Source of the DNA: Methanomicrobiaceae archaeon
GTDB taxonomy: Archaea > Halobacteriota > Methanomicrobia > Methanomicrobiales > Methanoculleaceae
Assembly: GCA_022837745.1 (NCBI GenBank)
Contig: JALHIW010000005.1
Span: forward strand, 16,458 to 80,457
Reading direction: 5' to 3'
DNA: 64,000 bases
Position numbers and translations under genes: made by a program
The notes under the pieces: generated by a model
Database searches by the model: none
What the model was told of the DNA's origin: nothing
What the model saw: only the letters and a program-made list of their open reading frames with translations
Shown here: positions 1 to 64,000 of the stretch, piece by piece
How the letters are laid out: the number at the start of each line of letters is the position of its first letter
How positions within the stretch are numbered: the first letter of the stretch is position 1

Positions 1-671
1 AGATGCTCGTTTGTCTCGATGAGACCCTTGATTATCTCTGCCGGGGTGATATCGAAGTACGGAACAGGGTCGTGGACGTTCTCACAGTTCAGCCCCCATC
101 CCCAGGCCTCGGTTCCACCGGGATTGACGGCCTTGATGGCGAACCCCCGGGTTGCACGGAGTAGCCAGGCAGTATACGCTGCGTTGTTCTCGATCTCATG
201 GTTCTTGAGGTATTCAAGGGTGAACCAGTTGTTAGCGAAGACCGGCATCGCGGCGTTGTCGATGATCGGGGTATCCCGGATCTCCTCGTGAACATGGGGT
301 GAGTGGAGCGGCGGCATCGCCGCCTCGTTGACAAAGACATAGCCCATACGTGCGTAGTCGTAACCGGCCTTGAAGGTGGAGGGAACGGAGAAACCCATCT
401 CCATGCGGCTGCAGCGTTTCAGAGGACTCTTGAATAGTTTATCCTCCGGACGGAAGAGTCGGCCGACATTCACCTTCGGCCCGACCACGTGGGCATGAAT
501 GTCAATACCGCCTCCCATCACGGTCATACCGGATGCATCGATCGTTTCCGGATGCCGCAGAGCGCCTGTCTCCACGATCTTGCCGTCCCTGACCGCGATC
601 TCCATGCGGTCGCCCTTGATCCCCTGCAAGGGGTCAAAGACAAAACCGTTCTTGATCAAAAATTCGCTCAT
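1..671 (-). CDS. fwdA: Formylmethanofuran dehydrogenase subunit A, 5' part (runs off left edge)
   Basis: Manual translation from ATG 671: MSEFLIKNGFVFDP...GGIDIHAHVVGPKVNVGR (amidohydrolase metal motif); directly downstream of fwdB. Not given as one ORF in the track. Confidence 0.93.
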   Translation of the reverse strand, partial: MSEFLIKNGFVFDPLQGIKGDRMEIAVRDGKIVETGALRHPETIDASGMTVMGGGIDIHAHVVGPKVNVGRLFRPEDKLFKSPLKRCSRMEMGFSVPSTFKAGYDYARMGYVFVNEAAMPPLHSPHVHEEIRDTPIIDNAAMPVFANNWFTLEYLKNHEIENNAAYTAWLLRATRGFAIKAVNPGGTEAWGWGLNCENVHDPVPYFDITPAEIIKGLIETNEH

Positions 672-674
672 GCC

Positions 675-2045
675 TCAATCCTCCGCGGGGACTCCCTCCG
701 GCGTGGTCTTAGCCCGCTCTTTCGCGGCATCTTCCGCCTCCAGGTCACAGAGCCTCTGGTAGATCCGCTCGAAGAGCTCCTCGTCGCTGATAACGCCCTC
801 GGGTGGGTCGATGACCTTGCGGTACTGGATCGGGACATTATCCATACGATAGACGATACCGGGGACCTCGACACCGACAACGCCGACCGGGATGTGAAGG
901 TCAGAGATCTCGCTTGCCATGCATATGTTGGGGTCGATGGTGATCCAGGGATGCTTTCTTAGTTCCTTGACCGCCGCGATCGGGAAGTGAGCACCGGCGT
1001 CGGTCGCCACGTTGAAGAATGCATCTATCTCGCCGCGCATGGCAAGGTCGATGGAACTGGTCTCACCCGGGTTCATGTGGGCAATGTCACGCTTTGAGAG
1101 GTCCAGACAGTAGGGGAAGCCATACTGCCACGACCAGACCTGGTTTGGCCCGGTGATGTTGTAGTGACCGCGCATGGCCATGATCGTCCACTTGGTGAAG
1201 TCGTTGAGGTCACGCGTCAGGCTGATGGCGATGTCAATGTTGTGGTTCCGGCCATCAGTATGGCAGAGCCCCATGCCGTAGAAGATTGTACCGAAGCGGG
1301 CGTTTTTCATGATCTCGGCCACTTCGTGGATCTTCTCGCGCTTGATCCCGGCAACTTCCTCGGGGATCTCGTGGCCACGCACAACTGTGCGGAACGCATC
1401 GAAGAGGTCGTAGTCGTAGCCCTGCTTCACCTGGAGATAGATGTCCGCCACCCTGGCAGTGTCGGTGTAGCGGGGGTCAATGACGATGATCTTGCGGCTC
1501 TTGTGGCCCTTGCCGGTGAAGAAGCCACGGGGGAAGATCGAGTAGCGGGACATGTGCCGCGGGTGGGCATGGGCTGGGTTTGCACCCCAGTAGAGGATGA
1601 CGTCCGCCCGGTTCTTGACCTCCCCGAGGGTGCAACTCGGGTAACCGTTGTCGAATATGGCCAGAAGAGAACTCCCGTGACATATGGAGGCGCAGTTGTC
1701 GAGTATGGCACCCGCTTTCTCGCCGACCTTGGCCGCTGCGGCCATGCCCTCGCAGTTGGTCGATCCGAACCCGTAAATGAGGGGCTTCCTGGCGTTGTAT
1801 AGTACTCTCGCCGCGTAGTCTATAGCCTCGTCGTAGGAGATCTCCTTGTAGGTGCCGTCCGGCTGGCGGAGACGGGGCAATTTGACTCTCTCGCTGTCTG
1901 TTGCATGGTGGTAGATCTGGTTGCCAATGGCACAGGCATTCTCCACCTCAAGTATCTTCTTTCCATCGTCCGATACGGTCACGACAAGGTCGTCACAGCA
2001 GACACCGCAGTATGGGCATCCGACGTTCTCGATTCTCTTTGGCAT
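675..2045 (-). CDS. fwdB: Formylmethanofuran dehydrogenase subunit B (Mo/W-bis-PGD)
   Basis: N-terminal CPYCGVCCDD, CASICHG and WGANPAHAHPRH motifs; lies between fwdD and fwdA. Confidence 0.95.
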   Translation of the reverse strand: MPKRIENVGCPYCGVCCDDLVVTVSDDGKKILEVENACAIGNQIYHHATDSERVKLPRLRQPDGTYKEISYDEAIDYAARVLYNARKPLIYGFGSTNCEGMAAAAKVGEKAGAILDNCASICHGSSLLAIFDNGYPSCTLGEVKNRADVILYWGANPAHAHPRHMSRYSIFPRGFFTGKGHKSRKIIVIDPRYTDTARVADIYLQVKQGYDYDLFDAFRTVVRGHEIPEEVAGIKREKIHEVAEIMKNARFGTIFYGMGLCHTDGRNHNIDIAISLTRDLNDFTKWTIMAMRGHYNITGPNQVWSWQYGFPYCLDLSKRDIAHMNPGETSSIDLAMRGEIDAFFNVATDAGAHFPIAAVKELRKHPWITIDPNICMASEISDLHIPVGVVGVEVPGIVYRMDNVPIQYRKVIDPPEGVISDEELFERIYQRLCDLEAEDAAKERAKTTPEGVPAED

Positions 2046-2461
2046 TACTGTTCACCTCTCCACATTCCAACGGCCCCCTGGACAAGTTCAAGTGCGCTCT
2101 TGCGCCTCTCGCCCCTGGCAGATGGCTCGACCGTCACAGGGAAGCCGCTGTACTGGGGTTCCCCGGTTGCCTGCGTCCTTGGCGGGACGATCTGGTTTGC
2201 CCAGACACCCTGCGGGATGAATGCAAGACCAGGATAGAGAGTCTGGCGTCCCTTAACGACCTTGACAACCACACTCCCGCACTCGCTTGTCACCCGCACA
2301 AGCTGGTTAGGAACCAGGCCGAGCGCCTTGATGTCTTCATCATGCAGCTCGATGATCGAGCATGCCTCAAAGTATTCCGGGGTTGTTTTGCCCTTTTCCA
2401 TCGCGACACCTTCCTCGATGGAACGCTGGGTGATCATGTTCAGCGTAATCTTGTTCGCCAT
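2045..2461 (-). CDS. fwdD: Formylmethanofuran dehydrogenase subunit D
   Basis: 138-aa molybdopterin dinucleotide-binding domain (FIPQGVWAN); abuts fwdB. Confidence 0.92.
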   Translation of the reverse strand: MANKITLNMITQRSIEEGVAMEKGKTTPEYFEACSIIELHDEDIKALGLVPNQLVRVTSECGSVVVKVVKGRQTLYPGLAFIPQGVWANQIVPPRTQATGEPQYSGFPVTVEPSARGERRKSALELVQGAVGMWRGEQ

Positions 2462-3099
2462 AGTTTTTCCTCGATTTAGTTGGTGCGGCCGGTCTCCCGG
2501 AGTTCCGGTGAGATGGCCATGTGGAGCACGGTGAACCCGATAATGCCCTTTTCATCAGGCCCCCTGGATACCAGGAAGATTTACCGGGATTTGCCGTGCC
2601 CGGAACGCGGGTCCTCCCCCCTCACGTGGGGCCCCGCTTATTTGGGGGAAACGAAACTTCCGGGCGGAGCACCGGGTGGATCGTTTTAACATAGCTTGTA
2701 ATGGTTTGTATTTAACCATTCCGCATATGTAAGTAGATATATGTTACAACATTTACATTAAGGTTTTTTGATTTATCCTGCGGTGGCGAGGCGGCGAACC
2801 GGGAAGACCCCGACCAAACTGTGCGGGGATGAAAGCGGAAAACCGCCTCCACCTCGCCCCCTACTTTATAGTTTGCAGGCAGTTCACCGGCAGAGGGGGT
2901 CAGGAGCGTTCGTTTCCCGGATGGACCTGCCCGAGATCCGCCGTTCCTCTGCGAGAACCCCCAAAAGCCCCGCCCTGGAGGCGAGAGGTCGTTCACGCCC
3001 TCAGCCAGCCACAGATGATAATATAGAGACGCGTTACGTTTGATACAATAGCGGAGGGCCAGGATACCCCGGTCTTCAAAATTCAGCCCTTGGAGGGTA

Positions 3100-3420
3100 G
3101 AATTATATATTCCAAGGGTCAAACTTATGAGATTGGTTACTTTTAAGCACTATTTGTGGTTATTATCTGAACTATTGTTATTAATATATATTTTAATATT
3201 ATTTAATGCGTATCCAACATACATAACATATTGGTGCGCCGCATAACAGCCGGATCGACCGAAACTCTTTTAAATATTTCAGATAGATTATTCTGGTCTC
3301 AAAAATCCTACTTTTAAAATATCATAATAAGAATAAATTCTACATAGATAATACTTTTTAAGGGTAATATCTACTTTATTTCGCAAATTTTATTAACACA
3401 TCCTCTCTACCTTTATAGTC
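3100..3420. promoter_or_regulatory. AT-rich promoter region upstream of mcrB with several TATA-like boxes
   Basis: Strongly AT-rich tract in a GC-rich genome; TTTAAATA near 3269 and TTTATTAA near 3389. Exact start site not determinable. Confidence 0.5.
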
Positions 3421-3529
3421 CCTTCTGGGACGTGCAGTAGCGGTCTCTGGAGGATCCGGCGCGGATCGTTACCCCGTCGTATCCTGCATGAACAGAACGT
3501 AGTGATCAATGGTAAAAGGACGAAATACT

Positions 3530-4834
3530 ATGGCTAAATACACGGAAACAATCGATCTCTATTCTGATGATGGTAAACTGCTCAAAAGCGGCGTTACCCT
3601 CGACAGAATCAGCCCGCTGGTTAACCCGGCCACAGGTAAGATCATCGACCTGACCAAGAGAACAATCAGCGTCAACCTTGGCGGCATCCAGGATGCGCTC
3701 AGGACAGGAAAACTCGGAAAGGGCAAGATCAAGGGAAGGGAACTCGACCTCCCGATCATGGAGAACAAGGATGCGATCGTCAGCAGGATCAAAGAGATGG
3801 TCCGGGTTGAGGAGGGCGACGACACCGAGATCCTGGAGTTCAATGGGGGTAAACTCCTGCTTGTCCAGGTCCCGACAAAACGCCTGATCAACGCATCCAC
3901 ATATGATGCCGCAATCACCTCGGTCGCAGCCGCGACAACGCTCGCGATCGTTGATCAGTTCAACATCGACGCGTTTAACGCTTCCACCGTCAAAGCGGCC
4001 TGCTGGGGCAGTTATCCTCACACCCAGGACATGGAGGGTGCGCTTGTCACATCCATCCTCACGATCCCGCAGAACAATGAGGGCATCGGCTACGCGCTCC
4101 GCAACATCCCGGTCAACCATGTCGTCATGATGACAAACAAGAACGCTCTCCAGGGTGCAGCGCTATCATCCACCCTCGAGACCGCCGGGATCTTTGAGAT
4201 GGGATCCGCCATTGGGCCGTTTGAGCGCGCCCAGTTGCTTGCCTACGCATACCAAGGCCTGAACGCGAACAACCTGGTCTACGACCTAGTAAAGGCAAAT
4301 GGTGAGAATGGGACGATCGGAACCGTCGTCCAGAGCCTGGTCGAACGCGCCATCGAGGATAAGGTCATCACCCCCGGCAAAAAGGGCGGCTACTTCCAGT
4401 TCTACGACACGAAGGACCCGATGCTCTGGAACGCCTACACCGCTGCAGGAACCATGGCAGCCACCATCGTCAACTGCGGTGCCGGACGGTTCGCACAGGC
4501 GGTCTCGTCGACGCTCCTCTACTTCAACGACCTGCTCGAGCATGAGACCGGTCTCCCGAGCACCGACTACGGCCGTGTGATGGGTACTGCCGTGGGGTTC
4601 TCGTTCTTCAGCCACTCCATCTACGGCGGCGGCGGTCCCGGTATATTCAACGGCAACCATGTCGTGACCAGACACGCGAACGGCGTGGCCATCCCGTGCG
4701 TCGTCGCCGCGATGGCGCTCGATGCCGGAACCCAGATGTTTTCGCCAGAGAGCACCTCGAAACTCTTCGCCGAGACCTACGGTAAGGTCGACGTCTTCAA
4801 CAAGCCGATCCAGCAGATCGCAAACGGAGCCTGA
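3530..4834 (+). CDS. mcrB: Methyl-coenzyme M reductase beta subunit
   Basis: MAKYTETIDLY start; FSFFSHSIYGGGGPGIFNGNHVVTRH signature; 434 aa, normal length. Confidence 0.98.
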   Translation: MAKYTETIDLYSDDGKLLKSGVTLDRISPLVNPATGKIIDLTKRTISVNLGGIQDALRTGKLGKGKIKGRELDLPIMENKDAIVSRIKEMVRVEEGDDTEILEFNGGKLLLVQVPTKRLINASTYDAAITSVAAATTLAIVDQFNIDAFNASTVKAACWGSYPHTQDMEGALVTSILTIPQNNEGIGYALRNIPVNHVVMMTNKNALQGAALSSTLETAGIFEMGSAIGPFERAQLLAYAYQGLNANNLVYDLVKANGENGTIGTVVQSLVERAIEDKVITPGKKGGYFQFYDTKDPMLWNAYTAAGTMAATIVNCGAGRFAQAVSSTLLYFNDLLEHETGLPSTDYGRVMGTAVGFSFFSHSIYGGGGPGIFNGNHVVTRHANGVAIPCVVAAMALDAGTQMFSPESTSKLFAETYGKVDVFNKPIQQIANGA

Positions 4835-4850
4835 ACGAACAGAGGTTCGA

Positions 4851-5318
4851 ATGACAGACGCCACATTTCCACAGGTCAGGATTGTGCCCCTGAGGTTGCT
4901 CAAACCCGTGACCGCAGAAAGCCTGCTGAATAAACTTGCCGGCATTACCGGTGTCCGCCGGATTCTGGTCCGCGGCCCCGGTCTTCCAGAGGACGTCCCC
5001 TACGGCCCGGCACGAGGAAACCCGAACCCGCACCATGACCGCAGGACGATTAACGTCGGCGATACCGAGATCGCGTTGCGCGTTCAGGTTGGTGAGGTTA
5101 TCCTTGAGGTCGAGGACGACTCCGCAATAACCGAGATCCGGTCGATCTGTGACAACTTCTTCGTGAACTACCCTTACCAGATCCTGATGGGCAGGTTCAT
5201 GAAGACCGATCCGACGCTCGTTGACTACGCGAGGTATGGACCAGATGCCGATCCCGATCTCATCGGTCTCGCTGATCCCCGGAGCAGGGACGGCCCGGTT
5301 ATCATCAGGACTGAATAA
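4851..5318 (+). CDS. mcrD: MCR operon protein D
   Basis: VPYGPARG and GRFMKTDPTLVDYARYG motifs; lies between mcrB and mcrG. Confidence 0.93.
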   Translation: MTDATFPQVRIVPLRLLKPVTAESLLNKLAGITGVRRILVRGPGLPEDVPYGPARGNPNPHHDRRTINVGDTEIALRVQVGEVILEVEDDSAITEIRSICDNFFVNYPYQILMGRFMKTDPTLVDYARYGPDADPDLIGLADPRSRDGPVIIRTE

Positions 5319-5405
5319 CTGCTGTTAAGATGCAGGATTTCGGAAATATGGCTGAAAACTCATTCAAAAGAGGATATATCTACCAACTTTGAGGTGAATG
5401 AAACA

Positions 5406-6101
5406 ATGGAATACAAGCCCCAGTACGGTCCCGGGACATCGATTGTCGCCGAGAACCGACGTAAACAGATGAACCCCGACTACAAACTTGAGAGGGTTCG
5501 CTCAGTAACAGATGAAGATGTTGTGTTGATTCTGGGTCACCGGGCCCCTGGTTCTGCATACCCCTCTGCACACCCGCCGCTTGCCGAACAGCAGGAGCCA
5601 GACTGCCCAATGCGCAGGCTCGTCAAGCCAACCGAGGGTGCAAAGGCCGGTGACCGCGTCCGCTACATCCAGTTCACGGACTCGATGTTCAACGCGCCAT
5701 CACAGCCCTACCAGAGGACATACACCGAGTGCTACCGCTTCCGCGGTATCGACCCGGGCACGCTCTCCGGCCGCCAGATCGTCGAGTGCCGTGAGCGTGA
5801 CCTGGAGAAGTACGCAAAAGAACTTGTCGAGACCGAGCTGCTCGACCCGGCCCGCACAGGCATCCGCGGTGCGACGGTGCACGGCCACTCGCTCCGCCTT
5901 GCCGAGAACGGCATGATGTTTGATATGCTCCAGAGGAGCGTCCTTGGCGAGGACGGGATCGTCCGCTACGTCAAGAACCAGATCGGCGAGCCGCACTCGC
6001 TCGTAGGTACACCCTACCGCGATGACAGAGAGTACATCGAATACATCCAGCGCATCCACTCGCTGCGGACGAAATACGGCTTCATGCCGAAAGAGGAGTG
6101 A
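5406..6101 (+). CDS. mcrG: MCR gamma subunit with an apparent in-frame internal deletion
   Basis: [10 protein letters not shown] start and [12 protein letters not shown] motif; GAGGTGA SD at 5391; only 231 aa, with QIGEP joined directly to HSLVG. Confidence 0.9.
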
Positions 6102-6106
6102 TCAAA

Positions 6107-7752
6107 ATGGCAAAGATTGAGAGAACCCAGAAGTTGTTCCTGAAATCCCTCAAGGAGAAGTTCCAGGGGCAGGAGATCGAGTCTGAGACCGCCGAATTTT
6201 ACAAGTTCAACGGCGTCCGCCAGTCTCCCCGCAAGATGGAGTTTATGAAGGCGAGCCGTGCCATCGAGATGGACCGCGGCATCCCCATGTACGACCCGGA
6301 GCGCTGCCACCTCGGCGGAATACCCATGGGTCAGCGCCAGCTGATGACCTACGAGGTCTCCGGCACCGGCGTCTTCGTGGAGGGCGACGACCTGCACTTC
6401 GTCAACAACGCTGCGATGCAGCAGTTCTGGGACGATATCCGCAGGACGGTCCGGAGACCATCAACGAGTACCTCCACATCCTGAACCACGCAATGCCCGG
6501 TGCGGCAGTTGTCCAGGAGCACATGGTCGAGACCCACCCCGGCCTTGTCGATGACTGTTACGTCAAGGTTTTTACAGGCGACCAGGAGCTCGTAGACGAC
6601 CTGGAGCCCGAGTTTGTCATCGATATCGAGAAACTCTTCCCCACAAAGCAGGCAGAGGAACTCAGGGCAGAAGTCGGCAAAGCCCTCTACCAGGCGATCC
6701 ACATCCCGACAACGGTTGTCCGGACGTGTGACGGCGGAACCACATCCCGCTGGTCTGCGATGCAGATCGGTATGTCCTACATCGCCGCATACCGTATGTG
6801 TGCCGGTGAAGCGGCCGTCGCCGACCTCTCATTCGCGGCAAAGCACGCGGGCGTCGTCCATATGGCAAGCCTGCTGCCAGCCCGGCGTGCTCGCGGTCCG
6901 AACGAGCCCGGCGGCATCAAGTTCGGTCTCTTCAGCGACATCATCCAGGCGAACCGGAAGTACCCCAACGACCCCGCGAAGGCCTCGCTCGAGGTTGTCG
7001 GCGCCGGAACCATGCTCTTTGACCAGATCTGGCTTGGATCATACATGTCCGGCGGTGTCGGGTTCACGCAGTACGCGACCGCGGCCTACACCGACAACAT
7101 CCTGGATGAGTTCACATACTACGGTATGGACTACATCAAGGACAAGTACAAGGTCGACTGGAAGAACCCGAGCCCGAACGACAGAGTCAAGCCGACCCAG
7201 GAGGTCGTCAACGACATTGCAACCGAGGTCTCCCTCAACGCCATGGAGCAGTACGAGCAGTACCCGACCATGATGGAGGACCACTTCGGCGGGTCACAGC
7301 GCGCCGGTGTCATCGCCGCTGCATCGGGTCTCTCGACCTCGATTGCAACCGGGAACTCCAACGCCGGCCTGAACGCCTGGTACCTCTCCATGCTCCTCCA
7401 CAAGGACGGCTGGTCACGTCTCGGGTTCTTCGGCTACGACCTCCAGGACCAGTGCGGTTCCGCGAACTCACTCTCCGTTGAGCCCGACCGCGGTCTGATG
7501 GGCGAACTGCGTGGTCCGAACTACCCGAACTACGCGATGAACGTCGGCCACCAGGGCGAGTACGCTGCAATCGTCGGCGGTGCCCACTACGGCCGCGGTG
7601 ATGCGTTCTGCTACAGCCCCCTCGTCAAGATCTGTTTCGCCGACCCGTCGCTGAAGTTCGACTTCGCCGAACCACGCCGCGAGTTCGCAAAGGGTGCAAT
7701 CCGCGAGTTCATGCCTGCCGGCGAGCGTTCGCTCATCATACCGGCCCGATAA
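6107..7752 (+). pseudogene. mcrA: MCR alpha subunit, frameshifted near 6451
   Basis: First frame gives MAKIERTQK...DDIRRTV and then stops; a second frame resumes [23 protein letters not shown] through to ...[10 protein letters not shown]. May be an assembly artefact. Confidence 0.85.
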
Positions 7753-7770
7753 AAACCGAACTCCACTACC

Positions 7771-7782
7771 ACTTTTTATTTG
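7771..7782 (+). terminator. Oligo-T tract after mcrA
   Basis: ACTTTTTATTTG about 20 nt after the stop; archaeal intrinsic terminators are U-rich. Confidence 0.45.
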
Positions 7783-8095
7783 CACGTCCTCATAACCCCG
7801 CGATCGCAAACATTCCTGCCGATCAGACGGAGTTGGTGGAGCGAGTGGTTCTCACTCGCCCACGTATTATGATGGTGTAAATTCATATCACGAAGCCTGC
7901 CGATTTTCGGTATTTTATTCATACTTCCTGCCTCCCCGACCGCCGGGATGCCCGCCCCGGTCACCGGGAGGCGCGCGGGGGTTGGGTTGAGGCGCGTGGT
8001 TCCGGTGGGTAGATATGTCAGATCTGCGTTGCAGAAATACCCGGCGAAAGTGTGCCTGAGTTGGTGGGTGGGGATGCGGGTTGAAAATTAAATCT

Positions 8096-8399
8096 CGAAA
8101 ACGGCTTCCCACAACAGCTGGACACGTTAGACCATGAAAAATGCCCCCTACAGTGGACCGGAGGGGATATCGCCACGCACTGCCCCTGCCCCTAGGGGGC
8201 GGGGGAGGAGGCCGGAGGCCGGGCAGGGTGGGGGTCACAGGTATAGCCTTACGGGGTAGAGACAGGAAGGTGGAATACTCCCGACCCGCCAGGCCCAGAT
8301 CTGCTCTCGCAACGGGCCCATAAGTGATGGAGACAGGGGGGACCCCCCTCCCCGTCAGCCCCACCCCCAAAGGCGATATCCCCTCGGAAGCCGTTTTCG
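8096..8399 (+). ncRNA. SRP (7S)-RNA-like structured element with non-canonical cores
   Basis: Perfect 14-bp pairing 8096-8109/8386-8399, nested 14-bp pairing 8161-8174/8372-8385, and CCGCCAGGCCC...GCAACGG at the expected helix-8 position; the GGAAGGGA apex is missing. Confidence 0.45.
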
Positions 8400-8571
8400 G
8401 GCTTTCACATGGTCATTGCCGATATGATCGTAGGAAGCCGTTCCTGGCTCATATCCGGCACCCGTGAAATCCTTTTCCAGTCTTGCACTATCTCTCCCAC
8501 AGCACCACCAAACCTCCTATATCGCCGAGCCTCCAATACTCCTGCAAGAGACCGGAAAAGAGGTTCATCGA

Positions 8572-9660
8572 GTGACAACCACCGGCAACAGGATCGTGCT
8601 GCACGCCGACATGGACAGTTTCTTTGCCTCCATTGAGATTCTCCGCGACCCATCGCTTTCCGGGCGGCCGGTGATCGTGGGCGCCGACCCGAGGGGAGGG
8701 GCAGGCCGGGGGGTCGTGAGCACGTGCTCGTATGAGGCCAGGCGCTACGGGGTGCATTCCGGGATGCCCATCTCCCGGGCTTACGACCTCTGCCCCCACG
8801 GCATCTACCTCCCGGTGGATCGGCCGCTCTATCTCCAGGTCTCAGAGAGGGTCATGGCGATCCTCTCCCGGCACAGCAGGCTGTTTGAGCAGGTGAGCAT
8901 AGACGAGGCCTACCTCGATCTCAGCGATATCGGCGATTTCACAGCGGCAGAAGCGATTGCCGCCTCAATCAAGCAGGAGATCCGCGAAGTGACCGGGCTT
9001 ACCTGCTCGGTGGGGGTCGCCCCGGGAAAGACCGTGGCAAAGATAGCTTCCGATTACCGTAAACCAGACGGCCTGACGATCGTCCGCCCGGAAGAGGTCG
9101 CGGAGTTCCTGGCCCCCCTCCCCGTGGAGAAGATCCCGGGGATCGGGAGACGGAGCGGGGAGGAACTCCAGCGGATGGGCATCGTGACCATCGGCGATCT
9201 TGCACACCGGGATATCCAGGAGATAGTAGCGCACCTCGGACGGCCGGGCATCCGGGTGCGCCGCCTCGCCGGGGGTATCGACGGCGCGGAGGTGCGGTCC
9301 AGGGAGGGGCGAAAGTCCATATCCCGGGAGAGGACTTTTGATGAGGATACCTCCGATCCGACGGTGATCCCTGAGACCCTGGCCGGGCTTGCGGAGAGTG
9401 TTGTGGAGATGCTTCGCTCCGCGGGTCTCCGGTGCCGTACGGTCACAGTCAAGGTGAGGTACAGAGGGTTTCAGACGTATACCCGTTCAAAGACTCTGGA
9501 GCGTTTCACCGCGGATCCGGGCGTGATCCAGAGGGCGGTTTCTGAACTTCTCCAGCCGTTCCTGAACGGCACTGACGTCCGGCTCGTCGGGATCCGGCTA
9601 TCAAACCTGGAGGGCGGCGGGCGCACCCGCCAGGCCTCGATCGAAGAGTTCTGCCCCTGA
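8572..9660 (+). CDS. dinB: Y-family DNA polymerase IV
   Basis: LHADMDSFFASIE, YEARRYGV, SIDEAYLD and KPDG motifs; GTG start after GAGGT. Confidence 0.95.
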   Translation: MTTTGNRIVLHADMDSFFASIEILRDPSLSGRPVIVGADPRGGAGRGVVSTCSYEARRYGVHSGMPISRAYDLCPHGIYLPVDRPLYLQVSERVMAILSRHSRLFEQVSIDEAYLDLSDIGDFTAAEAIAASIKQEIREVTGLTCSVGVAPGKTVAKIASDYRKPDGLTIVRPEEVAEFLAPLPVEKIPGIGRRSGEELQRMGIVTIGDLAHRDIQEIVAHLGRPGIRVRRLAGGIDGAEVRSREGRKSISRERTFDEDTSDPTVIPETLAGLAESVVEMLRSAGLRCRTVTVKVRYRGFQTYTRSKTLERFTADPGVIQRAVSELLQPFLNGTDVRLVGIRLSNLEGGGRTRQASIEEFCP

Positions 9661-9755
9661 GGATAGTAAAGAGCAAGATTTTCACCATCGCCCCGGCCGG
9701 TTTCAGGGTCGAGGGGACGGGACCGGGTTTTATCACACGCCGCACACAAACCCTC

Positions 9756-10193
9756 ATGATCGTGAGCCATACTCTCCAGGTGAGCCTTGACGCCTTTGAC
9801 CGTTCAGGACGCCCTCTCTGCGGCGACCGCCCCGACCAGAACGGCTTTTGCCGGCTCTGTCTCCGGTGCCCTTTTGCCGTGAGAGACGACGCCCGGGTCT
9901 ACTGCGAGCGGTTCGAGACCCCTATCCGGGCACGGGAGAAGTATGCCCTGCAGGGGTGGAAGAAGACACGCCGCAGGGTTCTTGAACGTGACAGAGAGCG
10001 CTGTGCCATCTGCGGCATGGGGCAGGACCTCCACATCCACCACATCGATCGCGACCCTTCAAACGATGACCTGACAAACCTCATGACGCTCTGCGCGATC
10101 TGTCATGCCAGGGTGCACACCGATCTCCGGTATGAGGGTGGAGAAGAAAGGGTGAGAAGGGTTCTGCAGGCCGCGATGAAACGAAACCGCTGA
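9756..10193 (+). CDS. HNH endonuclease with an N-terminal Cys cluster
   Basis: CAICG...LHIHHID...NLMTLCAICH HNH signature. Confidence 0.85.
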   Translation: MIVSHTLQVSLDAFDRSGRPLCGDRPDQNGFCRLCLRCPFAVRDDARVYCERFETPIRAREKYALQGWKKTRRRVLERDRERCAICGMGQDLHIHHIDRDPSNDDLTNLMTLCAICHARVHTDLRYEGGEERVRRVLQAAMKRNR

Positions 10194-10212
10194 GAAAACC
10201 CGTCGGGTGTTC

Positions 10213-11430
10213 TCACCAGACCGCGGTGTGGAGATCCTCATCACGCCGGAACAATCCCTGAAAAGAACGGTGCCCCTGGACAGCATCGATGACACGGCGG
10301 CGCGTTGCCCTGATCAGGAGACGGAGCAGGATGACAGGCGTCCTGCCGTCGAGGTGGCTGTAGAGGAAGTCCCGGATCCTCATCTCCGCCTCCAGTTCAG
10401 GGATGAGGCGACGGTTCAGGAGGGAGGTGTATGTTGCGGCAAGCGGCGCCCCCGAGGTGAGGTGGCGGTCGATTGCGTGAGCGGCGAGTTCTGCTGTTCT
10501 GTGGGCATAAAAGATCCCCTCCCCAAGGATGGGGCTTGTGAAACCGCCTGCATCCCCGACCAGAACCGTAGCCTCATGGGCCGGGGATGGGATGTAATTT
10601 CCAAACGGCAGGAGGCATCCGGCTGGCTTTCGGTCTGCAAACGCCGCAAACCCGATACCCCCCAGGAACTCCCTGAACCGGTCGGGGAGCCCCCTTCGAT
10701 TTGCCTCAAACAAACCACCGATACCCACGATGACCGCATCAGTGTTGGGGAAGACCCAACCGTAACCCATGGGGCAGGCGCCGAGGAAAACGTGAGGTAT
10801 CCCTATGTCAGCGTCCAGAGGGATCGCCGCCTCCCTGTTCTGGTGCATCTCCACCTCCCCGCGGTTGATTTTTATCTCCAGCGCCAGGCCAAGGTTCCTG
10901 CGCCACCGTTGCCGATCAACAACACCCTCCGGGAGAGAGCGGCGGACGCTGCTGTGGATCCCGTCAGCCCCAACGATGACCCTGGCGGAGCAACACTCCC
11001 CGTCCGCGGTGGTTACTGTCCGCTGAACGTGGTCGACCGCGGTCACCTCAGTCCCCTCCCGGACCTCCGCCCCGGCCTCCCGCGCCATCAGGGCAAGGCA
11101 GGCATCGTATCGGTCCCGCCGGGTGAAGTAGAACGGTTCTGCCAGGCCTTCGGCGAGGACGCGGCGATTGCCGATGTAGAGGGCATACCCCTTCCCGGTG
11201 AAGTCGAGCAGCCCCTCACGCTGGAGTGCATCGAGCGGGAGGGAAAAGACCCTGTCCAGGAACCGGACAGACTTCTGTGTCAGGCAACCGCCGCAGACCT
11301 TCTCACGTGGGTATACCGCACGCTCAAAGAGCCCCACGCGGTGCCCCGCCTTTGCAAGCAGGAAGGCGGCGGTGCTCCCGGCGGGTCCTCCTCCGGCAAC
11401 TATAACATCGTAATCCGGCTGGTCCCGCAT
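10213..11430 (-). CDS. Geranylgeranyl-reductase-family FAD oxidoreductase
   Basis: GGGPAGS Rossmann motif, KVCGG, GADG, YGWVFP and LVGDAGG. Confidence 0.9.
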   Translation of the reverse strand: MRDQPDYDVIVAGGGPAGSTAAFLLAKAGHRVGLFERAVYPREKVCGGCLTQKSVRFLDRVFSLPLDALQREGLLDFTGKGYALYIGNRRVLAEGLAEPFYFTRRDRYDACLALMAREAGAEVREGTEVTAVDHVQRTVTTADGECCSARVIVGADGIHSSVRRSLPEGVVDRQRWRRNLGLALEIKINRGEVEMHQNREAAIPLDADIGIPHVFLGACPMGYGWVFPNTDAVIVGIGGLFEANRRGLPDRFREFLGGIGFAAFADRKPAGCLLPFGNYIPSPAHEATVLVGDAGGFTSPILGEGIFYAHRTAELAAHAIDRHLTSGAPLAATYTSLLNRRLIPELEAEMRIRDFLYSHLDGRTPVILLRLLIRATRRRVIDAVQGHRSFQGLFRRDEDLHTAVW

Positions 11431-12476
11431 TCAACTTTCGCTTTTGTTAAAGGTTTGCCTTGAAACCGGATATTGTTTCCCCGCCGGACCGTCTGCCTGG
11501 ATCGGTCCAAAACGCCTATCGACTTCCACCAGACGTTCATATCCTCAACCGACCCGCAGATGTTGACACTCTCAGAGAGCGCCCCTGCGAATGCGTATCC
11601 TGCCCTGGCAAACGTGATGTTGGCCGGGTATGATCCGGCCCTGGCGATGGCAAACACCGTCTTTATCCCGCTTGAGGAGACATCGTCCTCCATTAACTGG
11701 AGGAGGATGGCTGCAAACCCGTGCCCCCGGTAGCCTGGCAGAGTTGCAAAACCCGTCATCTCTGCAAATTCGGCGCGGGCGTCAACTTCAGCTGCCGCGA
11801 CCGCAACGATACGACCCCCTGGCTCAATTATACAGAAACAGCGCAGATTCTCCTGCATCTTCTGCGCAAGGTAACCGGGGTCATCAATCGGGACAGGATA
11901 GGTCTCAAAGACACTCCGATAGATCGACGCTACCGCCGGGGCGTCCACTGCAGTGGCACGAACCGCGGTGAAACACGGTTCCAGCGCCGGACACGCCGCA
12001 TCCCGCTCTCCGGCTTTGGCCATGGCAACCGCAAGGACTTCATCGTTCCCGCTCCTCCTGCTGCCCCGCGTGGGATGGCGGTACGCCAGGTAGCAGCCGT
12101 CCACCTCGCCGCGAAACAATCCCGGGATACGCACCAGCGGCGTGTAGCCGCCTGATACGAACTGATCGAGGGCGGTGGCCGGTATCCTCGCAAATATACG
12201 GGAATATCCGCGCTCTTTTGCAAACGCCCCAAGCCTTCCAGTGATCTCGGGGAGGTCTGTTGGGTCCAGATGACACAGAAAGGCACGGTCGTTGTGCGGA
12301 CCATGGTGGACCAGGCTGCGCCCGAGCGCTGTAACGGTATCATCACAGGCGTCAGTGCACGGAGAATACCCCTGAACTGACTGCCGCCTGGAACTCTCTA
12401 CGGTATGCCGCGTAAAGGCGGCTCCTGCTTCGGAAGAACGTATTTGATTCTTCTGATCCTGTCGAGAACCTGACAT
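11400..12476 (-). CDS. Putative beta-lysine N-acetyltransferase (AblB/YodP-like GNAT)
   Basis: AEMTGFATLPGYRGHG, YPANITFARAGY and EDMNVW motifs; start and C-terminal extension uncertain. Confidence 0.75.
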   Translation of the reverse strand: MSGSRQDQKNQIRSSEAGAAFTRHTVESSRRQSVQGYSPCTDACDDTVTALGRSLVHHGPHNDRAFLCHLDPTDLPEITGRLGAFAKERGYSRIFARIPATALDQFVSGGYTPLVRIPGLFRGEVDGCYLAYRHPTRGSRRSGNDEVLAVAMAKAGERDAACPALEPCFTAVRATAVDAPAVASIYRSVFETYPVPIDDPGYLAQKMQENLRCFCIIEPGGRIVAVAAAEVDARAEFAEMTGFATLPGYRGHGFAAILLQLMEDDVSSSGIKTVFAIARAGSYPANITFARAGYAFAGALSESVNICGSVEDMNVWWKSIGVLDRSRQTVRRGNNIRFQGKPLTKAKVECGTSRITML

Positions 12477-12609
12477 GCTCTTCCATAAAATATATATTTA
12501 CCTTAGTATATAATGAACGTGGATATTTCGCTCCCTGACGGCAGCGACCAATAAACACTTTCACCCCGCGCGCGACAGGCTCTTTTACCTGCGGACAGAT
12601 GATCCAGTC

Positions 12610-13695
12610 ATGTCCATTGTGGAGCAGAAACTCTCCAGCCTTACTGCCGCCGGGCAGTTTGACATCTGCGCACCCGGCGAGTGCATCCATGTCCTCTCTA
12701 CAGCAGCGCACATAACCTACAACCGGCGGGCGGGCGGGTGCGGCCGGATGCTCAAGGTGCTTCTCAACGGTTATTGCTCCTACGACTGCGCCTACTGTTC
12801 CGTCCGGTTAAAACGTGAACGGCTGGGGTTCTCACCGGATGAGTTTGCCGAAGCCTTCCTTCGCCTCTGGCATGAAGACCTTGTCGGAGGCCTCTTCCTG
12901 AGTTCCGGCATCCCGCACGACGTCGACCTTGTGATGCACGACCTTGTTGAGACGGGGGAGATCCTGCGGTGCAGGGGCTACGACGGTTACCTCCACCTCA
13001 AGATCCTCCCCGGCGCTGCACGGGCGGATATCCATGACGCCGCCAGGGTGGCGGACAGGATCAGCATCAACCTGGAGACCACGTCCTCAGACCGCCTGGG
13101 GTGCATCGCCGGGGTGAAGGATTACCAGCAGGATATCCTGAAACGGCAGGCCTGGGTGGCGGAGGAGAAGCCCGAGGGCCATACAACGCAGCTCGTCATC
13201 GGGGCGGCGGACGAGACCGATGCGGAGATCCTCTCCTGTCTCGCCGGCCAGTATCGCCGGGTCAGGCCAGCCCGGGTCTACTTCTCGGCGTTCCGCTCCC
13301 TTCCCGGAACTCCTCTCGCAGAGCATCCAGATACGCCGGCCTGGCGGGCGCGACGGTGCTACCAGGCCGACTACCTGCTCAGGGATTACGGTTTTACGGC
13401 CGACGAACTCAAGGCCTCTCTCAACGAAGACGGGTTCTTCGAAAACCGCGACCCAAAAGAGGTCATCGCAGCCAATACGATGCCGGTGAACGTAAACACC
13501 GCCGCAAAGTGGGATTTACTTCGCGTCCCGGGGATAGGACCAAAGGCAGCAGACAGGATCATCGCACTTCGCAAACAGCGGCCGTTCACCGGCCCGGCCG
13601 ACCTTGCACGTGCTGGAATCAGGGGGCAGGTCGCCGCACGCCACCTCACCTTCGGCAACCGGAAGGAGACCATCCAGACGAAGTTGATCCTGTAA
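12610..13695 (+). CDS. Radical SAM protein with C-terminal helix-hairpin-helix (putative DNA modification/repair family)
   Basis: CSYDCAYC cluster motif, YQADYLLRDYGF, and LLRVPGIGPKAA HhH motif. Confidence 0.85.
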   Translation: MSIVEQKLSSLTAAGQFDICAPGECIHVLSTAAHITYNRRAGGCGRMLKVLLNGYCSYDCAYCSVRLKRERLGFSPDEFAEAFLRLWHEDLVGGLFLSSGIPHDVDLVMHDLVETGEILRCRGYDGYLHLKILPGAARADIHDAARVADRISINLETTSSDRLGCIAGVKDYQQDILKRQAWVAEEKPEGHTTQLVIGAADETDAEILSCLAGQYRRVRPARVYFSAFRSLPGTPLAEHPDTPAWRARRCYQADYLLRDYGFTADELKASLNEDGFFENRDPKEVIAANTMPVNVNTAAKWDLLRVPGIGPKAADRIIALRKQRPFTGPADLARAGIRGQVAARHLTFGNRKETIQTKLIL

Positions 13696-13756
13696 GGCGG
13701 CCGGCACCTCCCGGTACGAAGACCGCCCGAAGGGGAGTGATCTGGCTGGAAACCCT

Positions 13757-15064
13757 TTAAACCCCGGCATACCGGAGGATGAGGTCGGTTGCCGCCCGGA
13801 TCTCCTTTCCCTGCTTCCTTACCTCGGCAAGGTAAGCGTCGTAGATCTCGTCGTTAACAATCCGGATCCGCTTGCGGAAGAGGTCAGCGTGCATCATCAG
13901 GTCTAAACACCGGGCCTCGCTCTCGGTCAGACGGAGCGCCCGGTAATCACTCTTATGCGGCATAAAAGTCGGATTCTTATCGCGTGGCGTCTTTACCACG
14001 AGATCGGCAAGCGGCGTTCCGGGTATGGGTTCGGCAGCGCTCACAAAGGTGTCGTCAAGCAGGAGGGTGGCGATCAGATCCTTTGTAGCCATGTAATCCC
14101 GCTCAGTCTCTCCCGGATACCCCACAATGAAACTCCCGGCGACATGGAGCCGGTGTTTCCGGCACCGCTCCACCGCCTCCACAACCTGCCTCACCTTCAC
14201 GCCTTTGCCCATCATCCGGAGCAGCCGGTCGCTCCCGGACTCGATCCCGAAGAAGACCCAGCCGATGGTGTAGCGCTTTATGGCGTCAAGTATCTCGTCG
14301 GTGATACAGTCCACCCTGATATCCGGGGCGGAGATATTTTTGGGCCCCATCACCTCCGCCATTCCGCGCAGGAGGTCGATGAAGGCGTCCGGGTTCATCT
14401 CCCCGCTGCTCGAACCGTAGAGCGACCCCGTCCCCCCGGATATAGAAAGACGTTTTGCGCCGTGGGCTGCAAAAGCCTTCACCTCCTCGATGATGCTCTC
14501 GATCGATCGGCTCCTGACCCTCCTCCCGAAGAATCGGGGCACCTGGCAGAAGGTGCACCCCCCTATACACCCCCGGTGGGTCTCGATGTAGGCGCTCGCC
14601 CCCCGGATACTCTGGCTGCCTATATCGTCCGGGATCAGGGGCAGCGGGCGCTCGATCGGTGCTGGAGGGGCGGGAGGCGTCACCACAGTTCTGCCGTCAT
14701 CGAGAAACGCTATTCCCGGGAGGTCTGGCGAGACCCCCTCCTCGACCAGACGGACAACTGTCTCCTCACCCTCACCTACGACAACCGCGTCGGGGGCAAT
14801 CTCACCGAGCACCATCTCCGGTGCGGCCGAGACTGGCCCCCCCACGTAGACCCGCCCGCCACGCTCGCGGTGTGCCCGGATCACGTCCCTGATCGCGGGA
14901 TCGAGGAGGTGCTGGGTCGAGAAGAGGCTCATAAGCAGGATTGAACCCATAGGAACCTCAGGCGTCCGGGTGAGGGTCACGCGGTGGCCTGCGTCACGAA
15001 GAACGCCGCCTATCAGCATGGCGCCGTAGGTGTAGATACCTGGTGAGAGGATCGTGATCTCCAT
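13757..15064 (-). CDS. B12-binding radical SAM methyltransferase, probably MCR glutamine C-methyltransferase family
   Basis: YTYGAMLIGGVL N-terminus, VYVGGP B12 domain and CIGGCTFC motif; subfamily assignment from memory. Confidence 0.65.
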   Translation of the reverse strand: MEITILSPGIYTYGAMLIGGVLRDAGHRVTLTRTPEVPMGSILLMSLFSTQHLLDPAIRDVIRAHRERGGRVYVGGPVSAAPEMVLGEIAPDAVVVGEGEETVVRLVEEGVSPDLPGIAFLDDGRTVVTPPAPPAPIERPLPLIPDDIGSQSIRGASAYIETHRGCIGGCTFCQVPRFFGRRVRSRSIESIIEEVKAFAAHGAKRLSISGGTGSLYGSSSGEMNPDAFIDLLRGMAEVMGPKNISAPDIRVDCITDEILDAIKRYTIGWVFFGIESGSDRLLRMMGKGVKVRQVVEAVERCRKHRLHVAGSFIVGYPGETERDYMATKDLIATLLLDDTFVSAAEPIPGTPLADLVVKTPRDKNPTFMPHKSDYRALRLTESEARCLDLMMHADLFRKRIRIVNDEIYDAYLAEVRKQGKEIRAATDLILRYAGV

Positions 15065-15148
15065 GATACAGTTATCGCCCTGACAGTATACAAAAGGTGG
15101 TGGTGTCCCGTCTCACTGCGGTGAAACCAAGTCCTATAACCCGCTCCC

Positions 15149-16222
15149 TCAGGGTGTCTTCTCCCCCACCCGGCGGGCGTAGAGAGTGATCGCCCACCCC
15201 AGAAGCGCCGCCGCAGCCGCGACCAGCGCCAGAACCAGCCAGTGGACGGGGCCGATGGAGTCCGCCGCCAGCCTTACAATGAGGTTTAACGGATTGTGGG
15301 GGACTGCCATGACGAAGATGAAGACCACCACCAGCGCCGTCGAGAATATGAACTGGGCACTCGTCCTCTCACGGTAATGGAGCGCGACGAGCGCCCCGAG
15401 CAGTATGAGGATGAGACCGGATGTCGAGACGTGGAGGAGGATCGCCATGGCGTTACCCACGGGGATGCCGTTTAGCCAGAGGAGGATGAGCCAGGCGCCC
15501 GCCTGGAGAGGAACCAGAACCTCGCAGGCGGCAATCTTTCCCCAGATCACCTCCGTGAACGTGATCGGTGTCGAGAGCAGTGTCTCGAGCGTCTGCCGCT
15601 GATACTCCTCCGTGATCAGGTCGATGATCAGGGCCGCCGATACGATCGCCGGGAGGAAGACAAGCAGCGGGATGAGGAGACCGTAGACAAACTCAAAGAA
15701 ACTCTCGCCGCCATCGGTGTCCGGGAAGTTCAACTCCACAGGTGAGTAGATCAGCCGGTCGGCCCGGGTCTCACGGAGTTGTTCCTCGTAACCCTGGAGA
15801 ACCTCTTTTATCTTGACGTTGACGACACCAGACTGAAGGTCGTTCTGGATGAGATAGAGCGTTACTGTGATCGGGCCTTCAGCGTCGGGAGGCGTCTCCG
15901 GGACGTAGACCACCGCCGAGAGCATCCGCTCGCGCAGTGCCGCAAGCGCCTCACCGAGATCCATCCTGTAAAGGATGAGATCGTCTCGTTCTCCAAACTC
16001 ATCGATCAGCGGTGATTCCGCCCCGGCGTAACCGACTCTGTAGGTGACCGTCGAGTAGCCCTCGATTGCCTCCGGGTCATACATCGCGGTGAGTCCCACC
16101 ATCAAGAACGAGGAGAACATCGCTATGAAGACCTGGAGGAGGATCGCAAAGACGATAGTCTTCTCCGATGACAGTCCGGCGATCTCTTTCTTTGCTATCA
16201 GAGAGATATGGCGCCTCTTCAA
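15149..16222 (-). CDS. ABC-2 type exporter permease
   Basis: Multiple TM segments and EEYQRQTLETLLSTP motif. Confidence 0.85.
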   Translation of the reverse strand: MKRRHISLIAKKEIAGLSSEKTIVFAILLQVFIAMFSSFLMVGLTAMYDPEAIEGYSTVTYRVGYAGAESPLIDEFGERDDLILYRMDLGEALAALRERMLSAVVYVPETPPDAEGPITVTLYLIQNDLQSGVVNVKIKEVLQGYEEQLRETRADRLIYSPVELNFPDTDGGESFFEFVYGLLIPLLVFLPAIVSAALIIDLITEEYQRQTLETLLSTPITFTEVIWGKIAACEVLVPLQAGAWLILLWLNGIPVGNAMAILLHVSTSGLILILLGALVALHYRERTSAQFIFSTALVVVFIFVMAVPHNPLNLIVRLAADSIGPVHWLVLALVAAAAALLGWAITLYARRVGEKTP

Positions 16223-18024
16223 AGGAGCATCCCCCCGATGAAGTAGAGGTTGTAGAGACTGTGGACGATCCCCGCCACAATCACCCCTGGCGCATAGGCG
16301 CGCCGCCCCCCAATCAGCAGGAACCCGCCGGTTATCAGCACCCCGGCGATATGGAGGAGGAGCGGCATCCAGAGCGCCTGGAGAGAGAGGAAGAGGATGC
16401 TCCCGAAGATCGACTCGGTGATCTGGGCAAGCGTGGCAAAGAGAAGGAGTTTTTCGCCGACAAGGAACCCGAGGCCTGTGACCGTTGCCCCGGTGAGAAG
16501 GTTTCCAGGCGTGAGAAAACCGGGCCGATCCCTGACTATAGCGTAAAGCCCGATCGATTTTGCAAACTCTTCGATGACCGCGGCAGTGATCGTCAGCAGG
16601 AGGAGAGAGAGCGGCATGGGGATGTTGAAGAAGAGGACGAGCGTCAGCATCTCGGCCATGAAGACGAACGGTATCGTGAACGCGGCAAGCAGGAAGAGCG
16701 AGAAGTGCGGGTGGTTCCGGCTGATCCCGGTTGATATGAAGTCAACAACCCGTGATGTCAGGCGTCTCTCCGAGAAGAGGTGTTCTTCCCGGAAGTTTGC
16801 AATCCCGACATAGAAGAGGATGATGCTCGTTGCAAAGAAGAGCGCGGTCGAGTAGATGTACTCCATCGCGGTGAACCCGTCACCCTGGATTGCAACCACG
16901 ACCAGGGTGAGAGGGGAGACGATGCTGATGACGTGGGTGTTTGCAAATACCGTCGGGAAGAAGAGGTATGACGTGGCGACGGTCGAGAAGAAGATCGAGA
17001 CAAAGGAGAGTTCTTTGAAACTCCGGGACGTCATCCCTATGATGAGGGCGTTAGCCAGGAAGAAGAGGATGACCGGAACGAGCGGAAGGAGGATCACAAG
17101 CGGCGCCCTGGCAAAGAGGGTGATCGCGGCCGCGATCAGGATCATGATCGTGAAGTAGGGAAGGGCCTTTCCTACGACGATCGCCACCGGACGGAGTGGG
17201 GTGGAGAGGAGCGCCTCACCTGCGCGCCCCACCCTCTCGTTCATCACGCTCATCATGAAGAACTGGGAGGTGAAGTAGAGCGGAAATATGAAGACGAAGA
17301 CCAGGATGATGGTATCAAACGGCAGCGGCAAAGAGAGTTCCGAGGGTGTCAGGAGTCTGTCCGTGGCGGACTCGCCAGAGATGAGAGATGTGTAGCGCTT
17401 GAGGGGCTGACCATCCCCGGCCTCCACGAGATGCTCCCGGAGTTCTTCCTCGGTTGTGAGCCTGCCCTGGGATGGGGGTGTCACCTCCTCGACCGGGAGG
17501 GATGGAGATGGGGGCCTCCTCGTCTCCACGGGGGCGCCGACCTGCTGGCCGCTCTGGGTCGCAAGGAAATCGATCTCGCTCTTCACGTACTGGAGATCGA
17601 TCCAGAGAGGATAGGCGGCGAAGAGGTCGGGTTCCGTTGCCGCCACGCTTGCAACGTAACTCTCGTAATCGCGCTCGAGCGTATTTAATGCCGCACGCCC
17701 TTTATCCGTGTCAGCAGCGTAGACCTCCCCGTTTATGATGACGATATCGTAGGAAAACCTGTTCTCCCAGAGCGACGCTGCATCATCCAGGTATGTGGCA
17801 AACCGGGTGTCGGATGCGACTATACTGGCCGTGCCGGGGTCATCAACGCCGATCCGGTACATCCCGTCCTGTAGATGAAGACCGCTCCCTGCGGCAAATG
17901 CCGTCACCAGCACCAGGAGGAGAAGAAGCCCCACAGCAATCGGCAGGATGCCTCTTCCCATCGTGGTCATGGATCGCTTTATCTCCCATGTGGCGATCGT
18001 CCGAATTGAGGAGATAAGACTCAT
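16219..18024 (-). CDS. ABC-2 permease fused to a PrsW-like intramembrane protease domain
   Basis: ERVGRAGEALLSTP permease motif; C-terminal IEEFAK and later His residues of PrsW type. Confidence 0.75.
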   Translation of the reverse strand: MSLISSIRTIATWEIKRSMTTMGRGILPIAVGLLLLLVLVTAFAAGSGLHLQDGMYRIGVDDPGTASIVASDTRFATYLDDAASLWENRFSYDIVIINGEVYAADTDKGRAALNTLERDYESYVASVAATEPDLFAAYPLWIDLQYVKSEIDFLATQSGQQVGAPVETRRPPSPSLPVEEVTPPSQGRLTTEEELREHLVEAGDGQPLKRYTSLISGESATDRLLTPSELSLPLPFDTIILVFVFIFPLYFTSQFFMMSVMNERVGRAGEALLSTPLRPVAIVVGKALPYFTIMILIAAAITLFARAPLVILLPLVPVILFFLANALIIGMTSRSFKELSFVSIFFSTVATSYLFFPTVFANTHVISIVSPLTLVVVAIQGDGFTAMEYIYSTALFFATSIILFYVGIANFREEHLFSERRLTSRVVDFISTGISRNHPHFSLFLLAAFTIPFVFMAEMLTLVLFFNIPMPLSLLLLTITAAVIEEFAKSIGLYAIVRDRPGFLTPGNLLTGATVTGLGFLVGEKLLLFATLAQITESIFGSILFLSLQALWMPLLLHIAGVLITGGFLLIGGRRAYAPGVIVAGIVHSLYNLYFIGGMLL

Positions 18025-18104
18025 GGTGATCCCGGAGGGTGTCTGAGAGGCATATTTCTGTAGAGCAACCTATTAGTAGGCATCGGAGACAAAAGAGATA
18101 CCGG

Positions 18105-18992
18105 ATGATAACGGCCCGCAATCTTGTCAAGTATTACGGCGAGTTCCCGGCCCTCGACGGCGTCTCCTTTGACCTTGACGATGGGGAGATCTTCGGGGTG
18201 ATCGGGCATAACGGCGCGGGCAAGACCACTCTTTTAAAGATCATGGCCGGACTTATCTCGCCGACGGCGGGCAGTCTTGTCATAAACGGGATCGACGTTG
18301 TTAAAAGACCGCTCGATCTGAAACGGAACCTTGGATACCTGCCGGAAGAGTCCAGGCTCTACGAGACCATGAGCGTTGAGGCGTACCTTGCGTTCTTCGG
18401 TGAGATCTACGGTCTTCCAGCAGACTTAATCAGGAAACGGTCGATGGAACTCCTCGACGAACTCATGCTGGATCCCGATGGCAAGAAGATCGGTGAACTC
18501 TCGAAAGGTATGAAGCGGAAGGTCGCGATAGCGCGGTCGCTGATCCACGATCCGGACCTGCTCATATACGACGAACCCACCTCCGGCCTCGACCCCATGA
18601 CTTCACGCTCGGTGCTCGACTACATCAAGGGGCTGCGCAATCAGGGCAAGACGGTGGTCTTCTCCGCCCACAACCTCTTCCAGGTGGAAGAGGCCTGCGA
18701 CCTGATCCTGATACTGCGGCGTGGGAAGGTGGTGGCAAAAGGCAGCATGCACGAACTCCGGGAGGCATTTGGCTCGATCACCTACCAGATCTTCTTCAGG
18801 ATCCCCGATCCCGCGACGTTTTCAACCCCGGTCAGTTACATCGCCTCCAATGGCCGCTACATGGCGGAGGCGCGCACCATCGAAGACCTGAACAGGATGA
18901 CCGCGACGCTTGCGGCCGCCGGCGCAACGATAGAGCGGATCGAGTCGCACTACCCGACACTTGAAGAGATGCTGTTAAAGATCGGGCAGTGA
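18105..18992 (+). CDS. ABC transporter ATP-binding protein
   Basis: GHNGAGKT Walker A, LSKGM signature and IYDEPT Walker B. Confidence 0.95.
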   Translation: MITARNLVKYYGEFPALDGVSFDLDDGEIFGVIGHNGAGKTTLLKIMAGLISPTAGSLVINGIDVVKRPLDLKRNLGYLPEESRLYETMSVEAYLAFFGEIYGLPADLIRKRSMELLDELMLDPDGKKIGELSKGMKRKVAIARSLIHDPDLLIYDEPTSGLDPMTSRSVLDYIKGLRNQGKTVVFSAHNLFQVEEACDLILILRRGKVVAKGSMHELREAFGSITYQIFFRIPDPATFSTPVSYIASNGRYMAEARTIEDLNRMTATLAAAGATIERIESHYPTLEEMLLKIGQ

Positions 18993-19185
18993 GTTGCCCG
19001 CCGCCCTCAAAGGGACGACGGGGGGAGGGCGGGTTTGTACACCGGAATCGTTGTCCCCCTCCCGTGCAAATTGGATTATCCGGGGCAATTTAGGGGTATA
19101 GCCGCAGGGAAACTCTTAAAATGGAACACACACCTGCGCCGCTGGAACGAGTATATAGGCATCCGGGGCGAACCCTAACATAGAG

Positions 19186-21723
19186 ATGCCGTACTATCAT
19201 CTTCGTGGTGGAGGGTTGCCAGAACTGCTTGCGCCGGCGGGGTCTCCTGAGGCTCTGGCTGCAGCAGTCAGCGCTGGTGCCGACGCCGTCTACCTTGCCG
19301 GGAGACGGTTCGGTGCCCGGCACTACGCGGCGAACTTCTCGGAGGAGGAACTCGTCTCCGCCATTGATTACGCCCACCTGCGCGGTGTCAGGGTCTATGT
19401 CACCGTGAACATCCTGGTCAGGGATGCAGAACTCTCCGATCTGGCCCGATACCTGAACCGTCTCTACGAGATCGGGGCAGACGCCGTCCTGGTTCAGGAT
19501 CCCGGTGCGGCGGCGCTTGCACGGGAGGTCGTCCCGGACCTCCCACTCCATGCATCCACCCAGATGACGATACACAACCGTGAAGGCGTTCTGAGGGCCG
19601 CTGGAGAAGGCTTCTCCAGGGTGGTTCTGGCGCGGGAACTCACCATTCCAGAAATCGAAGATATAGCGGCCGATCCCGGTGCACGAGGGGTGGGTCTTGA
19701 GGTCTTCGCCCACGGTGCCCTCTGCTACTCTTACTCCGGTCAGTGCCTCCTCTCCTCGGTCATCGGCGGCCGCAGCGGGAACCGCGGGATGTGCGCCCAA
19801 CCGTGCCGGAAACCCTACCGGCTCGTGGCCGCCGGGGTGGACGAATACGGTCGGCCGGGAGAGCTGGAGCCCCTCCCCGTGAATGACCGATACCTTCTAT
19901 CTACGCGGGACCTCTGCGTCTACCCCTACCTCGATAGGCTGGTGCGGGCACCGGTGGCCTCGCTAAAGATCGAGGGCAGGATGCGTTCTCCCGCCTACGT
20001 CGCCATTGTGACCCGGATCTACCGGCGTGCTCTCGATGCGATCGCCGCCGGCAACGACTGGTCGCCATCAAGGGAGGATCTGCGGGACCTGGCGCTCGCG
20101 TTCAACCGGGAGTTCACGGAGGGCTACATCCTCGGCGCCCGCGATATCATGGCCCGCGACCGGCCCGGGAACCGGGGGCTTCTCCTCGGGCGGGTCACCG
20201 GTTACGACCCGCGGAGAGGGGAGGCAACCGTCCGCCTTGCCGGGGATATCGTGCCCCGTTCAGGCGACGGGCTGGTCTTCTGCAGAGATGACCCTGCGAT
20301 GGATGTGGGAGCGGTTGTCCGGCGGACCTCCGCCGTCAGGAACGGCACGCTGCGACTCAGCGTCCCTGCGCCGGTAACGCCCGGTGCACGGGTCTTCCTC
20401 ACAAAGAGCATGGATCTTGAGGACGGGGCAAAGAGGATAATGGAGGCGCCCCCCGAACCGCTGCAACTAGATCTTCTGGTCACCTGGGATGGAGCGACGC
20501 CCTGCCTGGAGGCGGTCGTCGAGTTGCCGGGCGGCAAACCGCTTCGGGTGCGTTACCGCCCCGATCTCCAGATGGATGCGGCACGGAACCGGCCGCTGAC
20601 CGAGGAGCAGATAGCCGCACAGTTTGGGAAGACCGGGGGGACGCCGTTTGTGATAAGGAGCATGGATATCCGCTACCCGGGCGGCCTCTTTGCCCCGCTC
20701 GGAGAGTTGAACCGCGTCCGGCGGGAGTTTCTCGAGCGGGTTGAGGAGGCCGTCCTTGCCGCGCGACGCCCGGACGCGGAGGCGGTTCATGCGGCCCGGC
20801 AACGGCTTGAAAGGGCGCTCACCGGGATGGAACAAGCAGCGGCGCTCAACCGGGGACGCAGCGTCCCGTCGGTCTCAGTCTACACCGACACCCTGGAGGG
20901 TGTGGAGACTGCTGTCAGTGGAGGGGCTGGGACGGTCTACCTGGAGGTGGCCGCCGTTCCCTCTCTCCTCAAAGAGGCTGCCAGCGTCTGCCGGGACGGC
21001 GGTGCGGAGGTTGTCTGGAAATGGCCGACAATCACCCGGAGGTCGTTCCTGGACGCGGCGACGCCCATCCTGCCGTCGCTATACGGGGCAGGCGTTAGCG
21101 GGGTGATGGTGAGCGGGATGGGCGCTGCTGATGCTGTGAGGCGGGCCGAACCGCGGATGAACCTCTACGGGGCCGCCGGACTGAACCTCTGGAACCATCG
21201 CACCGCCGCGAGACTGGATGGGCTGTTCCTGCGGTGCACAGCATCCCCGGAGCTCCCGGCCGACGACCTCGCCGGGCTTGCAGCCTCGACCGGCGGGACC
21301 CTGGAACTCGAGGTGCTGGTCCAGGGCAGCATCGAGGCGATGGTGAGCGAGGACCGGCTGGTGGGAGGCGTCGCCGGCGAAGCAGGTTGCAGCAGAGGGT
21401 TTATCGGGCTGCAGGATGGGCGCAACCGGGTATTCCCGCTCAGGTGCGACTGTGAGGGCAGGACTTGCATCGCAAACGCGGTTGAGACCTGCCTGATCGA
21501 CCACCTCCCGGAGATTGCGGAGATGGGTATAGACTCCGTTGCCATCGATGCACGGGGCCGGGGCCCCCGCTACGCCGGGGAGATGGCCCGCTTCTACCGG
21601 GCCGCGGTCGATGCTGTGGCCCGTGGGGACTTCGGTCTACTGCCCGGACTCAGGAACGAGGTGAAACGGCGGGCTCTCGGCGGCATCACCGGCGGGCATT
21701 TTGTCAGGGGTATTGAGGGTTGA
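19186..21723 (+). CDS. Peptidase U32 family protein with DUF3656-like region (RNA-hydroxylase-like)
   Basis: [29 protein letters not shown] and LKIEGR motifs; 845 aa. Confidence 0.88.
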
Positions 21724-21820
21724 GGGTCGTCCCGCAGGATTGGTTGGGGTTGATGAAAGACCGCGGCCTGCATCAGAGTTAATACAGGGTGGAGCAACCT
21801 ATCAGACAGACGTGATGGAT

Positions 21821-22489
21821 ATGGATTCGCCGTTCATCCTGATCAACCTCAAGACCTACAAGGAAGGTATGGGCAGCAACGCCCATCGGATAGCTGCTGC
21901 GGCCGAGACCGTTGCAAAAGAGAGCGGAGCAGTCATAGGCATCGCGCCGACCTTCACCGAACTCCACCCGATGAGCCACCACTACTCGATCCCGGTCTAC
22001 GCCCAGCATATCGACCCGATCAGCCCTGGTGCCCATACCGGTCATATTCTTCCGGAATCTGTCCGGTCTGCGGGTGCCCGTGGCACCCTGATCAACCACT
22101 CCGAGCGCCGTCTCACCCTTGCGGATATCGACGCCTGTGTTCAGGCTGCCAGGAGGCTCCGCCTTGAGTCGGTCGTCTGCACAAACAACGATGCTACCAG
22201 CGCTGCCGCCGCAGCGCTCGGCCCCGACTACGTGGCGATCGAACCCCCTGAGTTGATCGGGAGCGGGGTATCGGTCTCAAAGGCCGATCCCGGTATAATC
22301 GAGCGTTCCGTCAACGCAGTCCGGGGGGTTAACCCGAACGTAAAAGTCCTGACGGGGGCAGGGATCCAGTCCGGCGAGTGCGTGAAGATCGCCATCGATC
22401 TCGGGACATGCGGCGTTCTCCTTGCCTCGAGCGTGGTCAAGGCTGAAGACCCCGAGGCGGTCCTCCGTGACCTGGTCTCCCTGGTGTGA
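21821..22489 (+). CDS. tpiA: Triosephosphate isomerase (archaeal type)
   Basis: [20 protein letters not shown] and LLASSVVKA motifs. Confidence 0.96.
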
Positions 22490-22598
22490 CTGCTCCCCCT
22501 CCTCTCGTCGGAGGCATCCTTGGGATGTTACCCCTGAGATTGCAGCCCCAATCTCATAGCACTACATACATCATACGTTATTATAGTTTCTGGCGGAC

Positions 22599-22636
22599 GG
22601 GCTAACCCCCGCCATTGAAATGGCGGGGGTTAGCCC
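22599..22636. repeat. Perfect 17-bp palindrome with TGAA loop (IS200/IS605-end-like hairpin or bidirectional terminator)
   Basis: GGGCTAACCCCCGCCAT-TGAA-ATGGCGGGGGTTAGCCC between convergent genes. Confidence 0.8.
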
Positions 22637-22646
22637 TGCTTTGATC

Positions 22647-23210
22647 CTAAAAAACCTGCGTTATCAGCGAAATCAGGTCGTGCCTGGTGATCACACCCTG
22701 CACCTTCCCTTTCTCGATGACGATTACAGCATGACTGTGGCGCAGCAGGTGGACGACCGTGTCTATCGGCGTTGTTGGGGGGACCGTCGGGAAACCCGGT
22801 TCCATGTAGTCCCTCACCACCCGCGGACATTTCTGGTAAAGTCCTCCCTCTTCCATTGCGTTCGTGATGGCCGACTCGGATATGCAGCCGATGGGCACCC
22901 CGTTCTCGAGCACGGGCAACTGTGATATGCCTTTTTTCCCCATGATCTCGATGGCGCGGCTGACGGGATCTTCCGGCGTGACTGAAAAAACCGGGGAGTG
23001 CATCACGTCGGCCGCTGTTACCGCCGACTTCTCCGCTGCCTGCAGGACGTTCACGATCTTTGCGAGCGTGCTGACTCTCGGATCCACGCTGCCCGCCTCT
23101 ATCCGCGCCACCATGGACTGGCTGATTCCGGCCATTCTGGCCACATCAGCCTGTTTTAAGCCCATCTGGATCCTTTTTGCACGAAGTTCCGCTGGAGTTG
23201 GGATCTCCAT
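22647..23210 (-). CDS. HTH_3 plus CBS-pair transcriptional regulator
   Basis: LKQADVARMAGISQSMVARIE HTH followed by tandem CBS domains. Confidence 0.9.
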   Translation of the reverse strand: MEIPTPAELRAKRIQMGLKQADVARMAGISQSMVARIEAGSVDPRVSTLAKIVNVLQAAEKSAVTAADVMHSPVFSVTPEDPVSRAIEIMGKKGISQLPVLENGVPIGCISESAITNAMEEGGLYQKCPRVVRDYMEPGFPTVPPTTPIDTVVHLLRHSHAVIVIEKGKVQGVITRHDLISLITQVF

Positions 23211-23468
23211 TTGATTACCCATAGTAATTTTTTACAATATATACCTGCCTGCGGGCCGTGAGCGTGAAAACCCGGTGAGACCGGTAAGCCGCAGACCTGA
23301 TAGCGGGGATATGGGCAGATCCCCGGCGGATCCGTCGTCCATGACCGGGTTCATCAAACCAGGGCACAGCCTTGAAGACACTCTGTTCTGGCAGCCTCAG
23401 GATTCTCAGGCGCAAAAGGGTGCATGACAGGTATTTAAGTGATACAGCATGGAATACATCCAGCAGGT

Positions 23469-24098
23469 ATGAAGATCGTCGTATCAGTGGACGACCCCGC
23501 CCTCATCAGCGGGGTGCTGGAATACAACCCGGCGTTCATCGAGATCAGGCTCGACCGTATGGAGGGCGACCTGCTGAATCACGTCCGTGCAATCCGGGAG
23601 ATGACCGCCATCCCCCTGATCGCCACGCTAAGGAGCAGGGAGGAAGGAGGGGGCTTTGTCGGCGATGCCGACCTCTGGGCCGGGATAGTCGGGCCGATTG
23701 CAGGCTACGTCGATATAGTTGATGTCGAGACACGCTACAGCAAGCATGCCCCCTCCCTCAGGAGCCAGGGGGCCAGGATCCTGGCCTCCCTCCACACAGA
23801 CGATATGCCCGGCCAGGCAGACCTGGAGAGGATCGAGAGGACGCTCAGGTCGTACGGCGATATACCGAAGATAGTCGTTCGGCCCGAAAACCTGGACGAA
23901 CTCCTCGACCTCCTTCGGTTCACCGCAAATGCGCAGAAACCAATCTGCACAAGCGTCATGGGCGGCAGGTTCCGTTTCGCCCGCGCGATCCTGCCGCTCT
24001 TCGGTTCAGAGTTTGTCTTCTGCCACGCGGGGAGACCGATGGCCGAGGGGCAGTACCATATCCGGGAGATGCGCGAGATCGCTGAACTGTTGGGGTGA
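23469..24098 (+). CDS. aroD: Type I 3-dehydroquinate dehydratase
   Basis: [20 protein letters not shown] and SVMG motifs; adjacent to the aro operon. Confidence 0.85.
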
Positions 24099-24129
24099 GG
24101 CGGCGGGTAACGCCACCGCTGTGCAGGCG

Positions 24130-25125
24130 CTAATCCCAGCCGCGGTACTTCGCCTCTTCGAGCATCGCGTCGATGATCACGAGCGCAAGCATACACTCTG
24201 CAACAGGGAGGATCCTGGGAGCGATGCAGGGGTCGTGCCGCCCTTCGATCCTTATCTCGCGTTCAACCCCGGCGAGATCGATCGTCCGCTGAGGGCTGCG
24301 TATCGAGGGGGTCGGCTTGACGGCAAGTCTGACGATTATATCCTCTCCGTTGGTGATCCCGCCAAGGATGCCGCCGGCACGATTGCCTGCAAACCCTTCC
24401 GCGGTGATCGCGTCGTTCATCTCGCTCCCGAGGAGACGGGCTGCGCCGAACCCCTCACCGATCTCGACGGCCTTCACCGCCCCGATACCCATCATGGCGC
24501 CGGCGATGGCGGCATCGATTTTTCCAAAGACCGGGTCGCCAAGACCAGGCGGGCAGCCTGAGGCGATCACCTCGACTATCCCGCCCACGGAATCGCCTGA
24601 ATCGCGTGCGGCGCGGATCTCTGCCTCCATCGCTTCACGTCCCCTCACCCCGTGCACCTCGACGACCTCACCACGGATCGCGATGCCGCGCGGCGCAAGC
24701 CAGCGGATCGCCACCGCACCGGCAGCGACCCGCCCAACCGTCTCCCGGCCGGAACTCCGGCCCCCGCCACGGTGGTCGCGCAACCCGTACTTCGCCTGCC
24801 AGGTATAGTCCGCATGCCCGGGACGGTAGACATCCCTGAGCGCGTCGTAGTCCTCCGAACGGACGTCCTGATTGAGGACTATAAGGGCGATCGGGGCGCC
24901 GGTCGTCCGCCCTTCAAACGTCCCCGAGAGGATCTCCACCCGATCGGGTTCCCTGCGCCCGGACTCAAGCGGGCTCTTCCCCGGCCGCCGGCGGTCGAGG
25001 TAGGGCTGGATATCCCCTTCCGTCAGGGGCATCCCCGGCGGGCAGCCGTCGATGACCACACCCACAGCCCTGCCGTGACTCTCCCCGAACGTCGTGCACC
25101 TGAAATTTCTGCCGAACGTGTTCAT
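24130..25125 (-). CDS. aroC: Chorismate synthase
   Basis: [21 protein letters not shown] and GRHDPCI motifs. Confidence 0.96.
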
Positions 25126-26486
25126 GAAAGCACCTCCCGAACCTCTTCCGGCGAGACCGCGATCCCGGTGATCAGCCGGAACTGTTCCACCGCCTGGTGG
25201 ACGAACATCTCCGTCCCGGGTATGGCCTCGCACCCTGCCTCCCTCGCCGCCCGGATGAGCGGCGTAACCGGCGGGGTGTAGACCAGATCAAAGACCGTCA
25301 TCCCCTGCTCCAGGTCGCCGGCGTCAAGCAGGCTCCGGGTGTCCGGCTCCATCCCGACCGGGGTTGCGTTCAGCACCACATCGGCCTTGCACCCCCTGAA
25401 ATCTTCCAGCCCCCCCCACCGGCAGTTGAAACGTTCTGCAAGTCTCCGTGCAGCATCTGGCTTCCTGGCAAGTATCGTCACCTCCATATCGAGCGAACAG
25501 AGGGCGTAGACCGCCGCGGCCGCCGCACCCCCCGCACCGAGCACAACCGCCCTGGCGCCCTGCCGGTGGAGAAGCGGCGTCCGGACACCCAGCCAGTCGG
25601 TGTTATGCCCGTAAGACCTGCCACCGCACCTGACCACGGTGTTTGCTGCACCTATTGCCGCCGCATGCTCGTCCACCTCGTCCAGGTAACGCATCACATC
25701 GGTCTTGAACGGGATGGTGACAGAGAGCCCCTTTGTCGGCAGCAGGGATGCCAGACGGATGATCGTCCCGACGTCCGGCCACTCGAACCGGGTATAGTGG
25801 TAGTTCATCCCGAACCTTTCAAAGAGCCGGTTGTAGAGGAGCGGGCTCCTGCTGTGGGCGCAGGGGTAACCGGCGATGCCGCAGACCATCAGCCCCGGGT
25901 CGCGGCCAAGCATCTCCCGCAGACTGGAGAGCCCGAACCGCTCCAGGAGGCCGTCGCGCTCGCGCCGCCCTTCCAGCGGGAGAGCATTCTCACCGCGGAT
26001 ATCCCTGAGGATGATACCGGCAACCTCAACCGGCGTTCGGGAACCGGTATCCACACAGGCATCTGCGGCGCCAAGGTAGGCGTCCTTTCGCCTGGCAAGG
26101 AGGCTGCGCACCTCCTCCTCCGGCGGGAGATCGGTCAGCCCCGGGCGGTCGCTCCCGGCGATCCGCTCCCCTATGGTCTCCGGCGAGGCGGAGAGGAGGT
26201 AGACCCTCCCATGCCGCCGCAGGTCGGCGACGTTTGCGGGGTCGCAGACCGCACCCCCGCCGGTGCTGATCACCCCCTCCACACCCGCAAGCGACTCGAT
26301 AACCCCGCGTTCGAGGGCGCGGAACCGCGCCTCGCCGTGCTGCCGGAAGATCTCCGGGATCGAGACCCCGGCCGTTCGCTCGACAAGCATATCGGTATCA
26401 AAGAAGGGCAAATTCAGGCTTTCAGCAAGGATCCGCCCGACCGAGGTCTTCCCTGTCCCCCGGTAACCGATGAGTATGACCCTCAC
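25122..26486 (-). CDS. Fused P-loop shikimate kinase / shikimate dehydrogenase
   Basis: N-terminal GYRGTGKT and ISTGGG; C-terminal HSRSP, SVTIPFK, NTD and GAGGAA. Confidence 0.88.
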
Positions 26487-27751
26487 AGCAGCCCCTCCCC
26501 GGAGAGAGACTCCCAGAACCCCGGAAAAGACTTCTCCACGCATCCCGGGTCCCGGATAACCATCCCGCCGACCGCAAGACCGAGGACGGCAAACGCCATC
26601 GCCGTCCGGTGGTCGCCGTGGGGGTCGACAGCAATGCCGTGAAGCGGCGCAGGGCTGATCCTGATGGAGTCCGCCGTCACCTCGACCCCCGCACCCATCC
26701 TGCGCAGGGTCTCCGCCGTCACCGCTACTCGGTCGCTCTCCTTGTAGCGCAGGTGCGCCGTCCCGGTGATCGTCGTCGGCGACCCTGCCACCGCCGCCAC
26801 TGCTGCCAGCGTCTGGACGGTATCGGGGGAGGAGGACATGTCGATCTCGATACCTTCAAGACCGCCCGTCCGCTCGACCGTCACCGCGTCATCACTGGAA
26901 GCAACCCGGCAGCCCATCGAGACGAGGGCGTCCAGGAACCGGCGGTCACCCTGAACGGATGCGGGGTTCAGTCCCCTGACCGTGACCCGGCCGCCGCATA
27001 TGGCCGCGATCGCAAAGAGGTATGACGCCGATGAGAAATCGCCCTCGATCCGGTAATCCCTCCCCCGGTAAGGCACGCCGCTCTCCACACGGAACCATTC
27101 GTAGCCCCGCCGTTCAAATCGGGCGCCGAACTCCCGCATCACATCCAGTGTCAGATCCAGGTACGATCGCGAGGCAGGTGGCGCCGGGAGCGTGACCTCC
27201 ACATCCTCCTCCGCGCAGGGCGCTGCCATCAGGATGGACGAGACGAACTGGCTGCTCACGCTCCCGTCGATCTCCGTCCTCCCGCCGCGAAGTCTCCCGG
27301 ATATCCGGACCGGCGGGTAGCCAGGCCTGCCTGGAAAAGTGACCTCGCCACCTAGCCCCTCCAGCGCCCTGGCAAGTGGGCCGATAGGCCGCTCAAGCAT
27401 CCTGGAACTCCCGGTCAGCACCACCGGATGGGGGGCAAGGAGCGCCACGGAGGCAAGCAATCGCAGTGTCGTCCCCGAGTTTCCGCAGTCGATGGTCACC
27501 TCACCCCCTGTCCGGAAGGTGCCGGCGCAGCCGGTGACAAGAATCCCTCCGGGCCGCCACTCGACCGGCACCCCCAGAGCCTCAAGCCCCCCGGCGGTCA
27601 GTTCCGTGTCGACCGCCCGGAGGGGGTTGGTGATGCGTGTCTCTCCCTCCGCGAGCGCTCCCGCAATCAGCGCCCTGTGGGTGTAACTCTTCGACGGCGG
27701 GGCCTCAAAGACCGCTTCGACAGGGCCTGTCCGCGAAACCCTGACTATCAT
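26483..27751 (-). CDS. aroA: EPSP synthase
   Basis: PPSKSYTHR, CGNSGTTLR, SSQFVS, KESDR and DHRTAM motifs. Confidence 0.96.
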   Translation of the reverse strand: MIVRVSRTGPVEAVFEAPPSKSYTHRALIAGALAEGETRITNPLRAVDTELTAGGLEALGVPVEWRPGGILVTGCAGTFRTGGEVTIDCGNSGTTLRLLASVALLAPHPVVLTGSSRMLERPIGPLARALEGLGGEVTFPGRPGYPPVRISGRLRGGRTEIDGSVSSQFVSSILMAAPCAEEDVEVTLPAPPASRSYLDLTLDVMREFGARFERRGYEWFRVESGVPYRGRDYRIEGDFSSASYLFAIAAICGGRVTVRGLNPASVQGDRRFLDALVSMGCRVASSDDAVTVERTGGLEGIEIDMSSSPDTVQTLAAVAAVAGSPTTITGTAHLRYKESDRVAVTAETLRRMGAGVEVTADSIRISPAPLHGIAVDPHGDHRTAMAFAVLGLAVGGMVIRDPGCVEKSFPGFWESLSGEGLL

Positions 27752-28542
27752 ACCCCCGGCACCTCCAGGCGGGGATAGCACCCGAGTTCTCTCAAGTTTG
27801 TCATGCCTCTGAGTTCCTCCTCTGCCTCAAGCCAGCCTTCGGAGATCTCAAGGTCGATGAAGAAGATGTACTTCCCGATCCCCCTCCGGGACGGCCGCGA
27901 CTCTATCCGGGTCAGGTTGATCCCGCGCCTGGCAAAAACCCCCAGGATATCGGCAAGGAGTCCAACCCGGTCGATCTCCGGGTCAACCAGGAGACTGCAC
28001 TTTGTGCATCCTGCAAGATCGCGGGGGAGAGGGGAGATCTCGACAAACCTGGTGGTGTTGTCCCTCCTGTTCTGAACGTCCCTCACGGCGATCGGGAGGC
28101 TGTAGATCCGTGCCGCCATCTCCGAAATGATGGCGCCTGCGTTCTCGTTTCGCTGCATAGCAACCGCGCTCGCAGCGTTGCTGCTGGTGTGGACGACCTC
28201 CACCCCGAGATCGTCGAGGAAGATGGAGCACTGCTCGTGTGTCTGTGGGTGGGCGTAGATGACCGAGAGGCGGGAGGGGTCGTACCGGGCCGCAAGGTGG
28301 TGGCGAACGGGCATGTAGGCCTCGGCGGTGATAGAGACCTCAAACTCCATCAACCCCTGGAGCGTCTCTCCCACACCTCCGGCTTCCGAGTTCTCGATCG
28401 GCACAAGCCCGCGGCCAGAACCGCTCGCCACCCTGGCTATGATCGAGCGGATCGTCGGCAGGAGTTCGATATCATCGCCGTATAGCCGTGCTGCAAGGTC
28501 GTGGCTGACCGTCCCGGCCGGGCCGAGCGTCAGGACGGTCAT
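27748..28542 (-). CDS. pheA: Prephenate dehydratase
   Basis: VPIENS, NTTRF and NLTRIESRP (ACT domain). Confidence 0.93.
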   Translation of the reverse strand: MTVLTLGPAGTVSHDLAARLYGDDIELLPTIRSIIARVASGSGRGLVPIENSEAGGVGETLQGLMEFEVSITAEAYMPVRHHLAARYDPSRLSVIYAHPQTHEQCSIFLDDLGVEVVHTSSNAASAVAMQRNENAGAIISEMAARIYSLPIAVRDVQNRRDNTTRFVEISPLPRDLAGCTKCSLLVDPEIDRVGLLADILGVFARRGINLTRIESRPSRRGIGKYIFFIDLEISEGWLEAEEELRGMTNLRELGCYPRLEVPGV

Positions 28543-29366
28543 CGGCCGCTCACCACGTGGTTGATCAGGTCGTCGGTCTCTTCGGTCGCGGACTCGAGGT
28601 AGGAGGCGTAATGCGCGGCATTGGCGGCAAAGAACTCCTGGAACCGGTCGGCATCCCCCGACTCGACGATCTCGCGGAGCGCCCGGACTGCCTCCTCGAA
28701 CCTGGCAAGCACCTCCGGTACTGCCGGGTTCATCTGGAGGATATCCCCGTAGAGTCCGGCGTCCTGAGCAAGGATCCGCCCGACAAGTCCCATCTCGATC
28801 CTGTATATGGGGCTTGTGAAACGGAGAGACTCCGCGATGTCTGCTCCTGTCCTGCGAATGGCCTCTGCCTTTGCAAGCGTCACAAAGTGGGTGAGACCCT
28901 GGATCACCGCCATCATCCGGTCGTGATCCTCCGGTGTCGAGATGGTGATCTCCGCCCCCTGCTCACGGAATACGGAGAGAAGGGTATCGAGGGTCTCCTG
29001 GCTGCAGCGCGCCGGGGTTGCGACGATCGTCTGCCCCCGCAGCGACGCGACGCCCGGCCCGAACATCGGGTGAAGCCCGATCACCTCCGCACGGGAGGCA
29101 AGCATTGCCCGGACGGGTTCGACCTTGAGGGAGGTGAGATCGCAGAAGACCTGGTCTTCCGAGAGCAGCGGCGCGATCTCGCGTATAACTTCCGCGGTGG
29201 CGCGGATCGGCACCGAGACCAGCACAAGGTCGGCCATCTCCGCAACATCCCGGTTCGTGAGCTCGGTCCTCCTCCCGGAGACGACCGTCTCCCAGCCCGC
29301 CGTCTGGAAGACACCGGCAAAGAACCGTCCCATCTGACCCGTGCCACCGATGATACCTGCAATCAT
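28539..29366 (-). CDS. tyrA: Prephenate dehydrogenase
   Basis: GGTGQMG, HPMFGP and HDRMMAVIQGLTH motifs. Confidence 0.92.
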   Translation of the reverse strand: MIAGIIGGTGQMGRFFAGVFQTAGWETVVSGRRTELTNRDVAEMADLVLVSVPIRATAEVIREIAPLLSEDQVFCDLTSLKVEPVRAMLASRAEVIGLHPMFGPGVASLRGQTIVATPARCSQETLDTLLSVFREQGAEITISTPEDHDRMMAVIQGLTHFVTLAKAEAIRRTGADIAESLRFTSPIYRIEMGLVGRILAQDAGLYGDILQMNPAVPEVLARFEEAVRALREIVESGDADRFQEFFAANAAHYASYLESATEETDDLINHVVSGR

Positions 29367-29370
29367 ACCG

Positions 29371-30357
29371 TTACTTCTCCAGGATCATCTCTCTGACAGC
29401 AATCCCGAAGTGTCGACCGCCCTCCGCCAGACTGCCGAGAACCCGGTCGCCCACCGCCAGGGCGGCGACCGATACAGCCGCACCACCCTCCCCAACAAGC
29501 CTGATCGTCTCGGCGTTCTGGAGCACCAGACTCACCTTCGCCTCCCCTGACCTCGCCTCCACCAGGAGGAGAGGGCGGCGTTCGATCTTCAGCCTGCCGA
29601 CGACCGCTTCGTGGGTCTCGCCCGAGTGCTCCACGATCAGCACCCGGTCACCCACCGAGAGGTCTGAGAGGTATGCGGTCTTCCCGTCAGGGAGGAGGGT
29701 GTAGGCGTGCACCGCTCCGGCGTTCACCCGGAACGGGCGGGGCGCCACATATGGGTTTTCCAGTGTCTCGGGGTGCACCAGGAGGAATGCCGACGAGGTG
29801 TTGCCGACGAGCATCCCCTCCCCATTTGCAAGGATTGAACATGTATCCACACAGACCCGGTCGCCCATCCCGACAGGGGTGATCCGGGTCACCTCGAACG
29901 GAACGAGAGGGACGGGCACTGTTGTACCGGCGATCACCTCCGCCACCCGACGGATCTCCGCCGGATCATCGGTTGAAAGCATGATCCCCGCCGCACCACG
30001 CTCGAGAACGGTCAGAGCGACCTTCGCCTCCTCGGCGTTCGAGACTGCAGCGATGATCCTCTCTGACTGCGCTACCAGGTTCTCGAGGGGGATCACCGTC
30101 CAGTCCTGTGTCCTGACGATCACCTGGCCCTGCCGGGAAAGCCGGAGCGCCTCCTCTTCGGACTCTTTATCAACGATCTCAACCTCGAAGAGATCTTTCC
30201 CCGGAACCAGGTCACCGTCTGGTGCGATCGTCGTCACCCGCCCGAGTTCCCGAACACGTTCTGCGTCATCGACAAGCAGGGCGTCGGCCCCGCTCTCGAT
30301 CGCAGTGGTCGCGAGGTTCTTCCTCCACGGCCGGACATCAACCCAGAACAATTTCAT
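29371..30357 (-). CDS. 3-dehydroquinate synthase II (AroB')
   Basis: GDRVCVDTC, RPFRVNAGAVH and LQNAETIRL motifs. Confidence 0.93.
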   Translation of the reverse strand: MKLFWVDVRPWRKNLATTAIESGADALLVDDAERVRELGRVTTIAPDGDLVPGKDLFEVEIVDKESEEEALRLSRQGQVIVRTQDWTVIPLENLVAQSERIIAAVSNAEEAKVALTVLERGAAGIMLSTDDPAEIRRVAEVIAGTTVPVPLVPFEVTRITPVGMGDRVCVDTCSILANGEGMLVGNTSSAFLLVHPETLENPYVAPRPFRVNAGAVHAYTLLPDGKTAYLSDLSVGDRVLIVEHSGETHEAVVGRLKIERRPLLLVEARSGEAKVSLVLQNAETIRLVGEGGAAVSVAALAVGDRVLGSLAEGGRHFGIAVREMILEK

Positions 30358-31139
30358 TGCGTCGTCTCCAGGGCCTCGGTGGGGCTTACACCCTCATGCA
30401 CCACCCGGCAGACCGCGGCCACGAACCGGGCGGGATCGTCGCGCTGGAAGGCGTTCCTTCCCATGCAGACACCCGCAGCGCCCGCATCAACAGCATCACG
30501 GATGGTCATAAGCGTCTCCATATCGCCACCCTTCTCGCCTCCGGCGATCAGGACGGGCACCGAACAGGCGGCGGTGATCTGACGGAACGAGTCCGGATCC
30601 CCGGTGTAGTTAGTCTTGATCAGATCGGCGCCAAGTTCCTCGGCAACCCGGACGCAGTGCCCGACCGTCTGTGGTGATACAGGATCGATCCCCTTGCCAC
30701 GGGGGTAGATCATGATCAGGAGCGGCATACCCCAGCGGTTGCAGTCCCGCACAACCTCGCCGGCCGACTCGATCATCCGCGATTCGTTCGGCGCGCCAAG
30801 GTTGACGTGGATCGATATACCGTCGGCGCCGAGGGCAACCGCTTCCTCAACGCTGCAGACAAGGACCTTGTCGTTTGGGTCCGGGTTCAGCGAGGTGCTC
30901 GCGGAGAGGTGGACGATGAGCCCGATATCCTTTCCGCTCTTTCGGTGCCCTCCCTTCACCATGCCTTTGTGGAGGACAATGGCGTTTGCACCCCCTTCGC
31001 TTACCGCGTTGACGGTCTCTGGCATGTTGCGGAGCCCCTCGATCTGCCCCATCGTGAACCCGTGATCCATGGGGATGATCACGGATCGCCCCGTGTTCCG
31101 GTTCATAATTCGCTCAAGACGGATCTCTTTTCCAATCAT
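30354..31139 (-). CDS. 2-amino-3,7-dideoxy-D-threo-hept-6-ulosonate synthase / class I aldolase (AroA'), copy 2
   Basis: PMDHG, HLSASTSL, ELGADLIKTNY and GRNAFQ motifs. Confidence 0.88.
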   Translation of the reverse strand: MIGKEIRLERIMNRNTGRSVIIPMDHGFTMGQIEGLRNMPETVNAVSEGGANAIVLHKGMVKGGHRKSGKDIGLIVHLSASTSLNPDPNDKVLVCSVEEAVALGADGISIHVNLGAPNESRMIESAGEVVRDCNRWGMPLLIMIYPRGKGIDPVSPQTVGHCVRVAEELGADLIKTNYTGDPDSFRQITAACSVPVLIAGGEKGGDMETLMTIRDAVDAGAAGVCMGRNAFQRDDPARFVAAVCRVVHEGVSPTEALETTQ

Positions 31140-31144
31140 TGTTA

Positions 31145-31942
31145 TCACATCCTTAGAATCTCTATTGCTTCCTCTGCAGACCGCCCTTCATGGACGATCA
31201 GCGCGGCGGCGCGGATGAGACGGTCAGGCGTCGGGTGCTGGAAGGCGTTTCGTCCGATCGATATCCCGGCAGCTCCTCCTTCCATCGCGCCTTCCACCAG
31301 ATCGAGGATCGCACGATCGTCGGTCTTTGAACCCCCTGCTACCACGACCGGCACCGGGCACCCCCGTGTCACCTCCCTGAACGAGTCCGGATCCCCGGTG
31401 TAGACGGTCTTTACTATATCAGCACCCAGTTCCGCCGCCACGCGGGCTGCGAGTTTGACGCTCTCGAGGTCGTGCTCATCCGCGATCTTCCTGCCCCTCG
31501 GGTACATCATCGCAAGGAGCGGCATACCCCACTCTATACATTCAACCGCGATCCTGCCCAGATCCTGGAGCATCCGCGCTTCTGAGTCTGCACCGACGTT
31601 TATGTGCACCGAGACGCCGTCAGCACCCATCCTCAGGGCGTTTGTGACGGTGTTGACGAGAACTTTATCGTTCGGGTCCGGGCCTATGCTGGTGCTCGCG
31701 GATAGATGCATGATCAGACCGACATCACGGCCGTGCCGCCGGTGACCATGCAGAGCAAGCCCCAGGTGTCCGATCACAGCGTTTGCTCCACCATCGGCAA
31801 CCAGATCGATGGTCTTCTCAACATCGATCAGCCCGGGGATGGGGCCGAGCGTCACACCGTGGTCGAGCGGCACGATGATGGTCCTGCCGGTGTTTCGATC
31901 CATAATACGTTCCAGACGAATCTCTTTACCTCTCATAACCAT
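31145..31942 (-). CDS. ADH synthase / class I aldolase (AroA'), copy 1
   Basis: [22 protein letters not shown] and GRNAFQ motifs; tandem paralog; start may be 31936. Confidence 0.88.
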
Positions 31943-32240
31943 TCTCCTCCCGGAATTTGATGATACGGTCTTTTCCGGGAAAGATCAAAACTGGCTAAAC
32001 CAGTTAAAATAGCGATAGAACGCTGCCGCTCTGCAGTTGCGGATATCAGCGGTCAAAATCTGGCAAATAACTCCTGCGTGCGTGATGGCTACTCCGTTAA
32101 CCGGGGTAAAAACGATCACCGGCGAAAAAACATTCACCACGCATTGAGTGTAGCATTATCTGTTTGTGAATAAAAACATGCCGGTATCCACTCCGGCGAG
32201 AGTTTGGAGCACCCTCCCACGCTAAAAATGCGGGAATGAC

Positions 32241-32732
32241 TTATTTTCGGCTCCTCTTGAAGGCTATAACATCTCCGACGGTCGTTGTCACCCGGTCAGG
32301 CCCCCCTATGGATATGGAATCTTCAGCCGAGTCTATCAACCTGATATTGAGCGCCTTCTCAAGTTTTTGCCGGACATCATCCTCGGGGATGAGGTCACCT
32401 TTCTCGATCTTCTTGATCAGGATCTCGCGTTCCTTGATCGCCTGCGCAAGGTCACGCGTTGACCAGCCTCTCTCTTCACGGGCTGCGCGGATCCGGTTTG
32501 GGTAATCCTCGACCAGTTCGCCTTCCATCAGGTCAAAGACATCTCTGGGCTTCCTTCGGGGGGTCTGTGTAGCAACCATTCCAGGCTTCTTCTGCGAACC
32601 GCCACTCTGGCGCGGCTGCTGGACTTCTGTACCGTATTTTGCACATCGGGCGCAGACGCGGAGTTCTGCTCCTTCGATCTGGATTATTTTCGACTGGCCC
32701 TGTATAGGGGCGCCGCATAGTTCACACTGCAT
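32241..32732 (-). CDS. Archaeal multiprotein bridging factor aMBF1
   Basis: CELCG...VCARC zinc ribbon plus C-terminal HTH. Confidence 0.92.
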   Translation of the reverse strand: MQCELCGAPIQGQSKIIQIEGAELRVCARCAKYGTEVQQPRQSGGSQKKPGMVATQTPRRKPRDVFDLMEGELVEDYPNRIRAAREERGWSTRDLAQAIKEREILIKKIEKGDLIPEDDVRQKLEKALNIRLIDSAEDSISIGGPDRVTTTVGDVIAFKRSRK

Positions 32733-32789
32733 AACTCTCGCAAACAACTTTATATTTATTTTAACCTATATAAGTAATCGAGGGGACGC

Positions 32790-34028
32790 ATGGGAGATTT
32801 TGCCCGGCAGGCACCAGACAAGGAAACCGGTGAAGACATCTACCAGTACCTCCTGGAGCGGATCAACAGCCTCGAAAACCGGAACCTGGAACTGCGCGAG
32901 CAGTTCCGCCAGATGGAGTCGGAGAAGCGCTACATCGAGACTCAGAAGATCCGTTATGAGCGTGAGCTGCGCAAATTGAAGAGCGAGATCGAGCAGCTCA
33001 GAAGCCCCCCTCTTGTTATAGGTACAGTTACTGACGTTATCGACAATAACCGCGTGATTGTGCGCAGCAGTGCAGGGCCGCGCTTTCTGGTCCGCACCTC
33101 CCAGCTCATAGACCCCGAACTCCTCAAGCCCGGGGTGCGGTGCACACTCAACCAGCAGTCCCTTGCGATCGTCGACGTGCTCCCCACGAGTTATGACGCA
33201 CAGGTCTATGGTATGGAACTTGTCGAGTGCCCGGACGAGACCTACGAGCACATCGGAGGTCTTGAACCGCAGATCGAAGAACTCCGGGAAGCCGTAGAAC
33301 TCCCTCTCACAAAACCCCACCTATTTGAGAGGGTCGGGATCTCCCCGCCAAAAGGTGTGCTCCTCTACGGTCCGCCCGGGACGGGAAAAACCCTCCTCGC
33401 ACGCGCGGTGGCCCATCACACAAACGCGCACTTTCTCCGGGTTGTCGGCTCAGAACTGGTTCAGAAATACATCGGTGAGGGCGCCCGCCTGGTCAGGGAA
33501 CTCTTCGACCTTGCAAAACAGAAAGCGCCCTCAATCATCTTTATCGACGAGATCGATGCGATCGGCGCGCACCGGAGCGACTCGACCACCTCCGGCGATC
33601 GAGAAGTGCAGCGGACGCTGATGCAGCTCCTGGCCGAGATGGATGGCTTCGATAACCGGGGTGACGTCAAGATCATCGCGGCAACCAACCGGATCGATAT
33701 CCTTGACCGCGCCCTTCTACGACCGGGGCGGTTCGACCGGATGATTGAGATCCCGCTCCCTGACCACCAGGGGAGGCTTGCCATCCTGAAGATTCACACG
33801 AAGCACATGAACCTCGGCGAAGACGTCGACCTAACCGAGGTTGCCAGGCTAACAGAGGGCAAGAACGGTGCCGATCTAAGGGCGATATGCATGGAAGCAG
33901 GCATGTTTGCTATCAGGATGGAGCGCGACATCGTCACCAGGGAGGATTTCATGAAAGCGATCGAGAAACTCTCGATGGACTTTGACCGCCACCACATACA
34001 CACAACCTTCGGCGAGATGTTCGCCTGA
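32790..34028 (+). CDS. pan: Proteasome-activating nucleotidase
   Basis: Coiled coil, [23 protein letters not shown] and LLRPGRFDR. Confidence 0.97.
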
Positions 34029-34385
34029 TAAAAACTTTTTATACGTGTTCACCATCATTGAAATCAACTTCATGCCGGAAAGGTCTGCAAAAAACAGGGA
34101 CGGATTCCATTCGAGGGGCGTCCATAGAGGTCTATCCAGGGGGATGAAGCGCAGAGCGCCTGGTGGTTGCATTTCTACAAAATTCACCCACATGATATGG
34201 GCTGTCACAAATCGGGCTGGTGCTTTATGGCCGGCCGTGAACATCCAGATCATGGAGCAACGATATGGAACCCGATGGGGGGGCAGGGGTTCCACCGCTC
34301 AAACGGCATCTCCCGCCTCTCTCCTGCAGCAGGGTCAACCTTTTTTGGAGACGCAGACTAAACTAACATGAGAAGGAGAGAGGCC

Positions 34386-34610
34386 ATGTGTATTGCAATA
34401 CCCGCTGAGGTAATCGAGATAAAAGAGGGCAACATCGGCGTCGTCGACTTCGGCGACCTGAAACAGGAAGTCCGGCTTGACCTTGTCGACGTCAGGGTCG
34501 GTGAGTTTGTGCTCGTCCATGTTGGGTTTGCCATCCAACGCCTCAGCAGAGAGGAGGGGCTTGAGACCCGTGAGGTCTTCAAGCAGGTCTACGCTGCGAT
34601 GGAGGACTGA
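34386..34610 (+). CDS. hypC: Hydrogenase maturation chaperone HypC
   Basis: MCIAIP start and VLVHVGFAI motif. Confidence 0.95.
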   Translation: MCIAIPAEVIEIKEGNIGVVDFGDLKQEVRLDLVDVRVGEFVLVHVGFAIQRLSREEGLETREVFKQVYAAMED

Positions 34611-34951
34611 TGCACGAGTACAGCATCGCCTATGACATCTACACAACCGCCCGCCGGGCTGCGATGGAGAACGACGCAAAAGAGGTGAAGCGCATCACAC
34701 TGAACGTCGGCAGGATGGCAATGGTGAATCCAGAACAGGTTGAGTTTCTCTTCAACGTCATCGTCGAGGACGACCCCCTCTTCCCGGAGACCGAACTCTC
34801 CTGCCAGGACGTCGAGGTGCGCACCCGCTGCTCCTGCGGCTACGAGGGAGACGAACGGTTTGTCTGCCCCCGCTGCGGCAAGCTCCCTGAGGTCGTTGCA
34901 GGAATGGAGATTGTGGTCACCAGGATCGAGATAGAAGTGGACGGAGAATGA
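34610..34951 (+). CDS. hypA: Hydrogenase nickel metallochaperone HypA
   Basis: MHEYSIA start and CSC...CPRC. Confidence 0.93.
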   Translation: MHEYSIAYDIYTTARRAAMENDAKEVKRITLNVGRMAMVNPEQVEFLFNVIVEDDPLFPETELSCQDVEVRTRCSCGYEGDERFVCPRCGKLPEVVAGMEIVVTRIEIEVDGE

Positions 34952-35943
34952 AAGTCAATCTCATGCACGGTGCCGGCGGCGAGGTGATGGGAGAACTCCT
35001 GCGCGTCATCACCAATCTGGAGCACAACAACGCCGGCGGGATAGGGCTTGAATCGCTGGATGATGGCGCGGTCATCCCGCTAAACGGCCAGAACATAGTT
35101 TTTACGACCGACAGCCACGTTGTCTCGCCGATCTTCTTCCCGGGCGGGGACATCGGTCGCATCGCCATCTGCGGAACAGTAAATGACCTTGCCATGATGG
35201 GGGGGCGGCCGATCGCACTCTCGTGCGGTATGGTCATCCCCGAAGGTTTCGAGGTTGCAGACCTCGAACGGATCGTCGCCTCCATGGACGCCGCACTTGG
35301 GGAATGCGGGGCGAACCTTGTCACCGGAGACACCAAGGTGGTGGAGCGGAGCGCGCTTGATACCATAATCATAAACACCGCCGGCATCGGCATAGCCGGG
35401 CGGGTGGTGCGGGACTGCGGGCTTTCGATCGGGGATCTGATCATCGTCAGCGGCACCCTCGGCGACCATGGTATCGCCATCATGGCCCATCGAGAAGGGT
35501 TCGATTTCGGCGGCCAGATCCAGTCCGACGTATCCCCCCTATGGCCGCTTGTCGAGCGGGCGCTTGCTGCCGGCGAAATTCACGCCATGAAAGACCCGAC
35601 CAGAGGGGGGTTTGCCAACGCAATCAACGAGATGGCAAGGAAGAGCGGTGTCGGGGTCATAATAGATGAGGTGAACCTCCCCATCCGGGCGAGCGTCCGG
35701 AGCGCTGCGGGTATGCTCGGTATCGATCCGCTCGAGGTGGCAAACGAGGGAAAGGTCGTCATGGGAGTCGCGCCCGATGATGCGGAGGCAGTTCTCGAGG
35801 CGCTGCGCTCACACCCCTATGGGCGTGAGGCGGCGATCATCGGCAGGGTCGTTGAGGGGTCGCATGTTGTCATGCGAACCACCGTAGGGGGGGAGCGGTT
35901 CATCGAACCGCCGATCGGTGACCCGGTACCACGGGTCTGTTAG
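34948..35943 (+). CDS. hypE: Hydrogenase maturation protein HypE
   Basis: TTDSHVV, GTVNDLAM, DPTRGG and ANEGK motifs. Confidence 0.96.
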   Translation: MKVNLMHGAGGEVMGELLRVITNLEHNNAGGIGLESLDDGAVIPLNGQNIVFTTDSHVVSPIFFPGGDIGRIAICGTVNDLAMMGGRPIALSCGMVIPEGFEVADLERIVASMDAALGECGANLVTGDTKVVERSALDTIIINTAGIGIAGRVVRDCGLSIGDLIIVSGTLGDHGIAIMAHREGFDFGGQIQSDVSPLWPLVERALAAGEIHAMKDPTRGGFANAINEMARKSGVGVIIDEVNLPIRASVRSAAGMLGIDPLEVANEGKVVMGVAPDDAEAVLEALRSHPYGREAAIIGRVVEGSHVVMRTTVGGERFIEPPIGDPVPRVC

Positions 35944-36008
35944 AGGGGCGGCCACACCTTCTTTTATATTTCAATGCATCTCCAGACAGGCTCTGATGAA
36001 GAGAGACC

Positions 36009-36440
36009 ATGACGGATGAAGGGAAGTTCGAGGTGCGTCTGGTGGACGCCTGGGACCTGGATGCGATCGCAGACCTCTACCGGGCTGGCGGCTGGTGGAA
36101 AGAAGAATGGAACCCGGCAGGTCTGCCCTCACTCATCAGAGGAAGTTTCGCCTTTGCCGTCGCAGTTGAGTCCTCGACCGGCAGAACGGTAGGCATGGGA
36201 AGGGTGATCTCGGATGGGGTATCGGACGGCTACGTCCAGGATCTGGTCGTCCACCCAAACTACCGGGATCGGGATATCGGAACGATGATCTTATCTGCGC
36301 TGCTCAAAGAGTGTACGTCTGCAGGTGTCACCTGGATCGCCCTTATAGCCGAGCCCGAAACAGAGGCATTTTATGCCAGGTCCGGCTTTCAGAGAATGGA
36401 AGGGCACACACCCATGCGATGGTACCCAGAAAAGAGATGA
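36009..36440 (+). CDS. GNAT acetyltransferase
   Basis: VQDLVVHPNYRDRDIG motif A. Confidence 0.85.
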   Translation: MTDEGKFEVRLVDAWDLDAIADLYRAGGWWKEEWNPAGLPSLIRGSFAFAVAVESSTGRTVGMGRVISDGVSDGYVQDLVVHPNYRDRDIGTMILSALLKECTSAGVTWIALIAEPETEAFYARSGFQRMEGHTPMRWYPEKR

Positions 36441-36443
36441 GAC

Positions 36444-37358
36444 ATGTTAAGATTTGCCGATTTCAAGCCCGTAAGCCTGGAAGATCGCGAGGTGTTCCAG
36501 GAGCACTACCAGCATTACCCCCAGATGCACAGCGACAACACGTTCGCAAACATGGTCTGCTGGAACCACTATGCGGATTACCGTTTTTGCAAGGCCGGCG
36601 GTTCGATCATCCTCTCAAGCACCATCGACGGTGTAACCGCCTTCCGCTGCCCGATCGGCCCGGAAGATCCCGACCTTCTCGATGACGTCATCGACCTTTC
36701 ACTCCGGGAGGGCGGGGAGACGCCTCTGCAGGTTCTGGATCCGGCGGGCGAGGCATTCATCCGGAAATGTTACCCCAACCTCCCGCTGCACCCGGACAGG
36801 AACTTCTTTGACTACGTCTACCGGACGGACAGCCTTGCCGATCTCCCGGGGAAGGGTTACGCCACCATACGGCACCAGGTGAACCGGTTTGCGCGGGACT
36901 ACAACTATACCATCGAGGAGATCACCAGGGATAACCTGGACGACGTCTGGGAGTTCCTGATAATCTGGTGCGAGTGGCGAGACTGCGACTCCATGCCCAT
37001 CCTTGCTTACGAGAAAGAGGCCATCCTCTTTGCCGTGAACAACTTCTTCGAGATCGGGCTTGAGGGCTGGGCTATAAGGATTGGGGATGCCATCGGGGCG
37101 ATATCAATCGTGGGGCCAGTAAACAGGAATATGGCCGTCGTCCACTTTGAAAAAGCTCTTCCAGAGACATATCGCGACATCTACAAGGTCATCATGAGCG
37201 AGACGGCGAGAGAGCTTCGTGACCGCTACCGCTACATCAACCGGGAGTGCGACATGGGTGCGCCAGGGCTTCGCGAGTCAAAGACCCGCTACCACCCCGC
37301 CTGCATGGTTGAAGTCCACTATACGACCCGGGACGACCTGGAGGCATGCTGCCGGTGA
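36444..37358 (+). CDS. DUF2156 / aminoacyl-transferase-like protein
   Basis: DYVY...L.GK.Y...R...NRF, HFEKA and INRECDMGAPGLRESK.Y.P motifs. Confidence 0.8.
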   Translation: MLRFADFKPVSLEDREVFQEHYQHYPQMHSDNTFANMVCWNHYADYRFCKAGGSIILSSTIDGVTAFRCPIGPEDPDLLDDVIDLSLREGGETPLQVLDPAGEAFIRKCYPNLPLHPDRNFFDYVYRTDSLADLPGKGYATIRHQVNRFARDYNYTIEEITRDNLDDVWEFLIIWCEWRDCDSMPILAYEKEAILFAVNNFFEIGLEGWAIRIGDAIGAISIVGPVNRNMAVVHFEKALPETYRDIYKVIMSETARELRDRYRYINRECDMGAPGLRESKTRYHPACMVEVHYTTRDDLEACCR

Positions 37359-38608
37359 CCGCCGACCTGCTGCTCCGGAACGTTGCACTACCTACAGGAA
37401 GGCGCGCCGATATCGCCGTCACTGGTGGTGTTGTCCGCCACGTCGGCGCAGCGGTTCGTGCCGATGAGACGATAGACTGCAGCAGGTTCACCTGCCTTCC
37501 CGGCGCGGTTGATATGCATGTCCACATGCGGGGCGGGGTGCAGGCAGATAAGGAAGACTGGCGTTCGGGCACGGTAAGCGCGGTCGCCGGCGGGGTAACG
37601 CTCGTCGTCGACCAGCCAAACACAGTCCCCCCGATCACCACACCCGACCGCCTCCGGGCGCGCATCCGCGAGGCAGGGGAACAGGCCGTATGCGGGTTTG
37701 CCATTAACGCTGGTGTCCTCCCGGACGCGGACCTGACAGGGATGTGGAAGGCAGGCGCGATGGCGTTCGGGGAGACTTTCGCAGCACCGTCGAGTTATGG
37801 GGAGGGGCTTGACCTGGAGAGCCTGAGGTCTCTCTTCGCCCGTATCCACACCCTCGGAGGGCTTGCAACCGTCCATGCCGAGGAGGTCTGCGGGACGGCG
37901 CCGGAAACCCTCGCCGAGCACGACCGTGCGCGGCCGGGTGAGGGCGAGGCACGCGCTGCAGGGAGGGTTGGCGAACTCGCACCTGTGGGGATGCAGCTTC
38001 ATTTCTGCCACCTGAGCACCGCTGCCTCGGTCAGGGCTGCCCGCGGCAGCGTAGAGGTGACACCGCACCACCTCTTTCTCTCGTACGAAGACTTCGATCC
38101 GGACAACACCCTGGCCAGGGTGAACCCGCCGCTAAGGGACGAAGCGACACGGCGTGCTCTATGGTCATGCTGGGATGCGATCGACGTCATTGCCTCCGAC
38201 CACGCCCCGCACACTCTTGCCGAGAAGAGAGTGCCGTTCGGATCAGCCCCTTCAGGCATCCCCGGTCTCGAGACGATGGTCCCCCTCCTGATGGCGGCGG
38301 TGTACCGGGGGCGGATCAGCCTCCTGTCAGTGATCGAGAAGACCTCGTGGAGACCCTCGGAGATCCTTGGCATCCCTCGCGCAGGGTTTGAACCGGGCGA
38401 CAGGGCGGACTATGCCCTCTACCCTGACGAACTCACCCGGATCGATGCCTCCCGCCTCCACACGAAGTGCGGCTGGTCGCCGTTTGAAGGGTGTGAAGCG
38501 GTCTTTCCGGAAGAGGTGATCGTGGGAGGAGTGCGGGTCTACGCCCACGGCGACCTCCTGGAGGCACGCCCCCGATTCTGCCCCGGCAAAGGATATTTAT
38601 TGCAGTGA
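37346..38608 (+). CDS. pyrC: Dihydroorotase
   Basis: DMHVHMR, DQPNT, VNPPLR and ASDHAPH motifs. Confidence 0.9.
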   Translation: MLPVTADLLLRNVALPTGRRADIAVTGGVVRHVGAAVRADETIDCSRFTCLPGAVDMHVHMRGGVQADKEDWRSGTVSAVAGGVTLVVDQPNTVPPITTPDRLRARIREAGEQAVCGFAINAGVLPDADLTGMWKAGAMAFGETFAAPSSYGEGLDLESLRSLFARIHTLGGLATVHAEEVCGTAPETLAEHDRARPGEGEARAAGRVGELAPVGMQLHFCHLSTAASVRAARGSVEVTPHHLFLSYEDFDPDNTLARVNPPLRDEATRRALWSCWDAIDVIASDHAPHTLAEKRVPFGSAPSGIPGLETMVPLLMAAVYRGRISLLSVIEKTSWRPSEILGIPRAGFEPGDRADYALYPDELTRIDASRLHTKCGWSPFEGCEAVFPEEVIVGGVRVYAHGDLLEARPRFCPGKGYLLQ

Positions 38609-38812
38609 GATAAATAATAGAGTGCCGATAAAGCGCACCTTATAGGTCCCCGGGTGATCACAGGCAGGACGCCAGGATATGAACCACGGGACAACCCGGG
38701 TGCGCGACAGGCACGCCCGGCATATGGGTTCGATCGGGTGAGGGACGGCACAAGGCCACCAGTGATCCTGGATCGTTAGTGCCGGGCGACACTCGTTCAA
38801 GGGGCTTTTCTG

Positions 38813-39130
38813 ATGGATACATATGCCAATGCTGTCTCTGAGACACCGGATGGGGTGACCATTGCTCTCGACGTTACAGCAGGTGCAAAACGGTCTCTGT
38901 TCCCCGCGGGTTACAACGAGTGGCGTCGGAGTATCCGATGTCAGGTGGCAGCCCCCGCAGTCGGCGGGAGAGCAAACCGTGCCGTCATAGACCTCCTGGC
39001 AAAGACGTTTGAGGTGTCCCGCGGCAACGTGACGATCGTTGCCGGGCATGCATCTTCATCAAAGGTTGTGGCGGTCTCCGGTTTATCACGTTCCCGTGCT
39101 CTCGAATGCCTGAACCGCTCCGACGCATGA
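38813..39130 (+). CDS. DUF167 (YggU-like) protein
   Basis: VAAPAVGGRANRAV motif; 105 aa. Confidence 0.8.
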   Translation: MDTYANAVSETPDGVTIALDVTAGAKRSLFPAGYNEWRRSIRCQVAAPAVGGRANRAVIDLLAKTFEVSRGNVTIVAGHASSSKVVAVSGLSRSRALECLNRSDA

Positions 39131-39397
39131 ATGGTCTGTCAGAAACATAACCTGCAATTTTACGGCAATTCTCATTACGAAAGCCAGAAGACAGCAAAAA
39201 GGAGAGGGATATATAAGTAAAATATGTGATGAAGCCTTTTCCAGGTTCAGATTATGTCCTTAAAAAGGTTGCTGTGAGACTTCCATCTGATTTAAGTAAT
39301 CATAGCTTAAATATATATTTATCTGTATGTCCGCGCATTCAAAAACCCGTGGAGAATACAGAAATATGGATTACATTTACAGAGGAGGCAGGACTCC

Positions 39398-40609
39398 ATG
39401 TATTCACCTGATACAACAAAATACCTCATCCACCTTACGCTGCAGATCGAGGGGGTGGTCGATAAACCCGATGTAGTGGGCGCCATCTTCGGCCAGACCG
39501 AGGGTTTGCTCGGCGAAGACCTTGACCTGCGCGATTTGCAGAGAACCGGCCGTGTCGGCAGGATAGACGTGCAGATAACCACAAAACGCGGTGAGACCAA
39601 GGGTGAGATTCTCATCTCGTCATCTCTTGACAGGGCAGAGACCGCGCTCCTGGCCTCGTCGCTTGAGACGATCGACCGGGTTGGGCCGTGCACGGCCCAC
39701 GTGATGGTTGACCGCATCGAGGATATCCGGGTGACCAAACGACGCCGGATCGTCGAGCGCGCAAAAGAGATCCTACTTGAAAATTTCGATGAGGGGTCCA
39801 TAAACAGCGATGAACTGCTCGACGAGGTCAGGGAAGCCATCCGAATCGAGAAACTTGAGTACCTTGGGGAAGAGAGAGTCCATGCCGGCCCTCATGTCAT
39901 GGTCTCTGATGCCATAATCATTGTCGAGGGGCGTGCCGATGTCATCAACCTCCTGCGTCACGGGATCAAGAACGCCGTAGCAGTCGAGGGTACAAACATC
40001 CCTCAGATTATAATCGATCTCTGCACACAGAAGACTGCGACCACGCTGCTCGACGGCGACCGGGGCGGCGACCTGATCCTTCGTGAACTCCTCCAGGTCG
40101 CTGAGATTGATTTCGTGGCCTACTGCCCACGCGGAAAGAGCGTCGAGGAGATGAGCCGCAAAGAGATCGTTAAAGCGCTCCGCAACAAAGTGCCTGCGGT
40201 CGGCCTGATCGAGCACATCCCTCTGGAGGAGGCTACAGAGCGGTTGCCGGTTCATGCGACACCAGCGGCTGTCAGATCTCCGGGCGGCGAGGATGATCAG
40301 CCACCGCCGGGTGGGGGGGGCAAAAAGTCACCCTCGACACTTGGTGAACACATGGCAGACGTCCGGAACAAGAAGATTGCCAGGTTTCTCTCCCCCGATT
40401 ACACCGTCCTCCTGGAATCCAGCGCCGCAGATGTCGAGAACGCACTCCAGAACCTGAACGGCGATGTTGAAGGGCTTGTCGTTGACCGTGTGATCGACCA
40501 GAAGCTCCTCGATCAACTCGGTGGAAAGGACCTTGAGTTCGTGGCTGCCACAGATTTTAAAGGAATTATAAAACGCCCACTCTCGATCCGACTCATAAAG
40601 ATAGTTTGA
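39398..40609 (+). CDS. dnaG: Archaeal DnaG (TOPRIM; exosome-associated)
   Basis: GQTEGLLG, IIVEGRADV and DGDRGG motifs. Confidence 0.96.
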   Translation: MYSPDTTKYLIHLTLQIEGVVDKPDVVGAIFGQTEGLLGEDLDLRDLQRTGRVGRIDVQITTKRGETKGEILISSSLDRAETALLASSLETIDRVGPCTAHVMVDRIEDIRVTKRRRIVERAKEILLENFDEGSINSDELLDEVREAIRIEKLEYLGEERVHAGPHVMVSDAIIIVEGRADVINLLRHGIKNAVAVEGTNIPQIIIDLCTQKTATTLLDGDRGGDLILRELLQVAEIDFVAYCPRGKSVEEMSRKEIVKALRNKVPAVGLIEHIPLEEATERLPVHATPAAVRSPGGEDDQPPPGGGGKKSPSTLGEHMADVRNKKIARFLSPDYTVLLESSAADVENALQNLNGDVEGLVVDRVIDQKLLDQLGGKDLEFVAATDFKGIIKRPLSIRLIKIV

Positions 40610-40671
40610 TGCCGATCCCCGGTGCAAATTTATATATATTTACGTCCACCACTTTTTCTCTCGGGGAGAGG

Positions 40672-40959
40672 ATGATGCACAAGGAAGAGTTAATAGCGCT
40701 ACATGGTATTCTCACAGAGATTAAAGATTTTTTTGAGTTGCAGAATCCGGATCTGAAATTTTCACAATACTACGCGTTAAAGATTGACCCTTCTCAGGTG
40801 CATAAGAGCAAAATGGAACACAAGTACGCTATCTTCGTGCTTGGAACTGAACTTGCAAACGCCATGAAGGACGTGGAATTCGCGTCATCAAGCAGGATTT
40901 CTGCCAGGATGAAAGAACTCGCCGATAAAACCTTAAAAGACCTCGAGTACCTCCAGTAA
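40672..40959 (+). CDS. UPF0058 family protein
   Basis: MHKEELIALH...VHKSKMEHKYAIF. Confidence 0.8.
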   Translation: MMHKEELIALHGILTEIKDFFELQNPDLKFSQYYALKIDPSQVHKSKMEHKYAIFVLGTELANAMKDVEFASSSRISARMKELADKTLKDLEYLQ

Positions 40960-41006
40960 GAGATACAGGGTGCGGGCAGCCGGTATCACCAACCGCGCCT
41001 TTCTGT

Positions 41007-41801
41007 TCAGGAACGCATCGTGCGTTCGCACTCGATGAGGTATGAGGCAAGCAGTTTCGGGATAGGTGCCGCCATACAGTGCCAGTTTGGAGTTCCGTTC
41101 ACCTCAAGAACAGTGTATCCTTCCCGGTCGCACAGAAGGTCGACACCGCAGTAATCGACGCCGACCACTGCCGCAGACGCCTCAGCTATGGCGCGCATAT
41201 CGTCATCGATCTCGACCGGCATACCGATCCCGCCCTGATGGATGTTGTGCATCAACCCCCGAGAGACTCTGGTTATGGCGCCAACCGCCTCTCCACCCAG
41301 GACGAAGACACGGAAGTCCCGATCGTTCGGGACGTATTCCTGAAGATACCAGGGGCCGGGCCCGAGGTCGCCGGGCTCTGTCACAAGCCGGATGCCATTC
41401 CCATCATACCCGTAGACAGGCTTATAGACAACCTTTCCATGCCGCATAAGAAAGTCACGCGCCTGTTCTTCTGAAGAGACGTAGACTGTCGCCGGTGTCC
41501 GCACCCCTCTTTGCAGGAGAAGTGCCGTCGTCATCACCTTGGAGGCACAGGTAGCGATGGCTGCGGGGGTGTTGATAATCCGGTTAGAGAGCGAAAGCAC
41601 ATTCAGCGTCTCAAACTGGTGCAGGTCCTGCCGTATACCGCAGACCCATATGTGTTCGTGCTCAAGCCCCGACGTAAGGGGGTCGATTGCAGCGAGGTCA
41701 AGGAGACGGTAGCGGGCGCCTGCCCGCTCCAGTTCCCGTATAACGGCGCCGGTCGAGTTGTCTTCCGGCGTGTCGGTCGGTTTTGGTACGATGTGGATCA
41801 T
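41007..41801 (-). CDS. RimK-like ATP-grasp glutamate ligase (MptN/CofF-like)
   Basis: YKPVYGYDG, LQEYV, DYCGVDL and LEVNGTP motifs; substrate not assignable. Confidence 0.8.
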   Translation of the reverse strand: MIHIVPKPTDTPEDNSTGAVIRELERAGARYRLLDLAAIDPLTSGLEHEHIWVCGIRQDLHQFETLNVLSLSNRIINTPAAIATCASKVMTTALLLQRGVRTPATVYVSSEEQARDFLMRHGKVVYKPVYGYDGNGIRLVTEPGDLGPGPWYLQEYVPNDRDFRVFVLGGEAVGAITRVSRGLMHNIHQGGIGMPVEIDDDMRAIAEASAAVVGVDYCGVDLLCDREGYTVLEVNGTPNWHCMAAPIPKLLASYLIECERTMRS

Positions 41802-41899
41802 GCGCCTCATCACCCCCTCCCGAAACCGAGTCCTCGTGGTCAGGGGTCATACATTACCATTTTGCACCCCGGCAGATATAATCAATAGGTAAGAGGAAG

Positions 41900-42379
41900 A
41901 TGCACGAAAACCGTGTCTGCATCATCGGCTGCGGCAACCTTCTCATGGGAAACGATGGGGCAGGGCTCCTTGCGATGCACCTCTTTGAGGGGAGATTTCC
42001 CGGCGTTGATGCGATTGACGGCGGTAGCGGTGGTTTTGGCCTGATCGCGCTTATGGAAGGCTACGATAAGGTTGTTATCGTCGATGCTATGGTTGGTATA
42101 GGTGACTGTGCAGGCGATGTCCTAACGTTCGAAAACCCTCCAACCGGGGGGTTCCACGCGCGCATATCCCATGATATCGGGATCGGGGACGCGGTGGCGA
42201 TAGCAAAGGAACTCGGGTATACGGCGGAGATCGTGACCATCGGGATTGAAGTGGGTGAGATCCAGGCATTCAGCCGGGAGATTGATCCGGCGGTCAGGGT
42301 GGGGATCCGGGTTGCCGAAGAGAAGATCCTGGCTATACTGGAGGATTGGATCGACTGTAGTGGAACTATAAGGCAGTAG
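41900..42379 (+). CDS. Hydrogenase maturation protease
   Basis: GCGNLLMGNDGAG, IVDA and SHDIG motifs. Confidence 0.9.
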   Translation: MHENRVCIIGCGNLLMGNDGAGLLAMHLFEGRFPGVDAIDGGSGGFGLIALMEGYDKVVIVDAMVGIGDCAGDVLTFENPPTGGFHARISHDIGIGDAVAIAKELGYTAEIVTIGIEVGEIQAFSREIDPAVRVGIRVAEEKILAILEDWIDCSGTIRQ

Positions 42380-42584
42380 GTATACCATCAGATGAAGCGC
42401 AAGGGTTGCCCACCTCTATTCTGATGCCATCAGATCAACAATTCTGTGATATAAACTCCTCATCTTTTCCTGGCAGCATGTGCGTAGCCCATCAAACCAG
42501 TGAGGCATTGGTTTGATGGCCTCATTCTCATGAAAGGTATAAATGACAAACTTTATGCTCTACAACAGATCTAGCTTTGCCTGA

Positions 42585-43325
42585 ATGCAACTGCCACGCG
42601 GCCGGTTCCACAAGATCATCAAGTCCACGGCAACCCCCGCTCTGATCGAGGAGATGAGAGCAGCAAAGTTCACCGGGATCTGTAAGATTCTCCTTGGCAG
42701 CGAGAGCGCGACACTGGTATTGAACGAGGGTTCGGTGGTGCTTGCCGAGTACGGAGGGCTGAATGGGTATCAGGCACTTGACGGGGTGCTTGGGAGCGAG
42801 GAGGAAGCAGGTGTTGAATTGAACCTTCTGACGCCCGAGCAGGTTCGACTCTCCCAGGAGTTTAACCACCAGTGTGCGATCGAGGTGCCCGCAACAGGAA
42901 AATCCGGGAAATCGCCAGCGAAAAGAGGTGTTCCAGAAGGAGCAAAGCCGGCCGCCCCCGGAAAACAACCAGCAGGCGGTGGTATTTCCAGAGATGTGAA
43001 ACCAGTTACAGATGTTAAACCTGCAAAACCCCCGAAAGCAGGTACGGTTCCAGAAAGGTCAGATACCGCCCCCGGCGTGGGAAAAAGTTCTTCCGCGCAC
43101 AGCCCTGAACCTGCCGCCGAGACGCAGAGCATTCCCCGGCCTGAAGCCAAACCCGCGCAGGAGGTGGCCGGGACATCTCAACCGGAAGGTAACGAGATTG
43201 ACACACTCCTCCGGAATATGGAAGAGATAAACATCGAGCACCTTGTCAGCAACTTCAGGACGAACTGCAAGGAAATGCTCAAGAAGATTCACCTGGATCA
43301 TCTCATCAAGGACAACGAAACATAA
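42585..43325 (+). CDS. Hypothetical protein (DUF2226-like N-domain with low-complexity linker)
   Basis: MQLPRG start, FTGICKI, Pro/Lys-rich linker; first gene of a run ending in minD. Confidence 0.6.
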   Translation: MQLPRGRFHKIIKSTATPALIEEMRAAKFTGICKILLGSESATLVLNEGSVVLAEYGGLNGYQALDGVLGSEEEAGVELNLLTPEQVRLSQEFNHQCAIEVPATGKSGKSPAKRGVPEGAKPAAPGKQPAGGGISRDVKPVTDVKPAKPPKAGTVPERSDTAPGVGKSSSAHSPEPAAETQSIPRPEAKPAQEVAGTSQPEGNEIDTLLRNMEEINIEHLVSNFRTNCKEMLKKIHLDHLIKDNET

Positions 43326-43345
43326 CTTCAGGGGCTGATAACAGA

Positions 43346-43858
43346 ATGGATTCAACCGGTATCATCCAGTTTTTTCTGATCCTCCTCACGATAATAACAA
43401 TGACGGGTTTTGCCGCAATTACCTATTACCTCGCGGAGATCAGTCGTGTTCTCAACATGGCAGGCCCTCCGCAGGTGCCGTTGCCGCCAGCGGAGACACT
43501 AAGCCCGGCCCGCAAGGAGCCCACCATCGAACCCCCCCTCAAACCTGGCGTCATGGGGAGCCTGGAAGAGGCTCTTGGTCTGATCAGCAGGAAATACAGT
43601 CTTGAATCCATAACCCTGGCTACCGCTGACGGCCTCCTGATCGCCTCAACGAAACCGGGGAGCGAGGACGAAGCCGCGCGTTACAGCCACCTCTACACGC
43701 AGGGGAAACTCCGCGGTGAGAATGGAATCGAACTCCTTGGCATGTCTCATCGTGGAGAGACGGTGATAGCAATCACCCGCTCTTCGGCACCCATCTCCGA
43801 TGACCAGAGAGACGCACTCGAAAAGGATATACAGAACACCCTGCAGCACTGGGTATGA
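43346..43858 (+). CDS. Membrane-anchored Roadblock/LC7-like protein
   Basis: N-terminal TM helix and ITLATADGLLIAS strand motif. Confidence 0.6.
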   Translation: MDSTGIIQFFLILLTIITMTGFAAITYYLAEISRVLNMAGPPQVPLPPAETLSPARKEPTIEPPLKPGVMGSLEEALGLISRKYSLESITLATADGLLIASTKPGSEDEAARYSHLYTQGKLRGENGIELLGMSHRGETVIAITRSSAPISDDQRDALEKDIQNTLQHWV

Positions 43859-43889
43859 GACCAACCAGACCGAAACACCGAGTGGTTAC

Positions 43890-44678
43890 ATGGTAAAGGT
43901 ATACACAATTGCTTCCGGTAAAGGCGGTACAGGGAAGACCACGGTCACAGCAAATCTGGGGGCGATGCTTGCCCGTTACGGTAAGAAGACCTGCATTCTG
44001 GATGCCGATGTCGGCATGGCTAACCTCGGGCTCATTCTCGGGCTTGACGAACTGCCCGTGACCCTGCACGAGGTGCTGGCCGGTAAGGCGCGTGTCAGGG
44101 ATGCCATCTATGAAGGGCCGTTCGGGGTAAAGGTTGTCCCATCCGGACTCTCTCTACAGGGATTCCAGCACTCAAACCCCGATCGGCTTAAAGACGTCAT
44201 GACGGATCTCGTGAGCGAGTTCGATATACTGATACTGGATGCTCCTGCAGGGATCAGCAGGGACGGTGTCATCCCGCTGACTCTCGCCGACGGCGTGATC
44301 CTGGTGGTAAACCCCGAGATATCTTCGATTGTCGATTCCTTAAAGACAAAGATCCTGACCGAGACCGTCGGCGGGCATATAGAGGGGGCGATCATCAACC
44401 GGGTCGCAAGCAGCGGAAACGAGTTCAACACAGCCCAGATGGAGAAACTGCTTGGAACCAGGGTGATCGGGGTCATACCCGAGGATCCAAACGTTCGACG
44501 CGCGTCCGCGGGAAGGACACCGGTCGTTGTTAAGTATCCCGCATCCAGCGCATCCCGTGCCTTCAGACGCATCGCAGCGGATGTGGCAGGCATCGAGTAC
44601 ATCGAAGAGGAAACTGCGGGCGTCAAGGAGAGTTTTGTCGAACGGCTGGCCCGCGCTCTCTTCCGGTCAAAGACGTAG
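43890..44678 (+). CDS. minD: MinD-family ATPase
   Basis: SGKGGTGKTT, DADVGMANL and ILDAPAG motifs. Confidence 0.92.
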   Translation: MVKVYTIASGKGGTGKTTVTANLGAMLARYGKKTCILDADVGMANLGLILGLDELPVTLHEVLAGKARVRDAIYEGPFGVKVVPSGLSLQGFQHSNPDRLKDVMTDLVSEFDILILDAPAGISRDGVIPLTLADGVILVVNPEISSIVDSLKTKILTETVGGHIEGAIINRVASSGNEFNTAQMEKLLGTRVIGVIPEDPNVRRASAGRTPVVVKYPASSASRAFRRIAADVAGIEYIEEETAGVKESFVERLARALFRSKT

Positions 44679-44727
44679 CGCTGGGAAGGCCATTTTGTTT
44701 TTTTTAGTTCCATACTAAAACCTCGAT

Positions 44728-45468
44728 TTAGTTGCACTGGAGTAAACACCGGTAGATCTCACTGTCAACAGGTGGATCGGTGATCACAGATCCCTCTCCC
44801 CAGATGCGGTCATCGCCGCAAGCGGCGTTCTCACCAATGATACCGATCCAAACGTTGCTCTGGTGGGTCTCATCCAACGCATGATACCACGCGTGACGCA
44901 CCTTATAATTGTTAAAGAGCTTGTTTGCGACGGCCGCCCCATCCTGGGCGTAGTCGTAGCCAACCGTGTCGAACCCGCAAACCAGATGGGCACCATTCAA
45001 AGCCCAATGTGGCCACGCTTTGAATTCTCCGGGGACTTGAGCGGTATGGCACGAATGCAGCAAGATCCATTCCAGATCCTGATCGCCCCAATTACAGTCA
45101 TGAAAGTATACCCAGGCGAGAACAAGCGGGAGACCATCCAGAAGGATGCAACTGTCGTCACCGTGTCCTGCCCAGAAGGCGAGGTCTACGCTATCGACAT
45201 GGGCTGCATCTGAATCCCAGTCCCCTATATAGATGTTACACCCCCACCCGGCATTATCGAACACTTCATAGAAGCCTTCGGCAATGGCGGGTGAGTTTGG
45301 CAGGTTGTTCCCGGTGTTATAGTTCTGTTTGTACTCCACCCCGAATTCCGGGGAGATCGCGTCGGAATCGTCGCCCGTCCCGGCACTGACCGGGGCCATG
45401 CATGCCATCCCCATGAAAGCCGTCACCAGGAGCACAGAGAGCACCCGCGCTCCGATGTTTCTGTTCAT
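44728..45468 (-). CDS. Secreted DUF6345-like protein
   Basis: Signal peptide; VDLAFWAGHG, WGDQDLEW...SC and CGF motifs. Confidence 0.7.
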   Translation of the reverse strand: MNRNIGARVLSVLLVTAFMGMACMAPVSAGTGDDSDAISPEFGVEYKQNYNTGNNLPNSPAIAEGFYEVFDNAGWGCNIYIGDWDSDAAHVDSVDLAFWAGHGDDSCILLDGLPLVLAWVYFHDCNWGDQDLEWILLHSCHTAQVPGEFKAWPHWALNGAHLVCGFDTVGYDYAQDGAAVANKLFNNYKVRHAWYHALDETHQSNVWIGIIGENAACGDDRIWGEGSVITDPPVDSEIYRCLLQCN

Positions 45469-45477
45469 TGTCGTTTT

Positions 45478-45640
45478 CCTCCAACCTTTTCCCGGAGGCA
45501 GGAGAGGCGCACGTTTAAGTACGCAGAACGCTTACGTTCCCTTTGCCTCCGGGCTTGCGGGGCTCTATCATCCGGGCGTCAACCGTGGATGGGGGGACCC
45601 CACGAACTTTTGCAGACGCATCATCGAGGCGCCCCCACAA
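45478..45640 (-). ncRNA. Conserved structured 5' leader, copy A (candidate cis-regulatory RNA)
   Basis: Lies between TATA 45660-45667 and SD; stems covary with copy B. Confidence 0.65.
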
Positions 45641-45905
45641 GGACATGGACGTAAGTTTATTTATAAATTCTGTCCCATTCCTTTACATGTTCTGGGGCTG
45701 TTACCAAAACTGCCGAAAACAAATCCTCCTCCTGAGGTAAAAACACAGGAGATCATTCTTCTTGCGACGGTGTGTGCAACCGTTTCCGGCTGGCAACCCT
45801 CAAGGGACGCGATGAGAAACAGGATACGGGAAAAGTTCCGATACTCAATATGACCAGCGGGAAAAAGAGAGTGTACTTACTCCGCCACAGGAACGAGCTG
45901 GATAC

Positions 45906-46319
45906 CTACCTCCCAAGCGCCCGCACAAACCGCTCCCGGATCTCGGCCGGGGCGAGAGGGATGTTTCCGACCGGTGCGTTCCCGGGATTCAGAACAACGT
46001 GGATGAAGTTCGGTCCCCGGCCCCGGCTCTCCCATGCCTCCTCGAGTTCCTCCTCGTCCTGCACCTTGCACGTATTCCGGATCCCGGCGGCACGGGCGAG
46101 GAGCTCCATGTCCACCAGACCGGAGGCCGGGGTAGGCTGGTTTCCCGTGCTCCCGAAGGCCCCGTTGTCCAGGCAGACGATCGTGAGGTTCTTCGGGGCC
46201 TCGGCGGCCACCACCGGGAGGACGGCGGTCCCGAGCAGGCTCCCATCGCCGTCGAGGACGACGATGATCCCTGCCGTTTTGAGCCGGTTCCTTGATTTTG
46301 GATTCTTGTCTTCTTCCAT
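45906..46319 (-). pseudogene. Chimeric fragment: unrelated N-terminus fused to the C-terminal part of a TPP-binding sulfopyruvate decarboxylase (ComE-like)
   Basis: DGDGSLL...LDNGAFGSTGNQPT TPP motif is preceded by only about 20 non-homologous residues. Confidence 0.7.
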
Positions 46320-46344
46320 TTCGGTTACACCTCCCAACCCGGTC

Positions 46345-46794
46345 TTAGTGGAGCAGAACGCGAGTAGAGTAATATGCACCCTCGTACTCAAGGTATGGCC
46401 GGTCCCCCTCCCTTGCATCGATACCGAACGACTCGAGGAGTACAAGATGTTCTGTACCCGTTACCGGAGCTCTCCCAATCTTGCGTTCGTCGGGATCGTC
46501 ATTGGGGCTGCCCTCCAGTTTCCATGGATGGGGATCTCTGTTATCTCCCCGGATCACCTAATTGAGCGCCGGAAACTGTTCTAAATCCTGTTCGGTCAGG
46601 TGAATGATGGAGGCGTTTTCCAGATGCTCTCCCCAGACTTCCCGCACATCCAGATCCTGCGGAAGGCCATCGACTCCCGTGATCAGGGCAACGAGGGTGG
46701 TACATGTGAGCGCGACCGTCGCGACAAGGAGGGCAGCGCCGATGAACGCAAGGACTCCCATTATAATCAGACGTCTGTTGAATTTCGATTCCAT
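46345..46794 (-). pseudogene. Membrane-anchored hypothetical protein split by an in-frame TAG at 46558-46560
   Basis: ORFs 46558..46794 and 46345..46557 are in one frame, separated only by the amber codon. Confidence 0.7.
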
Positions 46795-46965
46795 ATAACC
46801 GCCCTCATCTCCTTCATCGGATTCTGCCGGGAGGGGATCGTCCTATTTCCATACCAGTGGTTCCCATTAATTTTTCTATCACACGTTTTGCTTCAGATTT
46901 CCGTATCCAAACCTACAGAGCCAGGATAATATCTTTTCAACGGGAAGGGCGGCGCGTTCACGCCC

Positions 46966-47454
46966 TCACAAGCCCGCTGGAGCAGAGATATTCAACTTTC
47001 TTTCGAGTATAGTCGATGTGAGCGAAAACTGCCCTTCTCCAGATTCGGGTGAGGAAAGCGATACGCTCATCAATCCCGAACCCATCTGCCCGGATTCTAG
47101 AGAGGTGCTATATGGTCTCCCAGCAGGATCCCAGACCGTCAGGGTGAAGACCGCTATTTTCTCGTCGTTGGGCTCATCGTTCCGGATGTCCCTCCACGTA
47201 GCTGTGAAGGTGCTCCCTCCGATCCCGGCCTCAACGAAAGGAACCGGGTTAGAAAACGACATGTTTCTCTCGGGGTCGGCAGAAGCATCGCCGAGATAAT
47301 AGGTACCATGGGAGATATTGTCCAGAAAGACAATTCTGCCGCCCAAAGTGGTAGTATTCACCACAGCATCCTCCCTGGCATACGACATCACATACGCCAG
47401 AGCACCGGCAAGACCTACCATCAAGACGATGACACACACTATTTTCCTGTTCAT
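46966..47454 (-). CDS. Secreted/membrane-anchored hypothetical protein
   Basis: N-terminal hydrophobic helix; FTAT...LTVWD motif shared with the upstream gene. Confidence 0.7.
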   Translation of the reverse strand: MNRKIVCVIVLMVGLAGALAYVMSYAREDAVVNTTTLGGRIVFLDNISHGTYYLGDASADPERNMSFSNPVPFVEAGIGGSTFTATWRDIRNDEPNDEKIAVFTLTVWDPAGRPYSTSLESGQMGSGLMSVSLSSPESGEGQFSLTSTILERKLNISAPAGL

Positions 47455-47508
47455 AATGACCACCACTGCGGTTCAAAAATAGTGCATCCATGAAGATGCA
47501 CCCCCTTT

Positions 47509-48012
47509 TCAGGCAAAGTCAAGGTCGCCGATGTAGGGACCCCCAACTGCCATCGTAGTATCGAACCAGTCGTGGGTCTCACACCACAGTTCATACTGAG
47601 CGTCGCCGCTGCCCTGTGAATTGAAGGTCACGCTGATTGTACCACTGGTCGCCCAGTCAACCCTTTTTTCGGTAGTGTGCGCCACGCCCAGGGCGTCCCA
47701 TACCGTCAGACGGTAGATTGCCCCCTGGCCGTCATTGTCCCGGTCGTTATCATTGCTGTACGTCGCCGTGAAGGTGTTCTGCCCTGCCGGAGCAGTGACG
47801 CACCCCACACCGGCCACGCTTGCCGTATTGCCGTCGCCATCGGTAGACATGCTCCCCAGATGTATGGTGGCCAGAATCCCGATGTCGCCCGTATTCTCCT
47901 CTACAGACATTTCAGAATCGGCTTGAGCCGCAGAAACTGCCCCGGCGGATACCGATACAAAGAGTATCAGTACTGCCAGCATTGACAGAAGCCCGTTTCC
48001 TTTCTTCATCAT
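47509..48012 (-). CDS. Secreted hypothetical protein
   Basis: MKK signal peptide, GGAGGT SD and FTAT...LTVWD motif. Confidence 0.8.
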   Translation of the reverse strand: MMKKGNGLLSMLAVLILFVSVSAGAVSAAQADSEMSVEENTGDIGILATIHLGSMSTDGDGNTASVAGVGCVTAPAGQNTFTATYSNDNDRDNDGQGAIYRLTVWDALGVAHTTEKRVDWATSGTISVTFNSQGSGDAQYELWCETHDWFDTTMAVGGPYIGDLDFA

Positions 48013-48017
48013 CAGGT

Positions 48018-48178
48018 ACCTCCGTTTTCGGTTCCCGGAGGCACACGCACACGTTTAAGTCTGCAGAGTGTGTACACTCTCATTGCCTCCAGGCACGCGG
48101 GACGTTCACCCGCCGTTTGGCATATCAGCCGGGTGGACCTCCGCACTGGTGCAGGCGCCGCCTGCGGCACCTACAAGT
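48018..48178 (-). ncRNA. Conserved structured 5' leader, copy B
   Basis: 48050-48093 aligns without gaps to 45510-45553, with compensatory changes. Confidence 0.65.
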
Positions 48179-48210
48179 GTTCACTTGTCAGTTTTGAGAT
48201 AAACCGTTTA

Positions 48211-48228
48211 TGGGACAAACACCAATTC
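48211..48228 (-). promoter_or_regulatory. 18-bp operator, copy 1 (GAATTGGTGTTTGTCCCA on minus strand)
   Basis: 7 nt upstream of the TTTATC box at 48198-48203. Confidence 0.7.
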
Positions 48229-48529
48229 GACACGCGACTTTTCTGGAAAATAGCAGGGATAACGCCCCGGGATCGCCATAGACAACTCCACCTGCATGAG
48301 ACCCTCACAGGAGAATTCCCTCCCGATGGAAAATGCAGGGCTGGTATGAGCAGCATTGTTCCGGGAGATTCGGTACTGGGGTTCCCTCCCCGTGCGTTGC
48401 GCGCAGGCCGTCCCGCTACGCCCGCACCGCACCAATCTCTTCAGATATAGTGGCTCCAGGCACGGTACGGCCGTGTTGCTCCTCAAACACGTTCACCTCC
48501 AGGAAAGGAAGAGGGCAGAGACGAGAATA

Positions 48530-48547
48530 GAATTGGTGTTTGTCCCA
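48530..48547 (+). promoter_or_regulatory. 18-bp operator, copy 2
   Basis: Identical to copy 1; 7 nt upstream of CATAAA at 48555. Confidence 0.7.
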
Positions 48548-48582
48548 GAAAACTCATAAAGTGCGGATCACAACTATCCATC

Positions 48583-49035
48583 ATGGCATCAGCAAAGAGG
48601 AAATGTATGGCTTTTGCCCTGCTGCTCGTCGTATCCTTCCTTGCCGTGCCCCCGGTGGCGGCAACGGAAGGTGACGGCTACACGGTTCGGCCCTCGGGAT
48701 CAGACGACCTGGTGACGACCCTGCGGCTCTCCGACAGTATCGGGCAGGGTGAGACCAACAGGCACCAGTTCTATGTCGGAAGCGGCGTCGCATATCTCGA
48801 AGTATACCTGAACTGGGGATCGACCTCCGATTCCCTGGCGTTGACTATATACGCTCCTTCAGGGAGCAAGATCGGCACGTTCCACGACAACGCCGACGGA
48901 GTTGTAGATGGTAAAATTCATATAGACATTGACCCGGATAGTAGTTATGTAAGCCAGGGGACGTGGGCGTTCGATGTATACGGTGAGAAAGTTTCATCAG
49001 AGAGATCATACACCTTCAACGTCTACCCGTACTAG
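48583..49035 (+). CDS. Secreted stand-alone PPC (pre-peptidase C-terminal)-like domain protein
   Basis: Signal peptide; LNWGSTSDSLALTIYAPSG...GTWAFDVYG beta-sandwich motif. Confidence 0.8.
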   Translation: MASAKRKCMAFALLLVVSFLAVPPVAATEGDGYTVRPSGSDDLVTTLRLSDSIGQGETNRHQFYVGSGVAYLEVYLNWGSTSDSLALTIYAPSGSKIGTFHDNADGVVDGKIHIDIDPDSSYVSQGTWAFDVYGEKVSSERSYTFNVYPY

Positions 49036-49819
49036 GCCAGGCAGACTTCTCCGGCTGTTCACCCTCTCGGTCCTCTTTTTAGTGCTGCTGGTAACGGTTG
49101 CCGATGCCACCGAATACACGGTCCGGCCTTCGAGAAACGTCGGAAAAGAGCCCGGCATGTCCGTATCTGGCGAGAAGGTGCAGGAGATCGACCCGATCCC
49201 GCTCTGGCTCTTCCTGTTGCTGTCTGTTTTCCCCCAGTTGGCAGCGGCCCCGATCGAGACCCTTCTTCCCCTGAAGACCGTCGGATATCTCGGGTACAAG
49301 CGGATCTGCAAAGAAAACGCTCTTGAGAGTCCGCAGAGACGCAAGATCTTGAGATTTGTCAAGAGGAACCCTGGATTGCACTTCAGGGAGATATTGAGGC
49401 GTGTACCTCTGACGCGGGGGACGCTTGATCACCATATGAAAACAATGGAATCCGTGGGCCTCTTAAAGACGGTATCGGGAAGAGGGAGGGTTCATTATTT
49501 CGTCGCAGATTCATCATATTCGGCCGAGGAAGAGATCCTTATCACCGTACTGAGGAATGAGAGTCTGCGGAGAATTATAACAGAGATCTATCTCAATCAA
49601 GGTGCATGCAACGAAGAAATTGCAGAAGACGTCGGACTATCCGGAGCTACAGTTTATGAACATCTACGATACCTGAAAGATCTGGGTGTTGTGATCGCTG
49701 AGAGGGACGGGCGGTGTGTGCGGTATACCCTCGCCGAGAGTTATTCTCGTATACTGGCGGGTATGCGGATCATTATACCGAACCGGCCCGGAATGCGGCT
49801 GATCCCGCCGGATAGATAG
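48974..49819 (+). CDS. Membrane-anchored tandem winged-helix transcriptional regulator
   Basis: Two hydrophobic segments, then NPGLHFREILR...RGTLDHH and LSGATVYEHLRYL; start uncertain. Confidence 0.8.
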   Translation: MYTVRKFHQRDHTPSTSTRTRPGRLLRLFTLSVLFLVLLVTVADATEYTVRPSRNVGKEPGMSVSGEKVQEIDPIPLWLFLLLSVFPQLAAAPIETLLPLKTVGYLGYKRICKENALESPQRRKILRFVKRNPGLHFREILRRVPLTRGTLDHHMKTMESVGLLKTVSGRGRVHYFVADSSYSAEEEILITVLRNESLRRIITEIYLNQGACNEEIAEDVGLSGATVYEHLRYLKDLGVVIAERDGRCVRYTLAESYSRILAGMRIIIPNRPGMRLIPPDR

Positions 49820-50023
49820 CCCCGGGGAGTGATATCAGCGGCCTCATCTCTCAACTGAGGTTTGACCCGGACTCCCACGTTGGCGATCATTCCTCGTGAC
49901 GCCCGGCCCCGAGTGCGCACCCTGCTGCACACCAGTCTTTTGGGGGAAGCACCGGAGTATCAGGTTCCGATACCTGCACTCCTGCTCTTTTTCCCTGAAC
50001 TTGAGGTCTCTGAGCGCCCGGAT

Positions 50024-50041
50024 GAATCGGCGTTTGTCCGA
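50024..50041 (+). promoter_or_regulatory. 18-bp operator, copy 3 (15/18 match)
   Basis: GAATCGGCGTTTGTCCGA, 7 nt upstream of TATAAA at 50049. Confidence 0.65.
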
Positions 50042-50074
50042 GAAACGGTATAAAGAAGGACAGCGAAGTCTCCA

Positions 50075-50215
50075 TCGGGGAAGCCGCACGCGGTATCCCG
50101 AGGGGGCCGGGTGTCTCGATTGGCGTCGGATCCCGGACTCCCACCGCGTGCCCGGAGGGCAATAGGGCTGTTGGCTGTCATCGGGGATAGCCGTTGTGGT
50201 TCTGCGGTCTCCCAG
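50075..50215 (+). ncRNA. Diverged copy C of the structured leader
   Basis: CCGCGTGCCCGGAGGGCAAT at 50144-50163 nearly matches copy B CCGCGTGCCTGGAGGCAAT; similar upstream stems. Confidence 0.45.
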
Positions 50216-50241
50216 AGCACGCATGAATGAGGTGAAAACCA

Positions 50242-51034
50242 ATGAAGATGAAATTGATTGGAAAGATATTTCCCGCTCTTACGTTAGCACTCATGTGCGG
50301 TGCTCTCGTTTCGCTTGTCGGGGCATGGGAGATAGACCCTATTAATGAACCGATTGCTGCGAATATCTCGGTCGATGATGGTATGCATCCTTTGTGGACG
50401 GGATACCCATACCCAGGTATTGGGGATGCTGACGTTCATAACGACTTGGCAAAGGTTGCAGGGCTAAAGATGGGACTTCCAGTTGAGTACTACAGTTGGC
50501 TGAGTAAACTGGCAGGACAACCAGATGATCCTAACTTCGATGACTATACGCTCCATCCGAGTGAAACGCACTATGGCTCACACTCTTCCTTTCATGAAGA
50601 ACGCCCCGGAGGTTGCAGAGTACTATGCGAATAAAGCAAGGGACTACATCAGAAATGGTGACCCTAACAACGGGTATATTCAGTTGGCGTATGCCATGCA
50701 TTTCATGTCGGATATGGGCTGCCCGTATCATTACACCTACGAAGGTCTAGCCAATCATCCAAAATATGAAGGATTTGTCGGGGACAATTGGCATACCGGG
50801 CATTATTTTTACAGAGATATCTTAGATGCCGATTATTATTACTCGATATCTGATGTAAGCGATGCTGCAAACAATCTCGCAAACGCTGCACATCAGTACC
50901 AGAGTTATTTTGATAGTCAGATCTGGCACAACTCAGACTGGAAAATCGATCCGAAACTCATTGAAGATACAAGGACTGTCCTTATATATACCGAAAGGTA
51001 CGATCGAGGCCTTGTCGATTATGTAAACAGATAG
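50242..51034 (+). pseudogene. Secreted Zn-dependent phospholipase C / S1-P1 nuclease family protein, frameshifted near 50580
   Basis: Signal peptide and W...H...D...HY in the first frame; AMHFMSDMGCPYH...HPKYE in the second frame. Confidence 0.75.
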
Positions 51035-51067
51035 ATATCTTCCCATTTTCTCCGGAAACTGATTGTC

Positions 51068-51958
51068 ATGACAAAACAACCCAGCCAAAGAACCCTTACC
51101 GCCCTCCTGGGCCTGGCCGTCTTCCTTACCATCTCGGTCCCGTGCAGTCTCCTCATCGTTCTCGGAACCGGGTGTCCTGGTGCCCTGGCAGCAGCGCTCA
51201 CCCTCCTCCTGGGAGGGATTCTCATGCTCCTGATCCTCCAGAGATACCGGAAGTACAGGTATCGGCCGGGCCCCGCTCTGCTCGCGGTCGTCATCGGGTG
51301 TGCCGGTGCGCTCCTGGCAGTCCTCGGCGTTCTTATCTTCGGCCTTGCCTGGGCTGATGTCAACCCAGCCACCTACACCTACCGGGTCACGGTCACCGGA
51401 CTCGATAACTATACCGGCGGTCCTGTCACCGACATCCTGGTTCCACTCCCGCTTCGTGAGGGAAAGATGATCTTCTCCGAAGAAGACCTTGAAGGGCAGC
51501 GCGTTGGCGCCTGGAAGACTCTCTTTGCAGAGACACCGAAGGGAAGGATGCTTGTCTTCCAGACCATGGAGCGCGATCTCTCGGATATCAGCGTGACCTT
51601 TGGGAGTCCGGTGGAGAAGTACTTCCTCATCGATGATATAACCAGAGAATCCTTCAGCCCGGTCGTCACCGAGGCACCGGCCGGGTATACCAGGTGGGCC
51701 TTTGGGACCGGGGATGTTCAGAACTTTACCACCCTGGTCAGGCTCGATGAGGGGATCAGGCCTAAGACTGCTGATGCCGGGCCGATCGTCATCCACCTCT
51801 GGATTACAGCAGGTGGCGGACGTCTCCATGGCATCACCGGGGAGAAGTACCAGGTTGAGGTTTATGAGGCGATTCCTCCCGGTGTCACCGGCTTTGTCCC
51901 GGTGAGGGCCCAGGTGGCCAGGTTCGGGGATGTGGGGATCGTACCGGTGAGAGAATGA
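51068..51958 (+). CDS. Membrane protein with three TM segments and an extracellular domain, paralog 1
   Basis: TDILVPLPLREG and GRMLVFQ motifs shared with the next gene. Confidence 0.75.
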   Translation: MTKQPSQRTLTALLGLAVFLTISVPCSLLIVLGTGCPGALAAALTLLLGGILMLLILQRYRKYRYRPGPALLAVVIGCAGALLAVLGVLIFGLAWADVNPATYTYRVTVTGLDNYTGGPVTDILVPLPLREGKMIFSEEDLEGQRVGAWKTLFAETPKGRMLVFQTMERDLSDISVTFGSPVEKYFLIDDITRESFSPVVTEAPAGYTRWAFGTGDVQNFTTLVRLDEGIRPKTADAGPIVIHLWITAGGGRLHGITGEKYQVEVYEAIPPGVTGFVPVRAQVARFGDVGIVPVRE

Positions 51959-52124
51959 GGTGAGATGTGTGCACTACAGCCAACCATCGCAGATTGGGGA
52001 GAGGGGGTGGGGAGAGTTCAACGCGCTGGAGGGAAACATTATGGGGCGCAACGCCGAGGTCTCAACCGGGAAAGCCACGTGAGCCCGGGACCTCCCGCTC
52101 AGCCTCGCACACCCTCATGATCCC

Positions 52125-52916
52125 ATGAAGACCCCTGAAACCCGTACCATTACCCTGCTCATCGCCATCCTCCTCCCGCTGGCCTACCTGACCTACTGGT
52201 TCCTCCGCATGAGTTCGCTCCCCCTCATCGCTGACGTAGTGCTCGCCGCTGGTGTCATCGCCGCCGTGGCCCTGGGAATCATTGCGCGTCGGAGGGGAGC
52301 GGCGGTCCGCTGGCTCACGGCCTCGTTCGTCGTCGGTCTCGTTCTCTGCGGCCTGATCTTCCTCGGCATGGGCATCTGGGCCGGGTGGTATGAGCACCGT
52401 CCCGGCCTTGTCGGTTACCAGGTCTGGGTAGACGGTCTTGAAGGCCGGACCGGAGGGCTCATAACAACGATCCTCGTCCCCCTCCCGGTGGAGGATGGCG
52501 AGGTGATCATGCCGGCGTCCGAGTTTGAGAACCGGACGTTCGATGGCTGGACAACGACCATCGTCGAGACAGAGGATGGAAAGATGCTTGCGTTCCAGAA
52601 CCGGAACAACACCCTGACCGACATCTGGGCTCACTTCACGCGCTACGAGGAGACCATAGAAGGGACAAGGCGCCTCCCGAAAGAGCACCTCTCACCGGTG
52701 ATCGAGAGGACCACGGACGACCACTACACAACGGTCATCTTCGTGGACGAGGGCATCAGCCCGCCCGGAGAACTGAGGGTCACCCTCAGGTTGACAGCGG
52801 GGTGCGACCTCTTCCACGGGATGGCGGAGGACACCTACCGGACAGAGGTGAAGGAAACTATTCCCGCCGGGACAGCGGGGCGGATCGTCGTCGATGCGAT
52901 GGTCGGGAAGTATTGA
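52125..52916 (+). CDS. Membrane protein, paralog 2
   Basis: TTILVPLPVEDG and GKMLAFQ motifs. Confidence 0.75.
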   Translation: MKTPETRTITLLIAILLPLAYLTYWFLRMSSLPLIADVVLAAGVIAAVALGIIARRRGAAVRWLTASFVVGLVLCGLIFLGMGIWAGWYEHRPGLVGYQVWVDGLEGRTGGLITTILVPLPVEDGEVIMPASEFENRTFDGWTTTIVETEDGKMLAFQNRNNTLTDIWAHFTRYEETIEGTRRLPKEHLSPVIERTTDDHYTTVIFVDEGISPPGELRVTLRLTAGCDLFHGMAEDTYRTEVKETIPAGTAGRIVVDAMVGKY

Positions 52917-53145
52917 TCACCCGGACCCTGGAGGGGGAGATTTCTGGATCGTGGAGGTGGCGTTGTTGAGCCTCTGGCGGGCACGGGCCACATAGATATA
53001 CCAGGTGACATCCGGTCAGAACCCCCGGTACACCCTGCCCACGGGGCCTCTTCGGGTCGCCTTCACCGGATCAGGGAGTAATCTCTCAACCTCCCGGGAC
53101 ATGGGCCGAGTTCACTCTGCCGCCGCTCTCGAAAAGTTAATCCGA

Positions 53146-53190
53146 TATTACAAGTATTATAGGTATTATAGGTATTACAAGTAATACAGA
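53146..53190 (+). repeat. Five tandem 9-bp units (TATTACAAG, TATTATAGG x2, TATTACAAG, TAATACAGA)
   Basis: Read directly; lies immediately upstream of the 47-aa ORF. Confidence 0.8.
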
Positions 53191-53217
53191 TACGGATACT
53201 ACAGGGAAGGGATCAAC

Positions 53218-53361
53218 ATGGTGTATGCGCCAGATAACCGGCACCAGAAGGAGAGGTCCAGGGAATCCATCCGCATGGGACTGACTCCGTTTGAGATGCG
53301 TGCACTCGAGGCTTCTATCAAGAAGAACCGGAAAGCGCTGGAACTCTTAAGCCAGCACTGA
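53218..53361 (+). CDS. 47-aa small protein, Doc-antitoxin-like C-terminal helix
   Basis: MVYAPDNRHQKERSRESIRMGLTPFEMRALEASIKKNRKALELLSQH; purine-rich RBS; below the ORF-track length cutoff. Confidence 0.5.
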   Translation: MVYAPDNRHQKERSRESIRMGLTPFEMRALEASIKKNRKALELLSQH

Positions 53362-53925
53362 AAAGAGATCTATCCTTTTTGTATTTGCGCGGATCCATTC
53401 TTCGACCTCGTCCAGGGTATACCTGCTGTTGCCGTCGTCGTCGAGGTCGGCCAGCGTGACCATGAACCGGTCCACCTCTTCTGCGTCTGCATCAAAAATG
53501 TACCCGTTTGCGCGCAGTATAAGTACGTCAGTGGCCGTATACGCAGTTCGCTTATTCCCCTGCCAGAACCCATGTCCGTTTGTGACGACCTCAAGGAACC
53601 AGGCGGCCTTCCTGTAGATGTTCTGCTGACATACCCAGTAATTATTCCAGAGATAGACCCAGGTCTCGACACAACCGGGATCCTTCAGCCCCTCCCATCC
53701 CCGGTCTTCAGGCCGGTCGTGTAACGCAATAAGGGTGTCGTGGATTGCGATAATCTTCTCTCCGGTGATGTCATTCACGAGCCAGCCGCACCGCGGACAC
53801 CACCAACCGATCGGGATCTCGGCCCTGTGGCCGTCTTCATCTGTATCGCGGATGAAGGCCCGGATCATCCTGACATCATCACAATAAGGGCTTGGACAGT
53901 CGGGGGCGAGACGCAGCATGCTCAT
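53347..53925 (-). CDS. Fic/Doc-family protein with N-terminal Zn-ribbon-like Cys pairs
   Basis: HGFWQGNKRTA Doc-type motif; CPSPYC...WCPRCG. Confidence 0.8.
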   Translation of the reverse strand: MSMLRLAPDCPSPYCDDVRMIRAFIRDTDEDGHRAEIPIGWWCPRCGWLVNDITGEKIIAIHDTLIALHDRPEDRGWEGLKDPGCVETWVYLWNNYWVCQQNIYRKAAWFLEVVTNGHGFWQGNKRTAYTATDVLILRANGYIFDADAEEVDRFMVTLADLDDDGNSRYTLDEVEEWIRANTKRIDLFSVLA

Positions 53926-53964
53926 CAGATCCTATTGAAAATGGCAACGCCCGGGTAGATGAAT

Positions 53965-54321
53965 TTAATCCCTGGTGGGCTTCGTGGACAAGAGTATCGG
54001 CTCGCCAGGAGAACCGATGGTCGCCCGGACCCTGAAGGGGGGAGACGGTGTCCCAGGCGATGTCAGAACCCCCGAGGGGCCGACCGCGACGACATGGATC
54101 ACCAGGAGGTCGTCGATGACCGAGAGGATTGTCCGGTAATCCCCGACCCTGAGCGAGTAGAACGCGGGGTTGTCCGGCCTCTTTAGTTTCCTGAGATGCT
54201 TCTTCGGGTCGGTCTCGCCAGCGAGCGATGCGAGTTCCTCACCAATCCGCACTGCTATGGGTCGTGGAATGCTCCTCGAGGTTGTGACGGGCCTCGCGGT
54301 GATGACCACGCGGTAGGTCAT
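53965..54321 (-). pseudogene. RelE/ParE-family toxin with aberrant C-terminus
   Basis: YSLRVGDYR...IHVVAVG followed by a non-homologous read-through tail. Confidence 0.7.
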
Positions 54322-54555
54322 TCCTCCTTCAGATCCGCCATGGCCTCATCCAGAGTGTAGACTCTCCCGGCCCTGAGATCCTCGAGCGACCGTTCGAGGT
54401 CCCTCCCGTATTGTCTCTTCACTGAGCGGCTCCTTGTTGACTGCCATAACCACCAGACGCTCGATTACCTCGCTGTACGACTCCCGGGGATGAATCTTCA
54501 GGGCGTTGAGTCGTCCCTTGAGTTCGGTGTCGATCTTGATGGTGGTGCTAGTCAT
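54318..54555 (-). pseudogene. Antitoxin, frameshifted near 54405
   Basis: TTIKID...LKIHPRESYSEVIERL; the other frame resumes DLERSLEDLRAGRVYTLDEAMADLKEE and its stop overlaps the relE ATG. Confidence 0.75.
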
Positions 54556-54746
54556 ACTGAGGTACACTTCGGTTTACCCAATGGAGGTTTGCATTGGCGG
54601 ATGCCGTGCGGTATCCTGCGGTGGTCCGGGTCGGTCATGGCGACAGTGCCCTGCCCCCACCACGTCCGCATCTACCCCGGATGCGATAAGCGACCGGTCA
54701 AATGATGCTGTTTGAAAATCTCCAGGATCGCTCTGGGTAGTTGTAT

Positions 54747-55411
54747 TCAGGAAAACATGCCCATGTCTAACCCCGACAGGACCTCGTGGCCCCGGGCGGG
54801 GAGGTCCCCTCCGGCGCCAGGGTGCCCGGTGACGGGGAGGTCTCCCATATACCGGTTGAGGAACTCCAGGGCACCAGTGGAGAGCCTGTAGCAGAAGGTT
54901 CTCTCCTCCCTATCGACGGTGACGATTCCTTCGTCCTCGAACTGCTGCATCTGCCAGGAGACCGTCGGGCCGGAGAGCCCGAGTCGTTCTGCGATCTCGT
55001 TTCGGGTTGCTCCCGGCAACCTGAGAAGGTGTGCCAGTATCGCCCCCGGGGTCTCGTCCCGGAGGCTGGCGATGATGCGCTTCTCGAGGGCGGTATGCCG
55101 CTGGTTCCGCGCAAAGTGCCGGAAGCGGTTCCGGTAGTCCACGGCAGCCACCTTGCCTTCCCTGATGAGCATATCGAGATGGTAGCGGAGCCGCCCTCGC
55201 GATGCGCCCGTCAACTTCAGGAGTTCACAGGTGCTGGCACCGGAGTGGATAGTGATCTGCCGCTAGAGGTCGCGCCTGAAGTCGTCGTTGAGGATGTTAT
55301 GGCGCGTCACCCACCGGAACCCGAGCGGCAGGAGGAGGCTGAGCGCGACGGCGGCGACGCCGATGAACGCAAAAACCCCACGAAAATCAGGCGTTTGTTC
55401 CCAGACTCCAT
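54747..55411 (-). pseudogene. Membrane-anchored wHTH regulator with a frameshift (55371-55379) and an in-frame TAG (55263-55265)
   Basis: GFRWVTRHNIL, RLRYHLDML and LSGPTVSWQM motifs; MESGNKRLIF start lies in another frame. Confidence 0.7.
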
Positions 55412-55443
55412 ACGATCACCACACCGGAGTATTCTGCGGGCTC

Positions 55444-56034
55444 CTAATCTATCGGAACGAGGGGCCCCGCGGGCACATCCTTTGAACTGTATATGACGTG
55501 CAACGGGGACGCCGACTGCTCGGCACGCGCACGGGGCTCGACCGGGATAATCCAGAACGTCTCGTTGCCGAAGACTATGCTCCCGACGAGGACGTTGTTC
55601 CCGATCGTCAGGAGGATATCGCTTTCGTCAACGCCGACGATCACCCCTTCGTAGGTGTTGATACCGTCATCGATCTGTTCGAAGTTCATCCCGTGCTGTT
55701 CGGCCCGGTACGCCATACCATGGATAGAAAGCGGGAATCCATCCCGGATCTCTCGCGAGAGGGCAGCGTGGTCGAACGCCACAACGTCGTACCGCTTGAT
55801 GCCCTTCGGGATCTGCAGTTCTTCCGGTGCCGGGATCCCGGCGGCCGCGAGATCGGAGAGCGACGCGGCGCCCGTGACGAGCACGGTCATGGTGTCGCCG
55901 ATGACCAGAGGCGGGGTGTTGTCACCCACGGCTGGAGATCCCGTCCCATCCTGAGCGCATGAAACCAGCGCGATCGCCACTACAACGATCAGGCATACCA
56001 GGAGGGCGATGCCTCCCACGTGAGATTGCTTCAT
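55444..56034 (-). CDS. Secreted/lipoprotein-like protein resembling a metallopeptidase pro-domain
   Basis: Hydrophobic N-terminus; YEGVIVG...LVGSIVFGNETFWIIPVE...HVIYSS; no HExxH. Confidence 0.6.
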   Translation of the reverse strand: MKQSHVGGIALLVCLIVVVAIALVSCAQDGTGSPAVGDNTPPLVIGDTMTVLVTGAASLSDLAAAGIPAPEELQIPKGIKRYDVVAFDHAALSREIRDGFPLSIHGMAYRAEQHGMNFEQIDDGINTYEGVIVGVDESDILLTIGNNVLVGSIVFGNETFWIIPVEPRARAEQSASPLHVIYSSKDVPAGPLVPID

Positions 56035-56269
56035 TCTTTTTCCTCTGGTGCATCTCCCGGGACAGGTGCACCCGGGTTTTCCACGTGGGAGAGGTCGACC
56101 TCCTCCTATAAGCGATCTCTGTGACACGCGTCTACATGTCGGGCCCCTCCGATCACTCCCAGACCAAAAACCTCCTGTACAAACCCCGGAACGGGAGGCG
56201 CGCCGAACGGCGGGAGTAACTCGTGCAGGGAACCGCCAGAAAAATCAGGAGAACGTGAGGAGAGGGGCG

Positions 56270-58648
56270 TTAGAGGTCGTGCACGGGCACGCATCTCCTC
56301 TCCGCATACGGCATGACCGGCCCGGCGAGGTCGAGCCCGAGCGTCTCACGCAGGACATCCTCGATGGTATCCGCGGTCACGAACGCAAGTTCGCGCCGCA
56401 CCTCCTCGGGCACGTCCTCAAGATCACGCTCGTTCTCCCGCGGCAGGATGACCGTCTTGATCCCGGCCCGGTGTGCCGCGAGGACCTTCTCCTTGATCCC
56501 GCCCACCGGCAGCACGGCGCCAGAGAGGGTCACCTCCCCTGTCATCGCGATCGTAGGATCGACCGCTCTGCCGGTGACGAGGGAGGCAAGCGCCGTAAAG
56601 ATGGTCACACCGGCCGATGGCCCGTCCTTCGGGGTCGCCCCCGAGGGCACGTGGATGTGGATGTCGCTTGAGAAGAAATCAAACCGGCTCGGCATGCCTG
56701 CCAGTCTAGAGCGGATCAGGCTGAGCGAGATCTGGGCAGACTCCTTCATCACGTCCCCGAGTTGACCCGTAAGTGTGAGTTTCCCCTTACCGGGCATGAA
56801 CGTCCCCTCAATAAAGAGGATGTCCCCGCCTACCGGTGTCCAGGCGAGCCCCGTCACGACGCCGGGCGGGTTTTCCTTCCTTGCTACATCCTGCCTGACG
56901 GTCTCTCTACCGAGTATCTCCGGGAGCATATCCGCCGTTACGACGATCGGAAGGTCGGCCGTCCCCGAGACGATCTTCGTGGAGACGAACCGCGCGATCC
57001 TGGCCAGTTGTTTCTTGAGACCACGCACACCTGCTTCGCGGGTGTAGCGGTCGATGATCGCCTCGATGGCGCCGTCATCGATCTGGAGTTGCTCCTCATC
57101 CAGGCCATGCTCCGCCAGCGTCTCCGGCAGGAGGTGATCTTTTGCAATCGCGAACTTCTCGTTCTTCGTGTAGCCCGAGATCTCGATCACCTCCATCCGG
57201 TCAAGGAGCGGCGCCGGTATGTTGGAGAGCGTGTTTGCCGTGGTGATGAAGAAGACATCCGAGAGATCGTAGGGGACCTCCAGGTAGTGGTCCGAGAACG
57301 TGCTGTTCTGCTCCGGGTCGAGGACCTCCAGGAGGGCGCTTGCCGGGTCCCCCAGGTACGAAGAACCGACCTTGTCGATCTCGTCAAGGACAAAGACAGG
57401 GTTCTTCGTTCCGGCCCTCCGGATCCCCTGGATGATCCGGCCGGGAAGCGCCCCGACATACGTCCGCCGGTGACCCCTGATCTCTGCCTCGTCCCTCACA
57501 CCGCCAAGACTGATCCTGACATACTTCCGGCCGAGAGCCTCCGCGATGCTCCGTCCGAGGCTTGTCTTGCCCGTGCCGGGCGGCCCCACCAGGAGGAGGA
57601 TCGAGCCCTGCTTCTCCTGTTTGAGCTTCATGACCGCCAGGTGCTGGACTATCCGCTCTTTGACCTTCTCGAGGCCGTTGTGGTTGCTGTCCAGGACGCG
57701 GCGAGCCTCCACGATATCGATCTCCTTCGTCTCCCCAACTGTCCAGGGCAGGTCGAGCAGGAGGTCGAGGTAGTTCCTTATCCCCTGGCTCTCGTGGTGC
57801 TGGCTCCCGCCCATCTCAAGTTTTTTGAGTTCGGAAAGTGCCTTCTTCCGCACCTCATCCGGCATCGCCGAGCGCTCGATCCGCTCCCGGTAGTCATCAT
57901 CGCCGGTGGAACCCTCGCCTTCGCTTAGTTCTTCCTGGATCACGCGAAGCTGCTCCCTGAGCAGCGCCTCGCGATTTGCCTTCCCCACCTTCTCGGTGGC
58001 CTTCCTTGCAACCTCGATCCGGAGGTTTAGACGCTCGTTAAAGTCCTCCAGTAAACTGAGGAACGCGTTGTAGCGCTCTTTTACAGATACGGTCTCAAGC
58101 AGCGACTGTTTCGTTGCAACGTCCACCGGCATGAAAGGCATGACGAAAGCCATGATCTGGTCGACGGACTCCATACCGTCAACGGGGCGGGTGAACTGCT
58201 CGGAGCCCTGGAAGTTGCTGCTGATCTCGTGGATGGCCGCCCTGACGTCGCGAAGCATCTCCTCCCGCCCCTCCTCATCGAGGTCGTCTATGTCCGGGAG
58301 AGGTTCGCAGGAAGCGTGATACACCCCTTCGATCTCCGAGAGTGCCACCGCCCGCACACGCGAGGTTGCATGCGCAAAGACTATGTAACCCTCGTCTGCA
58401 GGCTGCATGCGCATGATGGATAGGAGTGTCCCGACCGTGTAGAACGCGTCAACCGGATTCTCAACGGCCTCCGCATCGCTCTTTGCGGTAAGTCCAACCG
58501 CGGATGCCGAGCTTCCGCTCTTCGTTGCGGCGATCAGAGCTTCCCCGACGGTTTTCCCGACCAGGAACTTTGTCCGGGTCTCCGGGTAGACCACAACCTC
58601 GGAGAGCGGTATGACAATGTGTTCGTTGCTGGTGTCTTTTGAATACAT
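56270..58648 (-). CDS. lon: Bacterial-type (LonA) ATP-dependent protease La
   Basis: LON N-domain, [24 protein letters not shown] and GGIKEK motifs; no TM insert. Confidence 0.95.
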   Translation of the reverse strand: MYSKDTSNEHIVIPLSEVVVYPETRTKFLVGKTVGEALIAATKSGSSASAVGLTAKSDAEAVENPVDAFYTVGTLLSIMRMQPADEGYIVFAHATSRVRAVALSEIEGVYHASCEPLPDIDDLDEEGREEMLRDVRAAIHEISSNFQGSEQFTRPVDGMESVDQIMAFVMPFMPVDVATKQSLLETVSVKERYNAFLSLLEDFNERLNLRIEVARKATEKVGKANREALLREQLRVIQEELSEGEGSTGDDDYRERIERSAMPDEVRKKALSELKKLEMGGSQHHESQGIRNYLDLLLDLPWTVGETKEIDIVEARRVLDSNHNGLEKVKERIVQHLAVMKLKQEKQGSILLLVGPPGTGKTSLGRSIAEALGRKYVRISLGGVRDEAEIRGHRRTYVGALPGRIIQGIRRAGTKNPVFVLDEIDKVGSSYLGDPASALLEVLDPEQNSTFSDHYLEVPYDLSDVFFITTANTLSNIPAPLLDRMEVIEISGYTKNEKFAIAKDHLLPETLAEHGLDEEQLQIDDGAIEAIIDRYTREAGVRGLKKQLARIARFVSTKIVSGTADLPIVVTADMLPEILGRETVRQDVARKENPPGVVTGLAWTPVGGDILFIEGTFMPGKGKLTLTGQLGDVMKESAQISLSLIRSRLAGMPSRFDFFSSDIHIHVPSGATPKDGPSAGVTIFTALASLVTGRAVDPTIAMTGEVTLSGAVLPVGGIKEKVLAAHRAGIKTVILPRENERDLEDVPEEVRRELAFVTADTIEDVLRETLGLDLAGPVMPYAERRCVPVHDL

Positions 58649-58706
58649 GATGATTTTTTCCTGATTATCTGGTTCGGAATTACTTTGCACGAAGGTCGAC
58701 TCGAGA

Positions 58707-59126
58707 TCAGCCGACCTTGCGGAGGACCTCCACCAGGAGATCCACCTCCTTCTCATCGAGCGCCTGCACCATCCTCTCGACCATCCGCTGCAGCGCTTTT
58801 CGGTCAGCGTTTGCCAGCATCCGCCCCTTCTCGGTCAACCGGATGTAGGTTACTCTCCCGTCATCGGGGGATTTCTGACGGTAGGCGCACTCCATCCGGA
58901 CGAACCGATTAACCATCTCCGTCACGGTAGGCTTTGAGTTTCTGGTGATCTCGGCAAGCCTGCTGAACGTCACATCGCCGTGCCTGTCGATGACCTTCAA
59001 GTAGGAGATCTGTTTCGCCGTCACATCGCCAAGCCCGCACTCGGAGAGGATCTCACAGGAGCATTCGTCCCTGATGGCAAAGAGGCGTTCAAACACCTCG
59101 AACAGACGCTCACCTCTTGCCGACAT
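58707..59126 (-). CDS. MarR-family regulator
   Basis: KPTVTEMV...SPDDGRVTYIRLTEKG. Confidence 0.9.
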   Translation of the reverse strand: MSARGERLFEVFERLFAIRDECSCEILSECGLGDVTAKQISYLKVIDRHGDVTFSRLAEITRNSKPTVTEMVNRFVRMECAYRQKSPDDGRVTYIRLTEKGRMLANADRKALQRMVERMVQALDEKEVDLLVEVLRKVG

Positions 59127-59136
59127 ATCAGATGCT

Positions 59137-59161
59137 TAGTTAGTTTGGATAGACCTAACTA
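59137..59161. promoter_or_regulatory. Palindromic operator TAGTTAG-N11-CTAACTA at the marR-lon promoter
   Basis: Perfect 7-bp inverted repeat between the TATA-like box (59159-59165) and the marR ATG. Confidence 0.65.
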
Positions 59162-59825
59162 TAAAGGTTGTGATAGGGGACGGAGTGAGCAGGCAAAATC
59201 CTTTCATCATCAAGCTTATTCCGTCGCTTGAGGGGTTCAGACGAAGGGCTTTGTGGGGATGAAGACACTGGTTGCCAGCCAGGCTTCGCTCGATAATCGG
59301 CAGAGCCTGGCGCTCCGTTCAAGATCAATCTCCACCAGAAACCGGTCGAACTGCAGGCAGATGAAACAACGAACGACATATCAAGAGAATATGACGGCTC
59401 GGTAGTGCGGTGACGGTTCAACGCAATGCACAGAAAGGTTAAGAAGGGCGAAACCGACGTCTCCATCTGTGATACCACTGCTCAGGCGTATGCATTTAAC
59501 GGCGGTCTTACCCATTGTCACTGGCGGCGCTGTCCTCGGTGGTTTCGGTTTTACCTTGCCGTCACACGGCGGGACTGATCACGATATTCGCGGGGGTGAA
59601 CCTGCTCGGGATCTGAGATCGAGCCTCAATGCGAGTGTACTTTTGCAAGGAGAGCAGTCCATCAACGAGCACTACCGCGAGCAGCTCGTGAGCCTCAAAA
59701 GGGAAGGGGATCTCGGGGGCAGTCGCTTCCTCGAGGGGCTCCCCATCATCGGGGCGGCGAACGCCAAAGTGTGGGATCTCCGCAACCTTGCCGGGCAGTA
59801 ATCCATCGAGAAGAGCGAACGGATA

Positions 59826-60926
59826 TCAATCGGGGTGTACAACCCGTTTTCGCTGCGCTATCCGGTAGCCGGAGATGACCTGGAGAGAGTCCCCGACCTC
59901 ACGGTCAAGCTCCGGGTCCCCGGAATCGACGTATAGAAGAGGCGTTGCGGCAAGCTTTCCAGGTGTGGCTACCACGATCAGGTTCGATAACCCGGCCTTC
60001 CGGAGGACGGCCGGGCTGATCTGCTGATTTCCCCGGCCAAGGACGAACCCCTGGGCACCGATGGGGCTGAGGATGACCTTCGCCCGCGGGTGTTTGCCCA
60101 GAAGGGCAAGAAGAGTCCGCTCATCAGCGTTCCGGGCGAGGATCTCGCCGTTTCGGACAACGTCCACCCCGAGCAGCGTCTGGACAAGACCGAGCCGCTC
60201 CATGATACGCGCCGTCGTGCTCCCGGCGCCGATGATGTAGAGCGTCTCAGGGAGCATCACTTCGCTTATAAACGCCGCAATATCGTCCTTTGCCCGCTCC
60301 TCATCCTGCTGCTCAAAGACCTGTTTCCCGCCCTGGATCCGCTCCGGGATGAAGGGGACGCGGGCGTAGCCGTAGAGATGGGTGGTGAGACGGCCTGAGC
60401 GGTAGGCCTCCTCATCGACGTCCATCACCTCGGATTCGCGGCAGGGGATCTCGCCCGCCCGGCGGATGAGGTCGGCCGCGGCCGCCGGGTTGACCGCAAA
60501 GACCGCCGAGTACATCTTCACACCGGCCGGGATCCCCAGGATCGGAACCTCCCGGCCCACGGCATCCAGGACGTCCCGGGCCGTCCCGTCCCCGCCGCAG
60601 AAGAGGATCAGGTCGACCCCGGCCTCAAGAAACGCCCGGCAGGCTGCCCTTGTATCGGCGGCAGTGGTCGGGGCGGCGGGGTGGTGGAGAACGGTGCAGC
60701 GCTCGATCCCCGCCGACGCCAGGACATCCCGGCCCATCGGCGCCGCAGACGTGTACCACCGGATCTCCTCGCCGCGGAGTGAGGAGAGGGCCTGGAGCGC
60801 CCGGTCAGCAGCACGCGGAACCGCACCCCGCCGGATCGCCTCATCGACCTTGCCGTCCGTCCCCGCAAGGCCAACCGCCCCGCCCATCCCGGCAACCGGG
60901 TTTACCAGGAACCCTATACTCCGCAT
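59826..60926 (-). CDS. ATP-NAD kinase family protein
   Basis: NPVAGMGG, GGDGTARD, GIPAGVKMYS and LGRGNQQ motifs. Confidence 0.85.
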   Translation of the reverse strand: MRSIGFLVNPVAGMGGAVGLAGTDGKVDEAIRRGAVPRAADRALQALSSLRGEEIRWYTSAAPMGRDVLASAGIERCTVLHHPAAPTTAADTRAACRAFLEAGVDLILFCGGDGTARDVLDAVGREVPILGIPAGVKMYSAVFAVNPAAAADLIRRAGEIPCRESEVMDVDEEAYRSGRLTTHLYGYARVPFIPERIQGGKQVFEQQDEERAKDDIAAFISEVMLPETLYIIGAGSTTARIMERLGLVQTLLGVDVVRNGEILARNADERTLLALLGKHPRAKVILSPIGAQGFVLGRGNQQISPAVLRKAGLSNLIVVATPGKLAATPLLYVDSGDPELDREVGDSLQVISGYRIAQRKRVVHPD

Positions 60927-60956
60927 CATCCATGTAGTCTTTCGCGTCAGGGCATA

Positions 60957-61763
60957 TCAGGTTCGGGATGAGGATGAAAACCCATCCCGCAGGGAGACTA
61001 TAGCCGCCCGGAGCGCCTCGCACAACCGGGGCCCATCGTCCATATGCTCCTCTATCAGCCTGACGAGCGCACTCCCCACGATGACACCGTCCGCCCCCGC
61101 ATCCAGAACCGTCCTGACGTGCTCCGGGCGCGAGACCCCAAACCCGACGGCGAGCGGGAGATCGGTCTTCTCCCGCACCGCGCCGACCAGCCCGGCGAGA
61201 CCGGGCGGGAGGTGGTCGCGCTCGCCCGTCACCCCCTCAAGCGAGATGAGGTAGACAAACCCCGATGCCTCCCGGAGGATTGCATGCTGCCGCTCCGGCG
61301 AGGTCGTTGGGGCAATGAGGGCGATCCGGTCGATGCCGTATCTGGCGGCGTGAGGCGCGACCTCCTCTGACTCCTCGACGGGAAGGTCGACTATGAGGAG
61401 ACCGTCCGCGCCGGCGGCCGCGGCCTCGGAAAAGAACCGGTCGACTCCACGCCGGTAGACGATGTTGTAGTAGGTGAAGAGGACGAGGGGGAGATCGGGT
61501 GCATAATCCCGGAGCCTCCTGAGAAGGAGAAAGACATCTACAGGTCTGGTCCCGGCCCGCAGAGCGCGGTGGTGCGCCCGCTCGATCACCGGGCCGTCGG
61601 CAACGGGGTCGGAGTAAGGTACAGCGATCTCAAGCATATCCGCTCCCGCGTCGATCATGGCTGTTGCCGCAAAGAACGATCTCTCCATATCAGGGTCACC
61701 GGCAACGGTAAACCCGATGAAGACCGGGCCGCCCCTGGCAAAGACCCTCTCGATCCGGCTCAT
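60957..61763 (-). CDS. trpA: Tryptophan synthase alpha chain
   Basis: [16 protein letters not shown] and AVGFGVS motifs. Confidence 0.97.
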
Positions 61764-62935
61764 CCCAGACCTCCGTGATGCTTCGCGACCTCGACGACAT
61801 CCTTGTCACCCCTCCCCGAGAGGTTGATTACCAGGATCCCGTCACGGTCAAGTTCATCCGCCGCGCGGAGGGCAAAGGCGACGGCGTGGGCCGACTCGAG
61901 CGCCGGGATGATGCCCTCCGTGCGGGAGAGGCAGCGGAAGGCCTGGAGCGCTTCGGTATCGGTGGCCATCTCATACCTGATCCGGCCGGAATCCTTCAGC
62001 ATGGCGTGTTCCGGGCCGACGGCAGGATGGTCGAGCCCGGCGGCGATCGAGTGCGTCTCAAGGGTCTGGCCGTCGTCGTCCTGTAGCAGGTAGGAGAGAG
62101 AGCCCTGGAAGACCCCGACCGACCCCCGCGAGAGAGAAGCGCCGTGCCTGCAGGACTCCGGCCCCTCGCCGCCGGCCTCCACGCCCACGAGAGACACGTC
62201 GGCATCACCCACAAACGGGTAGAACATACCGATTGCGTTCGATCCACCGCCGACACAGGCAACTATCATGTCCGGGAGGCTTCCCTCCCGCTCAAGGATC
62301 TGCCGCCGCGTCTCCTCGCCGATGACCGACTGGAAGTCCCTGACGATCCGGGGGAATGGGTGCGGGCCGACACAGGAGCCGAGCAGATAGTGGGTGTCCC
62401 GGAGGTTTGCCACCCAGTCCCGCATCGCCGCGTTGATGGCGTCTTTGAGCGTCCGCGTCCCCGAGGTGACAGGGATGACCCTGGCGCCAAGGAGTTCCAT
62501 CCGAAAGACGTTTAGCGCCTGGCGCCTGGTATCCACCTCCCCCATGTAGACCTCCACGGGAAGCCCAAGGACTGCCCCCGCGATCGCGGTCGCGACACCG
62601 TGCTGCCCGGCGCCGGTCTCGGCGATGAGACGTCTCTTCCCCATGTACTTTGCCATGAGCCCCTGACCCAGGGTGTTGTTCAGTTTGTGCGCACCCCCAT
62701 GGAGGAGGTCCTCCCGTTTCAGGTAGACCCGGCAACCCAGGTCACGGGAGAGGTTCTCGCAGAATGTGAGCGGTGTCTCCCGGCCGGCGTACTCGTGAAG
62801 ATACCAGGAGAGTCGGCCGGAGAAATCCGGGTCATCCCGCACCCTGGTGTAGGTCTCCTCAAGTTCGATCAGCGCACTCATCAGCGTCTCGGGCACGTAC
62901 TGCCCGCCGTATATACCGTATCGTCCTGCTTTCAT
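61760..62935 (-). CDS. trpB: Tryptophan synthase beta chain
   Basis: GAHKLNN PLP lysine, ETGAGQHG and CVGGGSNA motifs. Confidence 0.98.
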
Positions 62936-63510
62936 GGATCCATCATCCTGCATGCCTTCACAAACGCACGCACAAGCCGCCCGTCCTTCAGACCCGGCAT
63001 CGCCTCGACACCTGAACAAACATCGACGGCATACGGCCGCACCGCCAGGACGGCCGCGGCCACGTTCCAGGGGTTCAGGCCGCCCGCCAGGATTACAGGG
63101 ACGCTGGAGGAGGCCACGCAACGCCGGGCATAACCGGGGTCGAACGCTCGCCCTCTGCCATGGCTTGCATCGATTATAACAGCGTCACAGTCGTCCCGCA
63201 GAGGATCGCCGGGAGCAAGCATCCGGATGACCCGGAGACCCGCACGGGAGGGCACCTCCAGGTCAGCCGGCACCTGGACCGCGTCCGGCCGTAAGGAGAG
63301 GATGGCCGGGAGGTCTTCCGGTCTTCCGGTCGATGTAACGGCGACGGTGGTCACAGAGGGCGGGACCGCCGCAAATATCTCACGCGCCTCTTCCGGCCTC
63401 ACAGACCTGGGGGAGGGGCTCGCAAGCACCACACCTATCGCGTCGGCACCGGCCTCAACGGCGGCGTGTGCGTCGCGAACGTTCGTCATCCCGCAGATCT
63501 TTACGCGAAT
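62932..63510 (-). CDS. trpF: Phosphoribosylanthranilate isomerase (apparent ATT start)
   Basis: The conserved RVKICG strand lies upstream of the first ATG; ILAGGLNP and VDVCSGVE motifs. Confidence 0.9.
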
Positions 63511-64000
63511 ACAAACCCCTCCAACCGTTTCTGCCGATCTTTTGCCGACATCAGTGCCGAACCGATCAGGAAGGCGTCACAGTGCCGCGATAGACGCCTG
63601 ACATCGTAGGGCCAGGCGATCCCGCTCTCAGAGACCACGATCCTCCCGGCATCCCGGGCCGCCCCCGCCAGGCGGACGGTCGTCGAGAGATCGACCGTCA
63701 TCGTCTCCAGGTTGCGGTTGTTGATCCCGATCAGGTTTGCACCTGTCGCGAGAGCACGCTCCATCTCGCCCCGGTTGTGAACCTCAACAAGCGGCTCAAG
63801 CCCGATCTCAAGCGCCGCATCGACGAACGCGGAGAGCCGATCGCCGAGCAGACGGGCTATCAGGAGGACAGCGTCGGCGCCGAACGCCCGGGTCTCAGCG
63901 ACCTGGCGTTCGTCGATGATGAAGTCCTTGCGAAGGATGGGGAGGGAGACCGCACCACGCACCCGGGCAAGGTTCTCGAGACTCCCCCCGAAGTAGCTGG
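63501..64000 (-). CDS. trpC: Indole-3-glycerol phosphate synthase, 3' part (runs off right edge)
   Basis: LRKDFII, LVEVH, GINNRNL and VSESGI motifs. Confidence 0.95.
   Translation of the reverse strand, partial: SYFGGSLENLARVRGAVSLPILRKDFIIDERQVAETRAFGADAVLLIARLLGDRLSAFVDAALEIGLEPLVEVHNRGEMERALATGANLIGINNRNLETMTVDLSTTVRLAGAARDAGRIVVSESGIAWPYDVRRLSRHCDAFLIGSALMSAKDRQKRLEGFVFA

Follow-up and report, generated by a model that had tools for sequence, protein, structure and literature searches.

A lineage-restricted family of structured 5' untranslated leaders precedes secreted-protein genes in Methanoculleus and close relatives

The window analysed here is a stretch of 64,000 nucleotides from a Methanomicrobiaceae archaeon in which two genes of the reverse strand are preceded by similar leaders, named copies A and B. 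The gene behind copy A (44728..45468, - strand) codes for a secreted DUF6345 protein with a caspase/CHAT-like fold (Pfam DUF6345, E = 1.7e-29), whose signal peptide corresponds to codons 1-30 (45379-45468). The GHG and C residues of this protein are invariant among homologues and its AlphaFold2 model (pLDDT 73.7) has SAVED-CHAT, caspases and C11 protease as top Foldseek matches. The gene behind copy B (47509..48012, - strand) codes for a 167-aa secreted protein with no Pfam match. It probably forms one operon with the gene of a leaderless paralogue at 46966-47466 (BLASTP E = 3e-16). The proteins downstream of A and B are unrelated, as first described (BLASTP E = 1.0). A divergently transcribed pair on the + strand (48583..49819), recognised by Pfam matches, is the candidate transcription regulator of the island. 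Its first gene (48583-49035) codes for a secreted protein with a PPC domain, the second (48974-49819) for a regulator that is membrane-anchored and has a double winged helix. Homologous PPC/winged-helix pairs adjoin leader-bearing genes in at least 20 other loci, including locus L147, mostly in divergent orientation. Transcription would probably be controlled separately by this PPC/HTH regulator pair via palindromes upstream of the TATA box.

Copies A and B, read from the window sequence, are present as quoted in the original prediction. The leader of copy A runs from a putative transcription start at about 45638 +/- 3, placed purely by promoter geometry, to the base before the ATG (45469..45638, - strand). 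Its TATA box TTTATAAA, read from the sequence at 45660..45667 (- strand), is preceded by an A-rich BRE-like stretch. The covariance-model match of this copy (45477-45637) scores 140.2 bits (E = 8e-33). From the 5' end of the transcript, all on the - strand, the leader features hairpin H1 (45613..45635), the long irregular hairpin H2 (GGGG...CAUCC / GGAUG...CCCC; 45556..45606) and a domain closed by helix P1 (45491..45553). This domain is composed of the P1 5' strand CCCGGAGGCA (45544-45553), P2 (45525-45540), P3 (45507-45524), the junction J3/1 (CUCUCC; 45501-45506) and the P1 3' strand UGCCUCCGGG (45491-45500). The Shine-Dalgarno sequence (SD) GGAGGA (45477..45482, - strand) lies 8 nt ahead of the ATG (45466-45468). 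Copy B has the same organization on the - strand, with the TATA box TTTATCTC (48196..48203), a whole leader at 48013..48175 and a covariance-model match at 48018-48175 (129.3 bits, E = 4e-30). Its parts are H1 (48152-48173), H2 (48096-48145), the P1 5' strand (48084-48093), P2 (48065-48080), P3 (48047-48064), J3/1 (48044-48046), the P1 3' strand (48034-48043) and the SD GGAGGU (48018-48023).

The two copies share an ungapped core of 55 nt with 75% identity (45507-45561 versus 48047-48101). A degenerate pattern derived from this core matches the 64-kb window twice, at A and B only, with 0 matches expected in shuffles. The minimum-energy fold of both is a series of hairpins followed by a P1-closed three-way junction (z-scores -2.3 and -3.7). 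The outer stem P1 can pair in both copies, with 10/10 pairs in A and, when a U-G wobble is counted, also 10/10 in B. Most of the compensatory changes put forward between A and B were found. GAACG/CGUUC versus GAGUG/CACUC amounts to two compensatory pairs, and CAUCC/GGAUG versus CACCC/GGGUG keeps pairing with one. The substitutions in P3, all said to preserve pairing, are mixed, with one compensated change from G-C to A-U and one U-G pair that becomes a G.G mismatch in B. The presumed third copy, C, is recognisable at 50076..50201 (+ strand) but only as a degenerate relic (covariance-model match of 20.7 bits, E = 0.003). It retains the TATA box, H1, H2 and GCCCGGAGGGCAA, while P2, P3 and the P1 3' strand are gone. 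Copy C lies upstream of a frameshifted gene (50242-51034) that shows homology, in two reading frames, to a leader-associated family of 330-390-aa proteins.

The leader represents a new family of structured 5' untranslated leaders that act in cis and are confined to one lineage. The covariance model R1 identified 151 + 59 copies at E < 1e-3, that is, at least about 210 copies at about 136 loci of Methanoculleus and close relatives. A first pattern scan of genome contigs had yielded 25 stretches. Nineteen are in methanogen records, mostly Methanoculleus, five are chance bacterial matches and one is an identical Methanoculleus-type sequence on a contig binned as Oscillospiraceae. The same kind of scan in metagenomes gave at least 120 matches, and the leader pattern was not found in viral contigs. 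Note that Methanogenium sp. MK-MG has the signal peptide and, by eye, a leader-like sequence, which scores only 5.2 bits and is not counted as a member. The search of the whole window against Rfam (15) at gathering thresholds gave no match; at E <= 10 over 45300-48500 the sole match was a chance snoRNA elsewhere in the stretch. The leader is thus novel with respect to Rfam families, as had been suspected. Several copies are present per genome, often in tandem arrays of genes in the same orientation. Many are pseudogenised, truncated or carry an IS insertion. Copies inside one genome differ in sequence yet keep pairing.

The placement of the element is non-random: it is always found in the order TATA box, leader, SD/ATG and in gene-sense orientation. 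A same-orientation ORF begins within a few bases in 134 of the 150 aligned matches, and 98 of 119 distinct downstream ORFs have a signal-peptide-like amino terminus. In 114 distinct upstream regions, an A/T block (83-98% A/T) is located at -29 to -24 from the first H1 pair, and the TATA-H1 spacing is identical across four different promoter types. This geometry places the likely transcription start at H1 +/- 3 nt for all promoter types. Contigs from public RNA runs break at the repeat, and one from run X29 (45300-45539) joins the coding region to the leader. A depth spike in an RNA-run contig over 45526-45633 reflects copy number and not RNA accumulation, because DNA runs show the same 4-6-fold spike; it is consistent with about 4-6 near-identical cores per genome. 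The sequence has no U-tract terminator between the element and the SD. A candidate upstream ORF starting at an AUG in J1/2 was discarded, as it has only 3 codons and the AUG is missing in about half of the copies.

Conservation extends beyond the leader. The original prediction took an approximately 160-nt leader as the shared unit; the leader is indeed shared, but the family-wide unit is larger and includes about the first 28 codons, which code for the signal peptide. The leader is the core of an expression-and-secretion cassette of about 250 nt composed of leader, SD and these codons for a Sec-type signal peptide. Mean pairwise identity is 0.34-0.38 in the promoter, which is conserved within each subfamily, 0.66 in the leader and 0.86-0.88 in the P1 strands. 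It is 0.78 in codons 1-13, 0.64 in codons 14-28 and 0.28, the random level, in the mature protein. Along the block, identity is not uniform and peaks in P1 and P3. There is silent constraint in the coding part of the cassette, the third positions of codons 3-13 being 76-94% conserved. In most cases the leader is followed by a Sec-type signal peptide, the nucleotide sequence of which is also conserved. A signal-peptide profile search for all cassette proteins returned short fragments only. At least 26 unrelated clusters of mature proteins are found behind the leader, among them M12-like, transglutaminase-like and caspase-fold proteases; the majority fall into no known family. The associated genes have a secretion signal in common and no metabolic or transport theme. 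The leader was not found at the DUF6345 homologue of Methanosarcina acetivorans, while at L147 a DUF6345 homologue with a different signal peptide has the leader (101.6 bits). The number of clusters, the leaderless M. acetivorans homologue and L147 together show that the leader is independent of the gene that it precedes.

The helices seen in A and B define fold X, in which the P2 hairpin (segment a:segment b) with P3 beside it forms the three-way junction. Across the family, 88% of cells are paired in this model against 35-50% with slid partners, in the model-fitted as in an independent MAFFT alignment. Covariation among homologues, anticipated from the comparison of A and B, is real; it clearly supports H1 and P2 and, more weakly, H2. 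Six of the nine H1 pairs are changed on both sides across the family, and H1 and P2 take several pair types (e.g., GC:52/AU:30/GU:16 and UA:36/CG:29). Compensatory changes of H2 (e.g., AU:88/CG:35 and UA:82/GU:27) are found in the model-fitted alignment, with weaker support in the MAFFT alignment. The leader has many G-U pairs, which would be A.C mismatches on the opposite strand, so that the constraint operates at the RNA level on the sense strand. Stricter measures in the MAFFT alignment are not above shuffles: pairs changed on both sides number 16 against 14.4 in shuffled alignments (125 of 500 shuffles reach 16) and further pair types 65 against 65.4. Across the family, covariation therefore resides chiefly in H1 and P2. 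De novo RNAalifold of 100 MAFFT-aligned copies did not recover the model and gave a mostly different, implausible structure, after which the model was tested by the explicit pair counts given above. RNAalifold across the translation start gave no structure.

The P1-closed domain behaves differently from what was first proposed, namely selection on a three-way junction with invariant unpaired residues, among them a UUAAAC loop. The junction is the minimum-energy fold of A and B but is not universal in the family. Variants of the loop include UUGAAG, UUGAAU, UUAAAU and UUGUAG, and J3/1 is variable (CUCUCC/UCCGUC/GUG). The strongly conserved part is the P1 helix, whose strands (CCCGGAGGCA/UGCCUCCGGG) are 86-88% identical across 60 copies; it is conserved in sequence and has no covariation. 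P3 shows no covariation across the family. Invariant residues lie mostly inside P1 and the adjacent CAA, and few unpaired positions are invariant.

A second arrangement, fold Y, also covaries. The P2 loop pairs with the P3 3' strand and the P2 3' strand with the P3 loop, so that a single long hairpin is stacked on P1; its formation and that of P2 are mutually exclusive. Fold Y is the minimum-energy structure in several copies. Its pair 223-287 is found as CG:32/UA:32, and changes in the P2 3' strand are matched by changes in the P3 loop (GUU/AAC, AUUC/GAAU, CUUC/GAAG). In partner permutation tests, which ignore kinship among sequences, native partners beat permuted ones for a:b (0/300), b:m (0/300) and l:d (1/300), while c:d, a:e and the negative controls were no better than permuted. 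Constrained folding of 105 copies favoured X in 15 and Y in 59, with 31 within 2 kcal/mol. Copy A of the window is predicted to prefer X, and the copy at L041:11655-11812, for example, Y. The predicted X-minus-Y energy ranges from -7 to +16 kcal/mol. In these predictions the balance differs by more than 20 kcal/mol among copies, a spread too wide for all copies to be finely balanced switches; X and Y might instead be subfamily-specific structures. The SD lies in a poorly conserved linker after P1, outside every conserved helix. Thermodynamic predictions pair it with the CUCUCC of J3/1 and with UUCUCC at +30 in the coding region. Sequestration of the SD by the latter, predicted by RNAfold in many copies, was rejected: the native energy (-8.57 kcal/mol) does not differ in its favour from the permuted one (-8.78 kcal/mol) and there is no covariation. 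Likewise, a switch in which P1 opens to free a CCUCC strand that captures the SD is thermodynamically unlikely in the predicted energies, as it would trade the 10 bp of P1 (8 G-C) for an alternative of about 5 bp.

The reading preferred here, with a probability of roughly 0.45, is a cis-acting 5' UTR that combines a 5'-terminal protective hairpin with a two-state operator read by a factor. The cassette has been placed ahead of numerous unrelated secreted proteins of Methanoculleus and its close relatives; several are proteases. Transcription would start at or within about 3 nt of H1, and the 5'-terminal stem-loop together with H2 may shield the mRNA against decay that depends on the 5' end. 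The P1-closed domain would be the operator, with X and Y as mutually exclusive folds, and a trans-acting factor may read or shift their equilibrium to act on translation initiation or mRNA life of the whole secreted set. This factor is most likely a protein, given that conservation is highest in the sequence of a 10-bp helix and the adjacent CAA. The leader probably sets the amount of secreted protein made. Of the original prediction of a riboswitch or protein-binding leader, the second option, widened to a protein- or factor-binding leader, agrees better with the evidence, as does a conformational operator; the riboswitch is a less favoured and unproven reading.

A constitutive mRNA stabiliser and translation enhancer, giving long-lived and well-translated mRNAs for abundant exports with no switching, is a possible if doubtful alternative. 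It agrees with the start of H1 at the inferred 5' end whatever the promoter type, with the structure of H1 and H2 being kept while their sequence varies, as a purely structural role predicts, and with the exported nature of the downstream products. It leaves unexplained the sequence conservation of the P1 domain, far above that of H1/H2, the covariation of the P2 3' strand with two partners and the silent constraint on the first 13 codons. A riboswitch-like sensor, in which a small signalling molecule, or else a factor tied to secretion or stress state, would choose between the two covarying folds and turn on the translation of an entire regulon of secreted proteases and uncharacterised exoproteins, is rather unlikely. 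Stated more narrowly, as a metabolite or second-messenger riboswitch whose ligand would pick the fold of a P1-closed aptamer and control translation of a secreted-protein regulon, the sensor looks improbable. Conservation and structure directly upstream of the SD, two exclusive folds that both covary, the multi-copy occurrence ahead of functionally diverse genes, like that of second-messenger riboswitches, and the lack of match to any known RNA class speak for it. It is opposed by the variable loops and junctions with few invariant unpaired nucleotides, the invariant part being a helix, and by a P1 far more stable than that of typical riboswitches. The associated genes have no metabolic or transport theme, the predicted fold balance varies too widely among copies, and there is neither a U-tract terminator nor an SD within a conserved helix. 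The position of the SD, together with its lack of covariation with any partner, also makes an RNA thermometer or physical sensor, in which temperature shifts the X/Y balance or melts pairing around the SD, quite implausible. Similar predicted energies of the folds in about 30% of copies and the pyrimidine-rich partners of the SD, CUCUCC in J3/1 and UUCUCC at +30, fit such a sensor, but the helices, in contrast to ROSE or fourU elements, are stable and rich in G+C.

Three further readings were weighed. The module of promoter, leader and signal peptide could be merely duplicated, recombined and homogenised by gene conversion, with incidental folds and no RNA function. Conservation that covers silent codon positions and, within subfamilies, the promoter, tandem arrays that favour recombination, and the many decayed or IS-interrupted copies agree with this, which is nonetheless judged very unlikely: the helices are kept by compensatory and G-U changes whereas slid partners pair poorly, the distance to H1 is exactly equal in four promoter types, identity is highest in P1 and P3, and copies within one genome diverge yet keep pairing. 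For an independent small RNA gene, or a stable trans-acting sRNA released from the 5' UTR by processing, speak the promoter of its own, the compact stable structure and the RNA-run depth spike. This reading is highly improbable given the same spike in DNA runs, the absence of a terminator-like U-run before the SD, the fixed short distance from a same-orientation ORF and the X29 contig connecting leader and coding region. A mobile or recombination DNA element (MITE, REP or integron attC-like site), the random-placement scenario raised at the outset, is largely refuted. Multi-copy occurrence, the inverted repeat CCCGGAGGCA...TGCCTCCGGG and the same-orientation gene arrays are reminiscent of such elements; against them stand the constant orientation and fixed position between TATA box and ATG, the continuation of the conserved block into coding sequence, the strand-specific G-U pairs and the lack of any copy in viral contigs. 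Moreover, attC sites are found 3' of cassettes that lack a promoter, and each copy of the leader comes with one of its own.

Should the leader prove regulatory, the secretome behind it would be under common control and consist largely of proteins with unknown function, and the leader would offer a handle on post-transcriptional control in methanogens as well as a portable promoter-leader-signal-peptide cassette for expression of secreted proteins in these organisms. The methanogens that carry the leader dominate anaerobic digesters. Cis-regulatory RNA structures described from Archaea are very few, and we know of none that is linked to protein export; a riboswitch-like sensor, if true, would be the first regulon-wide RNA switch tied to secretion in this domain. 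The architecture of the cassette illustrates a way in which new secreted proteins can be recruited, by swapping of a 5' module.

Several known elements were discarded as counterparts. A K-turn/L7Ae site in H2 or the junctions was rejected by inspection, since the strand opposite the conserved GGAUGA has no GA for tandem G.A pairs. An integron attC site does not account for copies found 5' of a gene with their own TATA box and for conservation that runs into the signal peptide, nor a MITE/REP repeat for copies that precede a same-sense ORF with a TATA box at a fixed distance. ROSE and fourU thermometers were set aside because the SD is in a poorly conserved linker and its predicted partners do not covary. 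The leader resembles the purine and TPP translational riboswitches in being a covarying 5' UTR structure (about 60-160 nt) directly upstream of the SD, with a P1 that closes a multi-helix domain and mutually exclusive pairings. It differs from them in that the conserved core is the sequence of a very stable P1 helix and not junction nucleotides, that its genes share a secretion signal and not a pathway, and that Rfam gives no match. The c-di-GMP-I/II and c-di-AMP ydaO riboswitches precede bacterial genes for secreted proteases, adhesins and wall hydrolases. One RNA element ahead of many diverse extracellular-protein genes is common to both cases, by analogy only, as the leader has no sequence or structure match to these riboswitches.

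Stabilising 5' UTRs have been described for E. coli ompA, Lactobacillus slpA and several methanogen genes. The likeness would lie in a stem-loop placed right at the 5' terminus of a long leader ahead of an exported protein, a position predicted for H1, and in hairpins whose structure is conserved while their sequence varies, as H1 and H2 here. These UTRs differ from the methanogen leader, in which one family is common to at least 26 unrelated genes and which adds a sequence-invariant domain and a covarying alternative fold. The organization of the whole cassette has parallels in gene families whose 5' UTR and signal peptide are conserved while the mature parts diverge, such as the vsp/vlp lipoproteins of Mycoplasma and the toxins of cone snails. 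The same holds for the secreted salivary gland proteins of the Hessian fly (PMC2955719). As in the methanogen cassette, conservation in these clustered genes peaks in leader and signal peptide, then drops sharply where the mature part begins. Their mature parts are diversifying but homologous, whereas those of the methanogens are unrelated folds, and the methanogen leader has RNA-level covariation while no covarying RNA structure is known for the other families. To our knowledge, the methanogen cassette is the first such 5'-UTR/signal-peptide gene family known in Archaea.

The leaders of the genes at 44728-45468 (copy A, leader 45469-45638) and 47509-48012 (copy B, leader 48013-48175), all on the minus strand, contain the strings originally quoted for them when read as transcribed. 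A repeat finder aligns them over an ungapped 55-nt match with 75% identity (45507-45561 versus 48047-48101), and a degenerate pattern derived from this match occurs in the window only at these two places, with 0 occurrences expected by chance. The minimum-energy fold of both leaders (z-scores of -2.3 and -3.7 for A and B, respectively) features two hairpins upstream and two small ones, P2 and P3, closed by a 10-bp P1, as predicted. The compensatory changes proposed for P2 and H2 are correct, while for P3 one pair is compensated but another is broken in copy B. The downstream proteins are indeed unrelated and a TATA-like box is found upstream of both leaders.

The transcript order is H1, the long irregular hairpin H2, the P1 5' strand (CCCGGAGGCA), junction J1/2 and P2, P3, the pyrimidine-rich junction J3/1, the P1 3' strand (UGCCUCCGGG), an A-rich linker of variable length, and the SD site (GGAGG) spaced by 5-8 nt from the ATG. 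An A/T block that follows an A-rich BRE-like stretch occupies positions -29 to -24 relative to the first base pair of H1 in 114 distinct upstream regions; its position is the same in four otherwise different promoter types. Archaeal TATA boxes are positioned ~26 nt upstream of the transcription start, which is thus expected at H1 +/- 3 nt. From this promoter geometry, transcription should start at ~45638 in copy A and at ~48175 in copy B. The promoter types also each carry a palindrome of their own ahead of the TATA box: GTTCGG-N6-CCGAAC in type 1, TTTTCYRGAAAA in type 3 (which includes copy B, with the site at ~48225-48270, upstream of the copy) and ACGTGTA[AG]A in types 2 and 4 (copy A belonging to type 4). 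They are candidate regulator binding sites.

Alignments support the leader structure. In the model-fitted one 88.1% of cells are paired, against 35-48% when partners are slid, and five of five measures lie above those of 500 shuffles. With 100 distinct copies aligned independently by MAFFT the figures are 88.0% versus 35-50%, with 168 both-sides-changed cells against 78 +/- 12 in shuffles; two stricter measures in this alignment are not above shuffles (16 versus 14.4 pairs and 65 versus 65.4 pair types). Double changes are found in 6/9 pairs of H1, in 4/5 pairs of P2 (5/5 in the model-fitted alignment) and in some pairs of H2. The changes in P3 are nearly all wobble, and P1, whose sequence is invariant, has 0 double-changed pairs. 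The abundance of G-U pairs makes the structure specific to the sense strand, which argues for selection at the RNA level and against a DNA palindrome.

The insert closed by P1 has two alternative folds. From 5' to 3', P2 consists of strand a, loop l and strand b, and P3 of strand c, loop m and strand d; segment e (J3/1) comes last. In fold X, the three-way junction, a:b makes up P2 and c:d makes up P3, while fold Y is a single long hairpin atop P1 built by l:d, b:m and a:e pairs that is the minimum-energy fold of the insert in several copies. There is evidence of selection on fold Y: changes in segment b are matched by changes in segment m (GUU/AAC, AUUC/GAAU, CUUC/GAAG), and the fold Y pair 223-287 is CG 32 times and UA 32 times. 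In a partner-permutation analysis that ignores sequence kinship, native partners surpass permuted ones for a:b (0/300), b:m (0/300) and l:d (1/300), and are not better for c:d (298/300), a:e (146/300) and two negative controls. Segment b thus covaries with two partners that exclude each other. Under constrained folding, X wins by more than 2 kcal/mol in 15 of 105 copies, A and B among them, and Y by the same margin in 59, the two folds being within 2 kcal/mol in the remaining 31; the energy difference spreads widely, from -7 to +16 kcal/mol. The three-way junction is therefore right for A and B without being the structure of the family as a whole, and the UUAAAC loop, called invariant in the original prediction, is one among several covarying variants.

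The conserved block does not end at the start codon. In pairwise comparisons of 60 distinct copies, mean identity is 0.34-0.38 in the promoter, 0.66 in the leader overall (0.86-0.88 in the P1 strands, 0.77 in P3), 0.78 in codons 1-13, 0.64 in codons 14-28 and 0.28, the random level, in the mature protein. Third positions of codons 3-13 are 76-94% conserved. Signal-peptide-like amino termini, mostly fitting the consensus MNGKIGMRAFSxLLAVLLVSV..VPAVSA, are found in 98 of 119 distinct downstream ORFs. Without their signal peptides, the encoded proteins group into at least 26 clusters between which BLAST shows no relationship, the largest being an M12 (Reprolysin_5) metalloprotease family. Another cluster has a transglutaminase-core domain and protein A (44728-45468, minus strand) belongs to DUF6345, while the remaining clusters have no Pfam match. 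The invariant GHG...C motif of protein A is kept in DUF6345 homologs, including one from Methanosarcina, and the fold predicted for this protein most resembles SAVED-CHAT, caspases and a secreted C11 protease. The predicted caspase/CHAT-like (clan CD) fold and the invariant residues suggest that DUF6345, a family of unknown function, is a secreted cysteine protease. The homolog in Methanosarcina acetivorans has no leader, and one with a different signal peptide (locus L147) has it at 101.6 bits; judging from these sequences, the leader is not inherited together with the gene. In L147 the ORF call runs upstream into the leader (leader 2786-2942, called gene 2884-3714), giving protein P0033 a spurious amino-terminal extension from automatic gene calling of the DUF6345 ORF. 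Database proteins of its family may likewise include translated leader sequence.

The window contains a small island of leader genes. Copies A and B are intact, and behind the gene of B comes a paralogue that lacks the leader. Copy C (50076-50201, plus strand; 20.7 bits) has decayed; it lies upstream of a frameshifted gene (50242-51034, plus strand) that matches a 330-390-aa secreted leader-associated family in two reading frames and is either a pseudogene or carries a sequencing error. Between A and B, ORF 45906-46445 (minus strand) matches only the carboxyl-terminal TPP-binding domain of thiamine-pyrophosphate enzymes (residues 60-149) and is possibly a gene fragment. The leaderless ORF 46345-46794 (minus strand), broken by an in-frame TAG stop, is 62% identical over 146 aa to a membrane protein of 147 aa whose gene has the leader in two other loci (L030, L046). 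The region 48583-49819 (plus strand) holds a divergent pair coding a PPC-domain secreted protein and a membrane-anchored double winged-helix (HVO_0163_N-like) regulator. Homologous pairs adjoin genes with the leader in at least 20 other loci (L074, L060, L024, L036, L038, L104, L050, L147 and others), mostly divergently, and in M. acetivorans a DUF6345 gene likewise has an HTH regulator as neighbour. The double winged-helix protein is the obvious candidate, and a likely one, for the transcription regulator of these secreted-protein islands. Short tandem 9-nt units (TATTACAAG / TATTATAGG) form four overlapping 20-nt copies at 53146-53192, in G+C-rich surroundings.

The leader belongs to no described family: as anticipated, it has no Rfam match, and no prior description was found in the literature. 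Scanning one genome per species with the pattern yielded 25 stretches, 19 of them in methanogen records (Methanoculleus species, a Methanomicrobiaceae MAG, a Methanocorpusculaceae MAG and unnamed Methanobacteriota MAGs), five being chance matches in bacteria and one lying on a contig binned as Oscillospiraceae with sequence identical to Methanoculleus. That contig, JBMNQH010000051.1, labelled Oscillospiraceae MAG, shares an identical leader and 315-aa gene with Methanoculleus formosensis and M. methanifontis, and is most likely archaeal and mis-binned. A looser pattern gave at least 120 matches in metagenomes. The covariance model of the family, R1, detected extra copies missed by the pattern in the same loci. 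In all it recovers 151 + 59 copies at E < 1e-3; of the first 150, 131 are distinct. Copies are clustered, five being found on a ~13.4 kb contig (L121), and, judging from k-mer depth in DNA runs, a genome would have ~4-6 near-identical cores. The taxonomic range of the family is traced in outline; Methanogenium may harbour a very diverged relative. Some copies are damaged. An IS5-like element (~1.05 kb; inverted repeats GTGTTG[AC]ATAA; 333-aa DDE transposase) cuts at least four different leaders at the same point +/- 1 nt, the J3/1 / P1 3' strand boundary, in either orientation (L037:10749-11799, L062, L089:3118-, L052:1051-2107, L007:3646-). It may have a target-site preference for the leader; further copies occur elsewhere in these islands. 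The M. chikugoensis leader L024:7171-7392, in which GAACGUCCCGCGCGCCCGGAGGCAAAGGG is duplicated internally and flanks a 32-nt insert, precedes a truncated 40-aa ORF and is a decaying copy.

The leader is thus transcribed-strand-specific and structure-constrained, is held at a fixed distance to promoter and ribosome-binding site, is common to a set of secreted proteins and has two covarying competing folds. We tentatively propose, with a probability of about 0.45, that H1 and H2 protect the 5' end while the P1 domain works as an operator with two states, to be recognised by a trans-acting factor that would set translation or mRNA stability. This factor would most likely be a protein, favoured because the helix is sequence-invariant. 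GGAGG-like and CUCC-like elements recur in both P1 strands, in J3/1 and at +30 of the coding region, which makes a direct link to the SD site attractive; covariation gives no support to such a link, and SD control via P1 opening was rejected since P1 is too stable to open. A constitutive mRNA stabiliser is a distinctly less probable reading, and a small-molecule riboswitch is unlikely.

A recombination module devoid of RNA function is quite improbable and an RNA thermometer more so. A separate or processed sRNA is very doubtful, as the depth spike in RNA runs is equalled in DNA runs. Least credible is a mobile or recombination DNA element: the leader has a constant placement and orientation, and the conserved block extends into the coding sequence, which also excludes MITE, REP or attC-like elements. 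A viral element was discarded, the pattern being absent from viral contigs, as were a transcription attenuator, since there is no U-run, and a leader with an upstream ORF.

The leader behaves like riboswitch-type or operator-type 5' UTRs and also like the stabilising leaders of exported proteins. Gene families with a conserved UTR plus signal peptide occur in mycoplasmas. They are also found in insects (PMC2955719), and the association of the leader and a conserved signal peptide with unrelated proteins resembles both sets of families.

Follow-up and report, generated by a model that had tools for sequence, protein, structure and literature searches.

The stretch singled out in the original prediction is the 3' end of a structured 5' leader of about 170 nt, present in Methanoculleus and Methanogenium. 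Three of its strands would compete with one another: a GGAGG in the 5' strand of an outer stem (P1), a CCUCC(G) in the 3' strand of the same stem, and the (Y)GGAGG Shine-Dalgarno (SD) sequence of the downstream gene. The best reading of this leader, to which we give a little less than an even chance, is a three-strand toggle that masks the SD and is ON by default. The arrangement of the sequence, its conservation, its pattern of covariation and its predicted energetics were established here. The leader belongs to a family with more than 130 distinct copies, several per genome, which is apparently undescribed.

Two copies of the leader are located on the minus strand of the window, that is, the whole stretch of 64,000 nucleotides of DNA that was analysed, and they show 76% identity over ~240 nt in a pairwise alignment. 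The minus strand was read directly: the GGAGG, the CCUCC and the SD are present in both copies, and all the positions given in the original prediction were correct. According to an alignment of 89 sequences and to the folds, the order of parts in the leader is TATA-like box, Stem A, domain B, 2 nt, P1 with the hairpins P2 and P3, spacer, SD and AUG. Copy 1 contains the following features:

45658..45667, minus strand: TATA-like box TTTATAAATA, read directly; the box is conserved in the 89-sequence alignment
45611..45637, minus strand: Stem A, the hairpin at the predicted 5' end of the leader, from the fold
45557..45603, minus strand: domain B, in which the G-rich GUGGGG pairs with the conserved CCCCGC and encloses stem B (CAUCC/GGAUG), from folds
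45544..45553, minus strand: 5' strand of P1, CCCGGAGGCA, the 'anti-anti-SD', with GGAGG from 45550 to 45546
45525..45540, minus strand: P2 hairpin GGAACG-UAAG-CGUUCU, from the MFE fold; 6/6 pairs have double-sided changes in the family
45507..45524, minus strand: P3 hairpin GCGUAC-UUAAAC-GUGCGC, from the MFE fold; 4/6 pairs have double-sided changes in the family
45501..45506, minus strand: pyrimidine tract CUCUCC of J3/1, a predicted possible partner of the P1 5' strand in the OFF state
45491..45500, minus strand: 3' strand of P1, UGCCUCCGGG, the anti-SD, with CCUCC from 45498 to 45494
45483..45490, minus strand: spacer AAAAGGUU, whose last two U can pair (G.U) with the GG after CCUCC
45478..45482, minus strand: SD GGAGG, 9 nt before the AUG at 45468
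44728..45468, minus strand: gene for a DUF6345 protein of 246 aa (PF19872, E = 1.7e-29) that starts with a signal peptide

The corresponding features of copy 2 are:

48196..48203, minus strand: TATA-like box TTTATCTC, read directly and from the family alignment
48150..48175, minus strand: Stem A, GUAGGUGCCGC...GCGGCGCCUGC, from the fold and the pairing in the family
48097..48146, minus strand: domain B, GCGGAGG ... stem B CACCC/GGGUG ... UCCCGC, from folds
48084..48093, minus strand: 5' strand of P1, CCUGGAGGCA, read directly and from the fold
48065..48080, minus strand: P2 hairpin AGAGUG-UACA-CACUCU, compensatory relative to P2 of copy 1
48047..48064, minus strand: P3 hairpin GCAGAC-UUAAAC-GUGUGC, from the MFE fold
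48034..48043, minus strand: 3' strand of P1, UGCCUCCGGG, the anti-SD, with CCUCC from 48041 to 48037
48019..48023, minus strand: SD GGAGG, 6 nt before the AUG at 48012
47509..48012, minus strand: gene for a 167-aa signal-peptide protein of no known family

The distance between CCUCC and the SD is 11 nt in copy 1 and 13 nt in copy 2. Across the family, the (Y)GGAGG SD is located 10-16 nt past CCUCC(G), behind a variable, A-rich spacer of 7-13 nt, and 6-10 nt separate it from the AUG. P1 is a 10-bp outer stem around P2 and P3 in the MFE folds of both copies (z = -3.4 to -4.2), in which the P2 and P3 loops have 4 and 6 nt, respectively. A conserved upstream open reading frame after the GGAGG of P1 was considered and discarded, as the AUG in GGAGGCAAUGG is not conserved.

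Stem A follows the TATA-like box by about 25 nt in the 89-sequence alignment; six of its nine pairs are changed on both sides within the family and 87% of cells are paired. The transcript start of copy 1 is placed at approximately 45636-45638 on the basis of the known spacing of archaeal promoters. Metatranscriptome contigs contain the leader; these contigs break at the repeated leader, and the assemblies therefore do not locate its 5' end. The closing helix of domain B, formed by GCGG(G/A)GG and the conserved (C/U)CCCGC, is 76% paired in the family, and the alignment shows two types of stem B, CAUCC/GGAUG and CACCC/GGGUG. MFE folds of short constructs had hinted that CCCGC could be the true anti-SD; this candidate was rejected, because folds of the full leader pair it with the GCGGGG upstream, which closes domain B.

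The whole window gave no match to Rfam 15 at gathering thresholds, and a search of positions 45300-48500 at E <= 10 found no match at the element, the sole match being a chance snoRNA elsewhere. Homologues were collected with a search pattern (CCCGC..GCCYGGAGGCAA, gap, ACTTRAA) built from the leaders upstream of DUF6345 homologues. It matched 92 stretches, with ~98 distinct instances, in GTDB contigs representing one genome per species. The 92 stretches belong to Methanoculleus, Methanogenium or Methanomicrobiales MAGs, save a few contigs filed under bacterial MAG names, and up to eight matches occur in one MAG among the matches listed. A covariance model built from 89 leaders and searched in the same loci found ~30 further, more divergent copies, and the number of distinct aligned copies was 134. 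That the P3 loop looks invariant is an effect of the search pattern, and the invariance erodes among the covariance-model matches. A metagenome scan, anchored outside P1 so that its 5' strand was left free, contributed ~33 more leaders; it also matched by chance an unrelated human-gut coding repeat, which was filtered out. Two other candidates were set aside: ACTTAAACGTG as a family signature, which is not conserved in the leaders L007 and L011, and the other GGAGGCAA sites of the window (8622 and 38188) as extra copies of class I, which are ordinary sequence. Full-text literature searches found no description of this leader motif.

The original prediction made its case depend on whether the geometry of anti-SD and SD is conserved in homologues, and this geometry is kept in more than 130 distinct leaders and recurs in at least four classes whose interiors are unrelated. 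In ~80 of 91 instances GCCUCCGG is followed by GGAGG, the 3' strand of P1 and the SD being absent from the search pattern. CCTCC is found 4-30 nt upstream of a GGAGG SD in 53 of 60 leader genes (~88%) vs 15 of 109 other SD-bearing genes of the same loci, six or seven of these 15 being leader variants missed by the filter; since the leader copies are paralogues, such counts of the triad are not independent events. The GGAGG/CCUCC/SD triad is retained in classes II to IV despite the replacement of the P1 interior, classes III and IV coming from metagenomes. Class II is represented in the window by a third copy, with the following features:

50146..50241, plus strand: leader of copy 3 (class II), a weak covariance-model match (18.8 bits, E = 0.16)
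50146..50222, plus strand: long hairpin closed by GCGUGCCCGGAGGGC / GGUCUCCCAGAGCACGC, fold -40.7 kcal/mol
50229..50235, plus strand: SD GAGGUGA, 6 nt before the AUG at 50242
50242..50634, plus strand: gene for a 130-aa signal-peptide protein

In copy 3, CCCGGAGGGC ... CCUCCCCGGG flank the long hairpin, so that the type of outer stem is shared with class I and the interior is unrelated to it; homologues of this copy were found at L057:5320, L051:4150, L046:4163 and L039:696. Its SD is poorly complementary to its own UCUCC strand, with a duplex of only -2.0 kcal/mol. Furthermore, three leaders (L016, L018 and L076) show a spacer of 1 nt, which leaves no room for a canonical masking hairpin.

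In the model alignment of 134 distinct sequences, not one double-sided change occurs in the nine core pairs of P1, which vary only by G.U pairs or mismatches, and double-sided changes are found in all six pairs of P2 and in four of the six of P3. The invariance of P1 is partly an effect of collection, because the genome pattern fixed the 5' strand; CCCGGAGGC is still present in ~29 of the 33 metagenome leader matches, where this strand was not fixed. The way in which the sequences were gathered, together with recent paralogy, could account for much of the invariance. The leader L116 has its 5' strand altered to CCAGGAAGCA, with UGCCUUCCUCCGGG downstream, and judged by eye it may offer CUUCC to the altered 5' strand and keep CCUCC for the SD. 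RNAalifold applied to the core alignment returned only a small CCCCG/CGG.GG hairpin (S2:S3) and missed the junction, and the manually defined structure was therefore scored instead; the S2:S3 hairpin is rarely used in the OFF ensembles (3/70). Naive mutual information over the whole leader was confounded by the few sequence types.

These patterns bear on a reading that denies the RNA any function, in which the leaders would be alike because promoter-proximal DNA was recently duplicated among paralogues or underwent gene conversion, or would represent a protein-binding site at the DNA level. Many copies per genome, often in tandem gene arrays, a narrow taxonomic range, and the conservation of the promoter and of the signal-peptide codons would all be expected from it. 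The compensatory changes in Stem A, P2 and P3 are not, and they make this reading very improbable, together with the presence of the leader in metatranscriptome contigs, the retention of the paired strands while the spacer and flanks diverge freely, and the separation of the P1 arms, which lie ~47 bp apart with variable spacing.

It had been proposed that CCUCC takes part in two mutually exclusive pairings, one with the GGAGG inside the leader and the other with the SD, and the sequence, the constrained folds and the isolated hairpins bear this out. Folding of both conformers predicted a masking hairpin that is stable once P1 is released, but it is the SD-free state that is favoured. With each state forced, the median of G(OFF) - G(ON) is +2.6 kcal/mol (range -5.1 to +11.9, n = 72), and the model energies give +8.9 kcal/mol for copy 1 and +1.5 kcal/mol for copy 2. 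In leaders folded from their predicted 5' end, the mean pair probability of P1 is 0.70 at 37 C and 0.74 at 55 C, the mean probability that the SD is paired with the P1 3' strand is 0.18 and 0.13 at the same temperatures, and OFF is predicted to dominate in 13 of 70 leaders. The isolated masking hairpin has 7 bp and -9.4 kcal/mol in copy 1, and 8 bp and -12.9 kcal/mol in copy 2, where it forms with CGGAGGUA. As the SD-free state is energetically favoured, the leader alone is predicted to be ON, and a change to OFF would need something to open P1. Folding during transcription favours P1 as well, and the leader may simply stay ON; the models nonetheless predict that it is not locked in this state, as opening of P1 would bury the SD.

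In the OFF ensembles, the GGAGG of the P1 5' strand pairs most often with the J3/1 tract, which is its dominant partner in 23 of 70. A 'slipped P1' on the CCUCUCC tract of J3/1 was considered as a selected OFF partner and rejected: shuffled or random J3/1 sequences give the same gap between states, so that selection for this role is not supported. Pairing of the SD with the conserved UUCUCC of the signal-peptide codons was also considered and is negligible.

The predicted ground state is shared by the main rival to the toggle, in which the leader would be part of a constitutive expression cassette, that is, a stabilising and translation-permissive 5' UTR combined with a strong promoter and a shared signal peptide. 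Its parts would be a hairpin at the 5' terminus, compact domains and an open, A-rich region around the SD. P1 would then always be closed, the SD always free, and the complementarity of CCUCC and SD unused. We regard such a cassette as unlikely, although several observations accord with it: the closed P1 (~0.70, with ON favoured by a median of 2.6 kcal/mol), the start of Stem A at the predicted 5' end, the replaceable interior of P1, and a conservation that runs from the TATA-like box to about the first 45 coding nt and stops before unrelated mature proteins. Bacterial genes for surface-layer and highly expressed secreted proteins have long, stable 5' UTRs which stabilise the mRNA and begin with a terminal hairpin. 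The present leader resembles these structured surface-layer 5' UTRs in its length, its stability, its terminal hairpin and its location before genes for exported proteins; however, we know of no bacterial stabilising 5' UTR with an invariant SD/anti-SD stem or with a spread of many copies before unrelated genes. A purely structural stem should covary like Stem A, P2 and P3, and P1 does not, nor does a cassette give any reason for an SD-complementary strand directly beside the SD.

Further features which a constitutive cassette leaves unexplained are found in the flank of the SD, and they give modest evidence of selection on the masking helix itself. A pyrimidine occupies position -1, directly before the SD, in 61 of 66 distinct leaders vs 65 of 114 control SDs, counts which, as all those on the SD flank, involve related sequences. 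This bias, for which the cassette does not account, is not favoured by pairing of the SD with the rRNA, because the rRNA would pair with A at that position. The pyrimidine adds at least 1 bp to the CCUCC:GGAGG masking helix in 58 of the 66 leaders, and the extension reaches at least 2 bp in 36 of them. When the spacer was shuffled, the OFF-minus-ON gap rose from 3.44 to 5.14 kcal/mol, the native value being lower in 51 of 70; likewise, the duplexes of anti-SD and SD region have a mean of -10.75 kcal/mol for cognate partners vs -10.37 kcal/mol for permuted ones, and none of 300 permutations was as low. For the CCUCC:SD helix, genuine compensatory changes are few, and they give a mixed picture. 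Three individual cases fit compensation and show extended masking helices which a cassette would not explain: L077, where CCUCCAAG can pair with CUUGGAGG (8 bp, -14.5 kcal/mol) and the base of P1 is weakened; class III, with UGCCUCUGU and GACAGAGGUA (-14.5 kcal/mol); and L123, in which CUUCC faces a GGAAG within the SD region. Cognate partners were no better than random ones in the subsets of leaders whose anti-SD or SD is a variant, and six CCUCCU leaders show a mismatching C at position -1 of the SD.

Nearly all the proteins encoded downstream of the leaders start with a signal-peptide-like N-terminus. Nucleotide conservation extends ~45 nt into the coding sequence, beginning MNGKIGMRAFSMLLA..., and the mature proteins beyond are unrelated. 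A Pfam scan of 44 downstream proteins identified six reprolysin-like peptidases, two DUF6345 proteins and one transglutaminase, the rest having no match, and no common metabolic theme or pathway was found among these 44. In the window, a paralogue of the copy 2 gene follows it at 46966-47466 without a leader of its own. The window derives from a Methanoculleus. A gene identical to the DUF6345 gene of copy 1 is located on a contig of GCA_022840325.1, and the relatives of this gene are named Methanoculleus. Both in the window and at L011, the leader genes are adjoined by a gene pair that encodes a PPC-domain protein and a double winged-helix regulator.

The common export of these proteins suits another alternative, in which P1, or P1 together with domain B, would be a sequence-specific site for a protein or a small RNA with a role other than masking the SD (e.g., localisation to the membrane or the secretion machinery, processing or decay), the likeness of SD and anti-SD being incidental. 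The sequence invariance of P1, the PPC-domain and winged-helix regulator genes beside leader genes in the window and at L011, and the constancy of Stem A, domain B, CCCGC and the P1 strands around a variable interior are also consistent with such a site. Nevertheless, such a site gives no reason to expect that the SD flank should be complementary to the P1 3' strand, the analysis turned up no candidate factor, and the reading overlaps with the toggle if the factor opens or clamps P1; we consider it quite unlikely as a separate explanation.

The likeness to a translational riboswitch noted in the original prediction stood as far as the expression platform is concerned, in which the pairings are mutually exclusive, but it was weakened as regards an aptamer: P2 and P3 covary, yet the interior is interchangeable, no metabolic theme was found and Rfam gave no match. 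One close comparison is the add adenine riboswitch of Vibrio vulnificus, a three-way junction in which P1 competes with an SD-masking helix and leaves the SD free when closed. In add, and by prediction in the present leader, a closing stem P1 competes against an SD-masking helix; however, no match to the purine riboswitch (RF00167) was found at E <= 10, and the kissing 7-nt loops of that riboswitch differ from the loops of 4 nt (P2) and 6 nt (P3) of the leader. Furthermore, unlike add, the leader is archaeal, is found in several copies per genome, precedes genes for secreted proteins rather than for purine metabolism, and has a P1 of 10 bp that is stable without ligand and a junction that classes II to IV dispense with.

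The same comparisons weigh on a metabolite riboswitch, in which the three-way junction of P1, P2 and P3 would be the aptamer and the ligand would stabilise P1 and free the SD, in an ON switch like add. The junction itself, the covarying P2 and P3, the fairly conserved junction and loop nucleotides, and the mutual exclusion of P1 and the masking helix are what such a switch would show. We nevertheless hold it to be decidedly unlikely, given that the whole junction is replaced in classes II to IV while P1 and the SD stay, that the invariance of the P3 loop came from the search pattern, that a 10-bp P1 is already stable without ligand, that the mixed secreted proteins downstream share no pathway, and that no Rfam match was found even at E <= 10.

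The toggle can also be compared with other classical systems. The platform of the thiM TPP riboswitch of E. coli, with its SD, anti-SD and anti-anti-SD, and attenuator-type hairpins share with the leader a chain of alternately complementary strands (in the leader S1 GCGGRGG, S2 YCCCGC, S3 CCCGGAGG, S4 CCUCCGG and S5 YGGAGG, where the 3:4 pairing excludes 4:5); unlike them, the leader has no TPP aptamer and no leader peptide, and its polarity is ON by default. RNA thermometers (ROSE, fourU) likewise have an SD that a short pyrimidine strand complementary to it can sequester in a hairpin. Their ground state is the masked hairpin, which heat melts, whereas in the leader the masked state is predicted to be minor at both 37 C and 55 C; the leader is thus not thermometer-like, because the masked state is not its ground state. 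Within the Archaea, the k-turn autoregulatory 5' leader of L7Ae has been proposed to be under translational control by a trans-acting protein (PMC6298567), and both are archaeal 5' leader structures for which control of this kind is proposed. The present leader differs from the L7Ae system in that its genes do not encode a ribosomal or RNA-binding protein and in its several copies per genome.

For the three-strand toggle, the proposed mechanism is as follows. With P1 closed, the predicted ground state, CCUCC would be occupied, the SD would lie in the A-rich single-stranded spacer, and translation would be ON. With P1 opened, CCUCC(GG) would pair with (YY)GGAGG in a hairpin of 6-8 bp that buries the SD, and translation would be OFF. 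The 3' end of the 16S rRNA would fix the SD, the SD would in turn fix the anti-SD, and the anti-SD would fix the 5' strand of P1; such a chain of constraints would explain why P1 alone fails to covary. We infer that the OFF state is at times populated in the cell and that it blocks initiation, and what flips the toggle is likewise a matter of inference. Since the P1 interior is interchangeable between classes, the trigger is likelier a factor acting in trans, or a condition, that opens or clamps P1 than a small molecule that binds in the P2/P3 junction. A small-molecule aptamer is an improbable sensor, because the junction is interchangeable, the genes share only export, P1 is stable ligand-free and no family match was found; more plausible would be a protein or small RNA acting in trans, or a physiological state by which P1 is opened.

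An extension of the toggle, possible though rather doubtful, is a lineage-specific archaeal 'secretome regulon' at the RNA level, in which several unrelated genes for secreted proteins in each Methanoculleus or Methanogenium genome would carry one modular leader, with its invariant GGAGG/CCUCC stem as a shared toggle on the SD that a single trans-acting signal would flip. Candidates for this signal would be a protein, a small RNA, the status of the ribosome or the status of secretion.

To our knowledge, hardly any natural translational switches acting in cis have been documented in Archaea, and our literature searches found none for Methanomicrobiales. The leader family and its modular architecture appear new; the proposed mechanism is a classical one, put forward here from sequence and folding. 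The four interior classes and the variants of spacer and anti-SD are built-in natural 'mutants', which make the control of SD-dependent initiation in methanogens directly testable. If the leader were constitutive, it would provide a compact cassette of promoter, leader and signal peptide useful for expression and secretion in methanogens. If the secretome regulon is true, it would parallel a transcriptional regulon at the post-transcriptional level and rank among the very few natural archaeal translational switches, and the leader would mark secreted proteins, metallopeptidases among them, that are regulated together in organisms dominating many biogas reactors.

The third copy of the leader in the window is a class II variant located on the plus strand, and leaders of two additional classes were found in metagenome loci (L166, L115 and L177).

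Leaders with a P1 interior different from that of class I
About 50048-50056, plus strand: TATA-like box of copy 3, GGTATAAAGA
50060-50241, plus strand: copy 3, class II variant leader, upstream of ORF 50242..50634
L166:~3260-3385, L115 (two sites) and L177: class III / IV leaders, metagenome loci

Copy 3 shows a Stem A-like hairpin followed by a domain B-like region, and then GCGUGCCCGGAGGGC...GGUCUCCCAGAGCACGC, which close an unrelated long hairpin. Its Shine-Dalgarno (SD) sequence is GAGGUGA, and the downstream ORF (50242..50634, plus strand) encodes a 130-amino-acid signal-peptide protein. Classes III and IV keep the CCCGGAGGCA strand along with domain B and CCCGC, and the sequence of their stem interior is unrelated. 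The leader thus seems to be built of modules, an unchanging framework into which different inserts can be placed. The 19-nt pattern used with the metagenomes also matched dozens of human-gut contigs, many of the "human gut metagenome" entries within L105-L220, at a repeat (…CCCGCCACCTTGATAATNTTTCCATTC…); this repeat was rejected as a leader, being an unrelated sequence matched by chance.

Ahead of unrelated mature domains, the nucleotide sequence that encodes the signal peptide (MNGKIGMRAFSMLLAVMLVS...) is conserved, both at window 45420-45468 (minus strand) and over the initial ~45 nt of most ORFs that follow a leader in L012-L103; therefore, promoter, leader and signal peptide act as one cassette. 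By eye, codons 5-10 of this region show a possible hairpin, GGAAUGCGGGCAUUCU, with no obvious compensation.

Between copies 2 and 3, the window contains a plus-strand gene pair (48583-49819) encoding a PPC-domain secreted protein and, after it, a protein that carries two DNA-binding domains of the winged-helix kind (HTH_24, HTH_5, HVO_0163-type). The same pair, at L011:1-988, is directly upstream of the leader and DUF6345 gene of L011, and it could be a local regulator. Downstream of the copy 2 gene, at 42 nt, a 166-amino-acid paralogue without its own leader (46966-47466, minus strand) is probably co-transcribed with it, and a two-gene operon may thus be under the control of the copy 2 leader. 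Upstream of copy 1 there is an ORF with a TPP-enzyme C-terminal domain (45906-46445, minus strand), with equivalents in L001-L006; its called lengths among near-identical contigs (137, 232, 249 and 252 amino acids) suggest frameshifts or strain-level decay.

The P3 region of one leader is split by an insertion of roughly 190 nt (L007:1262-1455), also found in Methanoculleus palmolei (L053:3999-4133). In L007, this insertion carries GAGGUGUUUCGGGAUCACCUCCUUAA, in which the sequence of the canonical 16S rRNA 3' end (GAUCACCUCCU) recurs exactly, paired with its own SD-like GAGGUG. Furthermore, a segment with CCCGC and CCCGGAGGCAAUGGGG forms a partial tandem duplicate just 5' of the complete leader in L044 (~4475-4589, minus strand) and L102 (~7186-7300, plus strand), an arrangement that suggests recombination inside the leader family.

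A separate small gene family, whose proteins start with M(K/R)FxENDRTGR..., shows a simple CCUCC ... GGAGG at the SD without a long leader.

Sites of the M(K/R)FxENDRTGR... family
L012:~7290-7330
L048:~6560-6600
L082:~6140-6180

From their sequence, these sites may reflect a wider use of SD masking in Methanoculleus.

Follow-up and report, generated by a model that had tools for sequence, protein, structure and literature searches.

Genes, leaders and transcripts at the locus

The window (the whole 64,000-nt stretch of Methanomicrobiaceae DNA analysed here, from a methanogen of the genus Methanoculleus) carries three copies of an 18-mer, each standing in front of a TATA-like box and a transcription unit: T1, read leftwards on the minus strand, and T2 and T3 on the plus strand. 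The features are, by position:

46966..48012, minus: T1 operon, two paralogous secreted proteins (ORFs with signal peptides)
48013..48172, minus: T1 5' leader of about 160 nt, strongly conserved (18 copies in alignment A1, mean column identity 82%)
48196..48210, minus: T1 core promoter, BRE-like TAAACGG (48204-48210) and TATA-like TTTATCTC (48196-48203), a layout common to 21 unique T1 sites
48211..48228, minus: operator copy 1, promoter type T1, exact match to GAATTGGTGTTTGTCCCA
48229..48430, minus: upstream module of the T1 cassette, about 200 nt, non-coding, aligning with the upstream region of unpaired T1 cassettes
48530..48547, plus: operator copy 2, promoter type T2, exact match to GAATTGGTGTTTGTCCCA
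48548..48562, plus: T2 core promoter, BRE-like GAAAACT and weak TATA CATAAAGT
48583..49035, plus: small secreted PPC-domain protein, 150 aa, first T2 gene (Pfam PPC, E 4e-5, just under the cut-off)
48974..49819, plus: transmembrane transcription regulator, 281 aa (Pfam, AlphaFold2)
49988..49992, plus: T5 run, likely end of the T2 transcript (RNA contigs end nearby)
50024..50041, plus: operator copy 3, promoter type T3, GAATCGGCGTTTGTCCGA, with 3 mismatches to GAATTGGTGTTTGTCCCA
50042..50056, plus: T3 core promoter, BRE-like GAAACGG and TATA TATAAAGA (12-13 unique T3 sites, common layout)
50057..50241, plus: T3 leader, a conserved family of its own (alignment of 13 T3 leaders)
50242..52916, plus: T3 operon, a phospholipase-C-like enzyme and two membrane proteins

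The two T1 products (167 aa, 47509-48012, and 166 aa, 46966-47466) are 32% identical to each other and matched no family in Pfam or NCBIfam, and both genes are transcribed in metatranscriptomes. Besides a hairpin, their leader has a long-range stem (CCYGGAGGC/GCCTCCGGG) and a Shine-Dalgarno GGAGG ahead of the ATG; 95.9% of the cells in the aligned fold are paired, with compensatory changes at 3 pairs only, that is, with modest covariation. The leader corresponds to no known Rfam cis-regulatory RNA, a search of the window at the gathering score and of 45300-50400 at E<=1 giving no match. Within a genome, whole T1 cassettes (about 200 nt of upstream sequence, promoter, leader and signal peptide) recur ahead of unrelated genes with about 82% identity. 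The upstream module, which includes the palindrome TTTTC-TG-GAAAA at 48239-48250, makes up the bulk of the interior between the two inverted 18-mers and recurs in genomes that lack the second inverted copy. A 34-aa antisense ORF in this module (conserved ATG at 48347, plus strand) was discarded, its length and frame being lost among 20 cassette copies, one of which has no ATG.

The T2 start codon (48583) lies only 20 nt past the TATA, and at +35 relative to the 18-mer in each of the 10 T2 loci compared, meaning that the T2 mRNA is leaderless or nearly so. Its first gene encodes the PPC-domain protein, with the motif YTVRPS at the mature N-terminus, and is dispensable, being broken or deleted in L001/L002 (by an IS605 TnpB insertion), L003, L005, L016 and L022. 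RNA contigs of this unit end at 49933-50034 in 6 runs and read through to about 50076-50080 in X37 and X39.

In the T3 unit, a zinc phospholipase-C-like secreted enzyme is split by a +1 frameshift (50242-50634 and 50525-51034) that is identical in DNA contigs from 4 metagenomes. The bridged product gave no family in Pfam, and only a PDB sequence search matched it, weakly and across the junction, to Bacillus cereus phospholipase C (1ah7, 2fgn; E 4e-4 to 9e-4). The two membrane proteins that follow (51068-51958 and 52125-52916) are paralogues without a family in Pfam or NCBIfam. The first-pass annotation had placed one structured leader on two of the three operator-bearing transcripts, which holds fully for T1; the T3 leader is homologous to it in the 3' half alone (GCGTGCCCGGAGGGCAAT ... 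GGAGG-ATG), a T1-leader HMM matching 50144-50253 at E 1e-3. The T3 leader core (50146-50175) also recurs in other, more abundant RNA contigs. A third leader copy in the window (45457-45631, minus strand) has a strong TATA of its own and no operator, and the leader is therefore a module separate from the operator.

The public RNA runs consist of assembled contigs without strand or read ends, so that the start positions derived from them are approximate. Contigs of the left unit end at 48166 (X33), 48162 (X37 and X32) and 48153 (X25), about 26-30 nt past the T1 TATA, and those of the right unit begin at 48591-48598 in 4 runs. In the two clean metatranscriptomes (X33 and X37) the right unit begins at 48593 and 48620, respectively, and nothing is found between the units, that is, T1 and T2 transcripts start just past their TATA boxes and the 18-mers are untranscribed. 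Contig ends are similar in X25, X32 and X34, and X33, X37, X32, X25 and X28 show no coverage across 48417-48563. Left-unit contigs reach 48245-48249, beyond the 18-mer, in X28 and X30, and X31 has thin coverage of the interior between the inverted 18-mers; this may reflect an upstream start or DNA carry-over.

The regulator gene lies downstream of the T2 site in 10 of 10 Methanoculleus loci with enough downstream sequence, and the distant loci L021-L023 also retain the T2 site (L024 begins too near the gene for such a site to show), in agreement with the earlier designation of a winged-helix (wHTH) gene as the neighbour of the sites. That annotation had regarded the protein as having soluble wHTH domains. 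Actually, it is predicted to consist of a signal/transmembrane helix, a highly conserved outside segment of about 30 aa, a second transmembrane helix and two ArsR-like winged-helix domains, meaning that DNA-binding and transmembrane segments share one polypeptide, as in transmembrane transcription regulators (TTRs). Pfam places HTH_HVO_0163_N at 121-184 and HTH_24/HTH_5 at 194-240, and the AlphaFold2 model shows helices at 23-43 and 77-97, both kept as hydrophobic helices in all orthologues, followed by tandem wHTH domains at 110-265 with pLDDT of at least 90. The wHTH domains fall in NCBIfam metalloregulator and SdpR autorepressor subfamilies and match SmtB, CzrA and CadC in the PDB; a fold search with the regulator found no full-length structural relative suggesting a DNA-binding geometry. 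Across the orthologue alignment, the outside and transmembrane parts are the most conserved, above the DNA-binding domains. An orthologue is present in Methanofollis ethanolicus (P0044). Paralogues of the same architecture occur in the window (about 54750-55400, broken by an in-frame stop), L005 (11856-12758), L006 (3475-4611) and L023 (3493-4287); in L005 a paralogue adjoins a T3-like cassette.

The conserved promoter word

The positions and strands first given for the three 18-mers were confirmed, two copies being exact and the third having 3 mismatches. When up to 3 mismatches were allowed, none of 100 dinucleotide-preserving shuffles of the window gave three matches (mean 0.03). In each case the 7-nt spacer listed above leads to the TATA, namely TTTATC (48198-48203, minus), CATAAA (48555-48560) and TATAAA (50049-50054), and the 7-nt offset noted in the first pass thus holds at all three copies as well as at 45/45 unique sites of other genomes. 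These came from a comparison set of 24 related loci from Methanoculleus, Methanofollis and relatives (45 unique sites, L001-L019), in which every site consists of the 18-mer, then K-AAA-nnn (the BRE-like 7 nt) and then a TATA-like octamer at constant spacing. A position weight matrix built from the 45 sites over these three parts scored window copies 1, 2 and 3 at 53, 49 and 45 bits, respectively; no further site of at least 8 bits was found in the 64-kb window, and 20 shuffles gave no match.

The 45 sites fall into three otherwise unrelated promoter contexts, T1 (n=21), T2 (n=12) and T3 (n=12-13), with a shared layout within each. The 18-mer holds 27.9 bits of information against 5.5 bits in the 12 nt upstream of it, and flank information falls to about 0.5 bit per position exactly at the edge of a 22-nt word. 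An 18-bp word is indeed present, as first described, but its length was underestimated: because the AAA at +2 to +4 is invariant, the conserved word spans 22 nt. What the contexts have in common is this word and its spacing. Their flanks, TATA sequences and downstream sequences differ, and the identity of the 18-mers is therefore not simply inherited by duplication. Between orthologous intergenic regions, 18-mer identity is 94-100%, against 33-77% invariant columns in the interior and 58-88% identity of the regulator. Taken together, these observations support the 18-mer as a selected cis-element at a fixed distance from the BRE/TATA of three transcription units. It resembles UAS-type elements in being conserved above its surroundings across species and non-homologous promoters, and in adjoining a BRE/TATA with a start about 25 nt downstream (layout in 45/45; RNA ends for T1 and T2).

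Variation among the sites is limited and patterned. Counterparts of copy 1 in the orthologous loci L001-L005 are identical or have 1 mismatch, and the 12 unique T2 sites vary at position 5 only (T or C). Two of the three variant bases of copy 3 also occur in T1/T2 sites elsewhere, and its place in orthologous loci is taken by variants of the type GAnyTGATGATTGTCCTA. In several species the T3 operators show differences at 5-6 positions and may be targets of a paralogous regulator. The exact 18-mer, sought in 185,579 species representatives, was found in Methanoculleus-type genomes only, paralleling the distribution of the regulator. In genomes with a 53-56% identical regulator, 5 of 7 sites read GATTCG.., with a T at position 3 that is seen in 2/45 Methanoculleus sites, and both inverted sites have the form AGTTAGG.. 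in a genome whose regulator shows 46% identity (41% in the multiple alignment). TTGTCC[CT]A-KAAA, the 3' half of the operator, is unchanged in distant orthologues, and the 5' half differs by lineage, in step at most sites of each genome. When changes in the recognition helices were compared with those in the operator, both helices varied and no clear assignment emerged.

The probable reader of the word and its possible mode of action

The reading that we favour, and hold to be fairly probable, is that the 22-nt word (GArTyGGTGTTTGTCCcA-kAAA) is a promoter element for the neighbouring transmembrane wHTH regulator, which would regulate its own expression and activate all three units. The product of 48974-49819 is the most likely ligand of the 18-mer. 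The element would be bound by protein at about -38 to -58 from each start site, abutting the BRE/TATA of the three promoters. The best-kept operator blocks, GA..yG and TTGTC, are about 10 bp apart and therefore lie on the same helix face. The two winged-helix domains of the cytoplasmic part would form a pseudo-dimer within one chain, an arrangement suited to an asymmetric site of two parts. Anchored in the membrane, the protein would govern its own leaderless operon (T2, with the PPC and regulator genes), the divergent secreted-protein operon (T1) and, downstream, the phospholipase-C-like enzyme and two membrane proteins of T3. The "perfect inverted pair" formed by copies 1 and 2 is correct as to identity and orientation, although it is not a single unit: the copies are independent elements of two promoters. 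Similarly, the "local regulon" of the first pass does comprise three local sites, but is not strictly local, since further T1 or T3 cassettes are found in other genomes, some on other contigs.

Archaeal factors bound just upstream of BRE/TATA are usually activators, as exemplified by Ptr2, TFB-RF1, GvpE and EarA. The sign of regulation is probably activation, as judged by the position of the site: it is always upstream of the BRE, its distance is invariant and the T2 TATA is poor. The regulator may thus act by aiding TFB/TBP loading, in response to a signal that is probably sensed through its conserved outside and transmembrane segment.

Repression is the classical role of ArsR/SmtB-type proteins, and the same protein on the same site could conversely act as an ArsR-type autorepressor that blocks TFB/TBP loading until released by a membrane signal. 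Both wHTH domains are ArsR/SmtB-like, the conserved word reaches with its invariant AAA into the BRE, which a bound protein could occlude, and the T3 TATA (TATAAAGA) is not weak. Yet archaeal repressors usually overlap TATA or the start site or lie downstream of them, activation is the usual effect of sites that lie entirely upstream of the BRE, and a strictly invariant spacing suggests stereospecific contact; in addition, the fold is also found outside repressors, as in HlyU and NolR, and T1 and T2 are co-expressed in all metatranscriptomes examined. We therefore regard repression as rather unlikely.

A bolder version of the activator reading, which we find quite doubtful, makes the regulator a membrane-tethered sensor of its own secreted proteins, driving portable cassettes whose leader would be a new riboregulator. 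Its outside segment of 30 aa opens with YTVRPS, as does the mature PPC-domain protein from the same mRNA, and the tandem wHTH might be switched on when this segment is cleaved or bound, e.g., by the secreted proteases found in the regulon of relatives. The portable cassette would comprise operator, promoter, 160-nt leader and signal peptide, with the leader freeing or hiding the ribosome-binding site through the triad CCYGGAGGC / GCCTCCGGG / GGAGG.

It is improbable, in our view, that a real site is read by another protein, either a paralogous transmembrane wHTH or a general factor with an extended BRE, the neighbouring regulator being merely a member of the regulon. Paralogues with its architecture do exist, some contigs with T1 cassettes lack the regulator gene (e.g., L008 and L014) and the T3-type variants form a subclass of their own. 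Nevertheless, the regulator is the sole DNA-binding gene that always accompanies the sites, its gene is itself driven by one of them and the 5' half of the operator changes with the regulator lineage; moreover, the paralogue in the window carries its in-frame stop, and a BRE measures 6-7 bp, not 22.

A recent spread of promoter cassettes by copying or gene conversion, with an 18-mer devoid of specific function, could account for the T1 cassettes repeated before unrelated genes, but it is very unlikely for the site as a whole, given that T1, T2 and T3 share only the word and its spacing, that flank information drops right at the word edge and that the word is kept across genera while the remaining intergenic region diverges.

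Finally, although a perfect 18-bp inverted repeat does surround about 300 bp, it is extremely improbable that 48211-48547 is mobile or invertible, whether as a 337-bp MITE ending in 18-bp inverted repeats or as a recombinase-driven phase-variation switch: the block is collinear in 10/10 paired Methanoculleus loci (spacing 318-322 bp) and present in 2 distant ones (209 and 263 bp), in one orientation in 12/12 paired loci, with neither the target duplication (the two sides reading ccgttta and gaaaact) nor the presence/absence pattern that the first-pass annotation had named as signs of such an element, its interior belongs to T1 cassettes found without a second repeat, copy 3 and every T3 site are unpaired, the conserved neighbourhood holds no recombinase gene, and DNA contigs of 4 metagenomes show one orientation without strand-switch joints, though rare variants may hide in contigs. 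A viral origin was also considered and rejected, the single match to a viral contig being a chance one in AT-rich DNA.

Relation to known regulators

Methanomicrobia have been reported to be enriched in transmembrane transcription regulators (Demey et al. 2023; PMC10269533). The membrane-bound activators ArnR and ArnR1 of Sulfolobus acidocaldarius act on the archaellum promoter, and in ArnR an N-terminal HTH is followed by a HAMP-like and sensor domain and then by two TM helices at the C-terminus; its boxes lie at -43 to -84 upstream of BRE/TATA (PMC6396743, which also mentions EarA of Methanococcus). The present regulator is likewise an archaeal one-component, membrane-anchored protein with a predicted site upstream of BRE/TATA, and the genes controlled by ArnR are also for surface structures. 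The two are nevertheless not homologous, and the present protein falls outside the ArnR family: its domain order is the opposite, with N-terminal TM helices, no HAMP by Pfam and two wHTH domains in one chain. The boxes differ too, those of ArnR being 15-bp inverted repeats (TCGAC-N5-GTCGA), both of which are needed, and the one described here a single asymmetric word of 18-22 bp flush with the BRE.

As far as the searched literature goes, ArnR is the only archaeal transmembrane regulator that has been worked out; the same literature described no target for archaeal TTRs of the ArsR-tandem type, and gave nothing relevant on HVO_0163 or Methanoculleus promoters. The locus offers a test case with a precise 22-nt site in three natural contexts, one leaderless and two with long leaders, and the natural operator variants of related genera show which bases tolerate change. 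The cytoplasmic domain of the regulator should express easily. The locus could reveal by what contacts a factor at a fixed position engages TFB/TBP in archaea, and by what means a membrane-bound regulator gains access to DNA. It would also delimit a regulon, made up of genes for secreted enzymes and surface proteins, in the methanogens that are dominant in biogas reactors.

Like ToxR, TcpP and CadC, which are bacterial TTRs thought to act from the membrane, the regulator joins a DNA-binding domain and a TM region in one protein. These bacterial proteins, however, have OmpR-type wHTH and large periplasmic sensor domains, whereas the outside part measures only about 30 aa here. Each wHTH domain matches ArsR/SmtB in sequence and fold. 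The regulator does not belong with the metal-sensing repressors of that family, being a tandem protein anchored in the membrane, with its predicted site ahead of the core promoter and not across it. The two-domain SarA homologue SarS shows that two wHTH in one chain can replace a homodimer.

As regards site position, the closest parallels are GvpE and its UAS, TFB-RF1 of Pyrococcus, Ptr2 of Methanocaldococcus and EarA, which all have their site directly upstream of the BRE and activate by helping TBP/TFB recruitment. GvpE (bZIP-like), Ptr2 (Lrp-type), TFB-RF1 and EarA are soluble proteins of other families, with shorter or symmetric sites, and to our knowledge none is membrane-tethered or keeps its offset at exactly 7 nt, without variation, in dozens of promoters. 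The arrangement of T1 and T2, a divergent pair with one site per promoter, resembles that of the haloarchaeal gas-vesicle promoters gvpA and gvpD.

The operator word and its promoters

The first-pass annotation had described an 18-bp word placed exactly 7 nt upstream of three TATA boxes. Both the copies and the spacing were confirmed, and the case for them is now much stronger.

Operator copies in the window
48211-48228, minus strand: copy 1, promoter T1, GAATTGGTGTTTGTCCCA, exact
48530-48547, plus strand: copy 2, promoter T2, GAATTGGTGTTTGTCCCA, exact
50024-50041, plus strand: copy 3, promoter T3, GAATCGGCGTTTGTCCGA, three mismatches

A gap of 7 nt separates every copy from the TTTATC, CATAAA or TATAAA downstream of it, in surroundings with a G+C content of 50-65%. 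When the window was shuffled 100 times with dinucleotides preserved, three matches were never reached (mean 0.03). Related loci were collected as orthologous regulator loci (L001-L005, regulators 58-88% identical) and by scanning 185,579 species-representative genomes for GARTYGGTGTTTGTCCCANAAA, which yielded L006-L019, each from Methanoculleus or from a close relative without classification. The window and these loci provided 45 unique sites between them; in each, the 18-mer is followed by K-AAA-nnn and a TATA-like octamer, and the spacing does not vary. In these sites the 18-mer holds 27.9 bits of information (against 5.5 bits in total for the 12 nt upstream) and is extended to a 22-nt word by the invariant AAA at +2 to +4. 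Across the 64 kb, the matrix derived from them recovers just the three known sites, which score 53, 49 and 45 bits, and no other site exceeds 8 bits.

Promoter types among the unique sites
T1: 21 sites; TATA element T(A/T)TATCTC; conserved leader of ~160 nt, then secreted-protein genes
T2: 12 sites; TATA element CATAAA(A/G)(C/T); then the PPC-domain gene and the regulator gene
T3: 12-13 sites; TATA element TATAAAGA or TATATGGG; different leader of uniform length, ~200 nt to the ATG

The conserved word is the sole feature common to the three types; T2 is leaderless, its ATG lying exactly 35 nt past the 18-mer. When five orthologous T1-T2 intergenic regions were aligned, the 18-mers and core promoters were nearly invariant and only 33-77% of the interior columns were so. 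A 22-nt island of identity in unrelated contexts is the pattern expected from selection on a binding site. Comparative and transcript data together give good support to a cis-regulatory role of the 18-mer, linked to the neighbouring regulator.

Transcript ends and the interval between the inverted copies

The RNA evidence comes from public metatranscriptomes in the form of assembled contigs. Two runs are clean: in X33, which is a stranded library, the left unit ends at 48166 and the right unit starts at 48593, and in X37 the corresponding positions are 48162 and 48620; in neither does any RNA contig cover 48167-48592. Runs X25, X32 and X34 agree (left ends 48153, 48162 and 48109; right starts 48597, 48620 and 48598). 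Transcription starting ~26-30 nt beyond the TATA octamers would account for these ends, and it puts the 18-mers at about -38 to -58, untranscribed. As exceptions, left-unit contigs extend to 48249 in X28 and 48245 in X30, and the interior is thinly covered in X31, which could reflect DNA carry-over or a start further upstream. In most runs the T2 transcript stops near a T5 run (49988-49992), but in X37 and X39 it extends to ~50080.

The possibility that the inverted pair bounds a MITE, named as the alternative in the first-pass annotation, or an invertible switch, was rejected. In every one of the 10 Methanoculleus loci that carry both copies, the pair is collinear, with a spacing of 318-322 bp (209 and 263 bp in two distant relatives), and no target duplication was found at it. 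In four metagenomes the DNA contigs, whose depth reaches 437x, are exact matches to the window and hold no strand-switch joints. Moreover, ~200 nt of the 300-bp interior (48229 to ~48430) align with sequence upstream of T1 cassettes (operator, promoter and leader) that elsewhere lie behind another gene and lack a second inverted 18-mer. The interior is therefore read as the upstream module of the T1 cassette and, on this alignment, is not a repeat-bounded unit. The module carries strongly conserved non-coding blocks, including CTGCGCGCAGGCCG.CCCG (48395-48425) and a palindrome, TTTTC-yr-GAAAA (48239-48250), 10 nt upstream of the operator, at which the contigs of two RNA runs stop exactly (48245, 48249). 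A 34-aa ORF on the strand opposite T1 is only apparent, as its frame is not kept across cassettes, and the sole viral-contig match was attributed to chance.

The candidate regulator and the probable direction of control

The candidate regulator (48974-49819, plus strand) has 281 aa and two winged-helix domains (HTH_HVO_0163_N, 121-184; HTH_24/ArsR, 194-240). In its AlphaFold2 model, hydrophobic helices span residues 23-43 and 77-97, and residues 110-265 form a tandem wHTH whose pLDDT is at least 90. Given these two domains and two helices, it is predicted to be a transmembrane transcription regulator, a class reported to be enriched in Methanomicrobia (PMC10269533). Its PDB relatives are single ArsR/SmtB-type domains (SmtB, CzrA, CadC, HlyU, NolR) and assorted tandem winged-helix proteins, with no full-length relative. 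All close homologues are from Methanoculleus, which assigns the window to that genus. Conservation is highest in the outside segment and second TM helix, exceeding that of the DNA-binding domains, and the stretch that covers both, A-(T/A)-E-YTVRPS...EIDPIPLWL...FPQL..APIE, is kept even in a homologue 41% identical by alignment (46% by BLAST).

The adjacent wHTH protein had been proposed as the reader of the 18-mer, and comparative linkage supports this, the binding itself being predicted. The T2 site precedes the regulator gene in all 10 Methanoculleus loci whose sequence extends far enough and in three distant loci; the gene would thus always be T2-driven, a putative autoregulation. The regulator is also the sole constant DNA-binding gene of the neighbourhood, and protein and operator word are equally narrow in distribution. 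In L022-L024 (Methanofollis-like, regulator 53-56% identical) five of seven sites start with GATTCG, T at position 3 occurring in just 2 of 45 Methanoculleus sites, and in L021 (46% identical) both inverted sites start with AGTTAGG; the 3' half, TTGTCC(C/T)A-KAAA, is unchanged in L021-L024. The operator thus appears to change in step with the regulator lineage around a constant 3' half. Two blocks, GA..yG and TTGTC, persist in every variant ~10 bp apart, a distance that would suit two linked wHTH domains on one helix face.

The operator lies entirely upstream of the BRE, and its distance from it never varies. The TATA of T2 is poor; a promoter in the window that lacks an operator and carries the same leader as T1 has a textbook TATA (TTTATAAATA). 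Since archaeal factor sites at this position are typically activating (Ptr2, TFB-RF1, GvpE, EarA), activation by the operator-bound regulator is favoured by analogy. ArnR boxes are activating sites in a comparable position (PMC6396743). The main rival is autorepression by the operator-bound protein, which finds support in the regulator's ArsR ancestry and in the conserved word reaching into the BRE. The system as a whole would be a site for an archaeal transcription factor, lying upstream of the BRE and predicted to be bound by a transmembrane one-component regulator.

The PPC gene (48583-49035) and the regulator gene overlap by 62 nt. YTVRPS is common to the mature N-termini of the PPC protein (..G-YT[VI]RPS..) and the regulator outside segment (A-T-E-YTVRPS..) in all lineages examined (the window, L004, L009, L013, L015, L019, L021, L023, L024). 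In ~5 lineages with an intact regulator, the PPC gene is deleted or disrupted. In one Methanoculleus lineage an IS200/IS605-family TnpB (OrfB) gene inside it (L001 4546-5796, L002 2994-4244) puts ~1.5 kb between the T2 promoter and the regulator gene. A regulator paralogue (30% identical; ~54750-55400, minus strand) behind a gene for a secreted 227-aa protein (55444-56127, minus strand) contains an in-frame TAG (...FRRDL*RQITIHSG...) and is probably a pseudogene; between it and the regulon lies a gene pair resembling a RelE/ParE-like toxin and a ribbon-helix-helix antitoxin (53965-54567, minus strand). In L006 (3475-4611) a paralogous regulator, fused C-terminally to a RecA/RadB/KaiC-like ATPase domain, adjoins a T1 cassette and a PPC-like gene.

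Leaders and regulon content

Eighteen copies of the T1 leader, which precede unrelated genes, share 82% identity. The predicted fold of this leader consists of a hairpin, a long-range stem (CCYGGAGGC/GCCTCCGGG) and an inner hairpin; 95.9% of cells pair, with compensatory change at only 3 pairs, and no match was found in Rfam. The T3 leader has only its 3' half in common with it.

Third T1-type leader in the window
45457-45631, minus strand: nhmmer E 6e-25, before a secreted DUF6345 protein gene (44728-45468, minus strand)

This leader has its own strong TATA and lacks an operator; the heptamer just upstream of that TATA, TGGGACA, is the reverse complement of the operator 3' end. Leaders of the T1 and T3 promoters may form a second control tier with a candidate RNA function; two-tier control, as first suggested, is thus possible, with the tiers being separable modules.

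In the window, T1 serves two paralogous secreted proteins of no assigned family, T2 the PPC protein and the regulator, and the predicted T3 promoter a zinc phospholipase-C-like enzyme followed by two paralogous membrane proteins. In relatives, T1 and T3 cassettes precede, among others, S8 subtilases with PPC domains, PepSY/DUF4901 proteins and ABC-2 permeases. The regulon was first described as local, and the sites are indeed clustered, with up to four T1 cassettes per 16 kb in some genomes, but some cassettes lie on other contigs, so it is not strictly so. The main value of the locus is as a clean experimental entry point.

The phospholipase-like secreted gene (50242-51034, plus strand) is split by a +1 frameshift near 50570-50590, and its product matches PDB 1ah7/2fgn with E 4e-4 to 9e-4 across the junction; the predicted mature N-terminus is Trp, as in Bacillus cereus PLC. 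Because the frameshift is identical in DNA contigs of four independent metagenomes it is regarded as genuine, marking a pseudogene or a recoding site. Secreted hydrolases as a theme of the regulon are hinted at by L021, the orthologous locus most remote from the window: its operon on the other side of the divergent promoter pair from the regulator (122-6165, minus strand) has a T1-like operator and leader and codes for two S8 subtilisin-like proteases, one of them carrying a PPC domain.
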